Origin: Desulfobacterales bacterium
GTDB taxonomy: Bacteria; Desulfobacterota; Desulfobacteria; Desulfobacterales; UBA11574
Reading direction: 5' to 3'
NCBI GenBank assembly: GCA_046484425.1
Contig: JAWOIY010000183.1
Span: 83 to 64,082, forward strand
Length of the DNA: 64,000 nucleotides
The position numbers and the translations under genes were made by a program. A model generated the notes under the pieces. The model did not search any database. It worked only from the letters and a program-made list of their open reading frames with translations, and was not told the origin of the DNA. This document shows, one piece after another, positions 1-64,000 of the stretch (its first letter is position 1; every line of letters starts with the position of its first letter).

Positions 1-388
1 CAAAGATAGTTTCCTGCTTTTTCTTTACGATCCCTTGCCGCGAGTTCATGCGGTTTAAAAAAAGATTATCCATGTAGCGGTTGTTTGGAAAAACACCCCG
101 ACCCCTCAATTAATTGGGAAATATTTATTCTCCAAAATAAGGTGAATTTTAACGACTTAAATTGAGAAGAGCCGCTTGAAGGTATTAAGTGCAAAATCTT
201 TAAGCACGGTGACAGGAATTACGTTTTGTTGTATATTCAATATATTTGAATCGTTGATAATAATTGATTAATGATGTATTTCATTAAACCTGTCTTTCTG
301 ATAAATGTCATCAACGCAGTTGCACCGCATCGCATGGGGATGCGCTATGTTAAACTTAATCTATACCGAACGAGTAGAGGATACCCAC

Positions 389-772
389 ATGTCATCGAAG
401 AAGACGAGCAATGCCTCGGACAAACGGGATCAAATCATAGCCGAGGCTCGGCATGACCGAGAGCGCAGGGAGAAGACCTACCGGGAGCGAGCGCTTAAGA
501 TGTTTCCGTGGGTCTGTGCGCGGTGCGGGCGCGAATTTTCAGGCAAGAGAGTTCGAGAGCTCACGGTCCATCATAAGGATCACAATCACGATAACAATCC
601 TCCGGACGGCAGCAACTGGGAGTTGCTGTGTATCTACTGTCATGACAATGAGCATTCACGGGATGAGGTTTCGGAATGGTATGACAAAACGGCGCCGGAG
701 GGAGGGCAAGCGCCTCATCACGGCAACAGGCCGTTCGAGAGTCTGAAGGATTTGCTGAAGGACAAAAAATGA
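389..772 (+). CDS. small HNH endonuclease-family protein (YajD-like)
   Basis: ORF 305..772; preferred start is ATG 389 with GAGGA 8 nt upstream. Cys pairs CARCG and CIYCH flank HHKDHNHDNNPPDGSNWELLC, the HNH/zinc-ribbon signature of ~115-130 aa YajD-type proteins. Confidence 0.75.
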   Translation: MSSKKTSNASDKRDQIIAEARHDRERREKTYRERALKMFPWVCARCGREFSGKRVRELTVHHKDHNHDNNPPDGSNWELLCIYCHDNEHSRDEVSEWYDKTAPEGGQAPHHGNRPFESLKDLLKDKK

Positions 773-809
773 TGAACTCGCAAAAAGTCAATATTGCTCG
801 CTCCGTGAC

Positions 810-921
810 CATTTGGGGGCGTTTCCATCGGTTCCGCTAAATTTCAAGAACTCGGCGCAAGCGCCTCAAACAGCTTGAAATTTTTGACGCTTCACCGCTT
901 GAAACGCTGATTCCCCAAATG
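810..921. repeat. ~112-nt imperfect nested inverted repeat (long hairpin)
   Basis: Paired by hand: CATTTGGGG (810-818)/CCCCAAATG (913-921); CGTTTC (820-825)/GAAACG (901-906); AAATTTCAAG (839-848)/CTTGAAATTT (874-883); apical GGCG-CAAG-CGCC (854-865). Confidence 0.6.
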
Positions 922-1081
922 CTCAAATGTCGCTCACAAAAGACTTTTTACAAGTTTGTCAAAAATAGGACTCCCCAAGATTGGAGCCGGCTTGGCCGGA
1001 GGTGACTGGAAGAGAATTTCGCAAATCATTGATGAAGAACTGCCTGGAGAAGACGTTACGCTCGTAAAATTTAAACCATGA
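911..1081 (+). pseudogene. C-terminal relic of a TARG1/OARD1 (Poa1p)-type macro-domain protein
   Basis: The frame is open from 911 (in-frame TGA at 908-910, no start codon) to TGA 1079-1081. It translates to FPKCSNVAHKRLFTSLSKIGLPKIGAGLAGGDWKRISQIIDEELPGEDVTLVKFKP. LPKIGAGLAGGDW..IS.II.E resembles the C-terminus of TARG1-type macro domains ([24 protein letters not shown]...ITVYTL, from memory). Only ~56 of ~150 residues are present. Confidence 0.45.
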
Positions 1082-1128
1082 CGTCTATGCGACGATGGTG
1101 AGATTTAGATGGGATTAAATGTAAAAAT

Positions 1129-1665
1129 ATGTTTACTAAAGTTTGCGGCTTAAATTCAAAAGAACAGATAGATAAAGCCATAGCGTATGGATATGACGCA
1201 ATCGGTGTGGTCACCTACCATAAAAGCAAACGATATTGTTCCCCTGATAAAGCCAAAACACTTGCAGAATATGCAAAAGGAAGAATAAAGAGCTTCGTCG
1301 TAGGTCTAACATATAGTGACGTGCAAGAAGTTGCAGATATGTTCGATTATACACAAATATATGAAGCAAGGCAGGTTCCCAACCTGGTATTGGCATCAAA
1401 GGAAAGACCTCCCTTGGACCTCAATTATGAATATTTTATATATGACGCCAGTATAGGTAGTGGTGTTTTTCAGCAATTTCCAACATGGGTAAAAGACATG
1501 GCAGGAAAAGTTATAATTGCAGGCGGTCTTAACAAAGAAAACGTCTGCGCTGTAATCCAGAATATTAAGCCTTTTGGCGTTGACGTATCCAGCGGTGTTG
1601 AAAAAGACGGCGTTAAAGATTTTAGGATGTTGAAGGAATTCATAGATGCCGTAAGAAACTGTTAA
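1129..1665 (+). CDS. trpF: phosphoribosylanthranilate isomerase (TrpF-like), stand-alone
   Basis: KVCG N-terminus, HKSKRY, IGSGVF phosphate site, IIAGGLNKENV and FGVDVSSGVE all line up with canonical TrpF motifs. At 178 aa it is slightly short. No other trp genes are in the window, and it is visibly AT-richer than its neighbours. Confidence 0.8.
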   Translation: MFTKVCGLNSKEQIDKAIAYGYDAIGVVTYHKSKRYCSPDKAKTLAEYAKGRIKSFVVGLTYSDVQEVADMFDYTQIYEARQVPNLVLASKERPPLDLNYEYFIYDASIGSGVFQQFPTWVKDMAGKVIIAGGLNKENVCAVIQNIKPFGVDVSSGVEKDGVKDFRMLKEFIDAVRNC

Positions 1666-1687
1666 CCCTATAAAATAAGGATTCAGG

Positions 1688-1713
1688 GTGCCGGCCACCA
1701 GACCGGCACATTT
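1688..1713 (+). terminator. possible terminator hairpin after trpF
   Basis: GTGCCGG (1688-1694) / CCGGCAC (1703-1709) with an 8-nt loop, followed only by a weak ATTTG tail. Confidence 0.35.
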
Positions 1714-1857
1714 GACAAAATCTACCAAAAGAGGGTAATTACCTCAGGTTCTTTAAGGAGATGCCACGCACTATGTTACGGTTTTCTATTGAGAAATTCA
1801 CGAAGAGCGAAAGACTGGCATGTTTACATGGGACAAAGAGGAAATGAGGATTTCTCC

Positions 1858-1947
1858 ATGAAAAAAAAGACTAAAAAAAACATTTATACTGCTTTTATCG
1901 GCGAGGCAAAGGCTTATTTCAGATTAGAAAAAAATCATTTTATTTAA
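1858..1947 (+). pseudogene. 29-codon N-terminal relic of a rubrerythrin-like gene
   Basis: ATG 1858 to TAA 1945-1947 gives [43 protein letters not shown] matches the rubrerythrin N-terminal helix (EKNILTAFAGESQA, from memory). The reading frame stops after 29 codons. Confidence 0.3.
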
Positions 1948-1978
1948 TAAATCGAATGACTTTGAAAGGAGTATCAAA

Positions 1979-2968
1979 ATGAGATCATGTTACCAAGGAA
2001 CAAACCGATGGATCATTACCACCGTAGCCGTTTGCCTTTTCATTCTCAACGGGCAGGCTTGGGCAGACAAAGCAGCATCTTCCGATAAAGAGGCGGCCTC
2101 CGTCAACGGTCAACCCATTTCCAAAAGCCAGTATGAACGCGAGCTGTCTATGTTTCAGAAACGAGCCGCACAGGAAGGCCGCCAGATGAGCGATGAGGAT
2201 CTAACGTCGGTTAAAGGTCGGATTTTGGAAAACCTGATTGATGCTGAAGTGCTGTATCAACAGAGTCAAAAGGAAGGCGTTAAAGTCGATGACCAAGCCA
2301 TTAACACGCAAATTGATACGATCAAAAAGCGCTTTCCTGATGAAGCGGCCTATAAAAAAGCGCTGGAAGGGATGGATATTTCAGAACAAGAAATCCGAGC
2401 TCAGATTCAACGCGGATTAGCCGTAAACCAGTTGCTCGATACCCACGTGCTTCAAAAAATCACGGTAACCGAGGAAGAGAGTAAAAAATATTATGACGAC
2501 AATCCGAATTTGTTTAAGCAGCCGGAGCAGGTAAAAGCCAGCCACATTCTGATAAAAGTGGCGTCCGACGTCAAAGAATCCGAAAAGATTCAAGCCCGCA
2601 AGAAAATTGAAGCGGTTCAAAAAAAAGTCCGCCAGGGTGAGGACTTCGGTTTATTGGCCAAAGACAATTCTGAAGGACCCGCAGCCCAACGTGAAGGTGA
2701 TCTAGGCTATTTCAGCCGAGGCCAAATGGTAAAACCGTTTGAAGACGCGGCCTTTGCATTGAACGTCGGTGAGGTCAGCGGAATTGTCGAGACCCAATTC
2801 GGCTATCATCTGATCAAAGCAACGGACAAAAAGCCGGCCAGAACCATTCCCTATGCAGAAGCCCAACCGATGCTCGAACAACATTTAAAAAACGAAAAGG
2901 CAAAAACTGAAGTCCAAGGTTACATCGAAAATCTGAAAAAATCGGCAAAGATAAAACGGTTTATTTGA
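1979..2968 (+). CDS. secreted parvulin-type peptidyl-prolyl isomerase (SurA/PrsA-like)
   Basis: GGAG-type RBS and an N-terminal signal-like hydrophobic segment. Parvulin core ASHILIKV...[22 protein letters not shown]...GYHLIK. Confidence 0.85.
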
Positions 2969-3085
2969 AACCTGCCTTAAAACTGATTTTGCCCTTCACA
3001 ACGAGCCACGTCATTAACAATTAACATCAAATCCGGCAAATCACGAAAGAGACTGTCGTGATTTGCCTCAAGCCGGGGGTGCATC

Positions 3086-3319
3086 ATGCCAACGCCGCAA
3101 GCGCGTAAAGTTCTCGGGTTGTTGGCCAAAGAATGGGAGTACAGCGGTCCGCCTGGTATTCTGGATATCAGCGACATTGTTGCGATCTTGGACCTTGCGC
3201 CCAGCGAGACCTTGCAAGCATTGAAAGAGCTCTATCAAAATGGGCTGGTCGATATGAACAAGTTCAAAACCGCCGCGTTTCTAACACCCGAGGGTTATGC
3301 GGCTGCTGAAACTTCATGA
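3086..3319 (+). CDS. small hypothetical protein
   Basis: 77-aa ORF with no recognisable motif; possibly winged-helix-like. Coding status uncertain. Confidence 0.35.
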   Translation: MPTPQARKVLGLLAKEWEYSGPPGILDISDIVAILDLAPSETLQALKELYQNGLVDMNKFKTAAFLTPEGYAAAETS

Positions 3320-3578
3320 ATTGAAAAGATTCAGGGGCTTAGATAAAAACTTATCTTTACTTTTGCTTAAATATCAATTTTCGGTCTTTGATTCCAATTT
3401 GGCTTGAACATCATTAGATGGTTGATATTAAAAGATAAAATGTTTACTATCCATAGGTTTAAAAGTTTACAACAAATCATTTTATATGATGAGTTTAATA
3501 TTGGGGTCCCCTTAGTCGCACATGCATTCATGAAACCCTTCAGGCTTTGGGGAGCATGGTTTTGAAGGAGGAGATGGA

Positions 3579-4421
3579 ATGACAGAATTCGTGGTCAAGA
3601 ATGAATGGCTGATCAGATTGGCGTTTTTCGGCGGTATTTTTCTGATCATTGGCTTTGTTGAACTTCTGGTCCCCCGGAGGGCGCTGACCACCTCCAAACA
3701 AAGTCGATGGTTTGCAAACATCGGCATCGTGTTCATCAACACCTTTTCGCTAAGGTTTCTCCTTCCCGCGGGCGCCGTGGGCATCTCCATATGGGTAGGA
3801 CGTCACGGCTGGGGGATTTTCAACCTTATTCAATGGCCTTTCTGGGCGGAGGTGGTTTTAACGGTGATCTTCCTTGACTTTGTGATCTACATCCAACATG
3901 TGATGTTTCATGCGCTTCCTGTTTTGTGGCGCCTGCATATGATGCATCATGCAGACATGGACTTTGATCTCACGACCGGAACGCGCTTTCATCCCATCGA
4001 GATTATCATCTCTATGGGGATCAAGGCCGGGGCCATCACCTTGCTGGGAGCCCCTGCCATCGGTGTTCTCATATTTGAAATAATTTTGAATGGGGCCGCC
4101 ATGTTTAATCACGGCAATTTTTTTATGCCTTTGGGTGTCGACCGGGTGCTGAGGCTATTGGTGGTCACGCCGGATATGCACCGGGTCCACCATTCCGTCT
4201 TTCCTTCCGAGACCAACAGCAACTTTGGCTTTAACCTTCCATGGTGGGATCGATTGTTTGGAACATACCGGTCCCAGCCGATGAAGGGGCATGAACAAAT
4301 GACCATCGGCCTGAACCAGTTCCGAGAACCGTCTCTCCTTACCCTTGCGCGGATAATTGCTTTACCTTTCGTTGGTAAAACCGGCAGCTACCCCATCGGC
4401 AGAAGGGGGGATCAAGGATGA
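3579..4421 (+). CDS. fatty acid hydroxylase / sterol desaturase family membrane protein
   Basis: GAAGGAGGAG RBS and several TM segments. Three histidine boxes: HVMFH, HMMHH, HRVHH. Confidence 0.85.
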   Translation: MTEFVVKNEWLIRLAFFGGIFLIIGFVELLVPRRALTTSKQSRWFANIGIVFINTFSLRFLLPAGAVGISIWVGRHGWGIFNLIQWPFWAEVVLTVIFLDFVIYIQHVMFHALPVLWRLHMMHHADMDFDLTTGTRFHPIEIIISMGIKAGAITLLGAPAIGVLIFEIILNGAAMFNHGNFFMPLGVDRVLRLLVVTPDMHRVHHSVFPSETNSNFGFNLPWWDRLFGTYRSQPMKGHEQMTIGLNQFREPSLLTLARIIALPFVGKTGSYPIGRRGDQG

Positions 4422-4569
4422 CGGTTGGGGAGGCTGTTTGAAATCAGAGCCATATCTTGATAGGCTGTTGATCAGTGATTAGAGAAATTCAAAAATTGGA
4501 TTCCGTAAAACTATCCTGTAAGGCCCTGAATGCTCTGGATATGGAGTTCCCATTTTACAACCTATTTTT

Positions 4570-5316
4570 TCAATAAAGGCGCTGTAAAAAAAAATTCATC
4601 TGTTTGTGCCACCAGGGCCAGTCATGATTCACGTCGTAGCCCCAGAAATCGACCCAGGCCGGAATCGATTTTTCTTTAAAAAGGGCTTCCAGGGAACGCG
4701 TGTCGGCAACGGCTTCCTCTTCCCAGGCACCTTGACCCACGCAAACAATGATTTTACTGTGCCGGTAGCGATCCAGATACCAGGGATCGTTGATTCCCGA
4801 GAGATAGTTCACCGGAGAATTGAAGTAGACGGCAGATATATCGGCGTCCGAGAGTCCGAACTCGGTCCGATCCAGACGATAGAGGCCGCTTAAGGCGATG
4901 GTGCCTTCGAAAACATCCGGATGTTTGAGGAAAAAATTCACGGAGTGATAGGCGCCCATGCTGCAACCATTGGCCATCACCCGTTCATTCGGTGAGCGGC
5001 AGTGATTGAGGATAAACGGGAGCACTTCTTTGACCACATAACGGTCGTAGGCTTCGTGCCGTGCATTTCGATCCGCCGGCACAACAGCGAAATTGTACCA
5101 GGACTCTGCTTCGATGCTGTCTATGCAAAACATCTTGATCCTGCCTTCATTTATGAACCCGGCAATGGCGCTGATCATCCCCATGCCTTCATAATCAAAA
5201 TAGCGGCCACGGGAGCAGGGAAAAACGATAAACGGTTTCCCCCAGTGCCCGTAAATCTTCAGGGCCATATTCCGATTCAGATTCGGGCTGAACCAGTTGT
5301 GTTCTTCAATGTGCAT
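4570..5316 (-). CDS. esterase family protein (esterase D / putative esterase fold)
   Basis: Nucleophile elbow GCSMGA in NGCSMGAYHSVNFFLKHPDVF. 248 aa, starting 12 nt downstream of the ATP-grasp gene stop on the same strand. Confidence 0.7.
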   Translation of the reverse strand: MHIEEHNWFSPNLNRNMALKIYGHWGKPFIVFPCSRGRYFDYEGMGMISAIAGFINEGRIKMFCIDSIEAESWYNFAVVPADRNARHEAYDRYVVKEVLPFILNHCRSPNERVMANGCSMGAYHSVNFFLKHPDVFEGTIALSGLYRLDRTEFGLSDADISAVYFNSPVNYLSGINDPWYLDRYRHSKIIVCVGQGAWEEEAVADTRSLEALFKEKSIPAWVDFWGYDVNHDWPWWHKQMNFFLQRLY

Positions 5317-5328
5317 AATTTACATATT

Positions 5329-6492
5329 TTAGGTTTCAGTTGCATGAATGAAATTGATGATCTCAAAAATATCGTCCAATTTTGCCGATCTGAAAATATA
5401 GCCGATATCGCCCAGGGCACTGCTGAACACACCGGGAACGCTGGCCACCTGAACCATAAAATCACCGTAGCGGGTCATGATGTCCTCACGGCCGTAAAGA
5501 TAGCGACGGCTGTTTTTGCGGCTCGTATAACAGCAGTGAAACTTGCGTGTAAAGTCAATTTCAGTACGCCGGTGCACCAACAGTTCGGCCCATATCCGGT
5601 AAATATCGATGTCACTGGCATAATTGAACATATCGGTGGTAAATCCGCCAGGCGGTCGCATGTTGACTTCCAGCCCCGTATAGGTGTCGGGAGCAGTCTG
5701 GAAAAACTCGATATGAAAAAAACGCTCGCTCACCTTGAACGCCTTTATGCATCGACGCCCCAGCGCTTCAAGGGTCGAGGGAATGTCCCGCAGCGAGTAG
5801 TAATAGATATGGCGCTCTTCGTTGACCGTTTCCATTATACCTTGACTGAACGTATGCACCGTGTAGAATATCAGGTTGCCGTTACGGTCCGCCAGCCCGT
5901 CAAAGGAATAAATTGTGCCGGAAATAAATTCTTCCATCATGTATTCCACCGCCGGCTTGCCGGCAAAAAACTTTACCAGGTCTTCATCACTGTCCAGTCG
6001 ATAGGTATCCAGGGCACCCACACCTGCATCGGGTTTGGCCACTACCGGATAGCCCGTCTCACGGATCAACCCTCGGGCGTCCTCGATGGTCTGCACCACC
6101 CGTCCCCGGGGAACCGGCACGCCGGCCTCCCGGAATTTATCCTTCATCCGGGATTTGCGCCGGATATCGTCAATATCGCAGCCCCGAACACCAAAGATAT
6201 TGAAATCGTCCCGTATCCGGGCTTCAGTATACAACCAGTACTCATTTAACGACTCAAATCGGTCGATTTTACCGTACTTGTGGGTGAAAAATCCACATGC
6301 CCGAACCACCGCATCATAGTTGTTCATATCATCTATTCGGTAGTATTCTGTAAGAGAATCACGCACCTCAATGGCCAGTTGATCGTACTGCGCATCTCCG
6401 ATTCCCAGTACATTGGCCCCGGCTTTTTTCAGATGCCGGCAGAAACGGTGGTAATTAGGCGGGAAATGAGGGGAGAGATATACGATATTCAT
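5329..6492 (-). CDS. ATP-grasp domain protein (carboxylate-amine ligase type, substrate unknown)
   Basis: ATP-grasp core ...RRKSRMKDKFREAGVPVPRG...GYPVVAKPDAGVGA...EEFISG. Start set to ATG 6492 (MNIVYLSP...) by alignment with the upstream decayed paralog; the ORF track begins at TTG 6516. Confidence 0.8.
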   Translation of the reverse strand: MNIVYLSPHFPPNYHRFCRHLKKAGANVLGIGDAQYDQLAIEVRDSLTEYYRIDDMNNYDAVVRACGFFTHKYGKIDRFESLNEYWLYTEARIRDDFNIFGVRGCDIDDIRRKSRMKDKFREAGVPVPRGRVVQTIEDARGLIRETGYPVVAKPDAGVGALDTYRLDSDEDLVKFFAGKPAVEYMMEEFISGTIYSFDGLADRNGNLIFYTVHTFSQGIMETVNEERHIYYYSLRDIPSTLEALGRRCIKAFKVSERFFHIEFFQTAPDTYTGLEVNMRPPGGFTTDMFNYASDIDIYRIWAELLVHRRTEIDFTRKFHCCYTSRKNSRRYLYGREDIMTRYGDFMVQVASVPGVFSSALGDIGYIFRSAKLDDIFEIINFIHATET

Positions 6493-6528
6493 TATTTTTA
6501 TCTTAATTGACAACAATTGATTTTCTCT

Positions 6529-7118
6529 TCATGGCTTTCGCAGAACAAAATCCGCCATGCGGAGTATTTCCGATTCGGATACCGATCTTAAGATATACCG
6601 GTATTTCCCCATGGCCCTTTGGAAGATGGGGGGATTTACGGCATACTCGACCAGACAGTGACCGAATGCGTCCTGAATGTCGGAACGGCTATGCACATAA
6701 TCCTTAATCCGCTCAACCTTAGCAACCGGCAGGCCGCTTTCTTTGAATAGCTTTTTCATGACCGATTTTTTTTAAGCCGGTTCAGGTCTTTTGGCTGAAT
6801 GCCGTTATTACCCAACTTTTGATTGATCAAACCCTCCAACTGAAGCCACTGTTCGTTATGAGATTCAACCACGTCAAAATTCGGGGAAGTGCCCAAAGAA
6901 GCTTTGATCCTTAAAAGCTGATCGAGTGCATTTTCGACTTCGGCTACCGAGCTTAGATTTGCCCTGACATACCATTTGAAGGCCGAGCGCACTTTTTCGG
7001 GCATGAAATAAAAATCAGCTTCACCGATTCCCCAAACGTTGACGTTCATTTAGTCCAGTTTCAGGATGAAATTGGAATAGTTCGGTGGAAATTCCGGGGA
7101 AAGATATAACAACTCCAT
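6529..7118 (-). pseudogene. decayed tandem paralog of the ATP-grasp gene
   Basis: 7118..7050 encodes MELLYLSPEFPPNYSNFILKLD then TAA, and the next in-frame codon starts MNVNVWGIGE. This aligns without gaps to the intact MNIVYLSPHFPPNYHRFCRHLKKAGANVLGIGD. A frameshift sits at 6756-6759 (LNRLKKNRS / MKKLFKESGLPVAKV versus intact IRRKSRMKDKFREAGVPVPRG). The copy stops at 6529, so about half the protein is missing. Confidence 0.75.
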
Positions 7119-7247
7119 GGTCTGCAAGTAAAATTTAAAGGTTAAAGACAAACGAACACGTCCAAACGATACCCTTTTTACGGCAAAAAGAAAAGGGGCG
7201 TTTATCTTTGATAACCATCGTTCCTACCGCGACCAACAGCGTCATTA

Positions 7248-7282
7248 TTTCCACCTAAAATTGTGTAGCTCACACAATTTTA
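7248..7282. repeat. perfect 15-bp-stem inverted repeat
   Basis: CACCTAAAATTGTGT-agctc-ACACAATTTTAGGTG, checked base by base. No flanking T-run on either strand. It lies ~130 bp upstream of the ATP-grasp pseudogene start and ~210 bp downstream of the cysK stop. Confidence 0.6.
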
Positions 7283-7494
7283 GGTGCATCAGAGAATCCT
7301 CTTAAAATCAAATACACATGATATTAACTTGAAATTACGATGAATGCCCAGCTTGCAGTGGCCGTTGCAGTTGTTAAATCACTGCCGCTTGAACAGCAAG
7401 CTCCTGTTGATAAGATTGCTGCAGAATTGGAAAAATCGATTGCCGAGATATTAAATCAATCAAATTATCAGTCCGAGACGTAAGGTTGCTTTAT

Positions 7495-8418
7495 TTATTC
7501 AACAAACAGATCCGTGCTCAAATATCGTTCACCGGTACTCGGCAGCACCACCACGATCTGTTTTCCTTTGTTTTCAGCCCGCCTGGCCATTTCCATCGCA
7601 GCCCAGACCGCGGCCCCGGATGATATGCCGCACAATAATCCTTCCGATGCAGCCAGCCTTCGGCCGGTTTCAAACGCTTGATCATTGGTAACCGTAACAA
7701 TCTCGTCGATGATGTTGGTGTTTAAAACATCCGGGACAAAACCGGCACCAATACCCTGGATTTTGTGGGGCCCGGGTTGACCGCCGGAAAGAACGGGAGA
7801 ATCGGCCGGCTCTACTGCAACTGCCGTAAATGACGGTTTTCTGGCCTTGATCACCTCGGATACACCGGTAATGGTGCCGCCGGTTCCAACCCCGGAAACA
7901 AAGATATCGACATTGCCGTCGGTATCGGCCCAGATTTCTTCGGCGGTTGTTTTTCGATGAATTTCCGGGTTTGCGGGATTGGAAAACTGATCGGGCATGT
8001 AGGTATTTGACGAACTTTCCAGAATTTCACGAGCCTTTGCTATAGCCCCCTTCATTCCATCTGCCCCAGGTGTTAGAACGAGCTTTGCCCCTAAATGTTT
8101 AAAAAGTTTTCGCCGCTCTATGCTCATGGTTTCGGGCATGGTCAACGTCAAATGATAATTTTTGACTGCGCAGACAAACGCCAGCGCAATTCCCGTGTTG
8201 CCGCTGGTCGGCTCAACGATGGTGGTATCCGGTCGTATCAACCCCTGGGTTTCAGCCGCTTCTATCATGGAAACGCCGATTCGATCTTTGACACTCCCTA
8301 AAGGGTTGAAAAACTCGAGCTTGGCGAAGATCTCGGCACCAAGTCCCTCCGCAATGGTATTAAGACGCACCAGCGGTGTTGATCCGACAGTGGAATTGAT
8401 ATCATTGAATGTTTTCAT
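7495..8418 (-). CDS. cysK: cysteine synthase A (O-acetylserine sulfhydrylase)
   Basis: TPLVRLN, PLP-lysine motif [16 protein letters not shown] and GTGGT loops; 307 aa. Confidence 0.92.
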
Positions 8419-8475
8419 AATTCCATCACTTAAAAGTTATTCCTGATTTCGGAAATTGTATCTGTATCTATTTTT

Positions 8476-11400
8476 TTATTCATCCTCAAAAGCCGACACC
8501 AGCAGGGCTTCAATTTTTGCCAGGAGCTGATCATCGGTGCTGTGCTTTAATTCGATGGCCTTTGCAGGACATTCAGCGGCACAGATTCCGCATCCCATGC
8601 ATGCCGACGGCGGAATTTCGGATACCCCCCTTTCATTGATAAACGGCGCACCGTATGGACATGCCCGAACACATGCCAGGCACGCCGCACACTTTTCAGG
8701 ATCGACTTCAGCAACAGCCGCGGATGTTTTCATCTGTTTTTTGCACAGAACTTTCATGGCCTGCTGTCCGGCACTTTTGGCCATGGTGACGCTCTCTTCA
8801 ATGAATCGGGGACTGTGTGCCAATCCGGCAAGAAAAATTCCGGAAGCGGCAAATTCCACAGGTCTCAATTTGACGTGGGCTTCGAGAAAAAACCCCATAT
8901 CGGTGGCCGGCAGTTTCAATAGATGAGCAATCTGCCGGGCACCTTCACCGGGGCGGATACCGGCGCTTAACACCACAAGATCGGGCTCAACACGAAAGTC
9001 CTGATGGGAGCTGCGATCCGTAAAATCGACGACCAGCTCACCGTTGTCATCATATACCAATGGTTTTTCTTCTGGGATGTATCGAAAAAAGAGAACGCCT
9101 TTTTGCCGGGCTTTTAAATAATACAGTTCTTTAAATCCAAAGGTTCTGACGTCTCGATACAATACAATCACCTGCGCACCGGGGTTAATTTCTTTGAACT
9201 CGATACTGTTTTTCACGGCAGCCGAACAACACACCCTGCTGCAATAGGGGAAATCCGGTTCCCGTGATCCGACACACTGAATCATGACAACCCTCTTTAG
9301 CCGACGGGCCCAGGTGGGATCGTCCAGAAGACGGTTTGAAAACTCCACTTGGGTGAGTACACGCGCATCCTTCCCGTATAAATATTCTTTTGGTTCATAC
9401 GGACGACCACCAGTGGCCACAACTACGGCCCCATACTGAATGTCGATGCGTTCGTCCGCCTTTTGAACCGAACCCTTGAATGCACCAAGATGTCCGCCAT
9501 GGGAAACGAGCCTGCTTTTCAGGTAAACAGAGATGTTCGGATGATGGACGATCCTTTCCGTGAGATAACGGATAAACCGCCTGGGGGAATGTCCTTCCAG
9601 TGTGAATCTGAGGTTCCTTGCAAAGCCCCCCAGCCCATCACTGCTTTCCACCAGGTGAACATGAAACCCTTGATCCGCAATGGTTAATGCGGCGGTCATG
9701 CCCGCCAGGCCGCCTCCGATGACAAGCCCTTCGTTCACCACCGGGTAAGATTTTTCATACAACGGCTCAAGTTTTATGGCCCGGGCCACACTGGCACGAA
9801 TCAATTCCTTTGACTTTTTGGTGGCTTTTTCCGGATCCTTGCCGTGAACCCAGGAACACTGATCCCGTATACTTGCCATTTCGAAAAGATACGGATTTAA
9901 ACCCGCCGCTTTCAGGGTCTCCCGAAACAGGGGTTCATGGGTTTTCGGTGAGCATGCCGCTACCACGACACGGTTTAACCGATGTTCTTTGATGAGGTCG
10001 ATGATGGCCTTCTGGGTTTCTGTGGCGCAGGTAAACATGAAATCGGTGGCAAAAACCACATGGGGAAGTTTTTTCACGTCTTCCAGAACATTCTGTATCT
10101 CAACAACGCCGGCGATATTGGTGCCGCAGTGACAAACCAGAACGCCCACTCTTGGCGTTGACTCAATGGGTGTTTCCGCCAAAATTTCTTCAACGGCAGT
10201 TTCGGCATATCTTGCATCACGGATAAGGATGGAGGCTTCGGCAGCGGCTGCACCGGCCTGGATGACGGTTTCGGGTATGTCTTTGGGAGATTCGATGCCG
10301 CCGCATACAAAGACACCCGGCCGGGAAGTCGCTACGGGCTCATCAAATTCTGTGGCTAAAAATCCGTAAGGATTCGTTACAAGCCCCAGCTTTTTGGCAA
10401 GGTCGACAAAATCATCTGATGGTTTGAAACCACTTGAAAGAACAACCAGGTCATATTCATCTTCTTGTTTTCTATTTAAATGATGATCAAAGGTTTCAAT
10501 GACCAGGTTCTCATTTTCAGGATTCAGATAAACCTGGGAAATCATCGACCTCCGGGTTCGTACGCCGTGCTGATTTCGGGCGCGGTCAATGTAGTCGTCA
10601 AACCCCTTCCCATGTGCCCGAAGGTCCATAAAATAGATGGTCGTTTGGGTTTCGGATTCATGGAGGCGGGTCAAAACCGCCTGTTTTGTGGCATGCATAC
10701 AGCACACGGAAGAACAAAAGGGGCGGTTTCGGGCCGGATCTCGGGACATGACACATTGAATCCAGGCCACTTTTTTGGGTACGTTGCCATCAGAAGGCCG
10801 GCTGAGGTGTCCTCCATAAGGGCCCGTGGCAGACAGCATGCGTTCATACTGCAGGGAGGTTACAACGTTTTTATATCTGCCGTAACCAAACTCTCCCTCT
10901 TCAGCCGTCAACGCCAGCTCAAAACCGGTCGAAAGGATTATTACACCTGCATCTATTTCCAATCGTTCAAATTTTTGGTCGAATTCAACGGCGTCTGCCG
11001 GGCAGATTTTTTGACAAACGCCGCATTTTCCTTTGGTTAAATACAGGCAATGTTCGGCATCGAGTGCATATTTTAAGGGAACCGCCTGGGGGAATGTCAG
11101 AAATGCCGCTTTGCGTGTCCCCAGCTCTCCGTTAAACGGATCGGGCACTTTTTGGGGGCATTTTTCAGCACACTTGCCGCAGGTAATGCATTTTTCTTCG
11201 TTAATATATCTGGGCTGCTTTTCAACCTGGGCCGTAAATCGGCCGGGACCGCCCGATATTTCCAGAATCCGGCTTAACGTCAGAATTTCAATATTCGCAT
11301 GACCGGCCGCCTGTACCAGTTTGGGAGAAAATATACAGGTTGAACAGTCATTGGTGGGAAATGTCTTGTCGAGACGTGCCATTTTCCCGCCAAGGGAGTG

Positions 11401-11532
11401 TGATTTTTCAATAAGATAGACATAAAAACCGGTATCCGCCAGATCGAGGGCACACTGAATGCCACCGATTCCGCCGCCCACAACGATCACTTTTCCCACC
11501 GGAGGTTTAAGATGAGATTCCATAATTATCAC
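8476..11532 (-). CDS. hdrA: HdrA-like FAD/Fe-S oxidoreductase, 1018-aa fusion form
   Basis: Two dinucleotide-binding folds (VVGGGIGGIQCA near the N-terminus and VIGGGLAGMTAA near residue 600). Ferredoxin motifs CITCGKCAEKCP, CGVCQKICP, CAACLACVRACP, CMGCGICAAECP. The GTG start overlaps the hdrB stop (GTGA). Confidence 0.85.
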   Translation of the reverse strand: MIIMESHLKPPVGKVIVVGGGIGGIQCALDLADTGFYVYLIEKSHSLGGKMARLDKTFPTNDCSTCIFSPKLVQAAGHANIEILTLSRILEISGGPGRFTAQVEKQPRYINEEKCITCGKCAEKCPQKVPDPFNGELGTRKAAFLTFPQAVPLKYALDAEHCLYLTKGKCGVCQKICPADAVEFDQKFERLEIDAGVIILSTGFELALTAEEGEFGYGRYKNVVTSLQYERMLSATGPYGGHLSRPSDGNVPKKVAWIQCVMSRDPARNRPFCSSVCCMHATKQAVLTRLHESETQTTIYFMDLRAHGKGFDDYIDRARNQHGVRTRRSMISQVYLNPENENLVIETFDHHLNRKQEDEYDLVVLSSGFKPSDDFVDLAKKLGLVTNPYGFLATEFDEPVATSRPGVFVCGGIESPKDIPETVIQAGAAAAEASILIRDARYAETAVEEILAETPIESTPRVGVLVCHCGTNIAGVVEIQNVLEDVKKLPHVVFATDFMFTCATETQKAIIDLIKEHRLNRVVVAACSPKTHEPLFRETLKAAGLNPYLFEMASIRDQCSWVHGKDPEKATKKSKELIRASVARAIKLEPLYEKSYPVVNEGLVIGGGLAGMTAALTIADQGFHVHLVESSDGLGGFARNLRFTLEGHSPRRFIRYLTERIVHHPNISVYLKSRLVSHGGHLGAFKGSVQKADERIDIQYGAVVVATGGRPYEPKEYLYGKDARVLTQVEFSNRLLDDPTWARRLKRVVMIQCVGSREPDFPYCSRVCCSAAVKNSIEFKEINPGAQVIVLYRDVRTFGFKELYYLKARQKGVLFFRYIPEEKPLVYDDNGELVVDFTDRSSHQDFRVEPDLVVLSAGIRPGEGARQIAHLLKLPATDMGFFLEAHVKLRPVEFAASGIFLAGLAHSPRFIEESVTMAKSAGQQAMKVLCKKQMKTSAAVAEVDPEKCAACLACVRACPYGAPFINERGVSEIPPSACMGCGICAAECPAKAIELKHSTDDQLLAKIEALLVSAFEDE

Positions 11533-12365
11533 AAAAGGCTTTTCTTTTTTAACAGCTGATCTGGGTTCGCAAAATGCATTTTAAACCATTTCGGATTTCC
11601 CCTGTCACTGAAACTCAACCGGAGCAACTCGGTAAAATAAAATATCGGAATCGGCCTTTCCAAACGATCTTTCTGAATCATATCAAGATTTGACTGACAC
11701 AGCGGGCAAGACACAACAACGGCTTCCGCGCCGGCCTGCCGTGCTTTTTCCAAAAGTTTTTTTGTCAGGGAATCTCCGATTTCCCTGCGAGCGATACCGA
11801 TGCTGGCACCGCAACAAGTTGCTTTATAAGACCAGTCAATCACCTGGGCACCGACAGCGGCTGCAATTCGATCAAGTGTTTGGGGATTCTCATAATCCGT
11901 ATAACCGGTAATTCTCGGTGGGCGTACCATCTGACATCCGTAATAGCATACCAATTTCAGACCTTTTAAAGGTTTCAAAACTCTTTTTTTGATCTGTTTG
12001 ATCATGTCCGGCTCCGCCAGAAAACGCGTCATGTCATGGACCCTCAAATCACCGGTCACCGGCCAGGGGATATCCAGAACGTTTTTTTGTATCATCTGTT
12101 GAGAAAATCGGAGACGATTGAAACAGTTGGCACATGGAGAGACGATATCAAGTCCCATTTGCTCTGCGGCAGACAGATTCCTTGCCGGCAAAATGACCGA
12201 CATGGCCTCGCTGAGACTGTGGGCAGCCGTGGCGCCGCAACAGGACCAGTCGTTGATCTCAATCAGATCAATACCCAGCGCTTGAAATACCGCATCAATG
12301 GATCGGGCATAATCGACAGCCATGCCTTCCAAAGAACAGCCGGGATAAAAAGACAGCTTCATCAA
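11529..12365 (-). CDS. hdrB: heterodisulfide reductase subunit B-like (two CCG domains)
   Basis: CCG motifs WSCCGATAAH and ATCCGASIG. The ATG overlaps the hdrC stop. Confidence 0.85.
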   Translation of the reverse strand: MMKLSFYPGCSLEGMAVDYARSIDAVFQALGIDLIEINDWSCCGATAAHSLSEAMSVILPARNLSAAEQMGLDIVSPCANCFNRLRFSQQMIQKNVLDIPWPVTGDLRVHDMTRFLAEPDMIKQIKKRVLKPLKGLKLVCYYGCQMVRPPRITGYTDYENPQTLDRIAAAVGAQVIDWSYKATCCGASIGIARREIGDSLTKKLLEKARQAGAEAVVVSCPLCQSNLDMIQKDRLERPIPIFYFTELLRLSFSDRGNPKWFKMHFANPDQLLKKKSLL

Positions 12366-12994
12366 ACAATTTCTCCGCGGGCATTTTTATATGCTTTTTG
12401 AATATCCTTGATGGGTTTTGACCTGGAGGTGAAGGGTTTCAGTCTTCCTTTTTTCAACAGGGTCAACCCCAGCAAAAGCTCCTCTTTAAGGTTCCCGCTT
12501 TTTATTTTTTCATACAATATATTCGGCTTTAAGTAATAGGCATTCATCAACCTGAATTCATTGACCCTGCCGGACTTTCTCAAGACCTCGAGAAAGGTCT
12601 GATGAAATACGGCAAGGTTCCTTTCTTTCGGTGTGATGGACGAATGTGCTGCAATGTTTCTCAGATGATTGATGACCTCCGCAACTCCCACTTCATTGGG
12701 ACAGTAAGTCGTACACATTTCACAGGACAAGCATACCCATATGGTCGACGATTTTAAAAGGTCTTCACGCCATCCCAGTTGAACATGACGGATGATCTGG
12801 TGAGGTTTGATGTCCATAAAATGACTGACCGGGCAGGCATTGGTGCAGCGCTCGCATTGGTAACACCGCGAAACATTCGCACCGGTCTCCCCTTCGATTT
12901 TTTTTAAAAAATAATCCCCTCTGTCTCCGATGAGTATTCTTTCAGATTTGGGTTCGCCTACGCGTTCTTGTTTCATAACGACGGTGTTCATCAT
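12362..12994 (-). CDS. hdrC: heterodisulfide reductase subunit C-like (2x[4Fe-4S])
   Basis: CYQCERCTNACP and CLSCEMCTTYCP cluster motifs; first gene of the hdrCBA string. Confidence 0.8.
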   Translation of the reverse strand: MMNTVVMKQERVGEPKSERILIGDRGDYFLKKIEGETGANVSRCYQCERCTNACPVSHFMDIKPHQIIRHVQLGWREDLLKSSTIWVCLSCEMCTTYCPNEVGVAEVINHLRNIAAHSSITPKERNLAVFHQTFLEVLRKSGRVNEFRLMNAYYLKPNILYEKIKSGNLKEELLLGLTLLKKGRLKPFTSRSKPIKDIQKAYKNARGEIV

Positions 12995-13098
12995 TTTCCC
13001 TTTTAAAATAAAAATGCCGATTCAACGGAAAAGAAAGGGCATCGATTGATCGAAAAAAAAGTGCCCGGAGCCAAGCAGCATATCACCTGAGCGTACAG

Positions 13099-13431
13099 TC
13101 ACCCGTGATTGTGGCACATTGTGGCATGCACTGTCAACAACAAAATGAAAACCCCTGTCATTCCGGGAGCCTGCCAGGGATTTTTTGGGGCTACAGCTAC
13201 GACCAAGGCTGTTGCGCTTTCTCTGTCGAGCAAAATTATTTTTTCCTGTTTAGAATCGATAGAATTAGTGGAAATCGGAATTTTACCGTTGCCAAACCAG
13301 CCTGCCCTGTTGCGAGCTTCGGTGCGGTTCACCTTGCCTTTTATCCCTGCGGCAAGCTGCAGGGTATTCGGGCGAAGGTGAATAAAACCGGATGCTCCGG
13401 AAACCACGATCCCCGATAATATCTCAGCCAT
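13099..13431 (-). CDS. hypothetical protein (coding status uncertain)
   Basis: 110-aa ORF whose ATG overlaps the upstream membrane-protein gene stop by 8 nt. No motif recognised, and its 3' end overlaps the putative hdr promoter. Confidence 0.3.
   Translation of the reverse strand: MAEILSGIVVSGASGFIHLRPNTLQLAAGIKGKVNRTEARNRAGWFGNGKIPISTNSIDSKQEKIILLDRESATALVVAVAPKNPWQAPGMTGVFILLLTVHATMCHNHG
13108..13137 (-). promoter_or_regulatory. possible sigma70 promoter for hdrCBA overlapped by a tandem 9-nt direct repeat
   Basis: The minus strand reads TTGACA (13137-13132), an 18-nt spacer, then CACAAT (13113-13108). The plus strand shows ATTGTGGCA-c-ATTGTGGCA (13108-13126) across the spacer and -10. 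Confidence 0.25.
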
Positions 13432-13867
13432 TTTTCCTACCCAATGCTGTACGTTTTTTTGAACGAAGATAGTGCTGAAGCGCCCAAAAAATAATCAGCC
13501 CCATCATACAGTCGGCAATTCCGGATAACAAGACAATCCATTTAAATTCAGCGGCAAAACAATACATCGTCAAAAAGAAAGTTGCGACCGCCTTTACGAA
13601 AATCGAAAATACAATGAAATGTTGGTATTTTTCGATATTGGTTGCTCCCGTTAAGTAAACAACGGACATGAGAAGATGAAAAACCCCGCCTTGGGCAGGA
13701 AAGAAGTGTTCATAATCCCCGCTGAAACCCGACAACTCCATTAAGACGGCCGGCTGAATGATCAGTACCAGTCCCATTACTATCGAATGTACGGCCACCA
13801 ATCCCAGCACGGTTTGAAGTGTTTTTTCAGGATACTTAAACAAATTTTCTTTTAAGTTACCACGCAT
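13424..13867 (-). CDS. small integral membrane protein (about 4 TM)
   Basis: Four hydrophobic segments (GLVAVHSIVMGLVLII, VFHLLMSVVYL, FIVFSIFVKAVATFFL, IVLLSGIADCMMGLIIFWAL). Confidence 0.55.
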   Translation of the reverse strand: MRGNLKENLFKYPEKTLQTVLGLVAVHSIVMGLVLIIQPAVLMELSGFSGDYEHFFPAQGGVFHLLMSVVYLTGATNIEKYQHFIVFSIFVKAVATFFLTMYCFAAEFKWIVLLSGIADCMMGLIIFWALQHYLRSKKRTALGRKNG

Positions 13868-14039
13868 ATCTCTCTGTTTTAGACCGAAGAAACAATGGTA
13901 TCATTTCTCATTGAAACAGATTGAGTGAAGGGGAAACGACTGCCCCCCTGAACACATACGAAAAATCAGAGGGTTGATTGCTGAAGAAAGGATATAAAAC
14001 AATCGGTGTATTGAACACCAACCGGGAATATCGTCAAGA

Positions 14040-14414
14040 TCACTTGATCACTGCCAAAACCTCGCAACTACGGCACACCTTCATCTTTTCCTTCCATTTT
14101 TCATGTGCTGTGCCACAGCAGATGGTTCCGTTAATAAACCAGCATAATTTTCCTGCCTGAAACTCCCATGCAGGGCATTCTTTTTTTTGTTTGGTGGGAC
14201 ATTTTTTGACAATCCAGCATGGTTTTTGCGTTTTTATCGCGCCTCTCTTTCTGGCCATCAAAAAAAACATTTGCCTTTCCACATGTGGGGGTATGGATCT
14301 CCAGCCCTGCTCGTAACTGTGAACGGCCTTGATGGACACTCCCAACAGCTGCGCCATTTGCTTTTGGGTTTTGTTTAATTTTTTGCGGAACCGTGAAAAT
14401 TCTTTCCCGTCCAT
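14040..14414 (-). CDS. XRE-family HTH regulator with C-terminal Cys/Trp-rich domain (two CW motifs)
   Basis: N-terminal LNKTQKQMAQLLGVSIKAVHSYEQG is an HTH_XRE motif. The C-terminus PCWIVKKCPTKQKKECPAWEFQAGKLCWFINGTICCG...CRSCE resembles what RefSeq labels a two-CW domain (from memory). Confidence 0.75.
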   Translation of the reverse strand: MDGKEFSRFRKKLNKTQKQMAQLLGVSIKAVHSYEQGWRSIPPHVERQMFFLMARKRGAIKTQKPCWIVKKCPTKQKKECPAWEFQAGKLCWFINGTICCGTAHEKWKEKMKVCRSCEVLAVIK

Positions 14415-14702
14415 AAATTTTTCCCTCGATTAAGCAAGTCGTGTTTCATCATATTTATCCTGCACTATGTGGCACTACACACCACATCCTGTCAATAAAA
14501 ATATTTCTTATAATCTTAGGTGTACCGGCAAGGACGGTATTGATATCCCGGGCTGCGTTCAAGGATGGTGCGTCCGGACATATCGAAAACAAAAAGGATC
14601 AAATCGATGACCGGCCGGATTTTACAGGCGATTGGATCGATGCGCGGTATGGGTAAGGTTGGATGATATCCGTTGTGGGGCATCTTTAATTTTGTTGAAG
14701 CG

Positions 14703-16511
14703 TCAGACACTGGTTGACCCTTGGGATGGAGCGGTCCCTCCCAGCACCATGGTCTCAAACTTCATCAGTTCTTCGTGCATTTTTCTTGAGATTTCATCGT
14801 ACTTTTGACTGATATCATAACGATAATCTGCATGAATTTTTTTGATTGTGTTTCGCATCTCCTTATTTATCTTGATCCGTTTTTTCCAGAGCTTTGCCAG
14901 ATATTGAAAATCTTCTTTTGAATTGTTCATCATCGATTCGGAATACTGATTCACCAAATCGCAAAAATAACGGTATTTCTCATCAAAAAATGAGGCGATC
15001 TTTTCGGTTTTCAGGGTTTGCTGCGTGATGGTATAAAAGTGATGCCCGGAAATACTCAGCGTGATGGCTTCGCCAAAAATACCGGGGTGTTTGATCATAT
15101 TACGAAAGACAAATTTGAGATATTGAAAACCGTATGGTGTAAAAAGCTGCCAGCAAATCGACCTGTATAAGATTTTCAGGTCTTGAAAATAAATTTTTCG
15201 CTGGAAATACTCTGTGTGCTCGACATTGTCCAAAAATCGGCTGCATCGTTCAAAATAATTTTTCAAATTAAAATCATAAATGCGAACCAGAATTTTTTTA
15301 TATCCTTCTCCGAGGCGCTTCGGATCCATGGTGGTTTTGAAGTTGGTGGTCATTTTGTGGGTATTGTTGCCAATAGAAGCCTTTAATATTCTGCCTTCCA
15401 TCATCAGCCGGTGATAAAGACGTGTCCCGGGAAGGGCGGTTAAAAAACCGATCATGGCTTTGGGAATGGCGTTCCGTTGAATAAAGTCGATTTGACGGTC
15501 AAAAATGTCCTCCTTATCGTTGTCAAATCCGACGATAAATCCTGCCATCACTTCCATTCCATGACGCTGGATCGTCCGAATCGAATGCTCCATATCTGTT
15601 TTTAAATTCTGTATCTTTCCGCTTTCTTCAAGTCCCTTGGGATCAGGGGTCTCAACCCCGATAAAAACCTGGTTGAATCCAACTTCCCGCATTGCCGTTA
15701 GTAACTTCTCATCTCTACCCATATCAATGCTGGCTTCGGTAAAAAAATGGTATGGGTAATCATGTTCGACTTGCCAGGCTTTCAGCGCAGGCAATAGCTC
15801 CGCCTTGACCCGTTTTTTATTTCCGATAAAGTTGTCATCAACGATAAACAGCGGTCCCCGCCAGCCCAGGTCAAAAAGGATATCAAGTTCTCTTAACAGG
15901 GTCGCGACAGATTTTAAACGTGGTTTGTTTCCGTAGATGGTCCAGATATCACAAAACTCGCAGTGAAAGGGACACCCCCTGGAGTACTGAACGGCCATGG
16001 AACCGTATGCGGTTAAATCCAAGAGGTCAAACCGCGGAACCGGCAAATTGGAAATATCCGGATAACAGGGTTTTGGATAAACAGGTTTTGCAGTACCTTT
16101 TTCCAGGTCTCGTAAAAAATGCAGCAATGTTTGATCGACTTCTCCGACAAGAAAATGGTCAACGCCGGCAATTTTCTTTTGATTTGATGTAACCAAGGGG
16201 CCGCCTGCGACAATGGTTTTGCCAAATCGGCCACAGCGTCGGATCACCTCTCGCATAGAGTCCTGCTGAATAATCATTGCGGAGATGAATACAGCGTCCG
16301 CCCAGTGGATATCGCTGTCTTCCAAAGGTGAAACATTCATGTCAACCAGTTTCAGGTCATACGTATCCGGGAAAAGGGCGGCGATGGTCAACAGCCCCAG
16401 CGGTGGCATGGCGCTTTTTTTTTGAATGAATTTCAATGCATATTTGAAGCTCCAGTAGGTATTGCTTGGCACCTTGGGATATACAAGAAGGATGTTTTTA
16501 TATCTGTGCAT
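14703..16511 (-). CDS. B12-binding radical SAM protein with C-terminal DUF4070-like extension
   Basis: N-terminal cobalamin-binding-like Rossmann region and radical SAM motif CPFHCEFC (CxxxCxxC) in YSRGCPFHCEFCDI; 602 aa. Confidence 0.88.
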   Translation of the reverse strand: MHRYKNILLVYPKVPSNTYWSFKYALKFIQKKSAMPPLGLLTIAALFPDTYDLKLVDMNVSPLEDSDIHWADAVFISAMIIQQDSMREVIRRCGRFGKTIVAGGPLVTSNQKKIAGVDHFLVGEVDQTLLHFLRDLEKGTAKPVYPKPCYPDISNLPVPRFDLLDLTAYGSMAVQYSRGCPFHCEFCDIWTIYGNKPRLKSVATLLRELDILFDLGWRGPLFIVDDNFIGNKKRVKAELLPALKAWQVEHDYPYHFFTEASIDMGRDEKLLTAMREVGFNQVFIGVETPDPKGLEESGKIQNLKTDMEHSIRTIQRHGMEVMAGFIVGFDNDKEDIFDRQIDFIQRNAIPKAMIGFLTALPGTRLYHRLMMEGRILKASIGNNTHKMTTNFKTTMDPKRLGEGYKKILVRIYDFNLKNYFERCSRFLDNVEHTEYFQRKIYFQDLKILYRSICWQLFTPYGFQYLKFVFRNMIKHPGIFGEAITLSISGHHFYTITQQTLKTEKIASFFDEKYRYFCDLVNQYSESMMNNSKEDFQYLAKLWKKRIKINKEMRNTIKKIHADYRYDISQKYDEISRKMHEELMKFETMVLGGTAPSQGSTSV

Positions 16512-16889
16512 AATGTCAACTCCTCTTTTTCAAAACGAGGCGTTATGTCTGGCCGTTCTCTCATAAATATGGCATGATGAAAGTCACAAACTGTCCAGAC
16601 GTTTCAATTTTTTATTATAGCCGTTAGGATTAAAGTTTCAAGAGAATTTGATGCGTTATTATTCAAATTTTTCATATTGAAGCCCCAAAAGGCGCATCCA
16701 TCATTGTTTTAATGCAATTTGGGATCCAACAGTTCTCCATTGACGCATCGCATGTCACAGGTTTATTTGATGGAAACATTTTTCAAACGGAAGATATTGG
16801 GTAAAAGCACCCCGGCCAATCAATTTATATGGATTCAAAGAGAATCGGATGATATATTATTTTATTTTTACCCACCAACATATTAAAAA

Positions 16890-19697
16890 ATGTTCAACTC
16901 ATACGCTATTAGACAGCTACACTTGGCCGATCCGGGTTTAGCCGCAGAAGTTAAAATCGCGCTGTCCCAAAAGATCGTTTCGGTATCTGATCAAGATCTG
17001 GTCACTTTATCGGAAGAAACCATATGGGCACTCTCCCTTGAAATATCTTTCGGCCGTTCTGTAGGCAAGGGTTATGCTGATCTTGTCGGTGAAACGAGTT
17101 CTGAAAATTTCAATCGCTACCGTGAACTCATCCGTTATTTCGGAGAAAAAGGACCGACACTGGGACGTATTATGGCCGAACATCTTGTACCAATATTAAA
17201 ACATGGTAATCATCTGTTTCTAAATCGTTTCTTGCAAACCTTAAAGATTATGCAAGAAAAGGGAACCTATACCCTGAAAGATCCTCTTGACGCGCTGGCG
17301 AAATTATTGAACGAGAAGGATCTTGATTCCGCACTTGCCTATGTTGATCTGCTGGGCGACACCTTTTCAGGAGATATGTCGTATGTTCAGTGCCAAAATC
17401 TTGCCCATTCCATTCCCCTTGCAATTCGATCTTTTTCTTTATCCAGGCGGGTCTGGCAAATCAAACAACTCCATCGGGTGATAAAGGCCGACCATCGCCT
17501 GTTCGATCCATTTTTGCAAGGCCTGGAAAAAGGGCTGTACCTTCTCTCCCAGGAAGCTTTGGACAGTTTTGTATCTGCGGCCATAGACAAGTTAGGTCAA
17601 AACTTTAAGCTGGCGGCTAATTTTTTATCCATGGAATCGAAACTCGGGATCGATACATATGCGGAAATGCAGGTTGCTGTTCCGCTTTCTGAGGTTCGAC
17701 ATCATCTAAACCGATATTTGCACGCTCGTACCGGCCTGGCCATATCCGTAAAATCACTGTCTGATTTGCCAGATCCCATACGGAAGACGAATGACCAAGA
17801 GATTTTCATCTGTTCAGATGGAAAATTTATTTATCTGCCCGACGAAATTGGTGAATTTTCCACAAAAGCCGATAATGCAAATCTGTATAAGTGCCTTACG
17901 CGGCTTGAGGCCGGACTTAATGAGTTTGGAACCTTCGATTTTGATCTGGAAAAGGCTACCCAAAAATGCCAAAAAGTGGCGGGAATTAATGATCAGATTC
18001 TCGAAATAGATGCCAACATTCATCTTCAATCTTCAGCATTCAGTGGCGAAGAATCTTCCGACCTTGAACGTTTTTTCTTGTCATTTCCGATTCCGGAGTT
18101 GGCGGACGATCTTTTTACCGTTTTCGAGCACGGTCGCATACGACAATTGCTCAACAGACAGTATCCGGGGCTTATCCGTCAAACCATGCCCGTCCTTCAA
18201 CAAAAGGCCCTTAGTCTGCTGAAGAAAAAAGAATCTGCCGGAGCTGTCTTTCTTTTATACCTCAAGATCGGTCTTGATTTTTCCATTGTCCACAACGTTG
18301 ATACCGATAAAAAAATTGCGACTTTTGTAAAAAAAATCGAAAAACAATTTAAACAGGCAATGGCTGCCGACCATTCGGTAGAAACCTGTGCAAAACTTGT
18401 GTACACTGCATATCCATACGTTGACATACTTTTAAAGGGTTCCGAAAGACCCGAATGGTCGAAAGAATGTTACAAACCCATGCCAACGCCATTTGGGAGA
18501 AGATTACGACCCGACCTTTTCTTCTTATCCCATCGCAATATTGAGCAGATTGCATCCAAACTCAAAGTTCAGCTGGTTAACAAAGGGTTTAAGGTTTATA
18601 AATCGGATATCCGTCGAAAATTGATGGCCAATAAGGGGGGTGTGTCCCATGAAGATATAATATCGGTCATACTGGACCATCAGGCCAACGGCCTTAAAGA
18701 TATGCCGAAACATGAACCATCCATCGATCTGTCATGGCTGGATCTTTCTAAATTGCTGAGCGGTTCATCTTTCACGCCTTTGGTCATTGACAACGGTGTC
18801 GGTCCTGTTTCCTGGTACAAAGAATGGGACAGCAACCTCAACGATTATCTCTCAGCCTTTGTAAGGGTTCTGGACAGAGCTATCCCGGAAGTTTCGGGTG
18901 ATTTTTATATTCGCACCCTGAAGGAGCATCAGCGACTGGTTAATCGCATTCGCTATGCTTTTGAACTGCTAAAGCCGGAAGGGCTCATGCGATTAAGGCA
19001 ATGGGTGGAAGGGGACGAGTTTGATTACCGAGCACTCATGGATTTTGCAATGGATAAAAAAGCAGGGAGAATCCCTTCCGACCGTCTCTATATCAAACAC
19101 ATAAAGCAAACCAGGGACGTGGCCGTACTGCTACTGGTCGATCTTTCCCGGTCAACCGCAAACCCCGTAAATAACTCAAAAATGACCATTCTTAGCGTTG
19201 AAAAAGAGGCGATCGTTCTTTTTTGTGAAGCCCTACAGGTAGTCGGGGATGCTTTTGCCATTGCGGGTTTCTCCAGTACCGGACGGTTGGGGGTTGATTA
19301 CCTTCGAATAAAAGACTTTGATGAAAATTTGGATGATGTTGTTAAACGACGCATTAATGCCATGACATCCCGGCGCAATACCCGGATGGGAGCTGCCATC
19401 CGTCATGCCACCACCCAACTCGAAAAAATTCCTTCAAAAGTGCGCTTGCTGATAATACTAAGTGATGGATTTCCAAACGACGCTGATTACAAACATCGAT
19501 ATGCCATTGAAGATACACGGAAAGCCATTTTTGAAGCCCGGTCAAAAAATATATACGCACATGCCATAACCGTCCATTTTGCCGGCGATCCCAAACTGGA
19601 TGATCTTTACGGAAATGTTCATCACAATGTCATATCTGATGTTCGTGAACTTCCGGACAAACTATTGCGTATTTACGGCAACTTAACCCGAAATTAA
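16890..19697 (+). CDS. large NorD/CbbO-like protein with C-terminal von Willebrand factor A domain
   Basis: The C-terminal VWA has the MIDAS motif in VLLLVDLSRSTAN, then AIAGFSS and LLIILSDGFPND. The ~700-aa N-terminal region is unrecognised. An in-frame TAA at 16884-16886 fixes the start at or after ATG 16890. Confidence 0.8.
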   Translation: MFNSYAIRQLHLADPGLAAEVKIALSQKIVSVSDQDLVTLSEETIWALSLEISFGRSVGKGYADLVGETSSENFNRYRELIRYFGEKGPTLGRIMAEHLVPILKHGNHLFLNRFLQTLKIMQEKGTYTLKDPLDALAKLLNEKDLDSALAYVDLLGDTFSGDMSYVQCQNLAHSIPLAIRSFSLSRRVWQIKQLHRVIKADHRLFDPFLQGLEKGLYLLSQEALDSFVSAAIDKLGQNFKLAANFLSMESKLGIDTYAEMQVAVPLSEVRHHLNRYLHARTGLAISVKSLSDLPDPIRKTNDQEIFICSDGKFIYLPDEIGEFSTKADNANLYKCLTRLEAGLNEFGTFDFDLEKATQKCQKVAGINDQILEIDANIHLQSSAFSGEESSDLERFFLSFPIPELADDLFTVFEHGRIRQLLNRQYPGLIRQTMPVLQQKALSLLKKKESAGAVFLLYLKIGLDFSIVHNVDTDKKIATFVKKIEKQFKQAMAADHSVETCAKLVYTAYPYVDILLKGSERPEWSKECYKPMPTPFGRRLRPDLFFLSHRNIEQIASKLKVQLVNKGFKVYKSDIRRKLMANKGGVSHEDIISVILDHQANGLKDMPKHEPSIDLSWLDLSKLLSGSSFTPLVIDNGVGPVSWYKEWDSNLNDYLSAFVRVLDRAIPEVSGDFYIRTLKEHQRLVNRIRYAFELLKPEGLMRLRQWVEGDEFDYRALMDFAMDKKAGRIPSDRLYIKHIKQTRDVAVLLLVDLSRSTANPVNNSKMTILSVEKEAIVLFCEALQVVGDAFAIAGFSSTGRLGVDYLRIKDFDENLDDVVKRRINAMTSRRNTRMGAAIRHATTQLEKIPSKVRLLIILSDGFPNDADYKHRYAIEDTRKAIFEARSKNIYAHAITVHFAGDPKLDDLYGNVHHNVISDVRELPDKLLRIYGNLTRN

Positions 19698-19813
19698 ATG
19701 GTCAGATTTATGTTTCATTTTCGGTATGTTGGTTTATTGACAATGCATTGATCAGGCATTAGAGTGTTGGAGATCGATTTTAATAATGCTATAAAAGGTT
19801 TATTAGATGAATA

Positions 19814-19824
19814 TGATGTCATCA
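19814..19824. promoter_or_regulatory. palindrome TGATG-T-CATCA just upstream of the fur-feoA fusion start (Fur-box-like)
   Basis: Perfect 11-bp palindrome 10 nt upstream of ATG 19835. A second perfect palindrome, CAATGCATTG, is at 19741-19750. Confidence 0.3.
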
Positions 19825-19834
19825 GGGAATTCAT

Positions 19835-20515
19835 ATGAAACGAATTCATAGCCAAGAAAAGGATCAGTTTAAAAAGCTGTTCAAGCAGGAAAATATCGAC
19901 AATTTCGAAGATCGATTCAAGATCCTTGAAGTCTTTCTTCAAACGGAACGACATCTTACCGTCAGTGAGTTGGTTCAGCTTCTAAATGAAAGCGGGTATC
20001 AATTTACACCCGATTTTGTCAGGGATACCTTAAAGCTGATGTGCCGATTCGGTTTTGCCCGTAAAAACAGGTTTAACAATGGAGAAGTACGTTACGAACA
20101 TCGACATTTGGGTCAGCATCATGATCATATGATCTGTACAAAATGTAAAAGTATTTATGAATTCGAAGACCAGCAAATCGAAAATATGCAGGTTCAGATT
20201 GCCGCAGCTTATAATTTTCATATGCTTCAGCATAAAATGGAAATCTACGGCATCTGTTCCAATTGCCTCAAAGATCACATACAACGTATGTCGCTGATTC
20301 ATGCCAAACAGGGCGAACGCCTCGAAATCAAAGAAGTTACAGGCGGCGCAACAGCACGTATAAGATTACTATCCATGGGTTTAAGAGTTGGAGACAAGAT
20401 CGACATTATTACCAATCTCAATCAAGGGCAATTGGTGGTTGCTGTGGGTTACAATCGGTACGTTTTAGGGCGCGGGCTGGCCCAAAAAATCCTGGTAGAG
20501 CCGATTACAAGCTAA
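19835..20515 (+). CDS. Fur-family regulator fused to a C-terminal FeoA domain
   Basis: The Fur part is a winged helix plus HRHLGQHHDHMICTKCKSIYEF and GICSNC. The C-terminal ~75 aa (LIHAKQGERLEIKEVTGGATARIRLLSMGLRVGDKIDIITN...) parallels the adjacent stand-alone FeoA. Confidence 0.8.
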   Translation: MKRIHSQEKDQFKKLFKQENIDNFEDRFKILEVFLQTERHLTVSELVQLLNESGYQFTPDFVRDTLKLMCRFGFARKNRFNNGEVRYEHRHLGQHHDHMICTKCKSIYEFEDQQIENMQVQIAAAYNFHMLQHKMEIYGICSNCLKDHIQRMSLIHAKQGERLEIKEVTGGATARIRLLSMGLRVGDKIDIITNLNQGQLVVAVGYNRYVLGRGLAQKILVEPITS

Positions 20516-20524
20516 TATGGGGAT

Positions 20525-20758
20525 GTGCTAATGTTATTGAGTGAAATGAAAGAAAATCAGACCGCGAGGGTCGTCCGCGTCGGCGGGAACGGGGCGCTGC
20601 GCAGAAGGATCCTCGAAATGGGCATCCTAAAAGGTACCCAGGTTTATGTTGAAAAATATGCTCCCTTAAAAGATCCGGTGGAATTAATTGTAAAGGGTTA
20701 TCACGTGTCACTCCGTGTTGAAGAAGCTGCACAAATTACCGTCGAAAATGTAACGTAA
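20525..20758 (+). CDS. feoA: ferrous iron transport protein A
   Basis: 77 aa, SH3-like FeoA pattern ARVVRVGGNGALRRRILEMGILKGTQVYVEK; start is GTG 20525 or ATG 20531. Confidence 0.85.
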   Translation: MLMLLSEMKENQTARVVRVGGNGALRRRILEMGILKGTQVYVEKYAPLKDPVELIVKGYHVSLRVEEAAQITVENVT

Positions 20759-20765
20759 AAATGTA

Positions 20766-22943
20766 ATGAATCAAAAACGCCTTTCAATAGCCCTCGCAGG
20801 CAATCCGAATTCAGGCAAGACCACCATTTTTAACATTATGACCGGCACCCGTCAGAAAGTTGGAAACTGGCCTGGGGTCACAGTTGAAAAAAAAGAGGGC
20901 TATATTAAAAAATCAGGATATGATTTAAAAATTATCGATCTCCCCGGAACATACAGCTTAACCCCTTTTTCCATAGAAGAAATCGTTGCCCGGAACTTTG
21001 TCCTGGATGAGCGGCCGGACGTTGTCATCGATATCATCGATGCATCCAATCTGGAACGAAGCCTCTACCTGGCAACGCAATTGAGGGAGATCGACTGCAA
21101 AGTCTTGTTCGCCCTGAACATGGCTGACGTTGCCCGCACCCGAGGAATTAAAATCGACGCCGATAAACTCTCTGAACTTCTCGCCGTACCGGTAGTTTTC
21201 ACCATCGGAAACAAAAAAATAGGTATCGAAACACTCCTGAACAAGGCCATAGAGTTGGCGGAATCGGATTATGTTATTCCTAAAAAACGTAAAGTAAAAT
21301 ACAGCAAAGACATCGAAGATTCTATTTCAATAATTGAACACTTTCTCGGAAACCACGCAGCGGATTCAATCCCCTATAATATCCGATGGACGGCCATAAA
21401 GCTCCTCGAAGATGATAAAATCGTGAAGGAACGCGTTCTGCAGAAAACCGGAAAAACCGGTGAGGATATTCTCATAGAAATCGGCAAACAACGGCGTTTC
21501 CTTATGGATCGTTTTGATGATGATCCGGAAATCGTAATGACCGACGAGCGTTATGGATTCATCGCCGGAATTATTATGGAAGTCCTCACAACATCTACAA
21601 AACAGCGTGTCGACATATCTCGAAACATAGATCTTGTCCTGACCAACCGGTTTGTCGGATTCCCAATCTTTATTTTTTTTATATGGGCCATGTTCCAGTT
21701 GACGTTTTCCCTCGGCGCCTATCCAATGGACTGGATTGACAGTGGCATCAAACTCTTCTCGGGCTTACTATCGCGGGTGCTTCCGGAGAATATTTTTAAA
21801 GATTTTCTCACCAATGGCGTTATCGCAGGTGTGGGAAGCGTTATCATTTTTTTGCCGAATATTTTGATCCTTTTTTTTTGTATCGCACTCTTTGAAGATA
21901 CAGGGTACATGTCCAGAGCGGCGTTTCTCATGGACAAGATCATGCACCTTATTGGACTTCACGGTAAATCTTTCATTCCCATGTTGATGGGGTTCGGGTG
22001 TAACGTTCCGGCCATTATGGCCAGTCGAACCCTGGAAAGCGAAAAGGATCGCACCCTTACCATTCTCATTACGCCCTTTATGTCCTGCTCCGCCAGACTC
22101 CCGGTTTACATTATTCTGGCCGGTGCCTTCTTTGGCGCAAAGGCCGGAACCGTAATATTCGGAATCTATCTGTTGGGCATTGTTCTTTCCATTATAACGG
22201 GCCGTCTTTTCCGATCAACCCTTTTAAGAGGTGCTGATGCGCCGTTTGTCATGGAACTTCCACCGTACAGAATGCCGATGATCAAAAGCCTTCTGATCCA
22301 CATGTGGGATCGAGGTAAGGTATTTTTAAAAAAGATGGGAGGCTATATCCTTTTGGGTTCGATTGTGGTATGGACACTGACTGCGTTTCCGAACAACATA
22401 TCATATTCCAAGAACTATGCGTTGGAAATAGAACGGACCAAAACCGCTTATAAAATTGAAATTGACGCCGCCCCGGAACCTGAAAAAGCGTTATTGAAGC
22501 AGAAACGGGATCTTGCCGTGGCAGAACTCATAAAAAACCGAAAAACTGAAAAGGCTGAAAAATCTTTTATGGGTCGTATCGGCAAAGTGGTTGCCCCCAT
22601 TTTCGAGCCCATCGGTATCGATTGGCGTGGAAGTGTGGCCCTTTTATCCGGTTTTGTGGCAAAAGAAATCGTTGTAAGTACCATGGGGATACTTTATGCT
22701 GCTGATGAAGAAGATTCGGAAGCCCTTAAAAATGCCTTATTTTCTTCAGGTATGACATCAGCTGCGGCTTTGGCCATGATGGTTTTCGTTTTATTATACA
22801 TGCCGTGTCTTGCAACATTGGCCGCAATCCGGCGAGAAACCGCATCCTTGAAATGGATGATCTTCAGTATTTCCTACAGTACGTTACTTGCGTGGGGTAT
22901 GGCGTTTATCGTTTATCAGTGCGGAACAATGATCGGCGTTTGA
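20766..22943 (+). CDS. feoB: ferrous iron transporter FeoB
   Basis: N-terminal G-domain (GNPNSGKTT, DLPG) followed by a polytopic permease domain; 725 aa. Confidence 0.95.
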   Translation: MNQKRLSIALAGNPNSGKTTIFNIMTGTRQKVGNWPGVTVEKKEGYIKKSGYDLKIIDLPGTYSLTPFSIEEIVARNFVLDERPDVVIDIIDASNLERSLYLATQLREIDCKVLFALNMADVARTRGIKIDADKLSELLAVPVVFTIGNKKIGIETLLNKAIELAESDYVIPKKRKVKYSKDIEDSISIIEHFLGNHAADSIPYNIRWTAIKLLEDDKIVKERVLQKTGKTGEDILIEIGKQRRFLMDRFDDDPEIVMTDERYGFIAGIIMEVLTTSTKQRVDISRNIDLVLTNRFVGFPIFIFFIWAMFQLTFSLGAYPMDWIDSGIKLFSGLLSRVLPENIFKDFLTNGVIAGVGSVIIFLPNILILFFCIALFEDTGYMSRAAFLMDKIMHLIGLHGKSFIPMLMGFGCNVPAIMASRTLESEKDRTLTILITPFMSCSARLPVYIILAGAFFGAKAGTVIFGIYLLGIVLSIITGRLFRSTLLRGADAPFVMELPPYRMPMIKSLLIHMWDRGKVFLKKMGGYILLGSIVVWTLTAFPNNISYSKNYALEIERTKTAYKIEIDAAPEPEKALLKQKRDLAVAELIKNRKTEKAEKSFMGRIGKVVAPIFEPIGIDWRGSVALLSGFVAKEIVVSTMGILYAADEEDSEALKNALFSSGMTSAAALAMMVFVLLYMPCLATLAAIRRETASLKWMIFSISYSTLLAWGMAFIVYQCGTMIGV

Positions 22944-23007
22944 TGACCCTTCAAAAGGTTTCTTCAATAGATCAAACAAAATCCGGGTAAAGGAAGGAGG
23001 CATAAAC

Positions 23008-23943
23008 ATGCCGAATTTTTTACCAGCCTATATGGATACTTTCAAAAAAGGATCGCTGGCAAAAAAGATTGAAACGGCATACGAAATACTAAAATCTTGT
23101 ACACTTTGCCCCAGAAGGTGTAAGGTCAATCGACTGGCCGGCGAGACCGGCGTTTGCAAAACCGGTGAAAAAGCATTTGTCTCAAGTTTTAATGCGCATT
23201 TCGGAGAAGAAGACCCGCTGGTGGGCACTCATGGATCAGGCACGATTTTCTTTACACACTGCAACCTGTTGTGTATTTTCTGTCAGAACTACGACATCAG
23301 TCATTTGGGGCATGGTGAGGAAGTATCAAATGAACAGCTGGCGGGTATCATGCTCCACTTACAGAACATAGGATGCCACAATATCAATTTCGTTACTCCG
23401 TCCCATGTTGTCCCTCAGATCCTTTCCGCCGTTGAAATCGCCTTACAGGGAGGGCTCTCGGTTCCCCTGGTTTACAACACCGGCGGATATGATTCAGAAA
23501 CAACGTTGAAACTTCTGGACGGTGTCTTCGATATTTATATGCCGGACTTTAAATTCTGGGACCCGGAAATTGCAAAGACCACATGTAACGCCAAAGATTA
23601 TCCGGAGGTGGCACAAAAAGCGCTTATAGAGATGCACAGGCAGGTCGGTGACCTTGTAACCGATGATACAGGCATTGCCATGCGCGGAATTTTATTAAGA
23701 CATCTGGTACTTCCTTCCAATCTTTCAGGAACCCGGGAAATCATGAGATTTGTTGCCCGCAACATTTCTCTGAATACCTATGTCAATATCATGCCGCAGT
23801 ACAGACCCTGCGGACGGGCCGGTGAGGTTAAAGAACTCTCTGTTTACCTGACCCAAAAAGATTATGAAGCGGCGATACAGGCGGCAAAGGAAGAAGGTAT
23901 TGAACGGCTCGATAGCCGAAAACGCCGATTTATGATATTTTAA
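23008..23943 (+). CDS. radical SAM protein (activase-like, function unknown)
   Basis: GGAAGGAGG RBS. N-terminal CTLCPRRC plus radical SAM motif CNLLCIFCQN. Confidence 0.8.
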   Translation: MPNFLPAYMDTFKKGSLAKKIETAYEILKSCTLCPRRCKVNRLAGETGVCKTGEKAFVSSFNAHFGEEDPLVGTHGSGTIFFTHCNLLCIFCQNYDISHLGHGEEVSNEQLAGIMLHLQNIGCHNINFVTPSHVVPQILSAVEIALQGGLSVPLVYNTGGYDSETTLKLLDGVFDIYMPDFKFWDPEIAKTTCNAKDYPEVAQKALIEMHRQVGDLVTDDTGIAMRGILLRHLVLPSNLSGTREIMRFVARNISLNTYVNIMPQYRPCGRAGEVKELSVYLTQKDYEAAIQAAKEEGIERLDSRKRRFMIF

Positions 23944-23962
23944 TACCGGTAAAAAATTTACG

Positions 23963-24394
23963 ATGAAAACTCATGCATGGACAACTTTTTTTCTGCTGCT
24001 TGCATTTGCCTCTGCTGCTTCGGCCGAGCGCTTGACAGTTGGGGTTTCCGTGGCCAACATACGCTCGGGGCCGGGAGAAAATTATGACATCTTATGGTCC
24101 GTAGAAAAATATCATCCGCTGAATGTATTCCAGAAATCAGGTCAGTGGTATCATGTTCGCGATTTTGAGGGAGATGAAGGATGGATCCATAAATCGCTTC
24201 TCCAAAATATTTCGTCGGTAATAACCACAAAAGAAAATTGTAACATTCGATCAGGTCCGGATACGCATTTTGAAATCTCGTTTACGGTTGAAAAAGGAGT
24301 TCCGTTCAAAGTTCTTAAGCGCGAAGGCAGCTGGATTTACATTCAGCATGCTGACGGCGACAAAGGATGGATTTATGAGTCGCTTGTGTGGTAA
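23963..24394 (+). CDS. secreted protein with two bacterial SH3 domains
   Basis: Signal peptide ending ASAASA. It has two repeats of the pattern ANIRSGPG..Y........P..V.......W..V.....EGWI. Confidence 0.75.
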   Translation: MKTHAWTTFFLLLAFASAASAERLTVGVSVANIRSGPGENYDILWSVEKYHPLNVFQKSGQWYHVRDFEGDEGWIHKSLLQNISSVITTKENCNIRSGPDTHFEISFTVEKGVPFKVLKREGSWIYIQHADGDKGWIYESLVW

Positions 24395-24442
24395 AGGGGC
24401 TAAATAATCTGTGTTTCAACAAAATAACCTGATGATAAGACG

Positions 24443-25438
24443 GTGACAAGGCAAATAGACAGGAATAGGAAGCTGATTGTGGGTGTCGGTTCGGCACTGA
24501 TTGATATTCTTGCACATGAAGATGACGATTTTTTAGAGAAAACCGGCGCTGTAAAGGGGGGAATGAGGTATGTCGACAGAGAATTTATTGAAAATACCCT
24601 GTTAAAAACGTCTCAGGAACCAACCATCGTACCGGGAGGGTCCGCCTGCAATACGGTCGTGGGCATCGGCAAGCTCGGAGGGGCGGCGCGCTTCGTCGGC
24701 AAAAGCGGTAGCGGTGATATGGCCCGACTGCTTGAAACAGGTTTGAAAAAAAACAATGTCGATCCGGCCCTTTTTAAATCATCATCGCCCACAGGAAGAG
24801 TGCTGTCCATTATTACCCCCGACGCCCAGCGTTCCATGTTTACATTTCTCGGTGCATCTTCAGAAACACAACCCGATGAGATCAGCGAAAATTGTTTTTT
24901 AAATGCCGCAATTGTCCATATCGAAGGGTATCTTCTTTTTAATGAGGATCTCATCATGGCGGCCTTAAAGGCCGCAAAATGCGTCGGTGCGATGATCTCG
25001 CTTGATCTTGCCAGTTTTACGGTTGTTGAGGAATCGAAAACGATTCTTAAGGAGATTATCACTGATTTTGTTGATATTTTAATCGCCAATGAGGATGAAG
25101 CACGGGCATTTACCGGATACTCGGATGAAATGAAAGCGCTCCGGTCCATGGCCGAAAACACACATATTGCTGCGCTGAAGGTTGGAGAGCGGGGAAGCTT
25201 TATTCATCGAAACGGAAAGACAATAAAAGTTAAACCCATGGGGGACGGTCGTGCCGTAGATACGACGGGAGCGGGCGATCTCTGGGCGTCCGGTTTTCTG
25301 TTTGGACTTGTTAACGGCTATCCCCTTGAGCAGTGCGGCAACCTTGGATCTGCCTGTGGTTACGAAGTATGCCGGGTCATTGGGGCAAACATTCCGGAAG
25401 AGGGTTGGCAAAGAATTAAAAAATTGCTGGAGGAATAA
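24443..25438 (+). CDS. PfkB-family sugar/nucleoside kinase (adenosine kinase-like)
   Basis: GVGSALIDIL N-terminus and C-terminal DTTGAGD anion-hole motif; GTG start. Confidence 0.85.
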   Translation: MTRQIDRNRKLIVGVGSALIDILAHEDDDFLEKTGAVKGGMRYVDREFIENTLLKTSQEPTIVPGGSACNTVVGIGKLGGAARFVGKSGSGDMARLLETGLKKNNVDPALFKSSSPTGRVLSIITPDAQRSMFTFLGASSETQPDEISENCFLNAAIVHIEGYLLFNEDLIMAALKAAKCVGAMISLDLASFTVVEESKTILKEIITDFVDILIANEDEARAFTGYSDEMKALRSMAENTHIAALKVGERGSFIHRNGKTIKVKPMGDGRAVDTTGAGDLWASGFLFGLVNGYPLEQCGNLGSACGYEVCRVIGANIPEEGWQRIKKLLEE

Positions 25439-26145
25439 TGGTACAAAAAAGAATATCCCGGTCCCGCAAAAGAGACCTTAATAACCCTGACGAGTTTGTA
25501 ACATTTTGGGCAAAAGTATTCGAGTCCATCGCTAAACATAAAGTTCAAGTCGCATGTATTTCGGGGTTTTTTGTTGTATCGATCATTGTTGCCGCGGTCA
25601 CTGTCTATTCTCTGAAAAAATCTGAAGATAGAGCCTTTGCGCTTCTTCAACAAGGTATCACCAAGTACCAGACGTTGTTGAAAACCGGTGATTCGAACAA
25701 GGCTTACCTGGATGCAGGAAAAGATTTTGAGCGGATAGCGGAAAAGTATTCAGGCCGAAATGGGGGGAAATTGGCCAGTCTTATTTATGCGAACATGTGT
25801 TATTCCGCTAAAGATTATGACAAAGCGATAGTGATTTACAAAAAATTGCTGACGGACTTTAATGATGAGTCATTTCTAAAAAATCTCATTTTAAACGGTC
25901 TGGGTTATTCCTATAGTGCTAAAAAAGATTACAGAAATTCAGTCGAGTATTTTGAAAGGATTGCAACAGCACCTGATTTTAGCCTCAAGGACGAAGCGCT
26001 TTTCAATTTGGGCGGGCTTTATGCTGCCATCGGAGATAACGACAAAAGTATAAACGCTTTTGAGAAAATTTTATCCGACCACTCCGGGTCCATGTATACT
26101 GAAATTGTCAAAGAAAAAGTAGCGGGACATCCAAACCGTTACTAA
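25438..26145 (+). CDS. membrane-anchored TPR protein (YfgM-like)
   Basis: One TM segment (ISGFFVVSIIVAAVTVY) followed by TPR-like repeats. The ATG overlaps the upstream stop. Confidence 0.7.
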   Translation: MVQKRISRSRKRDLNNPDEFVTFWAKVFESIAKHKVQVACISGFFVVSIIVAAVTVYSLKKSEDRAFALLQQGITKYQTLLKTGDSNKAYLDAGKDFERIAEKYSGRNGGKLASLIYANMCYSAKDYDKAIVIYKKLLTDFNDESFLKNLILNGLGYSYSAKKDYRNSVEYFERIATAPDFSLKDEALFNLGGLYAAIGDNDKSINAFEKILSDHSGSMYTEIVKEKVAGHPNRY

Positions 26146-26193
26146 ACTGATCGGTTTCAGGTCCAGGGTTCAAAAGTTACAACTGCTTGAATA

Positions 26194-26339
26194 GGATTGA
26201 TGATTCCAGGATGGATAATTATCGATTGTTGGAGCGAAGCGGGTTTGAACCCCCAGACCGTGTGGTCTGCCAAAGGTCTCTGATGGAGTTTATCGGAAAA
26301 AAAAACAATCATCCGTCATCAATTATCAATCAACAATCC
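26194..26339. repeat. imperfect terminal inverted repeats enclosing a tRNA-like T-arm/acceptor fragment
   Basis: GGATTGATGATT (26194-26205) versus AATCAACAATCC (26328-26339), 11/12 complementary; inner GATAATT/AATTATC. On the minus strand the enclosed segment reads GGGGG-TTCAAAC-CCGCT-TCGCTCC-A, i.e. a T-arm plus 3' acceptor strand with one G.G mismatch. No matching 5' half is present. Confidence 0.3.
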
Positions 26340-26378
26340 GAAATGCCCGACCTCACCCACCTGATGAAAAGGCTCCCC

Positions 26379-26417
26379 AAAAAAAAATGACCAATCGGCT
26401 AAATCCCATTGGTCATT
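26379..26417 (-). terminator. Rho-independent terminator
   Basis: 10-bp stem AATGACCAAT/ATTGGTCATT (26417-26408 / 26395-26386) with a 12-nt loop, followed on the minus strand by a T-run (A9 on the plus strand, 26379-26387). Confidence 0.5.
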
Positions 26418-26452
26418 AAGGAGGAAAACAGATGAAGAAATTATTAGGTTAA
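26379..26452 (-). ncRNA. candidate sigma54/enhancer-dependent small RNA (~70 nt) with anti-SD core
   Basis: Predicted start is ~12 nt downstream of the -12 GC. The RNA reads UUAACCUAAUAAUUUCUUCAUCUGUUUUCCUCCUUAAUGACCAAU-GGGAUUUAGCCG-AUUGGUCAUU-U9. There is no RBS-preceded ORF on this strand. Confidence 0.4.
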
Positions 26453-26462
26453 CATTTTAGAA

Positions 26463-26478
26463 TGCAAGTTTCTTGCCA
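26463..26478 (-). promoter_or_regulatory. sigma54 (-24/-12) promoter
   Basis: The minus strand reads TGGCAAGAAACTTGCA, with GG and GC in exactly the consensus register of TGGCAC-N5-TTGCW. Confidence 0.6.
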
Positions 26479-26608
26479 AAACATTTCAAAGGTCCTGCCA
26501 ATTTTTATATTCGTCGATTTAACAAATTAATTTAAAAAGTTATACCGCATATTATTTTTAATAATCTGTTTGGTTTTCTTCAGCCCCGCCTCATTTTCGC
26601 CATGAAAA

Positions 26609-26624
26609 GTTCAAAATTTTGAAC
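26609..26624. promoter_or_regulatory. proximal enhancer (UAS) palindrome GTTCAAAATTTTGAAC
   Basis: Perfect 16-bp palindrome, centre ~140 bp upstream of the -24 element. Confidence 0.55.
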
Positions 26625-26686
26625 ATCCATTTTAAAGCAAATAAAATAACATATTAATTCAATTAAGAATATCCTTAAAGCCGATC

Positions 26687-26704
26687 GGTTCAAAATTTTG
26701 AACC
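26687..26704. promoter_or_regulatory. distal enhancer (UAS) palindrome GGTTCAAAATTTTGAACC
   Basis: Perfect 18-bp palindrome, centre 79 bp from the proximal copy and 65 bp downstream of the NtrC-like gene stop. Confidence 0.55.
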
Positions 26705-26768
26705 ACTATGTGCACCAAATGGGATAACATATTGATATTAGTTAAAATATTATGGATTTCTCAACCAT

Positions 26769-28151
26769 TCAAGTTTTTGAACTGATGTCCAGTTCAAATT
26801 TTTTTATTTTCCAATTCAGTCCACTTTTGCCGATACCAAGCAATTCCGCAGCCTGGGATTGAACATTATCTGTTAATTTCAAAGCCCTTTCGATCATCTT
26901 TTTTTCGACCATTGCAAGAGTCTCATCTAATTTTGCATCGGCGGGAATTCCTTCAAAGTGCAGCGTGTTATAAACACTGTTCTTAAATTCCTTTGGAAGA
27001 TCTGCGACGCTTATTTTGTGGCTCTGACATAACACCATGGCCCGCTCGATAACATTTTCGAGCTCACGAACATTCCCGGGCCAGCTGTAATCGTAAAATA
27101 GACGTTCAACCTCCTTATCAAAACCTGTTATTGCAACATCGGACTTTCGCTCATCTGAATATTTACCAATAAAATGATCGGCCAGAAGACGAATATCTTC
27201 TTGACGATCTCTTAAAGTCGGCAGAACGATGTGGACCACATTCAACCGATAATAGAGATCTTCCCTAAATCTCCCTTGCAACATCTCATTTTTCAATTTT
27301 TTATTTGTTGCGGCAATAATGCGTATATCAACCCAAATCGGCTTAATTCCCCCAACCCGCTCAAAAACTTTTTCCTGAAGGACACGCAAAAGTTTTACCT
27401 GCAAATTTTGTGAAAGCTCGCCGATTTCGTCAAGAAAAAGAGTACCGCCGTCAGCAATCTCGAAACGACCTTTCTTCATCGCGACAGCACCGGTAAACGA
27501 ACCTTTTTCATGCCCAAAAAGCTCGCTTTCAAGGAGATTTTCAGCCAACGCGCTGCAGTTGACGGCAACAAAGGGTTTGTCGCGGCGTAAGCTGTTAAAA
27601 TGAATCGATTTCGCAACAAGTTCTTTGCCGGTACCACTATCGCCTTCGATCAACACCGTTGTGGTAACCGGTGCAACTTTTCGGATGGTTTCAAAAACAT
27701 CCTGCATCACCTTGCTCTTTCCAATGATATTTCCGAAACTATACTGTAATTTTACGGCATCCCTGAGTTGTCGGTTTTCTTTGACAACCCGATACATGCC
27801 AACGGCCTTATTCACATATATTACCAACCGATCGTTATCGAAAGGCTTGAGTATATAACTGTAAGCACCCTTCTGCATAGCCTCTACGGCCTTATCAACA
27901 GTACCGTAAGCTGTCATCATAATAACCGGAAGTTCTTTATCTTTTTTCTTGATTTTCTCCAGAAGTTCGATACCATCCATCGATGGCATTTTCATGTCGG
28001 TAAGCACCAAGTCTATGTCGGAATTTAATAGTATATCAAGCGCTTCAGGACCGCTGTTGGCTGTGAAGGTTTCGAATCCTTCTTCTTCCAGAACAGCACT
28101 TAATATCAACGGATAATTTTTTTCATCATCTACAATCAGGACGGTTTCCAT
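26769..28151 (-). CDS. sigma54-dependent response regulator (NtrC family: REC-AAA+-HTH)
   Basis: REC domain with phospho-acceptor context LVLTDMKMP. AAA+ domain with Walker A GDSGTGKE, sigma54-contact loop GSFTGA and ESELFGHEKG. C-terminal Fis-type HTH (QAAELLGIGKSGLNWKIKK). Confidence 0.95.
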   Translation of the reverse strand: METVLIVDDEKNYPLILSAVLEEEGFETFTANSGPEALDILLNSDIDLVLTDMKMPSMDGIELLEKIKKKDKELPVIMMTAYGTVDKAVEAMQKGAYSYILKPFDNDRLVIYVNKAVGMYRVVKENRQLRDAVKLQYSFGNIIGKSKVMQDVFETIRKVAPVTTTVLIEGDSGTGKELVAKSIHFNSLRRDKPFVAVNCSALAENLLESELFGHEKGSFTGAVAMKKGRFEIADGGTLFLDEIGELSQNLQVKLLRVLQEKVFERVGGIKPIWVDIRIIAATNKKLKNEMLQGRFREDLYYRLNVVHIVLPTLRDRQEDIRLLADHFIGKYSDERKSDVAITGFDKEVERLFYDYSWPGNVRELENVIERAMVLCQSHKISVADLPKEFKNSVYNTLHFEGIPADAKLDETLAMVEKKMIERALKLTDNVQSQAAELLGIGKSGLNWKIKKFELDISSKT

Positions 28152-29584
28152 TACGATATTCCCTGATTAACTTGATTAATAGGTAATACGACCGTAACAC
28201 AGGCGCCGACATCCGGTTTGTTGACAAGATTTACGCTTCCTTCATGCGATTGTATAATGTTTTTCACGATACCAAGGCCAAGTCCGGTTCCTTTTGCTTT
28301 TGTGGTAAAAAAGGGGTCCCATATTTTTTCCAATAGGTCTTCTGGAATCCCCTCTCCTTCATCTTCAAAAAATACTGTCACCGTACTATCAACTGAACAC
28401 ACTTTTACCTGAATTATGCCGCCCTCGGGCATCGCCTGCATTGAATTAATCAATACGTTAAGAAAAGCCTGATACAGCATATCAGAATCAGCGGATATCT
28501 CGGGCAATTCATCATCATAGTGTTTTTTTACAATATACCCTTCCTTTTCAATCTGTGGTGCCAGGAAAGAGATGTTTTTTTCGAGAATTTCCTCTATTTT
28601 ACAGGCCGTGAAATTTGGGCTCTTGGGTTTCGCAAAATTTAAGAAATCTGTTATAATATTATTTAATCGAGCGGATTCTTCAATGATTATATTTGGGATT
28701 GAACTTGAGGGATCGCAGTCGGCCATTTTTTTCTTTAAAAGTTCGGATGAACTTTTAATAATACCCAGCGGGTTGCGGATTTCATGAGAGATTCCAGCCA
28801 CCATTCCACCCAATGTCGATAAATGTTCTGCGCGATTTAATTGTTCTATGAGTTTTAATCTCTCTTGGGCACGTCTTTCTATAATACTTTCGCCCCTTTT
28901 GACCACAAACAGTAGAACTAAAAACAAAATGCCCATAACTACTGAACTGGTTATAATCACACGTATCTGAAAATCGAAAATGGCTTCATAATCTTCGGTT
29001 AAGTCTTGTACAATTTCAACGACTCCCAGAACCGGACCGGATATCCTGGAAAGCGGTTGTTCAGCACGTAATGGCGCATATGTAACCAATCGACTGTCTT
29101 GCGGAAAGCCGATTAAGATTTCAAACCAGGTGCCGTTTTGAACCAGATTTGAAGTAAATTTGCCTGAAATTGCGTCTTGATACCCTTTACCCCCGATATC
29201 TGTCTTGCCGATCACCGAATGGTCGAAACTGTATGAAATTGTGTTGGTCATATCGTAGATGTTAACCATATCAATCTTAAAGCTGTGAAGTGTGCTTCTG
29301 ACAACCTTATCCATGCGTTCAAATTGTTGTTCGTCACTGAGTTGAATCTTGCCGAATTTCAATGCAACCGGAAGGATGAACTGCAAAAAAACCTGGTGGT
29401 TAAGATTCTCGATCAGAAGGCGAGCGTAGTCCTCACTTTTTTTTTTCTGCATGGTTTTTGCCCAGTGTGTGTTGAGCAAAGAAAATACCAGAGTTCCGAT
29501 AAAAATTACGATCAGGCTTGTAAAGGTAAAGTACTTGACCAGTCTAAAAGGTTTAACTTTTTCTTCTGCTAAGTGGAGGTTCAT
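28151..29584 (-). CDS. sensor histidine kinase (two TM segments, periplasmic sensor domain)
   Basis: H-box SHEIRNPL, N-box NVLINSMQA, G-box GTGLGLGIV. Its stop overlaps the regulator ATG by 1 nt. The start is uncertain: ATG 29584 (MNLHLAEEK) is chosen, and the ORF extends to TTG 29671. Confidence 0.9.
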   Translation of the reverse strand: MNLHLAEEKVKPFRLVKYFTFTSLIVIFIGTLVFSLLNTHWAKTMQKKKSEDYARLLIENLNHQVFLQFILPVALKFGKIQLSDEQQFERMDKVVRSTLHSFKIDMVNIYDMTNTISYSFDHSVIGKTDIGGKGYQDAISGKFTSNLVQNGTWFEILIGFPQDSRLVTYAPLRAEQPLSRISGPVLGVVEIVQDLTEDYEAIFDFQIRVIITSSVVMGILFLVLLFVVKRGESIIERRAQERLKLIEQLNRAEHLSTLGGMVAGISHEIRNPLGIIKSSSELLKKKMADCDPSSSIPNIIIEESARLNNIITDFLNFAKPKSPNFTACKIEEILEKNISFLAPQIEKEGYIVKKHYDDELPEISADSDMLYQAFLNVLINSMQAMPEGGIIQVKVCSVDSTVTVFFEDEGEGIPEDLLEKIWDPFFTTKAKGTGLGLGIVKNIIQSHEGSVNLVNKPDVGACVTVVLPINQVNQGIS

Positions 29585-30031
29585 AGACAAGGTTAAAGTT
29601 TCTATCGTTTCATACCGATATTGGGTTATAATTATCTTTAAACGCAAAAAAAGATAGGATAACACCGGCAAAAAAAATGATTGGCTTTTAAGCTTTTAAG
29701 AATATACGGAAATCAACATTTAAAGTCAAGATAATGCGTTATTTTCATTGATACTATAATAATTTATTGTTTCATGATTAAATTACTTAACGTATATTTT
29801 TGATTGAATTTTTGATTGGCCTTATTTTACCTTTAATTATATAGTACCATATATATGTATATCCATTTGAAAAACCACCAAATAAAGTAATTGATTAAAA
29901 TTTGTCTATAATTATATATAAAAGTTCTTGAGTTATCACATAATATAAGGTATATTATGGGAATTGTAATTTGATCCTTTGTTCACATTAATGTTGTGTA
30001 TTTTTTATGCGTGACTTTTAAAGGCTTTTGA

Positions 30032-30229
30032 ATGCAAAGCAACCACTTAAGAAAAATCAGAGAGTCTTTGCTGATGAGCAAGACCGAACTGGCCAGAAAG
30101 GCCAACGTATCTCCGATTACAATTGCGCGTGTCGAAAAAGGGATGCCGTGTCGTCTTGAAACTCAGCGAAAAATTATTTTGGCCCTCGGGTATGACCTTT
30201 CTGACAAAAAAAAGATTTTTGGTGATTAA
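30032..30229 (+). CDS. small XRE-family HTH protein
   Basis: 65 aa, LLMSKTELARKANVSPITIARVEKG HTH motif; ends 7 nt before pilM. Confidence 0.75.
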   Translation: MQSNHLRKIRESLLMSKTELARKANVSPITIARVEKGMPCRLETQRKIILALGYDLSDKKKIFGD

Positions 30230-30235
30230 AATATT

Positions 30236-31291
30236 ATGTTTTTTTTGAAAAAAAACAGTCTCGTAGGTTTGGACATCGGCGCCAGGACTTTAAAACTGGC
30301 CGAAATTGTTGATTCAAAAACCGGATTTGTCCTTAAAAGTTTCAGTACAATCAATATTGAACCGGGCTTAATCGAAGAAGGCTCCGTTAAAGATCCAGAA
30401 GCTCTTTCTGAATACATTCGAGAACTATTTAAGTCCGTCAAACTCAAAGAAAAAAATGTTGCCATTTCCATTGGAGGATATTCTGTTATCGTTAAAAAGA
30501 TCAACGTCCAGACCATGAAAGAAGATGAATTGCACGAGACGATTCATTCTGAAGCAGAACAATATATCCCATTCGATATCAGCGAAGTCAATCTCGATTT
30601 CCAAATTCTTGGAGAAAGCGAATACAATCCCAATCAGATGAGTATACTTCTGGTCGCCGCCAAGAAAGAAATGGTCGATGAATATATTAATCTCATGAAA
30701 CTGGCGAAACTCAACACTCGAATCATTGACGTTGATGCGTTTGCTCTCCAAAATATTTTTGAATATAATTATACACTCGAAGACGAAAACATTGCCTTGA
30801 TTGACATCGGAGCCAGTAAAACATCATTAAATATTTTAAAGGATAATGTTTCTGAATTCATGCGTGATGTTTCTCTTGGTTGCGAACAAATTAATGATAA
30901 GATTGCTTCTATTACAGGTTGCACCATCGAGGAAGCGGAAAAAATCAAACTCGTTGAAAAATCGGACATTTTACCCATTGAGGATTTAAAAGAAATTGTT
31001 GAATCTGTGGTAACGGACTGGTGCATTGAAATAAAGCGTGCCCTTGATTTCTTTTATTCCACCTATCCTGTAAGTCAAATCAGTAGGATTGTGCTCAGCG
31101 GTGGTGGCGCCAACATTAAAAAATTTCGTGAACTTCTGGCTTCCGAAACATCAGCTGAAGTGGAAGTTATAAATCCGTTTCAAAATTTTATTATTGACAA
31201 CCACCGGTTTGATTCTTCATATCTTGAACAGATAGCCCCACAAGCTGCGATCTGTATGGGCCTTGCAACCCGAAAAATTGGTGACAAATGA
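30236..31291 (+). CDS. pilM: type IV pilus assembly protein PilM
   Basis: Actin-like ATPase fold pattern (GLDIGARTLKLAE, IDIGASKTSL, LSGGGA); first gene of the pilMNOPQ order. Confidence 0.9.
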   Translation: MFFLKKNSLVGLDIGARTLKLAEIVDSKTGFVLKSFSTINIEPGLIEEGSVKDPEALSEYIRELFKSVKLKEKNVAISIGGYSVIVKKINVQTMKEDELHETIHSEAEQYIPFDISEVNLDFQILGESEYNPNQMSILLVAAKKEMVDEYINLMKLAKLNTRIIDVDAFALQNIFEYNYTLEDENIALIDIGASKTSLNILKDNVSEFMRDVSLGCEQINDKIASITGCTIEEAEKIKLVEKSDILPIEDLKEIVESVVTDWCIEIKRALDFFYSTYPVSQISRIVLSGGGANIKKFRELLASETSAEVEVINPFQNFIIDNHRFDSSYLEQIAPQAAICMGLATRKIGDK

Positions 31292-31935
31292 TACGAATCA
31301 ATCTGCTCCCTTATCGCGCAGCACGAAAAAAAGAGAATATTCTCAGACAGTTCAACATATTTTTATTGGCGTTCCTTATTGTTTCTTCGTTCCTGATTTT
31401 TTTCAATATATGGCTTTCAAATAAAATCGACACTTTAAATTCAACAATACAAAATACTAAAGCCATGCTGGCTCAAACTGAAGCGCAAGCAAAACAGGTG
31501 GATCAAATTAAAAAGGCCCTCGAAACTCTAGAGCAGAAAACAAATGTTATCAGGAACATAGAAATGAATCGGAGAGATTCGGTTCTCCTTCTCGAAAACA
31601 TGACAGAAATGGTGGCCGAAAATAAATCCATTTCAACATCCGATGCATCCGCTGACATCAACAGCAAACCCAATAAAAGATTATGGTTCAACAATCTTCA
31701 GACAAGTGGAGGAAAAATTCATATAAGAGGGGTAGCATTGGACAATAAAACCATTGCCGATTTTATGAGTCGTCTGGAAGAATCAAAACGTTTTAAGAAT
31801 GTAACCTTAAATACAATAAAACAACAAAAAGTAAATAACTTAAATCTTAAAAGCTTTGAAATTGTCTGTGAAAAAGTTACCTTGGAAAAACCAATACAGA
31901 AAAATGATGCTGGTTCAAATCAAGGCAAAAAATGA
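31288..31935 (+). CDS. pilN: type IV pilus assembly protein PilN
   Basis: N-terminal IRINLLPYR motif, one TM segment and a coiled region; ATGA overlap with pilM. Confidence 0.85.
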   Translation: MIRINLLPYRAARKKENILRQFNIFLLAFLIVSSFLIFFNIWLSNKIDTLNSTIQNTKAMLAQTEAQAKQVDQIKKALETLEQKTNVIRNIEMNRRDSVLLLENMTEMVAENKSISTSDASADINSKPNKRLWFNNLQTSGGKIHIRGVALDNKTIADFMSRLEESKRFKNVTLNTIKQQKVNNLNLKSFEIVCEKVTLEKPIQKNDAGSNQGKK

Positions 31936-32567
31936 TGAAAAAAATCGATACCTCTAAAATATCAACCTGGTTTTTCGAAACGATTGAAAAGATCGGAAAT
32001 CTGTCCAAGTTATACAGAGCTTTATTGTGTTTGTGTATCTTTGCCTTGCTTATCGGACCTTTTGCATACTTTTCTTTTCTGCCTAAAATCAGTAGCATCG
32101 ACGCATTAAAAAAAGAGAGCGAGACCCTTCAAACAAGGCTTGCCACGGCACAAGCAAAAGCAAAACAACTCAAGTATTATCAGGATAAGTTAAAAGAAGC
32201 AGAAATGGAATTCAAAGTTGTCATGAAAAAGCTTCCTGAAAAAACAGAAATACCTTCTCTCCTATCAAGTGTATCACAATCCGGTCGCGATGCCGGCATG
32301 GAATTTCTCCTGTTCCAGCCAATGCCTGAACGCGTTAAAGATTTCTATGCTGAAATTCCTGTATCAGTAGCAGTTACCGGTAACTATCACAATGTCGCTC
32401 TTTTTTTTGACAAGGTGGCAAGGTTATCCAGAATCGTAAATATAGAAAACATTAATATGACCGCCGCAAAAGGCAGCAGCATGTTAGAAACCTCATGTAC
32501 GGCCGTCACTTATCGGTTTGTTGAAACGAAGCCCAAGACAGAAACGAAGCCTAAGAAAGCTTCATGA
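31932..32567 (+). CDS. pilO: type IV pilus assembly protein PilO
   Basis: One TM segment, a coiled coil, then a ferredoxin-like C-terminal region; position in the operon; ATGA overlap with pilN. Confidence 0.8.
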   Translation: MMKKIDTSKISTWFFETIEKIGNLSKLYRALLCLCIFALLIGPFAYFSFLPKISSIDALKKESETLQTRLATAQAKAKQLKYYQDKLKEAEMEFKVVMKKLPEKTEIPSLLSSVSQSGRDAGMEFLLFQPMPERVKDFYAEIPVSVAVTGNYHNVALFFDKVARLSRIVNIENINMTAAKGSSMLETSCTAVTYRFVETKPKTETKPKKAS

Positions 32568-32597
32568 TTAAAGTAATTTAACAAGAAACAACAAATC

Positions 32598-33248
32598 ATG
32601 GATAAACCTCTCATTTTCATACGAAATATTGTTTGCATGGTCTGCCTTTTCCCCCTTTTGTGGAGTTGTGAAAAACCAACTGAACCCTCTGCAAAATCAA
32701 GGCAAATTACAAAAAAAATCATTGTTGAAAAAAAAGAAATACCAAAAGAAACGGTGAAACCCAAGCCGGAAGAGCCTGTATCTGACTCCTCAACATCAAA
32801 AGTTCCAACTCCAGAATCAAACAAACTGGTTGCTGTTGAGTCGTCGACAGCACCTAAAGATGCGGAACCGGACGCTACTGATTTCTATGCCCCTGAGGGT
32901 AGGCTGGATCCATTTGAACCGTTGTTTAAAAAGGAAAGTGTCTCGGTAGCTGTTGGAAGGAAACAAATACAAAGACGAAAGCCCCTTACACCCCTTGAAA
33001 TGGTGAATTTAAGCCAGCTGACCCTGGTGGGAATAATACGAGCCCCGAGCGGAAACAGAGCCTTGGTTCAGGAAGCTTCTGGGAAAGGATATATCGTAAA
33101 GAATGGTACTTATATCGGAACCCGCTCCGGAAAAATAGTAGAGATATTAGAAGACAGGATCATTATTGAAGAAGAGAGTGAAGATATTTATGGCAAAGTT
33201 TCGTTTATAAAAAAACCACTTAAACTTCAGACACCTCCTGGAGAATAG
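32598..33248 (+). CDS. pilP: type IV pilus lipoprotein PilP
   Basis: Lipobox LLWSC, a low-complexity linker, RLDPFEPLF motif and a beta-rich C-terminal domain. Confidence 0.8.
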   Translation: MDKPLIFIRNIVCMVCLFPLLWSCEKPTEPSAKSRQITKKIIVEKKEIPKETVKPKPEEPVSDSSTSKVPTPESNKLVAVESSTAPKDAEPDATDFYAPEGRLDPFEPLFKKESVSVAVGRKQIQRRKPLTPLEMVNLSQLTLVGIIRAPSGNRALVQEASGKGYIVKNGTYIGTRSGKIVEILEDRIIIEEESEDIYGKVSFIKKPLKLQTPPGE

Positions 33249-33249
33249 C

Positions 33250-35544
33250 ATGAATCGCAAGATGAATAAATTTTTAAAAACGAAAATACTTACATCCCTT
33301 TTGGTCTTTTTATTGCCTTTGTTTATTGGGTGTGCTTCCAATTCCAAGGCTGTAAAAGAAACCGAAAAGCTTTCCGCTGAATCTTCTCAACAAAAGCTTA
33401 TCACACAAATAAGTACGGCAGAAGATCCTAAAACAAGTATCGTTCGTATTCATGGGAATCAACTGTTGACCTATACGTCCGTCAAACAACCTTCTCCACT
33501 TAGCGTTTTGCTCTATTTTCCTGAAACAGCGATTAGCGATATCGATACGAATTATATACCCGATAATGACACTATTGACGCTATCAAGACGTCTGAATTA
33601 CAATCCAAAGGTCTTACAACCCGTATCGAAATTTTCTTAAAAAAAGATGTTTCTTATGAAGTCAACCGTGAAAATACAGACCTTATTGTTTCATTTAATA
33701 AACCATCCGCCGGCAAACAAGGATTGGAACAGACAGCGTCATCGAACGCAGAATTAAATGAAAATACCGAGCCGCCGGCGTCGCCGAACCAAAGGATGCT
33801 ACCGGCTCAAACCTCAACCCCTCAATCGGCTCAATTACAGGCCGATAATAAAAAGCCTGCCTGGGTGAATCGGATAGATTTTTCAAGTGAAAAAGAAGGT
33901 AAATCGACAATTATTATTGGAACCACGATTCCGGCCAGATTTGATCTAAAAAAAATCAATGATAAAAAGCTTTTGCTTCATCTTTATCATTCACTACTGC
34001 CGGATTATCGCCAGCGACCTTTAATTACCACACGTTTTCAGAGTGCTGTTGACCGTATTATACCGTTCCAAACCCCTGACATGAAAGATAAATCCGGATT
34101 TATCATTGAACTTCGCGAATCTGTGCCTTACTTTACCGAACAGACAGACAATCTCATTTTTTTGCATTTTGAAGCGTCTTCGATCCCCCCCAAGCCTCTC
34201 AACAAAGCCGATCTTCCGCCCTGGGAAAGAGTAATGTCCCAGGCGTTGACAAAAACAGAACCCGTGGTAGTGGAAACATTAGAAAATAAAAAATTGGGAT
34301 TTGAATCCGGAAGAAAATTTACGGGTGAAAAAATATCGCTCAATTTTTTTGAGACAGATATTAAAAACGTGTTCCGCATTTTAATGGATGTCAGCGGAAA
34401 AAACTTTGCCATTGATAAAGATGTATCCGGCAAAGTTACGCTATCGTTCGATAAACCTGTGCCTTGGGATCAGGTCCTTGATTTGGTATTGAAAATGAAT
34501 CGTCTCGGGATGGTTTACGAAGGAGATATTGTACGGATTGCCACCCTTAAAGCGTTAAAGGACGAAGAAGAGGAAAGGGCAGCGGCAATCGCCGCCAAAG
34601 AAAAACTTAATAAACAGAAAAAAGCGCTTGAACCCTTGATTACAGAATACATTCCCATCAACTACGCAAATGCAAGGGATGATGTATTGCCCCATATTGT
34701 ATTAACCGAGGGACGTGGCAATGCCACCGTCGATCAACGGAACAACCAAATTATCATCACAGACATTGCCGAAAAGGTAAAAAAGGCGAAAGAAACCGTC
34801 CAAAAAATAGATATGGTTACCCCGCAGGTGATGATTGAAGCGAGGATTATCGAAGCCTCCGACACCTTTGCCAGGGAAATCGGGACATCGTGGCAAATTC
34901 AAGGCACCAATACTGATAATAATTTAGGTGGAACGCTGGGTTATGAAATGGGCGCGGTAAACCCCCCGACAGATACCCTTGGCGCAATCGGGTTTTCATT
35001 TCAAAGACTGGTCGGCAATACATTCGAAGTGGTGGATGCAAGGCTGGCAGCATCGGAATCGGAAGGAACCGTTAAGATCATTTCCGCGCCTAAAATTTTA
35101 ACCCTCGACAACAAACCGGCCAAGATCAAGCAGGGACTGGCCTATCCATACAACAAGCTTGATGCGGATGGGAACACCACCACCGAGTTTAAAGATATCG
35201 CCCTTGAGCTGGAAGTTACCCCGCATATTACACCTGATAACCGCGTCACCATGAAAATCGTTATTAAGAACAATGAAATCGGAGCAATTATTAACAACCA
35301 GATCTCTTTCACCACCAAGGAGGCAGTTACTGAGCTGCTGGTGGACGACGGGGATACCATTGTTATCGGCGGGATCAGAAAGACAAGAAAAGGTCTCGAT
35401 GTATCAGGTGTCCCGTTTTTAAGGAAAATACCGGTTCTCGGGTGGCTCTTTAAATTAGAAGATAAAGAAGACAATACCGATGAACTGCTGATATTCATCA
35501 CGCCCAGGGTGCTTCAGCTTCAACAAATCGGTCTCAATGGGTGA
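33250..35544 (+). CDS. pilQ: type IV pilus secretin PilQ
   Basis: Lipoprotein-like signal (LFIGC), AMIN-like N-terminal repeats, and a secretin C-domain ending GVPFLRKIPVLGWLF...LLIFITPRV. Confidence 0.92.
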   Translation: MNRKMNKFLKTKILTSLLVFLLPLFIGCASNSKAVKETEKLSAESSQQKLITQISTAEDPKTSIVRIHGNQLLTYTSVKQPSPLSVLLYFPETAISDIDTNYIPDNDTIDAIKTSELQSKGLTTRIEIFLKKDVSYEVNRENTDLIVSFNKPSAGKQGLEQTASSNAELNENTEPPASPNQRMLPAQTSTPQSAQLQADNKKPAWVNRIDFSSEKEGKSTIIIGTTIPARFDLKKINDKKLLLHLYHSLLPDYRQRPLITTRFQSAVDRIIPFQTPDMKDKSGFIIELRESVPYFTEQTDNLIFLHFEASSIPPKPLNKADLPPWERVMSQALTKTEPVVVETLENKKLGFESGRKFTGEKISLNFFETDIKNVFRILMDVSGKNFAIDKDVSGKVTLSFDKPVPWDQVLDLVLKMNRLGMVYEGDIVRIATLKALKDEEEERAAAIAAKEKLNKQKKALEPLITEYIPINYANARDDVLPHIVLTEGRGNATVDQRNNQIIITDIAEKVKKAKETVQKIDMVTPQVMIEARIIEASDTFAREIGTSWQIQGTNTDNNLGGTLGYEMGAVNPPTDTLGAIGFSFQRLVGNTFEVVDARLAASESEGTVKIISAPKILTLDNKPAKIKQGLAYPYNKLDADGNTTTEFKDIALELEVTPHITPDNRVTMKIVIKNNEIGAIINNQISFTTKEAVTELLVDDGDTIVIGGIRKTRKGLDVSGVPFLRKIPVLGWLFKLEDKEDNTDELLIFITPRVLQLQQIGLNG

Positions 35545-35558
35545 TGATGAGCCTTTTT

Positions 35559-36326
35559 TTATTGTTTTAAAACCTTGATTCTTTGGGCCGCTTCTTCTGC
35601 TTCACGGGCTAAAGCGCTGTTGGGAGCAAGTTCAGTAATCTTATGATATGCACGAAGCGCTTTTTCCTCGTCGTGTGATAACGTGTAAATCTTTCCGAGA
35701 TCAAAATATAACTGGGCAAATTCCGGATAATCCTTGACGGCCCTTTCAAGAATTTTAACCGCCTCTTCAATCCTTCCCATGGCGATATATGTTAGGCTAA
35801 GACCACGCATGGCATTGATAAGTCTGGGCTCTAAGTCAAGGGCCTCAAGGTAGTATCTTTCAGCAATCGAATATTCTTTTTTGTTATAGTATGCCCATCC
35901 CAAATTTGCCAAAGGCAGGTGGGGGGTGGCATAAAGCAGGTTTTTTTCAACCTTTTTGAAATATTCAATGGCTGTATCCCATTCTTGTTTGTCAAGATAG
36001 GCGGTCCCTAAATTGTTCATTGCAGGTGCGTAATCCGGTTTAATCTCCAGGGCCTTTTCAAAATGCTGGATAGCAAGATCCAGCTGTTTTTTGGCTTTAT
36101 AGGCAAGCCCCAGATCGTTTTGAAGAAAGGGGTCATCCGGATAAAGGGCTTTGGCTTTTAAAAATTCCCTCAATGCTGCGGTGTAATTCCCGTTTCTATA
36201 GTATGCTTCTCCAAGATTTCTGGCGGCCTCCCCCTGCTGTTTCCGCACTTCCAGATTTGCGGAACACGAAACAACGCATATCACCATTACCATCAAGACT
36301 GATTCATCAAACCAACGTCTATTCAT
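35559..36326 (-). CDS. TPR lipoprotein, PilW/PilF-like
   Basis: Lipobox VVSC and about six TPR repeats; 255 aa, convergent with pilQ. Size and architecture fit the PilW type IV pilus biogenesis/stability lipoprotein family. Confidence 0.65.
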   Translation of the reverse strand: MNRRWFDESVLMVMVICVVSCSANLEVRKQQGEAARNLGEAYYRNGNYTAALREFLKAKALYPDDPFLQNDLGLAYKAKKQLDLAIQHFEKALEIKPDYAPAMNNLGTAYLDKQEWDTAIEYFKKVEKNLLYATPHLPLANLGWAYYNKKEYSIAERYYLEALDLEPRLINAMRGLSLTYIAMGRIEEAVKILERAVKDYPEFAQLYFDLGKIYTLSHDEEKALRAYHKITELAPNSALAREAEEAAQRIKVLKQ

Positions 36327-38106
36327 TTTTTTTACCTTGAAAGTCGATCTGAATGATTTTTATATCTTGATCCGTTAAAAATTGAGCAACTTGGGGATGC
36401 AGCGGGGCACGTGTCAGAAGCGTCTCCGGTTTACCTGCATTGTCAATTAAAAAACCCGGGATGGTCAGTTGGGTATTATACATTGTAAGTCTTTCGGCAG
36501 CCAAAAATGTCGGATTTCTTGTAAACGAAGCGTCCATCGCGCCGAGAAGTTTTTGTATAATATCATTCAAGGTATCATTATCTTTGATCTGGATCATAAG
36601 ATGTCCATTCTTCTCTATGGAATGAACCGCCTCACCATAAAAATTTCCAAAATCGATAAAAAATGATTTGCCGCCGTTTTTAAAAGCAAGATTTGAAAAC
36701 CCATTAATTTGAACACCGCCATATTCAAATGAGATACTTGCATTGGGCGAATATTGATATCCCATGGCAACAAGCAAATCATTTACAAAGGCCTTATGAT
36801 CAGAAGAATAGATGTTTTCCAATCCGTTGGAAGCAATTTTGTGGCGGGATTCATGAGATTTCGACCCGGAATCATCTTTTCCGATGAGAATTTCTTTAAC
36901 AACAATATTATTTTGGTCCAGATAGCGAACGATGGATGCTGGTGTCAGCTCCTTGTAATCATCAATAAAGGTTATACAAAGGTGTCGTATTGCTTCTCCG
37001 GCTTCTCTGGGTTTCGCGATGATCCACTTTCCCCGAACGTCAACGTCCACACCATGATCCGAAAATGACAGACTCTGTTTAAAAACACCCACATCAAGGC
37101 TTCCAACCACCGCATTCAAAACCTGTTCCATGGAATCACCGGAAGATACCTTAATAATATGAACATCTTGCAAAAAAGATTTGAGTATCGGCATCTCAAG
37201 GCCCTGATTTTCGTCATCCATGGATAAAAAGACACGGGTTCCGTCCTCAAGTTTTATGAAAGGCGTGCGGGAAAGATCAATCATCAAATCTTCTTGACCG
37301 GTCCTCGGAAGGTAGTAATTCCCTTTATTAAACAGTTTGGCATCTAATACCGATGCGACTTCCGATAGCGGAGAACCTGAAGGCGTCTTCCCGATTTTTT
37401 CCAAAAAAAACGTCGGTGTCTTATCGTCCGGCGCGTCCGACGTATCGATGCCGCTCGGGATGTCATGGGCAGGTTCGATTTCGGCGAGAGACTGTGACTC
37501 GGGCTGACTTTGAATTTGCGGATCAGGCAATCGGATCATCTGTCCCTCATAAATGAGATCCAGATTTTCGATCTGAGGATTCATCACCCTGAACAGTTTT
37601 TCGCCGTTTTTATATGATTCCGAACCGTAATTTCCATATCTTTGAGTCATTAGGATGGATACGCAATCTCCGCTTTTGACAAGATATTCCGTTGAATTTT
37701 TGGTTGTCGCTTCAGGTAAGGCACTGCTGGTTAGAAACGGAATGGTAACGATGCTTGAAGACTGTTCGGGCAACATATCCCGATCGACTTTCTTCAGGGG
37801 AATAACGATCTGCTGTCCGGGACGAATTCTGTCTATATCGTGTATATGGGGATTCAATCGTTTGAATATTCGTAAAAATTCCGGGAAATCACTGTGGGAA
37901 ATTTCTCCTTTTTGTCTAAAAAGTTTAAAAACCCAATCATCTTTTTTCACAACATACGGATCACATAATATGTTCCATCCCCTGTCGTATCGGATGACAT
38001 AACTTTTATAAAAAAAAGCACCATAAGCAAAAGGGAGGAAAATCAGACAGACCATAATGATGAGAACAAAATAAATGAATGCTAAACGTGTTCCCTTGTT
38101 CTTCAT
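36319..38106 (-). CDS. membrane-anchored protein with two LysM-like domains
   Basis: N-terminal TM segment. LysM-like segments YVVKKDDWVFKLF...LNPHIHDIDRIRPGQQIVIPL and YLVKSGDCVSILM...MNPQIENLDLIYEGQMIRLP. The remaining ~350 aa are unrecognised. Confidence 0.6.
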   Translation of the reverse strand: MKNKGTRLAFIYFVLIIMVCLIFLPFAYGAFFYKSYVIRYDRGWNILCDPYVVKKDDWVFKLFRQKGEISHSDFPEFLRIFKRLNPHIHDIDRIRPGQQIVIPLKKVDRDMLPEQSSSIVTIPFLTSSALPEATTKNSTEYLVKSGDCVSILMTQRYGNYGSESYKNGEKLFRVMNPQIENLDLIYEGQMIRLPDPQIQSQPESQSLAEIEPAHDIPSGIDTSDAPDDKTPTFFLEKIGKTPSGSPLSEVASVLDAKLFNKGNYYLPRTGQEDLMIDLSRTPFIKLEDGTRVFLSMDDENQGLEMPILKSFLQDVHIIKVSSGDSMEQVLNAVVGSLDVGVFKQSLSFSDHGVDVDVRGKWIIAKPREAGEAIRHLCITFIDDYKELTPASIVRYLDQNNIVVKEILIGKDDSGSKSHESRHKIASNGLENIYSSDHKAFVNDLLVAMGYQYSPNASISFEYGGVQINGFSNLAFKNGGKSFFIDFGNFYGEAVHSIEKNGHLMIQIKDNDTLNDIIQKLLGAMDASFTRNPTFLAAERLTMYNTQLTIPGFLIDNAGKPETLLTRAPLHPQVAQFLTDQDIKIIQIDFQGKKNE

Positions 38107-39614
38107 ATCTTAGGAACCTCTTTGAGATTCAAACGTCTTGCGATCTCTTTGGATGTCTGTTCCACAAACCGATCGAAATCTTTGTCATGCAACGGCTTAC
38201 CCGGAGCAGGAACCTTGGCCAGGTTCGCTGGATGAACATAAACAGGTGCATTGACGAGTGCCGGATCTGGAGAAATATTGAATTCCGCCGGGAGGCTATT
38301 TTCAAAATACTGTTCCTGAAAACCCGAAAATTTGATGGCATGTGCTGTTGAATCGACGATAGCAATATCATTTTTTCCGACAATTTGCTGCTTTCTTGCC
38401 TGAACCAGTCCGGCAAGAGATTCGCCACCGTGGGTACATGCAATATGGCCGTTTCTGTTGGCCAAAAGCTGCCAGTCCATGATAGACTGTTCGGAAACCT
38501 CTACAAAAAAAACATTCTGCCTTTCCGATATACTGTTATACAGATCAACGAGATGGATCACCCTCGGCATTGAAACCGGGTTGCCGATCATGGCCGCTTG
38601 AGCAACGCTGGGTTTAACGATCACCGACTTAAATTTCCGCTTTGATGCATCCGGCTCAAGATAATATCGAAAAACCGGGTTGGCATGTTCGGACTGAACG
38701 CCTAAAATTTTCGGCAAAGAAGATATTATTCCGATTTCATAAAACTTCAAAAATCCGTTTAGCACAGCGGTAATATTGCCGGCATTACCAATCGGTAGGA
38801 CAATTACACGATTTTTCATATCGTATTCGAATGCCTGTGCAATTTCAAATGAATAAGACTCCTGTCCGAGAATTCTCCATGCATTTTTAGAATTGAGGAG
38901 TGCAACATTATAGTTTTCGGACAGCGCTTCGACCACCTTCATACAATCATCAAAAACACCTGGAATCTCAAACACAGCGGCACCGCTTCCCAGCGGCTGG
39001 GCAAGTTGCTGAGGTGTCACTTTTTTGTGGGGAAGAAGCACCGCCGATTTGACCTTTGGTTGAAGATATGATGCATACAAGGCAGCTGATGCAGAGGTGT
39101 CTCCAGTGGAAGCACATATGGCCAGCACATCTGAAACATGACCCTTTCGAACCAGAGCGTTGATATAGCTCAAGGCACTGGCCATACCCCGGTCTTTAAA
39201 GGAGGCGCTGGGGTTCTGTCCGTCATTCTTAAAATAGAATCTAACACCGGCTTTTTTTTGTAAAAAGTTATTTGCTTCAACAACAGGGGTATGACCTTCT
39301 CCCAGATAGACGACATCATCCAGCGGTATCATCGGACCAATAAATTCATGATAAAGATATATTCCCTTGAGTGCCGGGATGGTGAGCATCTTGCGATAAT
39401 CAAAAATCCTCCGCCACATGCTTCCTGGGATCTTCTTTAACTGTTCAAAATTCAGGTCATAAATCAGAAGCACTTTCCCGCAATCCGGGCAGGTATAAAG
39501 TAATTTCTCAATACCATATTGCCGGCCACAGCCAAGGCATCGATAAATCAATTTGCCATCGTGTTTCGGAAGTATGAAAGGTTTTATTTCTTTTGGAAAG
39601 TCTTCGGGTTTCAC
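38103..39614 (-). CDS. thrC: threonine synthase (long form with N-terminal zinc ribbon)
   Basis: CLGCG...CPDCG zinc ribbon, PLP-lysine motif SFKDRGMA and GNAGN loop; 503 aa. Confidence 0.9.
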
Positions 39615-40885
39615 GGTTCTATTTTCTCCAGACCCCCCATGTAGGGCTTCAAGATCTCGGGAATAAGGACTGACCCGTCGGCCTGCTGGTAATTTTCAAG
39701 CAATGCCGCTACTGTCCGCCCAACTGCAAGTCCGGATCCGTTGAGCGTATGTACCAGTTCAGTTCCTTTTTTTCCTTTTCTTTTAAATCTGATATTGGCA
39801 CGCCTTGCCTGAAAACTCTCAAAATTACTGCATGATGAAATCTCTCTATAAATACCTTGTGCGGGCATCCAAACTTCAATATCATAGGTTTTTGCCGCTG
39901 AAAATCCAAGGTCACCGGTACATAGGGTAACAACCTGATATGGAAGATGGAGATAATTTAAGATCGCTTCGGCATTGTTTAATAGGGTCTCGAGCTCATC
40001 ATAAGACGTCTCGGGCGTAGTAAATTTAACCAATTCAACCTTGTTAAATTGGTGCTGTCGAATAAGGCCCCTGGTATCTTTTCCGTAAGAGCCCGCTTCG
40101 GACCGAAAACACGGTGTATAAGCCGTATAGAGGATCGGCAGTACTTCTTCATTCAGGACATCGCCTTTATGGATATTGGTCACCGGAACCTCGGCGGTGG
40201 GCACCAAGAAATAATCCCACCCTTCCAGCTTAAAAAGGTCTTCCTCAAATTTAGGAAGCTGACCGGTATTTGTCATGCTGTCCCTGTTGACAATAAAAGG
40301 CGGCAGTACTTCTTTATAACCATGCTTCATCGTCTGAATGTCAAGCATAAAATTAATGAGCGCCCTTTCCAGCCGAGCACCCGCCCCTAAATAGAGCGGA
40401 AAACGTGCGCCGGTAATTTTGGATGCAACCTCAAAATTTAAAATCTTAAGGTTTTCCCCTAAAGTCCAGTGTGGCAGTGGTTCAAAATCAAAAGCCGGCA
40501 AAGATCCCATCTTTTTGACAACAGGGTTTTCAGAACTATCCTTCCCGATCGGAACCGATTGATGGGGTATATTCGGTATTCTGAAAAGAATCTGGTTTAT
40601 TTGATCTTCATTTTCGGACAAATGAAGATCCAGTGCCTTGATTTTGTCACCGACATCGCGCATTTCAGCCACAAGATCATCCGTATCTTTTTTGTTTTTC
40701 TTCATGGCTGCGATCTGTTCAGTAACGACATTTCTGCGGTGCCTTAGATCTTCTATCTCCAGCAAAAGGGCTTTTCGTTTGGCATCACACTGTTTAAACG
40801 TTTCCAAATCTACCGTTTCACCTCTGTTTTGAAGTGATATTTCAACGTGTTCAATATATTGTCTTACAAATTTGACTTCCAGCAT
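39611..40885 (-). CDS. serS: seryl-tRNA synthetase
   Basis: N-terminal coiled-coil arm. Class II core ([29 protein letters not shown]); 424 aa. Confidence 0.95.
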
Positions 40886-40991
40886 AACAGCCTCTAATTT
40901 TTTAAACTTGATGCTCCGGTATCGCCCCCAAATTTCAACGGCGAATAATTTTCTTATGTTTTTATAAATATATTAACTGAAAAAATAAATT

Positions 40992-41146
40992 CTATATGGA
41001 TACTCTGGATGGGTTCACTAAATCGACGATCCAAGGTTCAAATAGCAATGAATGCTACTTGTTTGAACTTGATTTCTTGGACTCATATTGGAGACATCCA
41101 CAATCAAAAAGGGTTTTTGAGTCCTATCATGAGCATACCATATAGT
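40992..41146 (+). ncRNA. candidate 6S RNA (ssrS-like) upstream of the 5-formyl-THF cyclo-ligase gene
   Basis: Hand-folded rod: CTATATGG/CCATATAG (40992-40999/41138-41145), ATACTC/GAGCAT (one A.C), TGGATG/CATCCA (41006-11/41095-100). Then an internal bubble of 19 vs 14 nt, followed by CCAAG/CTTGG, GTTCAAA/TTTGAAC, TAGCA/TGCTA. It has the same position and orientation as ssrS relative to ygfA in E. coli. The strand is not fully resolved. Confidence 0.35.
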
Positions 41147-41162
41147 CAATGATTATTGCGAG

Positions 41163-41191
41163 TTGACATTGTGCAGTCAATTTTGTATATT
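41163..41191 (+). promoter_or_regulatory. sigma70-type promoter
   Basis: TTGACA (41163-41168), 17-nt spacer, TATATT (41186-41191); 40 nt upstream of ATG 41232. Confidence 0.45.
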
Positions 41192-41231
41192 ATAAAACAA
41201 TTTCAAAATATTCTCGCAGGAGAGACTATCA

Positions 41232-41819
41232 ATGGAAGACATTCGACGAACAAAAGGCGAAATTCGCAGCAATATTGCCAAAGCACTGGCCGAACTTTCC
41301 GATAGAGAGATCAAAGATAAAACCGATAAAATAGAAAAGCGGCTTTTTGAATTTGCCAATTTTCTGGAATCAAATATTATTTTACTTTACATCAACAGCG
41401 ACTGTGAAGTTAATAGTTTGAAAATAATAGAAAAATGCTTAAACTACAAAAAAATAGTCATTCTTCCTGCCTTTGATACGACAAAACATGAAATGAAATT
41501 GATGAAAATTGACAATATTGACACGGATTTAATACTTGGTCCGAGAGGCATCTTAGAGCCTGACGCAAGTCGGTGTAATGCGGTCCCCATCGAATGCATA
41601 GATATTGCAATCATCCCTGGAGTTGCATTTGATGAAAAGGGGGGAAGAATAGGGTCTGGTGATGGCTACTACGACCGGCTTATTCCAAATCTTCCGATTA
41701 CAACAAGAAAGGTCGCTTTGACCTTCGAAGACCAGATCGTTCCACAAATTCAAATGGAAGCCCATGACAAGCATGTGGATATCATTATAACGGAAAAACG
41801 AATCATATACAAAATATAA
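41232..41819 (+). CDS. 5-formyltetrahydrofolate cyclo-ligase
   Basis: 195 aa with family pattern GVAFDEKGGRIGSGDGYYDR. Confidence 0.85.
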   Translation: MEDIRRTKGEIRSNIAKALAELSDREIKDKTDKIEKRLFEFANFLESNIILLYINSDCEVNSLKIIEKCLNYKKIVILPAFDTTKHEMKLMKIDNIDTDLILGPRGILEPDASRCNAVPIECIDIAIIPGVAFDEKGGRIGSGDGYYDRLIPNLPITTRKVALTFEDQIVPQIQMEAHDKHVDIIITEKRIIYKI

Positions 41820-41857
41820 AAATGCGGGATCGATAAATGGAAACCGGGCATAAACCT

Positions 41858-42907
41858 TTAGCCTCTAACCTGCCCGTTTGGGTCCAGTATTTTTTCCAAC
41901 TTCTTAAGGTTTTCTTCCTGCCCGACAGCGATGACGGTATCGCCACTTTCGATAACCGCCTCAAAAGAGGGATTAAACAGCATGCTGTCGTCTGATTTTT
42001 TTATTGCAATGATAATCAGATTAAACTTCTGCCGAATTCCCGAATCTTTCAACATCACGTTGACGAGGTTGGAAGAAGGCGCCACTGGTATTTCTTCCAT
42101 TTGAATACCTTCCCGTTTGTAAGCAAGTGCAAGATCCAGAAAATTTGTCACTGTTGGGCGAAGGATTCGCTGGGACATACTTACCGCCCCCATATCGTAG
42201 GGCGATTCCACCCGGTTTGCACCTGCAGCCATTAATTTGGATTTCAACTCGCCATGGGATGCTCTGGCCATGATATAAAGTTTTGAGTTCAGCTGTCTGG
42301 CTGTCAATACCAGGAAAACATTGTCTGTATCTGTGGCCAATGCCGTAACCAGACCTTTGGCGCGCTGGATGCCGGCCCTCAACAAATTCGTCTCATCTGC
42401 CGCATCCCCCGAAATATAAAGTATTTTATCCTCATCCATGGCCGGAATGAGTGCCTCCTCCTTTTCGATCACCACCAAATCAACCGGCTTTTGTTTTAAC
42501 ATCTTGCATAAAATTCTTCCGATACGCCCATATCCGCAAACAATATAATGATTTTTCAATCGTTCAATTTTTTTATCCAAACTTCTCCTCCCCAATATGG
42601 TTCTGATTTGGCCTTCGACCATAAACTGGACAATGACACCGGCAATATACAAAAAATACATGACGCCAATGATAATAAAAAAAATCGTAAATATCCGCCC
42701 AAAATTACTGACTTTGTGAACTTCACCGTATCCTACGGTGGTGAATGTGGTAACGGTCATGTACAATGCATCTAAAAAACCCCAATCCTCGATGGTCATA
42801 TATCCGACCACTCCTAGCATAATAATCAGTAATAGCAGAAGGATACACAATTTAAGATGTTTTATGCTCTCCATAAAGTTGTTTTGTCCGATCCAGGGAT
42901 TATTCAA
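41858..42907 (-). CDS. potassium channel protein with RCK/TrkA-N domain
   Basis: Selectivity filter TTVGYGE between two TM helices. Rossmann-like RCK domain (IVCGYGRIGR). Confidence 0.85.
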   Translation of the reverse strand: MNNPWIGQNNFMESIKHLKLCILLLLLIIMLGVVGYMTIEDWGFLDALYMTVTTFTTVGYGEVHKVSNFGRIFTIFFIIIGVMYFLYIAGVIVQFMVEGQIRTILGRRSLDKKIERLKNHYIVCGYGRIGRILCKMLKQKPVDLVVIEKEEALIPAMDEDKILYISGDAADETNLLRAGIQRAKGLVTALATDTDNVFLVLTARQLNSKLYIMARASHGELKSKLMAAGANRVESPYDMGAVSMSQRILRPTVTNFLDLALAYKREGIQMEEIPVAPSSNLVNVMLKDSGIRQKFNLIIIAIKKSDDSMLFNPSFEAVIESGDTVIAVGQEENLKKLEKILDPNGQVRG

Positions 42908-43307
42908 TCTTATTTTATCGTATGTTTTGTATCTTTTTTCTAAATGTGGTAGAATATGTAAAATTAGGATAAAAAATCAAGTGCTTTATTCAATTAAGCC
43001 TTTAGGCGGGATTTTTCACAGCGTTACTTGATTTGAAAAAAGCCATAGCCGCTCAGCGATTTAATATAAAATACGCTCCGTCCCCAAATAGACCCATCCT
43101 AAACAAGCGAACCAAAGCCTTAAACGCTCGGGGGAAAAAACAAAAGGACCTTATATAAAACCATTTTATTTCAGGCTCTAAATTCTTGACGCAACGCCTT
43201 TGTTTTGATAGAAAATTTTTGTTAAACATTCAGATTTTTCCACAATTTGGCCTGGGCGAGAATTGAAGATGTTCCTATGATCCTTATAAAGATAAAGGGT
43301 TGCTGTT

Positions 43308-43964
43308 TTGGATGAAAATTCTTTAAAATACGAGCGTCAGCGTAAAGAGATGGTCAAAAGACAGATTGAGGCTCGCGGCGTCACCGACCCAAAAGTTCTG
43401 GCAGCCATGCTTAAGGTTCCGCGGCATTTTTTTGTTAGCGACGCTTTAAGAGATCAAGCTTATGGGGATTTTCCGCTTCCCATCGGAGAACAGCAGACCA
43501 TCTCGCAGCCGTATATCGTGGCAGAGATGACACAAGCGCTCCAACCCGATAAAGATGACAGAGTACTTGAAATCGGAACGGGATCAGGATATCAGGCTGC
43601 GATTTTGGCGGAAATTGTGTTTCGTGTTTATACCATAGAAAAAATATATTCGCTCTATACCAAAACCCGCAAGCTGTTTGACAAGCTTCATTATCATAAT
43701 ATTGTAACCAAATATTCTGACGGCACGTGTGGATGGGTGGATGAAAGCCCCTTTGATGCCATTATTGTTACAGCCGGTTCACCAGACATTCCAAAACCTC
43801 TCGTGAGCCAGCTTGCTGTGGGGGGGCGTATGGTAATACCCGTCGGAGATCAGTATTCCCAAGAGCTCATAAAACTCTACAAGGATGAACATGGAATTCA
43901 TAAAACGAATTTGGGTGGATGCAGGTTCGTCAAGCTTGTGGGTGAATATGGATGGAGACCGTAA
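43308..43964 (+). CDS. pcm: protein-L-isoaspartate O-methyltransferase
   Basis: TISQPYIVA and SAM motif [13 protein letters not shown]; TTG start at 43308, or ATG 14 codons downstream. Confidence 0.9.
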
Positions 43965-43967
43965 TTA

Positions 43968-44549
43968 ATGCTTCGCCGCCTGTATGACTGGGTCCTCCAT
44001 TGGGCAGAAACACCTTACGGATCATGGGCGTTGTTTCTGCTGGCCTTTAGCGAATCTTCCTTTTTTCCGATACCTCCGGATATTCTTCTCATCGCGCTGG
44101 CTGTGGCCGTACCTAAAAAATCACTGAAATATGCATTGATATGTTCAGCCGGATCCGTTCTTGGCGGATGTTTCGGTTATCTTATCGGGTGGCAGTTCAT
44201 GGCGTCAATCGGTACCCGTATCGTCCACTTTTATGGTCTGGCACAAAAGGTTGAGTATATTGAAATTCTTTACAATAAATACGACGCATGGGCTGTCGGA
44301 ATCGCAGGTTTTACACCGATACCCTATAAGGTCTTTACCATTGCCGCCGGTGCATTTAAAATCAATTTTTCCGTATTCATTTTGGCCTCCCTGGTATCAC
44401 GATCCGCGCGGTTTTTCCTTGTTGGAGGGCTTATTTACATGTTCGGCCCAAGTATTCAATCTTTTATCGATAAATATTTTAATCTTCTTGCTACAGCATT
44501 TACGGTACTTCTGGTCGCAGGATTTCTAATTATCAGGTATCTGTTATAA
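43968..44549 (+). CDS. YqaA/DedA-type (VTT domain) membrane protein
   Basis: SSFFPIPPD motif, several TM segments, 193 aa. Confidence 0.75.
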   Translation: MLRRLYDWVLHWAETPYGSWALFLLAFSESSFFPIPPDILLIALAVAVPKKSLKYALICSAGSVLGGCFGYLIGWQFMASIGTRIVHFYGLAQKVEYIEILYNKYDAWAVGIAGFTPIPYKVFTIAAGAFKINFSVFILASLVSRSARFFLVGGLIYMFGPSIQSFIDKYFNLLATAFTVLLVAGFLIIRYLL

Positions 44550-44698
44550 TAAGTTTGGAAATATGGCGAGTGTCATTTCCGACGGCAAAATTCCTGCCAC
44601 GACAAAGACAAACCGGTATTGCCAAACCCTATTAAATCTTGATAAAGAAAAGTGTTTGGGTTTTAAAATGTGGATATTCAAAAATTGGAGATTTACCG

Positions 44699-45649
44699 AT
44701 GAAAAAAGATATAAAAAAACAAGATCCCACTTGCAAAATCGAAGCTGAATCTTTAAGCAGGTTCAAACAACAACTTCCCGATATTACTGAAAGCATCATC
44801 GCTAGCTGCTACGATGAGGAAAGCTTCACCCATATCGACTATGAGCCGATCCCCTCCGAAGGATATGTGGTAGATATTATCCATAAATTAAGAGAAATCC
44901 TTTTCCCGGGTTTTTTTACGCGAGAAAAAATCGATCCGATCAACCTGAAATACTACATGGGACAGGCAGTATCGGTTTTATTTGATATGCTTTCGGTCCA
45001 GATCGCTCACAGCATTCGGCACGATTGTTTCAGATACGATCTTCCTTGCACGGAATGTGATGAACAGGGACAAAAAGTGGCCCTTGGTCTTTTGGAATCG
45101 ATTCCGTCCATTAAAAAAACCCTGGCAACGGATGTTCGGGCAGTGTATGAGGGGGATCCTGCTGCCAAAAGTTACGATGAAATCATATTTAGCTATCCCG
45201 GTATCTTTGCGATGACCGTATTTCGGGTGGCCCATAAGCTTTTTGAACTTCAGGTACCGCTTCTGCCCCGCATCATGACGGAACATGCCCACGGTTTGAC
45301 CGGCATCGACATTCACCCGGGAGCCGATATTGGAGAACGCTTTGTGATCGATCATGGAACCGGCGTAGTGATCGGCGAGACCACCGTTATTGGGAAAAAC
45401 GTTCGAATCTACCAAGGGGTAACTCTCGGTGCCCTGTCACTTCCAAAAGATGCCGGAGAACTGCTTAGGGGCAAAAAACGTCATCCAACCATTGAAAACG
45501 ATGTCATTGTGTATTCGGGCGCAACAATTTTGGGAGGAGACACCGTTATTGGGGCACGTTCCGTCATTGGGGGAAATGTTTGGATTACCAAATCGGTTCC
45601 ACCGGATACCAAAGTGATTATGGAAACACCGAAGTTGGTTTATCGATAG
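44699..45649 (+). CDS. cysE: serine O-acetyltransferase (long form)
   Basis: Left-handed beta-helix hexapeptide repeats [31 protein letters not shown]. Start at ATG 44699 with GGAG 8 nt upstream. Confidence 0.85.
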
Positions 45650-45708
45650 TCAACAATGAACCGGGAAAAGAATAAAGGATATCCGAACCGAACGTTTTGC
45701 CCTAAAGG

Positions 45709-47679
45709 CTAAAAAAGCGGATTTGCCAATCCTCGCTGCAAAGCCCTGAGCCGCTCAAGGTGTGCCTTCAATTTGGGAAACTGATCCATGTCGGTGTGCG
45801 GGAGAAAAAGAGCAGCCACATAATTGTTCATAAAAGACGGGGTCTCCGACAGTTCGAAATTGGTCATCCGCCTGGTAACCTCCACGACATCTTTTCTAAT
45901 GCGGTTGGTCAGACAGCTCATCTTTGCACCCATCAAAGATCCATTACCGATAAACCGAATCCGATCCGGATCAAGTTCCGGCAGCAGTCCGATAACCATC
46001 GCCTTTTCCAAATCCACATAACTTCCAAACCCGCCCGCCAAATAAATGCGGTCAATGTCTTGCATCTTTAGCCCTACTTCCTCGAGAAGGGTTATACTAC
46101 CACTATATATGGCTCCTTTTGCCCGGATGAGATTATCAAGATCCGGTTCTGTGAGCGCAATATCCTTATCGATCTCGGTTTCATGCTTCCATGCAAGCAC
46201 ATACTCGTAAACACCGTCGATTTCACGGATGCGCGGCGTTTTTAGGTCACGGTTGAATTTGCCCCTGTTATCGATAACTCCCATTTCAAACATGGTGGCC
46301 GCAATGATAATAAGTCCGGAACCGCAGATGCCTTTTGGTCTGACATTACCAATGGTGATATTCATCGGCTCAAACGTTATAGGATCCATAGAAAAATCCT
46401 CAATTGCCCCCTTGCCGGCCCGCATTCCAAACTTAACCCCGCCGCCTTCAAATGCCGGCCCTGCGGAACATGAGGCACAGGCCAGCCAATCTTTATTGCC
46501 GATGACGATCTCTGCATTGGTTCCGATATCCATCAACAGCGTCAGTTTTTCGGTGCGGTACATTCCCGATCCCATGACCCCGGCCACAATATCACCACCA
46601 ACGTAACTCGAAATCGCCGGATATACTAAGGCCGTTACATGGTCTCCCAGGGCAAGACCCAGATCAACGGCCTTAATGGGCGGATAAAATGTCGAAGCAG
46701 GGACATATGGCGATAGCCTTATATACTTGGGATTAACCTTCAGCAAAAGCTGTGTCATGGTTGTATTGCCAGCCATGGTAATCGTGGAGATTTCATCCGG
46801 ATCGATCCGCGCCTTTCTGACCATTTTCTTTATTAATTTGTTGATGGTTGCAATAACCACGTCATGAAGCTTCTCAAGGCCACCCGGTTTACCCGCATAA
46901 ATAATTCTGCTGATGACATCTTCGCCATAACTGATCTGCCCATTGTAATCACCAAACTGGGCCAGCGCGTCACCGGTTATGAGATCGACTAACTGCCCGT
47001 ATATCGTTGTTGTACCGACATCCACGGCTATGGCATAGTTCCGATCGGTGGTATCCCCGGTCTGAACATGTATGATATTCGTTTTTCTTCCGGAGTGGAC
47101 CGGTCTTGCAAGTGTTGCCGTTACCTTGAAATGATCTTTTCTTAAAATATCAGAAATTTTTTGGATTACCGGAAGTTGGACCACCAGACGATGCTCATTA
47201 TACTTCGCTTTTAAAAAAGAAATCAGTCGTGTTACATCTGAAAGGTTATCCTGAAGAGTCGGCTCAGGAAGTTCGAGATATTTCTTTTCCACCGGAGGCA
47301 TGAAAAGGCCTTTATCTTTTAATTCTTCGAGATTCATCTCCCAGATATGGGCTGTTCTCCGTGGCGTTTTTTGTAAGTTGAGCAAACCGGCATCAACTTC
47401 CGAATCGACGGGAATTCGCACGACAAGATCACCAACAACATCGGACAGACAAGCCTGCCGGTACCCTTTTTCAATGTCTTCACTATCCAATTTTTCCGTT
47501 ATGCCGCCCTTAACTCTCCCATCTTCGATAATAACGCGGCACTTCCCGCAAACACCTTCCCCACCACAGGATGCATTAATATGAACCCCGGCTTCCATTG
47601 CGGCACGAATCAGCTTTTCTCCATGCTCAACCGTAATCTTTTTATTGTGCGGCAAAAATAATATATGATGTCTTTTCAT
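45709..47679 (-). CDS. [2Fe-2S] ferredoxin-ASKHA ATPase fusion (RACo-like corrinoid reductive activator family, DUF4445)
   Basis: N-terminal plant-type ferredoxin CGGEGVCGKCRV. C-terminal actin/sugar-kinase-like domain (AVDVGTTT, DIGTNAE, GGFG). Confidence 0.8.
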   Translation of the reverse strand: MKRHHILFLPHNKKITVEHGEKLIRAAMEAGVHINASCGGEGVCGKCRVIIEDGRVKGGITEKLDSEDIEKGYRQACLSDVVGDLVVRIPVDSEVDAGLLNLQKTPRRTAHIWEMNLEELKDKGLFMPPVEKKYLELPEPTLQDNLSDVTRLISFLKAKYNEHRLVVQLPVIQKISDILRKDHFKVTATLARPVHSGRKTNIIHVQTGDTTDRNYAIAVDVGTTTIYGQLVDLITGDALAQFGDYNGQISYGEDVISRIIYAGKPGGLEKLHDVVIATINKLIKKMVRKARIDPDEISTITMAGNTTMTQLLLKVNPKYIRLSPYVPASTFYPPIKAVDLGLALGDHVTALVYPAISSYVGGDIVAGVMGSGMYRTEKLTLLMDIGTNAEIVIGNKDWLACASCSAGPAFEGGGVKFGMRAGKGAIEDFSMDPITFEPMNITIGNVRPKGICGSGLIIIAATMFEMGVIDNRGKFNRDLKTPRIREIDGVYEYVLAWKHETEIDKDIALTEPDLDNLIRAKGAIYSGSITLLEEVGLKMQDIDRIYLAGGFGSYVDLEKAMVIGLLPELDPDRIRFIGNGSLMGAKMSCLTNRIRKDVVEVTRRMTNFELSETPSFMNNYVAALFLPHTDMDQFPKLKAHLERLRALQRGLANPLF

Positions 47680-47733
47680 TTCCTATGAGGCCCACCTTCT
47701 ATGAATATGCGTATTACATAAGACCAAGAAATT

Positions 47734-48201
47734 TTAGATCTTCTCCATCGCCCCGTATGCGGCCTGTATTCTATCCCGGAGTAAAAAGCAGAGTCTTTCC
47801 ATCAGATTAAATCCGAGTTCTGTGTTGCCGATCATTATCCTCCTTAAATCGGCGCCTTTTATGGCGACAACCTTTGTCGGTTTTTGACAGACCGCCGAAG
47901 ACATAAGGATATGGGGCAAATCTAAAAGTGTTGACCAACAACCCAAAACCCTGCCTCGTCCAAGGATCTCGATGACAACATTGCCTTTGTGCTTTCCCAG
48001 ATCCACGGCTCTTTCCAGATATATTTGGCCTTCAACAATAATATAAATATGCTCTCCGTAATCTCCTTGTCGAAAAACGTATTCACCGTTTTGATATGTC
48101 ATCATCTGACCGAGTTTTGAGATTTCAGACAATTCACGTGCTTGAAGCAACTCGAAAAACTCACAACTTCTCAAGGTATGTTCCATCTCCATACGGTTCA
48201 T
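47734..48201 (-). CDS. stand-alone cyclic-nucleotide-binding domain protein
   Basis: 155 aa, cNMP-binding beta-barrel pattern (FRQGDYGEHIYIIVEGQIYLER...). No DNA-binding domain. Confidence 0.7.
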   Translation of the reverse strand: MNRMEMEHTLRSCEFFELLQARELSEISKLGQMMTYQNGEYVFRQGDYGEHIYIIVEGQIYLERAVDLGKHKGNVVIEILGRGRVLGCWSTLLDLPHILMSSAVCQKPTKVVAIKGADLRRIMIGNTELGFNLMERLCFLLRDRIQAAYGAMEKI

Positions 48202-48281
48202 CTAACACCTCTTTCACATTTCATCCAACCGAAAAAAGGGGTTTCCCGGTATTATTCGGTAAAAAAATGTATTGGAAAGGG

Positions 48282-48836
48282 TTAAGAAATACCTGTACGA
48301 TCCTTAATTTTTATAGAACGGGTAAGGTCGAAATGTTCGATTAAAAATTCGGCCACTTTTTTAATTTCCCGGGGAGAAAATACAGGCACGCCAATATCGA
48401 TATCAGAATCGCTGATGAGGGCAAGCAGTTTCTCGTCATTTTTGCATAAAGGTTCAGTTGTGATCTCAGCTCTGAAAATTTCCAGTTTGGGCATGTTGCA
48501 TCGCTTGTATCCTTCGGTTAAAATAATGTCCATGCCGTTGAAAAAGGAGAATAACTCATCCGGTTTGTGATCATAGTCCACATCTTTTACCATTCCGATT
48601 TGATAAGGAGATGAAATAACGGTGGTCGATGCGCCGGCATGTTTATGACGCCAGCTGTCTTTACCGGGTTTGTCCAATTCAAATCCGTGGACATCGTGTT
48701 TTATGCTGCCGACTTTTAAACCCCGTCCCGTCAGTTCGGGAATTAATTTTTCCAAAAAAGTCGTCTTCCCCGACCCGGAATTACCGATAACGGAAACAAC
48801 CGGCGGAATTGTTTTTTTCTTTAATTTCTTCATCAT
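48282..48836 (-). CDS. mobB: molybdopterin-guanine dinucleotide biosynthesis adaptor MobB
   Basis: P-loop GNSGSGKTT followed by IKH..H motifs; 184 aa. Confidence 0.8.
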   Translation of the reverse strand: MMKKLKKKTIPPVVSVIGNSGSGKTTFLEKLIPELTGRGLKVGSIKHDVHGFELDKPGKDSWRHKHAGASTTVISSPYQIGMVKDVDYDHKPDELFSFFNGMDIILTEGYKRCNMPKLEIFRAEITTEPLCKNDEKLLALISDSDIDIGVPVFSPREIKKVAEFLIEHFDLTRSIKIKDRTGIS

Positions 48837-48872
48837 ATTAATTTCAAAAAAACCATCCTTTCTTCCCGTTTT

Positions 48873-49202
48873 TTATTTATAAATGTCAATGAATATTTTA
48901 TCATCAGCCAACATGCATTTTTTCTTCAACAATCTGTATTTTTTTAACAAATCTTTCCCTTCTTTTGTCAAACGGCTTCCTGTTTTTCTGTCCGTATGAA
49001 CAATCTTGGTGTTCAGGTGTTTTTCCGTGTACTTAATTTTGCTCCAAACCGCCTTGTACGACATTTTCATCATCTTTGCGGCCTGATTAATAGATCCCGT
49101 ATTTTCAACGTGTTCCAGAATCTCCATTCTCCCCTCGCCGATGATGATATTATCGTTTTCATCGACAATCCAATGACTTGATCTTAATTTTAATTCTACC
49201 AT
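48873..49202 (-). CDS. ModE N-terminal-domain-like winged-helix regulator
   Basis: GSINQAAKMMKMSYKAVWSKIKYTE...GSRLTKEGKDLL parallels the ModE N-terminal HTH (GSISQGAK..GISYKSAW). It lacks Mop/TOBE domains. Start is taken at ATG 49202, and the ORF extends to 49247. Confidence 0.7.
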   Translation of the reverse strand: MVELKLRSSHWIVDENDNIIIGEGRMEILEHVENTGSINQAAKMMKMSYKAVWSKIKYTEKHLNTKIVHTDRKTGSRLTKEGKDLLKKYRLLKKKCMLADDKIFIDIYK

Positions 49203-49773
49203 GTTTCCTTGTCGAACAACCTGAAATCCGAAACAATATCGTTTCACAAAGGCAATGAAACGGATATCTCATCTTTTATCGCAAAAACGGTGCGTATAAT
49301 AAATAGCAGATTAATTTTAAATCTGCATTTGTTTCCTTAATGTAAGGCTTCTTTTTAAATATACGAGATTCTAATACGCTTAGCACAAAATCCGCAATTT
49401 TTAAACCGGCATCAGCAAGTGTCAATCTTGTTACAAGTGTCGGGCTTGGCCTTTCCGGTTTCATCCTTCGAAGCAGGTCCGAATAGGGGCATAAACATTT
49501 CGGGTCTCTGGAGTTTGGATGCTGAATGCCAGAAATTTTTACGATTTACAAAAGAATCCGTCATTGATATTAATTTGATGATGTGTGCAACTGCAAGTAC
49601 AAAAAGGATTCATGCCGTCAATGACACTCGAAACAAAAAATACCGATGCGCTTTCTCTCACATGTAAATTATTAGGTTTCAATGCAATCAATCCCCCGGG
49701 TCATGAGCATGATTGTGCAAAATATGTTGGAGGTGCATCTGAATATGCCTTGAAAACGAAGCTTTTTATCTTA

Positions 49774-50715
49774 ATGTCATTGGGTCTCAGTCTGTTATCC
49801 GCAATATTTCTTGCCGGTTGTTTTGTGGATAACCAGAGTGCACCCAAAGTGCAAAATCATGTAAAAGGCTTTAATGATTCGCCGGCCATACGGACGGATG
49901 ATGATTTCGTTTGCTGGTTTAACGCCGAGACCTCGGATAAAAAAACCGGGGTGGCATTGGTCATTCATGGGCTCAATCTGCGGCCCGGCAAAATGGAATC
50001 GATTATTTCTTTGCTGGCGCATTACGGAATGGACGTTTTAAATGTATCCTTGCGCGGACATGGACAAAACTTCACCCAAAAAGAGGGGGTGGATATCCGT
50101 AGCGCCCGGATGGACGCCTTTAAAACCGTATCTTATCAATTATGGATCGATGAAACACATCGTGCCTATCGTCTTGCGAAAAAAAGAAGTGATGAAAAGA
50201 ATGTCCCATTGTTTTTTATAGGCTTTTCAATGGGCGGATTAATGGGTGCCGACCTGTTTGCATCCTATCCGGATGTCTGTTTTGATAAGATGGTGCTCTT
50301 TGCACCCGCATTTAAATTACATGGAATCACTTATTTTGGAAAACTGCTGTCTCCATTCCCGCGGCTGGTTATTCCGACATTAGCTTCAACGTCTTATCTC
50401 ACGAACAGCGGGACACCCATGGCGGCCTATAATGCGCTGTTCGAGGCCGTCCGACATTTTAACAAAAATATACACCGAAAACTGAATATTCCAACCATCA
50501 TCCTTATCGACAAAAAGGACGAATTGGTTTCGTACCAGGGGTTAAGGCGCATGGTTGAAAAAGAAAATTTGGACCAATGGAAATTTCACCTTATCCAAAA
50601 AGGACAAATCGACGTCAAGGAAAAAATGAACCATCTTATCATCGATGAACCGTCGGTCGGAAAAGACATCTGGAATGAAATTCAGACCATCATAATAAAG
50701 CATTTACTGCTTTAA
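49774..50715 (+). CDS. alpha/beta hydrolase, probable lipoprotein
   Basis: Nucleophile elbow GFSMGG. ATG 49774 gives the signal peptide MSLGLSLLSAIFLAGC (lipobox). The ORF is open from 49585, so the start is uncertain. Confidence 0.7.
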   Translation: MSLGLSLLSAIFLAGCFVDNQSAPKVQNHVKGFNDSPAIRTDDDFVCWFNAETSDKKTGVALVIHGLNLRPGKMESIISLLAHYGMDVLNVSLRGHGQNFTQKEGVDIRSARMDAFKTVSYQLWIDETHRAYRLAKKRSDEKNVPLFFIGFSMGGLMGADLFASYPDVCFDKMVLFAPAFKLHGITYFGKLLSPFPRLVIPTLASTSYLTNSGTPMAAYNALFEAVRHFNKNIHRKLNIPTIILIDKKDELVSYQGLRRMVEKENLDQWKFHLIQKGQIDVKEKMNHLIIDEPSVGKDIWNEIQTIIIKHLLL

Positions 50716-50809
50716 TTCGCTATTACAGGCTGTTTTTCAAAAAAAAGCAATACCACACTAGGAGCGTATTTTAGCGAGCGAACACTCAATTCTATCACAC
50801 GAATACATC

Positions 50810-51862
50810 ATGGCTTTCAAATCGATCTGGATTCAAATTGTCCTTTACATTCTTTTCGCAGGCGTATTGGTGGGCTGTGAATCGGTACGTTATTACAATC
50901 AGCTGATATCCGGCCAAATGACGATTCTGAATAAAAAGCAACCCATCAAGCAGGTACTTCTCGAACCCCATATTCCTTCAAAGCTGAAAGAACAACTCGG
51001 GCTTGTCTTAGAGATTCGGGAATTTGCGAAGAATGACCTTTTCCTGCCGGTTGATGATCACTACCTCAACTTCGTAGATCTCGAGCGTCCTTTTGTCCTT
51101 TGGAGTGTTTATGCAACACCGGAGTTCTCTTTAACACCCAAGACATGGTGCTATCCTATTGTCGGCTGTGTGTCGTATCGCGGCTATTTCTCCGAGGAGA
51201 ATGCTCATGCTTTTGAAGCAAAACTGAAGCAACAGGGATATGATGTTTTTGTTGGCGGCGTTGCTGCCTATTCAACATTGGGGTGGTTTGATGATCCGGT
51301 TTTAAACACATTCGTATATCGCAACGAGATTAAACTCGCAGCATTGATCTTTCATGAAGTGGCCCATCAACTTCTGTATGTAAAAAACGACACAACCTTC
51401 AATGAAAGTTTTGCCACCGCCGTCGCGCAGGAAGGCCTGCGTCGCTGGCTGCAAACAAAAAACGATATTCGTGATTTCAGTGATTATCAAACGGATTTTC
51501 AGCGCCATCAAGAATTTATTCAGTTGGTTATGAAATATCGAAAACAGCTTGAATTGCTCTACGCTCAGGATTTATCCATATCGAATATGAGGAAGGCCAA
51601 GTCCGTGATCTATAACGACCTAAGCGATGAATACAGACGATTGAAACAGCAATGGAATGGATTCTCAGGTTATGACAGATGGTTCAGCAACGCGTTAAAC
51701 AATGCCAAATTGATATCTGTGGCTACCTATTATGATCTTGTACCGGCATTTTTAAAACTTTTGCAAAACAACCGATATGACCTTAAACAGTTCTACACCA
51801 ACTGTCAAAATCTGGCGAAAAAAACTGAAAAAGAACGGCGTATTTATCTCGAGCAATTCTGA
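50810..51862 (+). CDS. predicted zinc aminopeptidase (COG4324-type)
   Basis: Signal/lipobox LVGC and zinc motif HEVAHQ in IFHEVAHQLLY; 350 aa. Confidence 0.7.
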   Translation: MAFKSIWIQIVLYILFAGVLVGCESVRYYNQLISGQMTILNKKQPIKQVLLEPHIPSKLKEQLGLVLEIREFAKNDLFLPVDDHYLNFVDLERPFVLWSVYATPEFSLTPKTWCYPIVGCVSYRGYFSEENAHAFEAKLKQQGYDVFVGGVAAYSTLGWFDDPVLNTFVYRNEIKLAALIFHEVAHQLLYVKNDTTFNESFATAVAQEGLRRWLQTKNDIRDFSDYQTDFQRHQEFIQLVMKYRKQLELLYAQDLSISNMRKAKSVIYNDLSDEYRRLKQQWNGFSGYDRWFSNALNNAKLISVATYYDLVPAFLKLLQNNRYDLKQFYTNCQNLAKKTEKERRIYLEQF

Positions 51863-51917
51863 AGTTGGACCGCTCGATTCAATCCCACTAAATTCAGCGA
51901 AAACAACGGGTGAATCA

Positions 51918-52712
51918 ATGAAGCAGGCACATCGCCTGATTTTATTCACTTCGATCATCTTTGCTTTGGCGTTTTCAAGCGCTTCCTGCATGAACAATTA
52001 CCAGAAGACAGGGAATGTTGTCCTTACCGGCTTGAAGGCACCGGTGACCATCCTGCGAGATGAAAAAGGAATGGGGTATATCCGGGCAGACCAAATGGAT
52101 GATGCTATTATGGCCCAAGGGTTCCATACCGCTCAGGACCGACTGTTTCAAATGGAACTTAATCGCCGTATGGCAACCGGTCAAATCTCCGAAGTGCTGG
52201 GAGAAACCGGCAAAGAATCAGACATTAAAATGAGGCCCCTCGGTTTTTATCGTCATGCGAAAAAACACGCAGGATTTCTCGACCAACAGAGCCAAAGGTT
52301 CATTCAACGCTATATCGACGGAGTCAATGCTTATATTGGTGCGCATTCAAAAGAGCATCCCCTCGAATTCAAACTGATGGGTATTCAACCTCGACCCTGG
52401 AATATTTCAGACTCCCTTGCCATTATGTACTATATGGGTTGGGCCACTTCTGCAAATTTAAATGCAGAAGTCGTTGCACAAATGCTGATAGAAAAATTAG
52501 GTGAAGAATCCGCCAAAAAGATATTCCCCCTGAATATAAACCCGGATGACCCGTCTCAAGAAACACATGAATTTATACCCATACGGAAGGAGTCTGCTTC
52601 CATATATCTTGCTTCAGATGAAAGATTGATGTCGTTTTTAACAGATCCTGAATTATTTGATCAGGCCATTAAAAACCATTCGAAGGATACACTCGAGTTG
52701 CTTCCATCTTGA
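51918..52712 (+). pseudogene. penicillin acylase family, N-terminal (alpha-subunit) fragment only
   Basis: MKQAHRLILF... signal, then ILRDEKGMGYIRADQMDDAIMAQGFHTAQDRLFQMELNRR, typical of Ntn penicillin/AHL acylases. The ORF ends after ~264 aa whereas the family is ~750-800 aa. No continuation in any frame before 52873. Confidence 0.6.
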
Positions 52713-52872
52713 GAAATAACAGTTCAATCTTATTCTTTTCATGATCGTTCAAATGAATTTTCATAGGTGCAACAGCCCGTCTTAAATTGACTCATCCAAT
52801 TAAATAGAGTAAGGTTTTATTCAAATGAATTTCGTTTAAATCGGCTTATCGATTTTTAAGGAGAACGAACAG

Positions 52873-53331
52873 ATGAATGAAAAAAAAGACTGGAAAAAGC
52901 CGGTTGCAATTGTCCTGCTCATCGTACTGCTTGGGGGATACTATGAAGGTTTGAGTGTGGAAATGAAGACCATGGCATTACCGCTGGCGATTTTTTTTGC
53001 GGCAGGCATTCTTATTGCTCGCTTAAAAAAACTCGAATATGAAATGACGACATCCAGATTGAACGCACGGGAAGCCGTCGTTCAATCCTTAATACTTATA
53101 GACCAAAAAGGAAATGAGCGTATTTCAATTTCAACCGACCCCGAAAAACAGTTGATGACGTTTTTCGATTCCGATCATATTCCCCGTGTCACTTTAAATA
53201 TATTGAACAATGCACCGGTTCTGAAACTTGTTGGAAACAAAGGTGATGTAACCATCGAATTCGATGAAGACGGCCTGCCGCATTTAAACCTGAAAGATGA
53301 AGCAGGTTCGGTCCTGTGGTCCGCTGTCTAA
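52873..53331 (+). CDS. hypothetical membrane-anchored protein
   Basis: GGAG RBS and two N-terminal hydrophobic segments; no recognised motif. Confidence 0.5.
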   Translation: MNEKKDWKKPVAIVLLIVLLGGYYEGLSVEMKTMALPLAIFFAAGILIARLKKLEYEMTTSRLNAREAVVQSLILIDQKGNERISISTDPEKQLMTFFDSDHIPRVTLNILNNAPVLKLVGNKGDVTIEFDEDGLPHLNLKDEAGSVLWSAV

Positions 53332-53391
53332 ACACAAAATTTTGGTTTTTTCGACATTCCTAAAGCGCGAAAACAAAAAAGGGGAGACCAT

Positions 53392-53904
53392 ATGAATATG
53401 GACATATTTGAGGAAATGGACGCATCGGATCTGAAAAAATACTTGAAATTTCTGCTGTGGCACTACCGGGTTGTTGATGCCTTCTGGTTTATCTATCTGG
53501 GCGAACAGTTTGACCAGCAGACCGCCGAGAACATCAATGAAAAGGTCTGGGACCGTGTATCGGCAATGGCGGCAACGAATCTGGTGGAACGATTCCAGAT
53601 TCGGGAAAAAGGTCTCAAAGGCTTTGTCAAGGCCCAGAAACTCTTTCCCTGGTGCATCCTGGTGGGATATCATATTCAGGAATCCGACAATGAAGTCATT
53701 ATTTCCGTTCCCTCCTGCCCGACCCAGGAAGCCAGATTAAAACGGGGTTTGGGTGAATATGTCTGTAAGGAAATGCACCGCAGAGAATTTACCAGTTTCG
53801 CCCAAGCTGTTGATGAACGTATCCGGGTTGAATGTCTTTTTGCACCTCCGGATCCACATCCCGAAGATATGTTCTGTCAGTGGCGCTTTTATCTTGAACC
53901 GTAA
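53392..53904 (+). CDS. conserved hypothetical cytosolic protein
   Basis: GGGGAG RBS; 170 aa with CPTQ and several Cys. Family not confidently recognised. Confidence 0.5.
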
Positions 53905-53968
53905 GAAACGACCTCTGCCAATTATATTAAGTCATATAATCTGATTTTGTAACCCGAAAGGAGGCACC

Positions 53969-54283
53969 ATGTATTTACCCAGGACCTACGAAGATTTTAT
54001 CAAAAAGTTTCCGAACGTTTTTGAGGATTATCAGCAATTGGGCAAGTCATGCCGGAAAACTGGTCCCCTGGATGAAAAATATCAGGATCTCATTAAGCTC
54101 GGTATTGCCATCGGCGCCAATTCCAGGGGCGCCGTTATGTCTTCCACCCGAAAGGCGCTGGCCGCAGGTGCCACTTCCGAGGAAATTATCCATTCAGTTC
54201 TATTGTCGTTAACCACCACGGGATTTCCAAACATGATTGCTGCATTGGGATGGGTCAATGAAGTTCTTGAAAAGCATCTTTAG
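53969..54283 (+). CDS. carboxymuconolactone decarboxylase (AhpD-like) family protein
   Basis: 104 aa with GGAGG RBS. The pattern LD.KY..LI.LGIAIG.......M.S....AL.AGAT.EEI fits the CMD family. Confidence 0.7.
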   Translation: MYLPRTYEDFIKKFPNVFEDYQQLGKSCRKTGPLDEKYQDLIKLGIAIGANSRGAVMSSTRKALAAGATSEEIIHSVLLSLTTTGFPNMIAALGWVNEVLEKHL

Positions 54284-54325
54284 AAATATTGATTTGAATT
54301 TGTTCTGAAAATTGAGCGATACCGC

Positions 54326-55012
54326 TTACTGTAGTTTTCCGTATTCTGCCAGATTTTCCAGTCCGCTCTGATCCAGAAGCTTTATGTCCCGGCCGCTGGT
54401 ATCGATCAGATGCTCTTTGTTCATTTTCGCCAGAATTCTTGACAGGGTTTCAGGGATTGTACCCAGAAGGCTGGCCAGTTGTCCCTTTGAAATGTTTAAT
54501 GTAACAATATCGGTTTGACCCTGTTCTTTACTCAAATACAAAAGATATGACGCGAGGCGGCCCGGCACTCCTTTCAAGGAAAGATTTTCGATCTGGACGG
54601 TAAATTGGCGAAGGCGCATGGAAAGCATGGCCAACATATTCAGGGAAAGAGAGGGATTCCGGGATATGAGATCAATAAATGCCGTTCTCGGGAAAAAAAG
54701 GAGGTGGCTTTTAAGCAGGGTCTGGGCGTTGGCCGGAAATTTTTTTCCGGCAAAAACCGGAACTTCACCAAACGGATTTCCGGGCCCAAAGATATGAAGA
54801 ATATGTTCTTTTCCCTCGAATGAAACCTTGTAAATTTTAACCCTGCCGTCTGCAACAATATAAAATCCGTTACAGTCGTCTCCTTCTAAAAAAACCGTTA
54901 TACCTTTGTCGTAAAATTTGTCCACCGCAATCTGTCTTACGTCATTCAACTGTCCTTCAGACAAACCGTTGAAAAGAGGAGCCTCTGAGATGATGTGAAG
55001 TATTTTTTTCAT
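54326..55012 (-). CDS. CRP/FNR-family transcription regulator (HcpR-like by context)
   Basis: cNMP-binding-like barrel plus C-terminal HTH (ISKGQLASLLGTIPETLSRIL). Divergent from hcp. Confidence 0.8.
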   Translation of the reverse strand: MKKILHIISEAPLFNGLSEGQLNDVRQIAVDKFYDKGITVFLEGDDCNGFYIVADGRVKIYKVSFEGKEHILHIFGPGNPFGEVPVFAGKKFPANAQTLLKSHLLFFPRTAFIDLISRNPSLSLNMLAMLSMRLRQFTVQIENLSLKGVPGRLASYLLYLSKEQGQTDIVTLNISKGQLASLLGTIPETLSRILAKMNKEHLIDTSGRDIKLLDQSGLENLAEYGKLQ

Positions 55013-55048
55013 AATTTTTTCTTTTTTTATTTAAATTATCACTTTTTT

Positions 55049-55062
55049 TTGACTTAAGTCAA
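55049..55062. promoter_or_regulatory. CRP/FNR-type operator TTGAC-TTAA-GTCAA
   Basis: Perfect 14-bp palindrome in the regulator/hcp divergent region, 37 bp from the regulator ATG and 134 bp from the hcp ATG. Confidence 0.55.
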
Positions 55063-55195
55063 GGCGGTGGATTTATTTATAATGTAATTTTTGAATCAAC
55101 GGTTGGGAAAAAATATACCGATCGAATATAACCCATGTATGAAAAATTTTTACATGCCCAACAATGAATAGATTCAACAAACAAAAAGGAGGCCA

Positions 55196-56827
55196 ATGAT
55201 GTTTTGTTTTCAATGTGAACAAACGGCAAAAGGTGAAGGGTGTACCAAAGTCGGCGTATGCGGGAAGCAGCCGGAAGTTGCCGCCCTTCAGGATGTTTTG
55301 ATTTATGCGGTAAAGGGTTTGGCACAGGTGGCCCTTGAAGGTCGAAACGTCGGTATCAGCGATACATCCATCGACCATTTTACCTGTGAAGCCATCTTTT
55401 CCACGCTGACCAATGTCGATTTTGATCCGGATCGATTCGTGAGACTGATCCAGAACACCGTAAAATTGAGAGATGAACTCAAGTCAAAGATAGCGGCGGC
55501 CGGCGGAAAAACCGATTTCCCGGACGGGCCGGCACACTTCACACCCGAGGCCACTCGAGAAGGTCTTGTGGCCCAAGGGGAAAAAGTCGGTGTTAAATCC
55601 GACCCGGACATCGATCCTGACATTCTATCTCTCCAGCAGCTCTTAATATACGGCATCAAAGGGGTGGCCGCCTACGCGGACCATGCGGCAATACTGGGAA
55701 AAACCGATACTCGGATTTTTGATTTTATTCATGAGGCCATGGCCGCTACCTTGAACAAAGCGCTGAGTGCAGATGATCTCGTCGGCCTTGTTTTTAAATG
55801 TGGAGAAATAAACCTTCGGGCAATGGAAATCCTGGATGCCGCAAATACAGAAACTTACGGACATCCGGTTCCGACATCCGTTCCTTTGGGTGCGAAAAAA
55901 GGAAAGGCCATTCTGGTTTCAGGACATGATTTAAAAGACCTTGAAGAAATCCTGAAGCAAACCCAAGGCAAAGGGATCTATATATATACACACGGTGAAA
56001 TGCTCCCCTGCCATGGATATCCTGAACTGAAAAAATACGATCATTTTTACGGGCACTACGGCACCGCGTGGCAAAATCAGGCCAAAGAGTTTGATGCGTT
56101 CCCGGGTGCAATTTTGATGACCACAAACTGTATTCAAAAGCCCAGAGATTCTTACAGGGACAATATTTTCACCACCGGTCTGGTGGGCTGGCCCGGCGTC
56201 ACTCATATTGCCGACAAGAATTTTGCACCCGTGATTGAAAAAGCGTTGGAATTGCCCGGATTCACGGAAGATACCCAAGGCAAGTCGGTGATGGTCGGCT
56301 TTGCCAGAAATGCGGTCATGGGCGTTGCCGGGACGGTGATCGAAGCGGTAAAAAACAAAGCGATTCGTCATTTTTTCCTGGTTGGCGGATGCGACGGCGC
56401 CAAGGCCGGACGAAATTACTACACGGAATTTGTGGAAAAAGTGCCTGAAGATTGCGTGGTCCTAACACTGGCCTGTGGCAAATTTCGTTTCTTTGACAAG
56501 GATCTGGGAGATATCGGCGGGATTCCGAGGCTCCTGGATGTCGGTCAGTGCAACGACGCCTACTCTGCCGTTCAGATTGCATCGGCCCTGGCCAATGCCT
56601 TTGAGTGTGGGGTGAATGACCTTCCGTTGTCCATGATTCTGTCATGGTATGAGCAAAAAGCCTGTGCGATTCTCTTGAGTCTGCTGTATCTCGGAATCAA
56701 GGATATTCGACTGGGTCCGAGTCTGCCGGCTTTTGTTTCGCCGAATATTCTCAATGTTCTGGTGGAAAAGTTCAATATTATGCCGATCAAGACACCGGAT
56801 GAAGACCTTAAGGCAATTTTAGGATAA
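55196..56827 (+). CDS. hcp: hybrid cluster protein (hydroxylamine reductase)
   Basis: N-terminal CFQCEQTAKGEGCTKVGVCGK cluster motif; 543 aa. Confidence 0.95.
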   Translation: MMFCFQCEQTAKGEGCTKVGVCGKQPEVAALQDVLIYAVKGLAQVALEGRNVGISDTSIDHFTCEAIFSTLTNVDFDPDRFVRLIQNTVKLRDELKSKIAAAGGKTDFPDGPAHFTPEATREGLVAQGEKVGVKSDPDIDPDILSLQQLLIYGIKGVAAYADHAAILGKTDTRIFDFIHEAMAATLNKALSADDLVGLVFKCGEINLRAMEILDAANTETYGHPVPTSVPLGAKKGKAILVSGHDLKDLEEILKQTQGKGIYIYTHGEMLPCHGYPELKKYDHFYGHYGTAWQNQAKEFDAFPGAILMTTNCIQKPRDSYRDNIFTTGLVGWPGVTHIADKNFAPVIEKALELPGFTEDTQGKSVMVGFARNAVMGVAGTVIEAVKNKAIRHFFLVGGCDGAKAGRNYYTEFVEKVPEDCVVLTLACGKFRFFDKDLGDIGGIPRLLDVGQCNDAYSAVQIASALANAFECGVNDLPLSMILSWYEQKACAILLSLLYLGIKDIRLGPSLPAFVSPNILNVLVEKFNIMPIKTPDEDLKAILG

Positions 56828-56906
56828 TTTCTTCTCGACAGGATTCACAGGTGATTAGCGTATGTCTTGTGGATCCTGTTAAAAAAGTTAATCATAGGAG
56901 GAAAAA

Positions 56907-57635
56907 ATGAAATGCCCGGGACAAGACAGCCGGTACTGGAAACCAGGCTCTATCTTTGAGGCCAAATGTCCGGAATGCGGCCATTTGGTAGAGTTCTTTA
57001 AGGACGACACCACCCGAAAGTGCCCCAAGTGCGAGCATAAGTTCGCCAACCCCAAAATGGATTTCGGATGTGCGTCATACTGCCAGTATGCAAAAGAGTG
57101 TATTGGGGATCTGCCGCCGGAGCTGTTGGCTCAAAAGGAAGACCTCCTAAAAGACCGCATTGCTATCGAGATGAAGCGCTATTTTAAAAGTGATTTCAAA
57201 CGGATCGGCCATGCAACCCGGGTGGCTCGTCATGCCGAAAGGATCGGCAGAGACGAACGGGGCAACCTGGCGGTGATTCTGGCCGCAGCGTATCTGCATG
57301 ACATCGGTATCCATGAAGCGGAAAGCAAGTATAACAGTACGGCCGGAAAATATCAGGAGCAGGAAGGGCCGCCCATCGCAAGATCCATCATGATCAAATT
57401 AGGCGCAAAAGAAGAATTGATCGAAGAGGTTTGTGATATCATCGGGCATCACCATCATCCCAGATCCGAAGAAACGGTGAATTTCAAAGTGCTGTACGAT
57501 GCGGATCTCATTACCAACCTCGAAGAAAAACAGAAAGATAGCCCCATAAACAATGATAAACTTGTCCAGATTATCGAAAAATCATTTTTGACGGACAGCG
57601 GACGTGAAGAAGCAAAGAAGACCTTGTTGAATTAG
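56907..57635 (+). CDS. HD-domain phosphohydrolase with N-terminal zinc ribbon
   Basis: CPECG...CPKCE ribbon. HD motif AAAYLHDIG and GHHHH. Confidence 0.8.
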   Translation: MKCPGQDSRYWKPGSIFEAKCPECGHLVEFFKDDTTRKCPKCEHKFANPKMDFGCASYCQYAKECIGDLPPELLAQKEDLLKDRIAIEMKRYFKSDFKRIGHATRVARHAERIGRDERGNLAVILAAAYLHDIGIHEAESKYNSTAGKYQEQEGPPIARSIMIKLGAKEELIEEVCDIIGHHHHPRSEETVNFKVLYDADLITNLEEKQKDSPINNDKLVQIIEKSFLTDSGREEAKKTLLN

Positions 57636-57715
57636 CTTTGTTTCCATGGGTATTCCTCATTCGGACATGCGAGTTTTCCTAACCAATAAAACAGATGAAA
57701 CCAAAGGGTTTAATC

Positions 57716-58471
57716 ATGAAAACATTACGAAAAATAATTGAAATCGATGAAGAATTGTGCGACGGGTGTGGCCAGTGTGTCCCTTCCTGTGCCGAAGGCG
57801 CCCTTAAAATCGTGGACGGCAAAGCACGAATTATTGCAGACAAGCTGTGTGACGGGCTCGGGGCCTGTTTGGGAGAATGTCCCACCGGAGCCCTCCGCGT
57901 CATTGAGCGTGAAGCCGACGAATTTGATGAGGAGGCGGTTGAGGAACATCTAACAGAAAAAGAGACCGCTAAAGAAAAGCAGCATATGCCCTGCGGATGT
58001 CCGTCCACCCAGATCCAGACGTTTGTGCCCATCGAATCTCATCCGGAAGCCCAAATTCCGGCCATAACCGCAACCAAGGGCGAATCGGCGCTTTCTCACT
58101 GGCCGGTTCAAATACGGCTCATTCCACCCAAGGCGCCTTTTCTTAAAGGGGCTGACCTTCTGGTGCTGGCGGACTGCGTCGCAGTTGCCTATGCAAATTT
58201 ACAACAAGATCTCATGGCCGGAAAAGTGGTGATGATGGGATGTCCCAAATTCGATGGTGCTGAAGAATATATCGAAAAATTCGCAGAAATTTTCAAAACC
58301 GCCGGAATCAAAAGTATTACCACGGTCTATATGGAGGTGCCGTGTTGCTCCGGTCTGCCGATGATCGTAAAAAAGGGACTTGAAGCATCCGGCCGAACCA
58401 TTCCCATGATTGATGTTGTCATCAGTACCCGAGGCAAGCTTCTGGAACAAACCAAAGAAAGCGTAAACTAA
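57716..58471 (+). CDS. ferredoxin-like Fe-S protein (FrdX-like hcp partner)
   Basis: CDGCGQCVPSC and CDGLGACLGECP motifs at the N-terminus, with an additional Cys-containing C-terminal domain. An alternative start is at ATG 57695. Confidence 0.75.
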   Translation: MKTLRKIIEIDEELCDGCGQCVPSCAEGALKIVDGKARIIADKLCDGLGACLGECPTGALRVIEREADEFDEEAVEEHLTEKETAKEKQHMPCGCPSTQIQTFVPIESHPEAQIPAITATKGESALSHWPVQIRLIPPKAPFLKGADLLVLADCVAVAYANLQQDLMAGKVVMMGCPKFDGAEEYIEKFAEIFKTAGIKSITTVYMEVPCCSGLPMIVKKGLEASGRTIPMIDVVISTRGKLLEQTKESVN

Positions 58472-58509
58472 CAGCCCTGGCTGGGTAAAATAGAGGTGAG
58501 CCTTCCCCG

Positions 58510-58957
58510 TCATAAAGGGCGGAACTTGCGCTCAGTAGACCGGTCAAGCATCAGCACGGAATAGAATATCCACAGTTGGGTTATAAAAAGTGGGGAGATC
58601 GCTGAACCTTGCAAGAATGAATGATACAGTCCGCCGGTATCCGTTACGGTTAGATCAAATGTAAGGACAGCACCCTCTGGTCCTACGTCCGGCGCCTTAA
58701 AGGTCGGCTGAAAGGAAGTCGGATCGGACAGGGTTACGCCCGTGCCGCCGGCTTGGGTCCAAATAAGAGGAAATGCCGTCATCAATATCTACAGAAGAAG
58801 AACCGTCTAATGCAACAACAATCCCTTCAGTTACAGTCTGATCAGGTCCGGCATTCGCCTGGGGAGGCTCATTTTGCCATGTTACGTTTACAACACACCC
58901 ATCTTTTCCCTGATTTTCATAACACACGCCACTTTCTCTTTGCATTGGATAATTCAT
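58510..58957 (-). pseudogene. frameshifted relic of a PKD/Big-repeat surface protein
   Basis: Frame A gives ...ANAGPDQTVTEGIVVALDGSSSVDIDDGISSY. It continues in another frame as LIWTQAGGTGVTLSDPTSFQPTFKAPDVGPEGAVLTFDLTVTDTGGL. This is a single PKD-like repeat split by a frameshift near 58785, without the rest of a large protein. Confidence 0.6.
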
Positions 58958-59385
58958 TAATGAGAAAGGCGCCGTTTAATGGGTAAAGAGTATTTTGAAC
59001 GAGAGGAACTCTATGCGTGGTTGGCAACCGGCTGTCGTAGCTTTTAAGCCTTAGACCCTTGGCTTTGCGTCCCCGCTTTTCAGCGGGTTTGCCCTTTCAC
59101 TAACTGGATTTATCCAATATCTGAATAAAGTTTTAAGATGGCTCCGTATATTAATTTGAATAAAAAAATTTTTACATTTTATTATGCAATATATTTGATG
59201 TCATTCCAAAAAGAAGAGGACGTTTTAATATCAAATACTTAACTTAATCCCGGAGGTTCGCGAACCAGAGGTGTTTGACATTCTTTCTTTAATCTTATAA
59301 ATTTATCTTTCAAATTGAACGATACTTTCTTTAAAAAGCTGGAGAAATAACAGGTAACAATTAATTCGATTGATTGGAGGACCTT

Positions 59386-59796
59386 ATGAAAAAGATCAAA
59401 ATTTTCCTCTTGACACTTTCAGTTATGATGATCGCTGCAACATTTTATAAAGGGATTGCCATAGCGGCACAGGTTACGAGAATTAATACGAATAGAGGAC
59501 TTATTGTTATTGACGGAACCAAGGATGACGGATTTGTTATGGGAGCTACAGTATGCTTTTATTCCGCCTCAGGTGAAGAAATAGTATGTGGCAGTGTTCA
59601 GCAGACATCAGAGTCCTATGCGACGATTAAAGTAAACAACAGAGAAGCAAAACAAATTAAGTTCGGAATGGAAGCAAAAATCCCTGAAGAAACATCGGAA
59701 AAAGAGGTAACAAAAGAAGAAAAAAGCTGTATTGATGATTCGGAATGTGGTTATGGCGAAGTTTGCATTAATGGTAGATGCTATAACACAAAATGA
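59386..59796 (+). CDS. small secreted protein with Cys-rich C-terminal knot
   Basis: GGAGG 5 nt upstream of ATG 59386. Signal peptide MKKIKIFLLTLSVMMIAA. C-terminus CIDDSECGYGEVCINGRCYN. Confidence 0.55.
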   Translation: MKKIKIFLLTLSVMMIAATFYKGIAIAAQVTRINTNRGLIVIDGTKDDGFVMGATVCFYSASGEEIVCGSVQQTSESYATIKVNNREAKQIKFGMEAKIPEETSEKEVTKEEKSCIDDSECGYGEVCINGRCYNTK

Positions 59797-59874
59797 CAGG
59801 ACGTTTCAGGGAGTGAATAAACAATGAAAATCAAAAGTTTAAGAAATAGATAGCTGGTAACAAGCACGTGAAAA

Positions 59875-59906
59875 AGGCAGGGCTTGTTTTTAGTCCTGCC
59901 TTTTTT
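59875..59906. terminator. Rho-independent terminator (potentially bidirectional)
   Basis: AGGCAGGGCT/AGTCCTGCCT stem followed by T6, with an A5 run on the other side. It lies between convergent genes. Confidence 0.6.
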
Positions 59907-60073
59907 ATGTTCTGGACTTGTGAGGTCTGCTACTAAAACGTAACAAAATGATAATTGATCTTTAGATGGTTAATCGGAACATGCAACCATCCGGGAGAGA
60001 ATAACGATATTTCTATTTTTCATGGGGATTATTCCTTTCTGTTATTTCTCACAAAAGACTATTTACCAATGGA

Positions 60074-60496
60074 TCAGTTTTGTGCCTTTTTTGAAGAAAT
60101 TAGTTCATTGATGGCTTTGTCAAGTTCAGAAAGTCGAAATGGTTTTGACAATATCTTGTCCGCTTGGGAATTTGTAGCAAACTCTCCGGGATATCCCCCC
60201 CATCCAGTTATTATTATAACAGGTATGTTGGGGAATTTTGTCTTAATAATTGAAATAAGGCCTATTCCGCTTATTCGTGGCAAAACGATATCTGTAATGA
60301 CCAGGTCAAATCCGTGATGATCATTTTCAAGTAATTTCAATCCTTCCAAACCATCAATAGCTGAGGTGACATCGTACATTTTTTCATTAAGAAAATAGCA
60401 AAGGTTTGCTAAGACATGTTCGTCGTCATCGATTATTAGTAATTTTAGAGACGGTCCCATTCTATTTAAATTGACATTTAATTTAGTTTTTTCCAT
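60074..60496 (-). CDS. stand-alone response-regulator receiver (CheY-like)
   Basis: LLIIDDD, phospho-acceptor context LVITDIVLP, conserved Lys context ILSKPF; no output domain. Confidence 0.8.
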   Translation of the reverse strand: MEKTKLNVNLNRMGPSLKLLIIDDDEHVLANLCYFLNEKMYDVTSAIDGLEGLKLLENDHHGFDLVITDIVLPRISGIGLISIIKTKFPNIPVIIITGWGGYPGEFATNSQADKILSKPFRLSELDKAINELISSKKAQN

Positions 60497-60818
60497 TTGT
60501 TAATGGTAAGATTTTGTGGTTTTTATCAAAACAGATTGCCATGCCTTGTTGGCTTGTTCGAATTACAGATCCTGTAAAATATATATGAGATATTTTACTC
60601 TTCACATTTTTAAATTTGTTCAGAGGAAGAATAATATCTAACTTAACATCAGTTCCGACCGTCAATGGTTTATTTGTTTTGAAAAAAGTACCTCCTGCAC
60701 AGATATTACTGGTCAGTAGTGTATATGATTTCTGCTGTTCGCTCTTATCAGTCACTGAAAGATAGGTGGTAAGTTCAAGATCAAACCTTTCCATCTTTCT
60801 CTTTTCGATTTCGACCAC
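60483..60818 (-). CDS. PilZ domain protein
   Basis: RxxxR motif (RKMER) near the N-terminus and a D/NxSxxG-like NICAGG; 111 aa. The GTG start is needed to keep the RxxxR motif. Confidence 0.65.
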   Translation of the reverse strand: MVEIEKRKMERFDLELTTYLSVTDKSEQQKSYTLLTSNICAGGTFFKTNKPLTVGTDVKLDIILPLNKFKNVKSKISHIYFTGSVIRTSQQGMAICFDKNHKILPLTNGKN

Positions 60819-60878
60819 AGTAATAAATCCTGACTTTTAACAATTGAGGATTTGAATAAGGTTGGTAAGTGATTTATA

Positions 60879-60894
60879 AGCAATTGATGTGCCA
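60879..60894 (-). promoter_or_regulatory. sigma54 (-24/-12) promoter upstream of the PilZ-receiver operon
   Basis: The minus strand reads TGGCACATCAATTGCT, a full match to TGGCAC-N5-TTGCW. The predicted start is ~50 nt upstream of the PilZ start codon. Confidence 0.6.
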
Positions 60895-60966
60895 GATCCC
60901 AGGAAAAAAATAACCAATTGGTATTATTATAATTATAATCTAATAATTTAAATGAAAAACTGATAT

Positions 60967-60984
60967 ATGAATGATTTTTCATAC
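60967..60984. promoter_or_regulatory. possible enhancer palindrome TATGAA-N6-TTCATA
   Basis: 6-bp inverted arms with a 6-nt spacer, centre ~83 bp upstream of the -24 element. Confidence 0.35.
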
Positions 60985-61044
60985 AGCGAACAAAAGTGAT
61001 CTGACAAAAAAAGAGATATGTTGTTGAAAAATAACGACTATTAA

Positions 61045-61062
61045 ATGAAGGAATTTTCATTC
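61045..61062. promoter_or_regulatory. possible enhancer palindrome AATGAA-N6-TTCATT
   Basis: Same ATGAA-N6-TTCAT core, centre 78 bp from the first copy. Confidence 0.35.
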
Positions 61063-61254
61063 GCCTGGTGTGGATTGAATATTATGTCCAATCTAAGACT
61101 TTCAATTTACTGCTATATCTCTGGAAGACTAAAATCGGTTCTATTGGTTGTGATATCAAATTCTGAGGACTTAACTATTATGGGATGTATTCGTGCCACT
61201 CCCCAATTTTGCATATAAGGTATTGGTTTGGTATTGACAGGGTGCCTTTATTTC

Positions 61255-61282
61255 GTTAACCAGGCTATTAAGGGGGGTTAAC
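61255..61282. promoter_or_regulatory. BirA operator-like inverted repeat (bioO)
   Basis: GTTAACC-N14-GGTTAAC, 20 nt upstream of the birA ATG. It fits the TGTwAACC-N14/15-GGTTwACA BirA site pattern described for many bacteria. Confidence 0.55.
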
Positions 61283-61301
61283 CGGAAGGATTGAATCAAT
61301 C

Positions 61302-62222
61302 ATGAAAGGTCAGATTCTGAATATATTAAGAACTGAAACCGGAGTTGTTTCCGGGAAAGCGCTCAGCACGCATCTTGGCATTTCTCGGGTGTCTGTCTGG
61401 AAGCATATCAAAAAACTCCAGGAGGTTGGATACTTTATCGAGGCTTCGCCCAAGGGCTATCTGCTTGTCAGTTCCCCTGATGTCCTTTATCCGTGGGAAT
61501 TCGGGGATAAAGGGTCCAAAATTCATTATTTTGATGAAGTGGAATCCACCATGGACATTGCAAGAAATCTTGCAAGAAACCAGTGCCCCCACTTTACGGT
61601 GGTCATTGCCGGCCGACAGAAAAAAGGAAGGGGGCGGCTCAAGAGAACCTGGCTGTCATCGGAAGGGGGGCTATATTTTACAATTGTTGTCAGGCCGAAG
61701 ATACCACCGGCGTTCAGTTCGAGGATCAATTTTGCCGCATCGATGATTTTGGCCAAGACCCTGCGAAGTATGTTTAAAATTCGTGCCATGGTGAAGTGGC
61801 CCAACGATATACTGGTTGAGGACCGGAAGATTTCAGGACTCCTTTCCGAAATGGATGCTGAGATGGATATGGTGAACTTTATCAATATCGGATTGGGGAT
61901 CAATGTCAACAATGATCCAACGCCCCATGAACCCGCGGCAACGTCTTTAAAAAAGATCCTCGGCAGGGAGGTGTCGAGGAAAGATCTGTTAAAGACATTT
62001 CTCGATGATTTTGAACATGCGCTGAATGAATCGGATCTGGAACATATAGTATTTGATTGGAAAAGATATGCGGGCACATTGAACCGGCATGTCAGGATCG
62101 TTACAAGCCATGAAGTTTGGGAAGGTTTGGCCGTGGATGTGGACGAGAATGGTGCACTGGTGCTGAAACTCGCGGACGGTTCATTAAAAAGGATTATTTA
62201 CGGCGATTGCTTTCATGAATAA
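61302..62222 (+). CDS. birA: bifunctional biotin-[acetyl-CoA-carboxylase] ligase / biotin operon repressor
   Basis: N-terminal winged HTH (GKALSTHLGISRVSVWKHIKKL). Catalytic motif GRQKKGRGRLKRTW and KWPND. Confidence 0.9.
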   Translation: MKGQILNILRTETGVVSGKALSTHLGISRVSVWKHIKKLQEVGYFIEASPKGYLLVSSPDVLYPWEFGDKGSKIHYFDEVESTMDIARNLARNQCPHFTVVIAGRQKKGRGRLKRTWLSSEGGLYFTIVVRPKIPPAFSSRINFAASMILAKTLRSMFKIRAMVKWPNDILVEDRKISGLLSEMDAEMDMVNFINIGLGINVNNDPTPHEPAATSLKKILGREVSRKDLLKTFLDDFEHALNESDLEHIVFDWKRYAGTLNRHVRIVTSHEVWEGLAVDVDENGALVLKLADGSLKRIIYGDCFHE

Positions 62223-62248
62223 TCAAGATGATTGATTATAGGTGATGG

Positions 62249-62806
62249 GTGATGAATGAAAAGGGACTGCCAATCGAAGAACCTTCCGCCACACTCCGAA
62301 TGACGGTGTATGCTTCCTTGATGGCGGCGCTCACCGCGGCCGGTGCATACCTATCCATCCCCATAGGACCGGTTCCCATTGTTCTTCAGAACCTTTTTGT
62401 ATTTCTCTCCGGTCTTTTGCTGGGACCTCGGTGGGGGGCCGCAAGCATCGGGGTTTATCTTTTGGCCGGGGCATTGGGTTTACCAGTGTTTGCCGGGGGT
62501 GTCGGCGGCATCGGGCGTTTTGCCGGTCCTACCGGCGGATATCTTTTGGGGTTTCTCCCTGCCGTCTATGTAGTAGGGTGGATATCCGGTACTTCCAAAA
62601 AACATGGGGTCAGGGACATCATTGCCATGGTCTGCGGCGGTTTGATCATTTATGCGTTCGGGATATCCTGGCTGAAAATATTGACCGGTATGACACTGGC
62701 CAAAACGCTGGCTTTGGGCATGTTCCCGTTCATTTTGGGCGATGCACTTAAAATCGCCGTTGCAATGCCCATTGCAAAAACATTGCGGCCGGTAATTCAT
62801 AAATGA
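62249..62806 (+). CDS. bioY: biotin transporter S-component BioY
   Basis: 185 aa, six TM segments. Family pattern PITLQ-like (PIVLQNLFVFLSG) and GPTGGYLLGF. Confidence 0.9.
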   Translation: MMNEKGLPIEEPSATLRMTVYASLMAALTAAGAYLSIPIGPVPIVLQNLFVFLSGLLLGPRWGAASIGVYLLAGALGLPVFAGGVGGIGRFAGPTGGYLLGFLPAVYVVGWISGTSKKHGVRDIIAMVCGGLIIYAFGISWLKILTGMTLAKTLALGMFPFILGDALKIAVAMPIAKTLRPVIHK

Positions 62807-62845
62807 GCAGGAAAAAGTAACAAGTAAACAGCGACAGGAAAAGCG

Positions 62846-63598
62846 TTGAATAATATTATTGAAATCCATAATCTAAACCACCAGTTCGAAAACGGTACTC
62901 CTGGTCTGAAAAATATCAACCTTAACATTCAGGAAGGGACGTTTGTTGTCATTGCCGGACAGAACGGGTCCGGAAAAACCACGCTGTTAAGGCATCTGAA
63001 CGGGCTTCTGTCGCCAACAAACGGGTCTGTGCGACTGGCCGGTGTGCCGGTATCAAAAAACCTCGCCTGGTCACGGCAGATGGTGGGGATGGTTTTTCAG
63101 GATGCCGACAGTCAGATTGTGGGTGAAACGGTTTACGATGATGTGGCATTCGGACCGGAAAATCTTTGCTTGGACCGGGAAGAAATCGAGCGACGGGTTT
63201 TTCGGGCATTGGAGACCGTGGGATTGATCGACTACAAGAATCAAAAACCCCATTTGCTTTCAGGGGGTGAAAAACGACGGCTTGCCATTGCCGGTATTCT
63301 GGCCATGGAACCCAGAATTCTGGTTTTTGACGAGCCTTTTTCCAGTCTTGACTATCCGGGGGTTAAAAAGATTCTGTCACAGATGATTTCTCTGCACCGG
63401 GCCGGACACACCATTTTGGTTGCGGCGCACGATCTGGAAAAAGTGATTGCCCATACGGATCGTCTCGTCATAATGAAAGACGGAAAAGTGGTAAGGGACG
63501 GGTTGCCGTCTCAACTCTTCGGGGAACTCGAGGCCTTTGGCATCCGAGAGCCGTGTGCGTCCCGTATGGGGATGGAGGTGCATTCGTGGCTGAAGTGA
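62846..63598 (+). CDS. ecfA: ECF transporter ATPase (BioM/EcfA-type)
   Basis: Walker A GQNGSGKTT, signature LSGGEKRR, Walker B ILVFDEP; TTG start. Confidence 0.9.
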   Translation: MNNIIEIHNLNHQFENGTPGLKNINLNIQEGTFVVIAGQNGSGKTTLLRHLNGLLSPTNGSVRLAGVPVSKNLAWSRQMVGMVFQDADSQIVGETVYDDVAFGPENLCLDREEIERRVFRALETVGLIDYKNQKPHLLSGGEKRRLAIAGILAMEPRILVFDEPFSSLDYPGVKKILSQMISLHRAGHTILVAAHDLEKVIAHTDRLVIMKDGKVVRDGLPSQLFGELEAFGIREPCASRMGMEVHSWLK

Positions 63599-64000
63599 CC
63601 GCATTGAGTTTCCGGCCCGGAAATTCAATTTTGCACCGGCTGGATGTTCGGTTTAAAATTTTATTTGTCATCCTGATCAGTCTGACAAGTCTTAAGGCAT
63701 GGGTCCCGGGGCTTTCCGTTTTGACTTTTGTTCTCATGATTGCGCTGATGCGTACCGGACTGGATTTGAAATCGGCTTTAAAAACACTTCGGTATGTCTT
63801 TTTCCTACTCCTGCTTGTTTTCATGGTCCGGTCGCTTTCGGTTCCCGGATCGGCGGTCATCGAATTTAAATTCGTTTCCGTGACCCGTGAAGGGCTTCTC
63901 GATGGGGCCTTAGTCTGCTGGCGGTTGGCGGTGGTAATCATGACCGGTTTATCGTTGATTTTGACGACACGACCGTCAGAAATTAAAGCGGCTGTTGAGT
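63595..64000 (+). CDS. ecfT: ECF transporter transmembrane T-component (BioN/EcfT-type), 3' partial at window end
   Basis: GTG 63595 overlaps the ecfA stop (GTGA). My translation is VTALSFRPGNSILHRLDVRFKILFVILISL...LILTTRPSEIKAAVE, typical of the CbiQ/EcfT N-terminal half. The frame is still open at 64000. Confidence 0.8.
   Translation, partial: MTALSFRPGNSILHRLDVRFKILFVILISLTSLKAWVPGLSVLTFVLMIALMRTGLDLKSALKTLRYVFFLLLLVFMVRSLSVPGSAVIEFKFVSVTREGLLDGALVCWRLAVVIMTGLSLILTTRPSEIKAAVE

Follow-up and report, generated by a model that had tools for sequence, protein, structure and literature searches.

The DNA under study is a 64,000-nt stretch from a Desulfobacterales bacterium (GCA_046484425.1, contig JAWOIY010000183.1, positions 83-64,082, forward strand), referred to here as the window. 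A gene for a sensor histidine kinase (28151..29671) and one for an NtrC-family response regulator (26769..28151) form an operon on the minus strand, and the pair is conserved at all orthologous loci. The kinase translation possesses two hydrophobic, transmembrane segments on either side of a periplasmic domain of ~170 residues, followed by the HisKA and HATPase_c domains recognized by Pfam. The regulator is a bacterial enhancer-binding protein with Pfam Response_reg, Sigma54_activat, AAA_lid_14 and HTH_8 matches, namely a receiver domain, a sigma-54 AAA+ domain with a GSFTGA loop, plus a helix-turn-helix at the C-terminus. Pfam searches and a motif scan agreed with the original prediction that this protein is the sole sigma-54 activator encoded in the window, in which the combination of GSFTGA with the Walker A motif GDSGTGKE is unique to it; it is the presumed activator of the promoter described below. 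The regulator scored beneath the NCBIfam equivalog cut-offs for AtoC (520 vs. 714 bits), NtrC (456 vs. 559), ZraR (420 vs. 760), LuxO (395 vs. 800) and GlrR (376 vs. 763). The 64-kb window contains no rpoN gene. A TPR gene is oriented toward the locus in almost every lineage; in the window it is part of a convergent TPR-PfkB operon and ends at 26145.

The locus is adjoined by a pilMNOPQ operon, and this proximity is the sole feature held in common with the PilS-PilR-pilA module. Assignment to that module was rejected as the kinase has two transmembrane segments and a periplasmic domain and does not resemble the multi-spanning PilS type. A scan of the window and of related loci detected no pilin signature (G-F-T-L-I-E), and the sigma-54 promoter has no ORF after it, in keeping with the earlier failure to locate a pilin gene here.

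The minus-strand sequence TGGCAAGAAACTTGCA (26463..26478) places GG at -24 and GC at -12 and is an exact match to the sigma-54 consensus. As originally reported, it fits TGGCA-N6-TTGCW precisely (26478-26463), and it is one of only two exact matches in 64 kb. With one mismatch or fewer permitted, the window holds eight matches compared to 9.8 expected. The match alone is not beyond chance, but its conservation is: the GG and GC dinucleotides in the TGGCAC-N5-TTGCW frame are kept in 12 of 12 lineages, the string TTTGGCARGRAAnTTGC shows little or no variation among them, and the pairwise identity of the promoter is 0.91. The known behavior of these families implies that the promoter would depend on sigma-54.

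Three predicted enhancer sites are located upstream of the promoter on the minus strand. Their centers lie at approximately -165, -244 and -323, which corresponds to a spacing of 79 bp in the window; across all lineages the spacing is 75-79 bp. The proximal site, UAS3 (26609..26624), is the perfect 16-bp palindrome GTTCAAAATTTTGAAC (identity 0.90), and the middle site, UAS2 (26687..26704), is the perfect 18-bp palindrome GGTTCAAAATTTTGAACC (identity 0.84 across lineages). These two palindromes were described correctly in the original prediction: GTTCAAAATTTTGAAC occurs exactly at 26609-26624 and at 26688-26703, with centers 79 bp apart (-164.5 and -243.5 if transcription starts at ~26452), and 65 bp separate the regulator stop codon (26769-26771) from the more distal of the two. 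By contrast, the degenerate third copy that was proposed at 26167-26184 lacks conservation, as it falls in an insertion present only in the window. The actual third site, UAS1 (26767..26782; GTTCAAAAACTTGAAT on the minus strand, TTCAA-N4-TTGAA, pairwise identity 0.92), is placed 79 bp farther upstream, where it overlaps the regulator stop codon. As the equivalent site sits 24-55 nt past the stop codon in loci L176 and L182, UAS1 is a DNA element and not a product of coding constraint. The sites therefore constitute repeated inverted repeats upstream of a sigma-54 promoter that are conserved with the regulator, which is the arrangement of an enhancer array for proteins of this class. Adjacency and co-conservation suggest that the adjacent regulator binds them. 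Lineages that lack the locus show a W to Q change in the recognition helix of the regulator, which is suggestive of binding to the UAS sites, with two cases only. The 79-bp spacing represents 7.5 helical turns and is unusually wide for cooperative activator binding, which counts against such binding.

IHF-like boxes are situated on the minus strand between the enhancer sites. The box TATCAATATGTTA (26725..26737), a perfect match to WATCAANNNNTTR, lies midway between UAS1 and UAS2, and AATTAATATGTTA (26647..26659; one mismatch) lies midway between UAS2 and UAS3, within the 79-bp tandem unit (family D2). A possible further box, AATTAATTTGTTA (26520..26532; one mismatch), is positioned between UAS3 and the promoter and is weakly conserved; TATAAC and TAAAT islands near it are invariant. 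Boxes within 8 nt of the midpoint were found in 13 of 21 inter-UAS spacers against an expectation of 0.56 from shuffled sequences, and all but one of the 13 are 2.5-4 nt from the midpoint. The consensus match and the known behavior of these families suggest that IHF may participate.

Downstream of the promoter is a predicted small RNA of ~72-76 nt (26377..26452, minus strand) that was delimited with covariance model R1, folding and conservation. It consists of a 33-nt single-stranded 5′ arm, AACCUAAUAAUUUCUUCAUCUGUUUUCCUCCUUAA (26450-26418), that holds UUUUCCUCCUUAA; a 12-bp terminator hairpin (26417-26386; arms at 26386-26398 and 26405-26417); and a conserved run of eight U residues (26385-26377). 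The hairpin with its U-run had been foreseen, as had the absence in the window of an RBS-preceded ORF after the promoter, and comparison of orthologous loci revealed no conserved ORF in the RNA region on either strand. The minimum free energy of the fold is -16.7 kcal/mol (z = -3.8), with the 5′ arm unpaired. The element thus has the make-up of the Hfq-type module of trans-acting, base-pairing small RNAs: a candidate seed that is unstructured, followed by an intrinsic terminator hairpin with a U-tail at the 3′ end, and no ORF. The arm reads as the antisense of an idealized translation start, comprising UAAGGAGG, a 7-nt spacer, AUG, and AAG AAA UUA UUA GG. A search of the window with model R1 gave one match (26380-26450, minus strand, 99.3 bits), and no extra copies were found with the model in the window or in any related locus; across loci, the single RNA copy is ~320-390 nt past the regulator stop codon. 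Comparison with Rfam 15, which includes Qrr, Pxr, GlmY/GlmZ, CrcZ and suhB/MmgR, produced no gathering-level match anywhere in the window, and nothing usable emerged at E ≤ 10 in the 700-nt region. The lowest E-value below threshold was for suhB (RF00519; 16.8 vs. 41 bits, E = 0.86), and rli38 scored 18.0 vs. 49 bits (E = 8.9). This comparison, one of the checks suggested in the original prediction, leaves the RNA without a matching family and bears out the view that it resembles neither Qrr nor Pxr. The locus is a predicted, previously undescribed small-RNA gene of an already known kind.

Orthologous loci were reached via protein clusters and the contigs that encode them; scans of public genome and metagenome contigs with the regulator were swamped by the generic ELFGHEKG motif and yielded only L001 and L081. 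The comparison set comprised 11 further distinct loci whose regulators are 80-98% identical, or 12 lineages with the window included, and block identities were calculated pairwise among 10 aligned lineages. Alignment of orthologous loci and a covariation test had also been put forward as checks, and both supported the prediction: the promoter, palindromes and hairpin are conserved beside all 11 further regulators. Every block is kept (84-95%) in 11 of 11 further readable loci, whereas spacers are 39-51% identical. Pairwise identities were 0.84-0.92 for the UAS sites, 0.91 for the promoter and 0.95 for the 5′ arm of the RNA, compared to 0.39-0.51 for spacers. Identity steps from 0.39 in the spacer at -11 to -1 to 0.95 at the predicted start site; the conserved block opens 1-3 nt from the start predicted off the -12 element and closes at the U-run. 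Compensatory changes were evident in 5 of the 12 stem pairs of the hairpin, and 95% of cells are paired, a level that none of 500 shuffles reached; the G.U pairs in the hairpin are valid solely on the strand of the regulator. The DNA and RNA elements, their strand and boundaries, and the selective constraint on them are established by the sequence and its comparison among lineages.

Substitutions in the arm are mostly C-to-U (positions 17, 20, 27, and 30). Such changes would preserve G.U pairing with an unchanged partner, but could merely reflect AT-biased mutation. The CCUCC core is altered to UCUUC in L183 and to CCUUC in L175 and L178, which weakens a strict anti-Shine-Dalgarno reading. The element is absent beside the regulator in L001 and L081 (76-77% identity), which have an intergenic gap of just 10-30 bp, and in L181, a 3.4-Mb genome in which the downstream region is rearranged with N-runs and integrases; this genome was unsuitable for the target search. 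As the element is missing in these three loci, the regulator probably has or had other targets.

Taken together, the evidence favors, with a probability of roughly 0.7, a stand-alone small-RNA gene that provides a local, and possibly the main, output of the adjacent two-component system. A periplasmic signal would be sensed by the kinase, which would phosphorylate the regulator. Regulator dimers would occupy the three TTCAA-N4-TTGAA sites at ~79-bp spacing, and bends at the IHF-like boxes midway between the sites, and probably also between UAS3 and the promoter, would draw the dimers together. The resulting oligomer, using ATP, would open the sigma-54 promoter at 26478-26463. Transcription would start at ~26452 and stop at the intrinsic terminator (26417-26377), generating an RNA of ~72 nt whose invariant, unstructured 33-nt arm most likely pairs in trans with the RBS region of at least one mRNA from another locus and blocks translation. 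Pairing in trans and masking of the RBS are suggested by the anatomy of the RNA.

The search for targets encompassed the 64-kb window and, at each related locus, as much as 10 kb to either side of the regulator. The best translation-start duplex in the window involved the gene at 52873 (-26.2 kcal/mol), a value equalled or surpassed by 19 of 150 seed-shuffled controls. Neighboring genes displayed no consistent pairing with the RNA across loci. The start of pilM in L166 matches at 17/20 positions, but this pairing lacks conservation and is weak, at -9 to -11 kcal/mol in most loci. A scan of viral contigs disclosed no perfect target sequence. An extended form of the pairing proposal, which we consider unlikely, is that the whole 33-nt arm, and not just CCUCC, is contiguously antisense in trans to the start of one gene, including its Shine-Dalgarno sequence, spacer, AUG, and first five codons of M-K-K-L-L-G. 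The RNA would then be an inverted copy of the 5′ end of its target that was captured under a sigma-54 promoter, with C-to-U changes tolerated as G.U wobbles. A near-perfectly complementary target start would read UAAGGAGGAAAACAGAUGAAGAAAUUAUUAGG. As pilMNOPQ adjoins the locus and MKKLLG is of pilin leader-like length, a pilin is conceivable as the target, as is some other protein that is secreted or belongs to the envelope. If so, the RNA would furnish a post-transcriptional arm where PilR-type systems normally control transcription.

An alternative to mRNA pairing is that the RNA binds or sequesters a protein, such as Hfq or a factor for translation or RNA decay, or is a general anti-Shine-Dalgarno decoy. 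Near invariance of the arm over 33 nt (0.95) far exceeds the usual seed of 7-12 nt and is explained more easily by a protein footprint or overlapping functions, no specific mRNA target was identified in the scans of the window and related-locus flanks, and CrcZ, which has a sigma-54 promoter beside cbrB, provides a precedent for titration of Hfq/Crc (PMC8871633). However, the arm is devoid of repeated protein motifs, as it contains two A-R-N triplets at most and lacks the GGA expected for CsrA; it is short and single, in contrast to multi-site sponge RNAs; and its contiguous complementarity to a Shine-Dalgarno-spacer-AUG unit is most simply an antisense of a translation start. Protein binding or a decoy role in place of pairing with specific mRNAs is accordingly regarded as distinctly improbable.

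The hairpin and U-run might instead serve chiefly as the terminator of the kinase-regulator operon, with the block a 3′-UTR element of its mRNA and any small RNA derived mostly from read-through or processing of the operon transcript and not from a promoter of its own. Minus-strand prediction gave no intrinsic terminator from the regulator stop codon as far as the hairpin, so that the operon transcript could reach the latter. Nevertheless, a near-invariant sigma-54 -24/-12 element stands at exactly the right distance, identity falls to 0.39 in the ~11-12 nt before the block and is ~0.5 across the ~320-nt would-be 3′ UTR outside the enhancer and IHF-like sites, and three conserved enhancer sites would be senseless for a mere 3′ UTR. 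This origin for the RNA appears quite improbable, and the two origins are compatible as an RNA driven by the promoter could use the terminator of the operon.

It is very improbable that the promoter serves antisense or convergent interference, in which read-through transcripts would be antisense to the 3′ end of the TPR-PfkB operon and the short RNA a by-product. The TPR gene is convergent in nearly all lineages, and its stop codon is separated from the U-run by as little as ~25 nt (L165), but this gap extends to ~230 nt elsewhere, there is no conservation of sequence 3′ of the U-run, and the strong terminator (12 bp plus U8) is conserved and exhibits covariation. Moreover, L176 retains the RNA although it lacks TPR and PfkB genes downstream.

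The plus-strand micro-ORF AAGGAGG-N8-ATG (MKKLLG, 26432..26452), named in the original prediction as the functional unit that would overturn it, has a strong Shine-Dalgarno sequence ideally spaced from its ATG in the window, and the sigma-54 consensus alone is no rarer than chance, but the micro-ORF was rejected as the ATG is ATA in four lineages (L165, L166, L172, and L180) and neither the stop codon nor the length is conserved (the frame runs on in L166); the U-run, G.U pairs and promoter all indicate the minus strand, and conservation of every block in 12 lineages excludes chance assembly, which makes either explanation scarcely credible.

The proposed stand-alone small-RNA gene has parallels in well-studied systems. 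In Myxococcus xanthus and other Cystobacterineae, the Pxr small-RNA gene is directly 3′ of the sigma-54 response-regulator gene nla19 on the same strand (PMC5568312), in line with the original statement that Pxr adjoins an NtrC-like regulator gene. In both cases a few hundred nucleotides with enhancer sites and a sigma-54 promoter intervene (262 nt for Pxr, ~320 here; PMC5568312). Pxr measures ~108 nt, folds into three stem-loops and undergoes processing to long and short forms, unlike the RNA here, with ~72 nt, a single terminator hairpin, and an anti-RBS arm that is unstructured. The two RNAs have no sequence or covariance-model similarity, and the neighborhoods differ, with NADH dehydrogenase at Pxr and TPR/PfkB and pilMNOPQ here. 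The closest match in promoter architecture is GlmY (GlmZ) with GlrK/GlrR (QseE/QseF) of Enterobacteriaceae, in which the small-RNA gene also adjoins its own two-component system and the sigma-54 promoter is activated from three sites >100 bp upstream that are interspersed with conserved IHF-like sites (PMC3045617). However, GlrR recognizes TGTC-N10-GACA sites at closer spacing, glmY is upstream of the two-component genes, and GlmY acts as a structured decoy for the protein RapZ whereas the arm here is of anti-RBS type; the regulator also falls below the GlrR cut-off, as noted above.

Qrr1-5 with LuxO in Vibrio and CrcZ with CbrB in Pseudomonas similarly couple an NtrC-type regulator and sigma-54 to small RNAs as the main output of the pathway. 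LuxO binds short palindromes in a style similar to the sites described here. In contrast, Qrr RNAs are multi-copy with several stem-loops, the present regulator is below the LuxO cut-off, and there is no model match. CrcZ, whose gene is immediately 3′ of cbrB (PMC8871633), is ~400 nt, sequesters Hfq/Crc, and likewise gave no model match. The alpha-proteobacterial anti-Shine-Dalgarno RNA MmgR/alpha-r8 (RF00519, suhB) has the stretch UUUCCUCC in common with the RNA, just before a terminator hairpin and U-run, but the likeness is limited to this generic module: the first stem-loop of MmgR is absent here and the taxon is unrelated.

Among sulfate reducers, two response regulators of Desulfovibrio vulgaris that act with sigma-54, DVU0653 and DVU0679 (Dv_sRNA2), have a downstream ncRNA as their main or only target (PMC3333781, PMC4641369). 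Compared by layout and not by RNA sequence, the arrangement of two-component regulator gene, binding site, sigma-54 promoter and ncRNA is the same in this member of the former Deltaproteobacteria; the order and the regulators are different (GAYTGS in DVU0679, GAFTGA in DVU0653, and GSFTGA here). The parallel originally drawn with known small RNAs dependent on sigma-54 and enhancer-binding proteins is thus apt, with the layout matching Pxr/nla19, GlmY/GlrR, CrcZ/CbrB and the Desulfovibrio ncRNAs. As earlier work describes such a layout, in sulfate reducers among others (PMC4641369, PMC3333781), the suggested novelty was overstated and the RNA is a new case of a known design.

The locus leaves current understanding of sigma-54 or small-RNA biology unchanged, and adds a well-delimited predicted small-RNA family with its full control region and without an Rfam match. 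A two-component system with a sigma-54 small RNA as its local output would extend the design known from Vibrio, enterobacteria, Pseudomonas, Myxococcus and Desulfovibrio to this clade. The array of enhancer and IHF-like sites, with three 79-bp units, is an unusually clean case in which to consider the assembly of widely spaced activator dimers, and the covariance model, promoter pattern and palindrome offer handles for metagenome annotation and, when entire genomes are searched, for locating targets of the RNA and the regulon of the regulator. The hosts, relatives of sulfate reducers, belong to a Desulfobacterales clade that is uncultured and abundant in the environment and includes a member labeled Candidatus Desulfatibia, and loci L161-L183 are from sediments and wetlands.

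The NtrC-family response regulator gene (26769..28151, minus strand) encodes REC, sigma-54 AAA+, AAA_lid_14 and HTH_8 domains with a GSFTGA sigma-54-contact loop. On this evidence the protein is the sole sigma-54 activator in the window, as had been proposed, and it scored under every cut-off against the NCBIfam equivalogs, including AtoC, NtrC, ZraR, LuxO and GlrR. In minus-strand order its stop codon (26771-26769) is accompanied by three TTCAA-N4-TTGAA inverted repeats, UAS1 (26782-26767), UAS2 (26704-26687) and UAS3 (26624-26609), spaced by exactly 79 bp, and then by the sigma-54 -24/-12 element TGGCAAGAAACTTGCA (26478-26463), an exact consensus match. The sequence AACCTAATAATTTCTTCATCTGTTTTCCTCCTTAATGACCAATGGGATTTAGCCGATTGGTCATTTTTTTTT begins 13 nt past this element, and no RBS-preceded ORF was found downstream of the promoter in the window. 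The coordinates and distances in the original prediction were all reproduced, except for a degenerate third palindrome at 26167-26184, which lies in a ~120-nt stretch that is absent even from L161, whose regulator is 98% identical, and is not conserved. The real promoter is preceded, at a distance of 22 bp, by a second, imperfect sigma-54-like element, TGGCAGGACCTTTGAA (26485-26500, minus strand). It has one mismatch, TTGA in place of TTGC, and its TTGGC.GG portion is retained in several lineages, but not in all.

With the regulator as query, scans of genome and metagenome collections yielded only L001 (77%) and L081 (76%) as moderately close relatives. The protein database held >100 clusters at 80-98% identity, and orthologous loci were obtained by fetching the contigs that encode them. 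The complete set of elements was present in the same order and orientation in the window and 11 distinct lineages (L161, L165, L166, L172, L175, L176, L177, L178, L180, L182, labeled Candidatus Desulfatibia sp., and L183). The promoter, palindromes and hairpin are thus kept beside the regulators of these lineages. Mean pairwise identities across ten aligned lineages were 0.92, 0.84 and 0.90 for UAS1, UAS2 and UAS3, respectively, 0.91 for the promoter, 0.95 for the 5′ arm of the RNA, 0.75 for the hairpin and 0.78 for the U-run. The intervening segments gave 0.49 and 0.51 (inter-UAS spacers), 0.51 (UAS3-to-promoter interval) and 0.39 (-11 to -1). Conservation set in no more than 1-3 nt from the start predicted by the -12 GC (26452) and ended with the U-run.

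As RNA, the first 33 nt of AACCTAATAATTTCTTCATCTGTTTTCCTCCTTAATGACCAATGGGATTTAGCCGATTGGTCATTTTTTTTT are unpaired and are followed by a 10+2-bp hairpin and the U-run, with a minimum free energy of -16.7 kcal/mol (z = -3.8 compared to shuffles). Pairing in RNAalifold was confined to the terminator stem, in which 5 of 12 pairs carried compensatory double changes. In a model-guided alignment of 12 sequences, 95% of cells were paired and double changes occurred in 13; in 500 shuffles neither the pairing nor the covariation score of the real alignment was ever reached, and pairing collapsed in slid registers. Four stem cells hold G.U or U.G pairs that would be mismatches on the opposite strand, and the conserved U-run and promoter also indicate the minus strand. 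A family-derived covariance model recovered the RNA exactly once in the window (at 26380-26450, scoring 99 bits) and gave one match per orthologous locus, with zero matches in the loci of more distant relatives. On the plus strand, the exact complement of the arm reads as a micro-ORF (AAGGAGG-N8-ATG, MKKLLG). This micro-ORF is not the conserved unit, as ATA replaces ATG in four lineages (L165, L166, L172 and L180) and the stop codon is shifted or lost between lineages.

The UAS region consists of tandem ~79-bp units (repeat family D2). In most lineages the regulator's stop codon falls within UAS1. In L176 and L182, UAS1 sits 24-55 nt beyond the stop and is therefore a DNA element rather than a side effect of coding. 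Boxes that differ from the IHF consensus WATCAANNNNTTR at no more than one position occur in constant orientation in the UAS1-UAS2 spacer (26737-26725, minus strand, a perfect match) and the UAS2-UAS3 spacer (26659-26647, minus strand). A weaker box (26532-26520, minus strand) is in the UAS3-promoter interval, where TATAAC and TAAAT islands are invariant. Of 21 spacers from 12 lineages, 13 had a box no more than 8 nt from their midpoint, usually offset by 2.5-4 nt, compared to a mean of 0.56 and a maximum of 4 in shuffled spacers; the lineages are related, so that the argument is one of conservation and not of independent counts. With 79-bp spacing, adjacent palindromes face opposite sides of the helix. 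A sharp bend midway between sites would bring bound dimers side by side, and the consensus match suggests that IHF may bend the array in this way.

At the DNA level the locus has the textbook form of an enhancer-dependent promoter, and the adjacent regulator is therefore taken as its presumed activator. In anatomy the predicted RNA resembles a base-pairing regulator, being a short transcript with a U-tailed terminator and an unstructured, near-invariant arm. The complement of this arm reads UAAGGAGG, a 7-nt spacer, AUG and a further 14 nt. Most of the substitutions within it are C-to-U (positions 17, 20, 27 and 30), and would preserve wobble pairing with an unchanged partner, although AT-biased mutation accounts for them equally well. 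Among translation starts in the window, the best match to the arm (that of the gene at 52873) was equalled by 13% of seed-shuffled controls, and the arm did not pair consistently across loci with pilM, the HTH_3 gene, the two-component genes or other neighbors. No target could be named within 64 kb plus up to 10 kb of flanking DNA on either side, a scope at which this result is uninformative. It is likely that the locus is a small-RNA gene that depends on an enhancer and on sigma-54, and action in trans by masking ribosome-binding sites is slightly favored; the combined reading is assigned a confidence of 0.72. The original observation stands, and its interpretation is supported as far as sequence comparison permits.

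No Rfam family matched the region, just as no sequence resemblance to Qrr or Pxr had been seen originally. The lowest E-value among the weak matches was for suhB/MmgR (16.8 bits; threshold, 41), a likeness limited to the common module of anti-SD and terminator. The locus shares its working design with pxr, which has a sigma-54 promoter and follows the gene of the sigma-54 response regulator nla19 at a distance of 262 nt (PMC5568312); with glmY, which adjoins glrK-glrR and whose activation proceeds from three GlrR sites interspersed with IHF sites (PMC3045617); with crcZ, just downstream of cbrB (PMC8871633); and with the ncRNAs targeted by DVU0653 and DVU0679, two sigma-54 response regulators of Desulfovibrio vulgaris, immediately downstream of their own genes (PMC3333781, PMC4641369). 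By sequence, the locus belongs to none of the families tested. The RNA is therefore a new, unannotated family of an already well documented design, and the main value lies in annotation and in the tidy three-unit enhancer/IHF-like array.

The entire element is absent from L001 and L081, in which the regulator and TPR genes are just 10-30 bp apart. L181 (CP070768.1, a 3.4-Mb MAG chromosome) is rearranged directly after the regulator (11383-16310): an HTH_32 fragment, two phage-type integrase genes and two ~100-nt N-runs replace the RNA/TPR/PfkB neighborhood. One N-run begins ~334 nt past the stop codon, the position of the RNA in other loci, but the sequence ahead of it contains no enhancer sites or promoter, and the locus gave no match to the RNA. 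These loci show that the RNA locus is either specific to one clade or mobile within genomes. The HTH recognition helix GKSGLN[W/Q]KIKK has Q in L001 and L081, both without the RNA locus, and W in the window, the remaining DNA-binding domain being nearly identical (L001 7195-7374; L081 1075-1254; window 26772-26951, minus strand).

The histidine kinase (28151..29671, minus strand), translationally coupled to the regulator, has a ~170-aa periplasmic domain flanked by two transmembrane segments and is therefore not PilS-like. No pilin gene was found in the window or in the related loci scanned for one, in agreement with the original prediction. Divergent from the kinase-regulator pair are a 65-aa HTH_3 (XRE-type) gene (30032-30229, plus strand) and pilMNOPQ. 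The HTH_3 gene, directly upstream of pilM, is conserved in all orthologous loci, with 450-600 bp between it and the kinase gene. On the other side, a convergent TPR protein gene ends at 26145, with a PfkB kinase gene upstream of it. In the interval from the RNA terminator to the TPR gene (26146-26376), the ~120 nt present in the window alone and missing in L161 include a string, GGGGGTTCAAACCCGCTTCGCTCCA (26230-26254, minus strand), that resembles a tRNA T-arm and acceptor end; ARAGORN called no tRNA there. Elsewhere in the window, a full-length c-di-GMP-I riboswitch aptamer (RF01051, 59020-59103, minus strand, 83.4 bits) is closely followed by an 86-aa ORF (58697..58957, minus strand). A second exact sigma-54 consensus, TGGCACATCAATTGCT (60879-60894, minus strand), is ~60 nt upstream of an ORF (60483..60818, minus strand) that is followed by a REC-only response regulator (60074..60496, minus strand).
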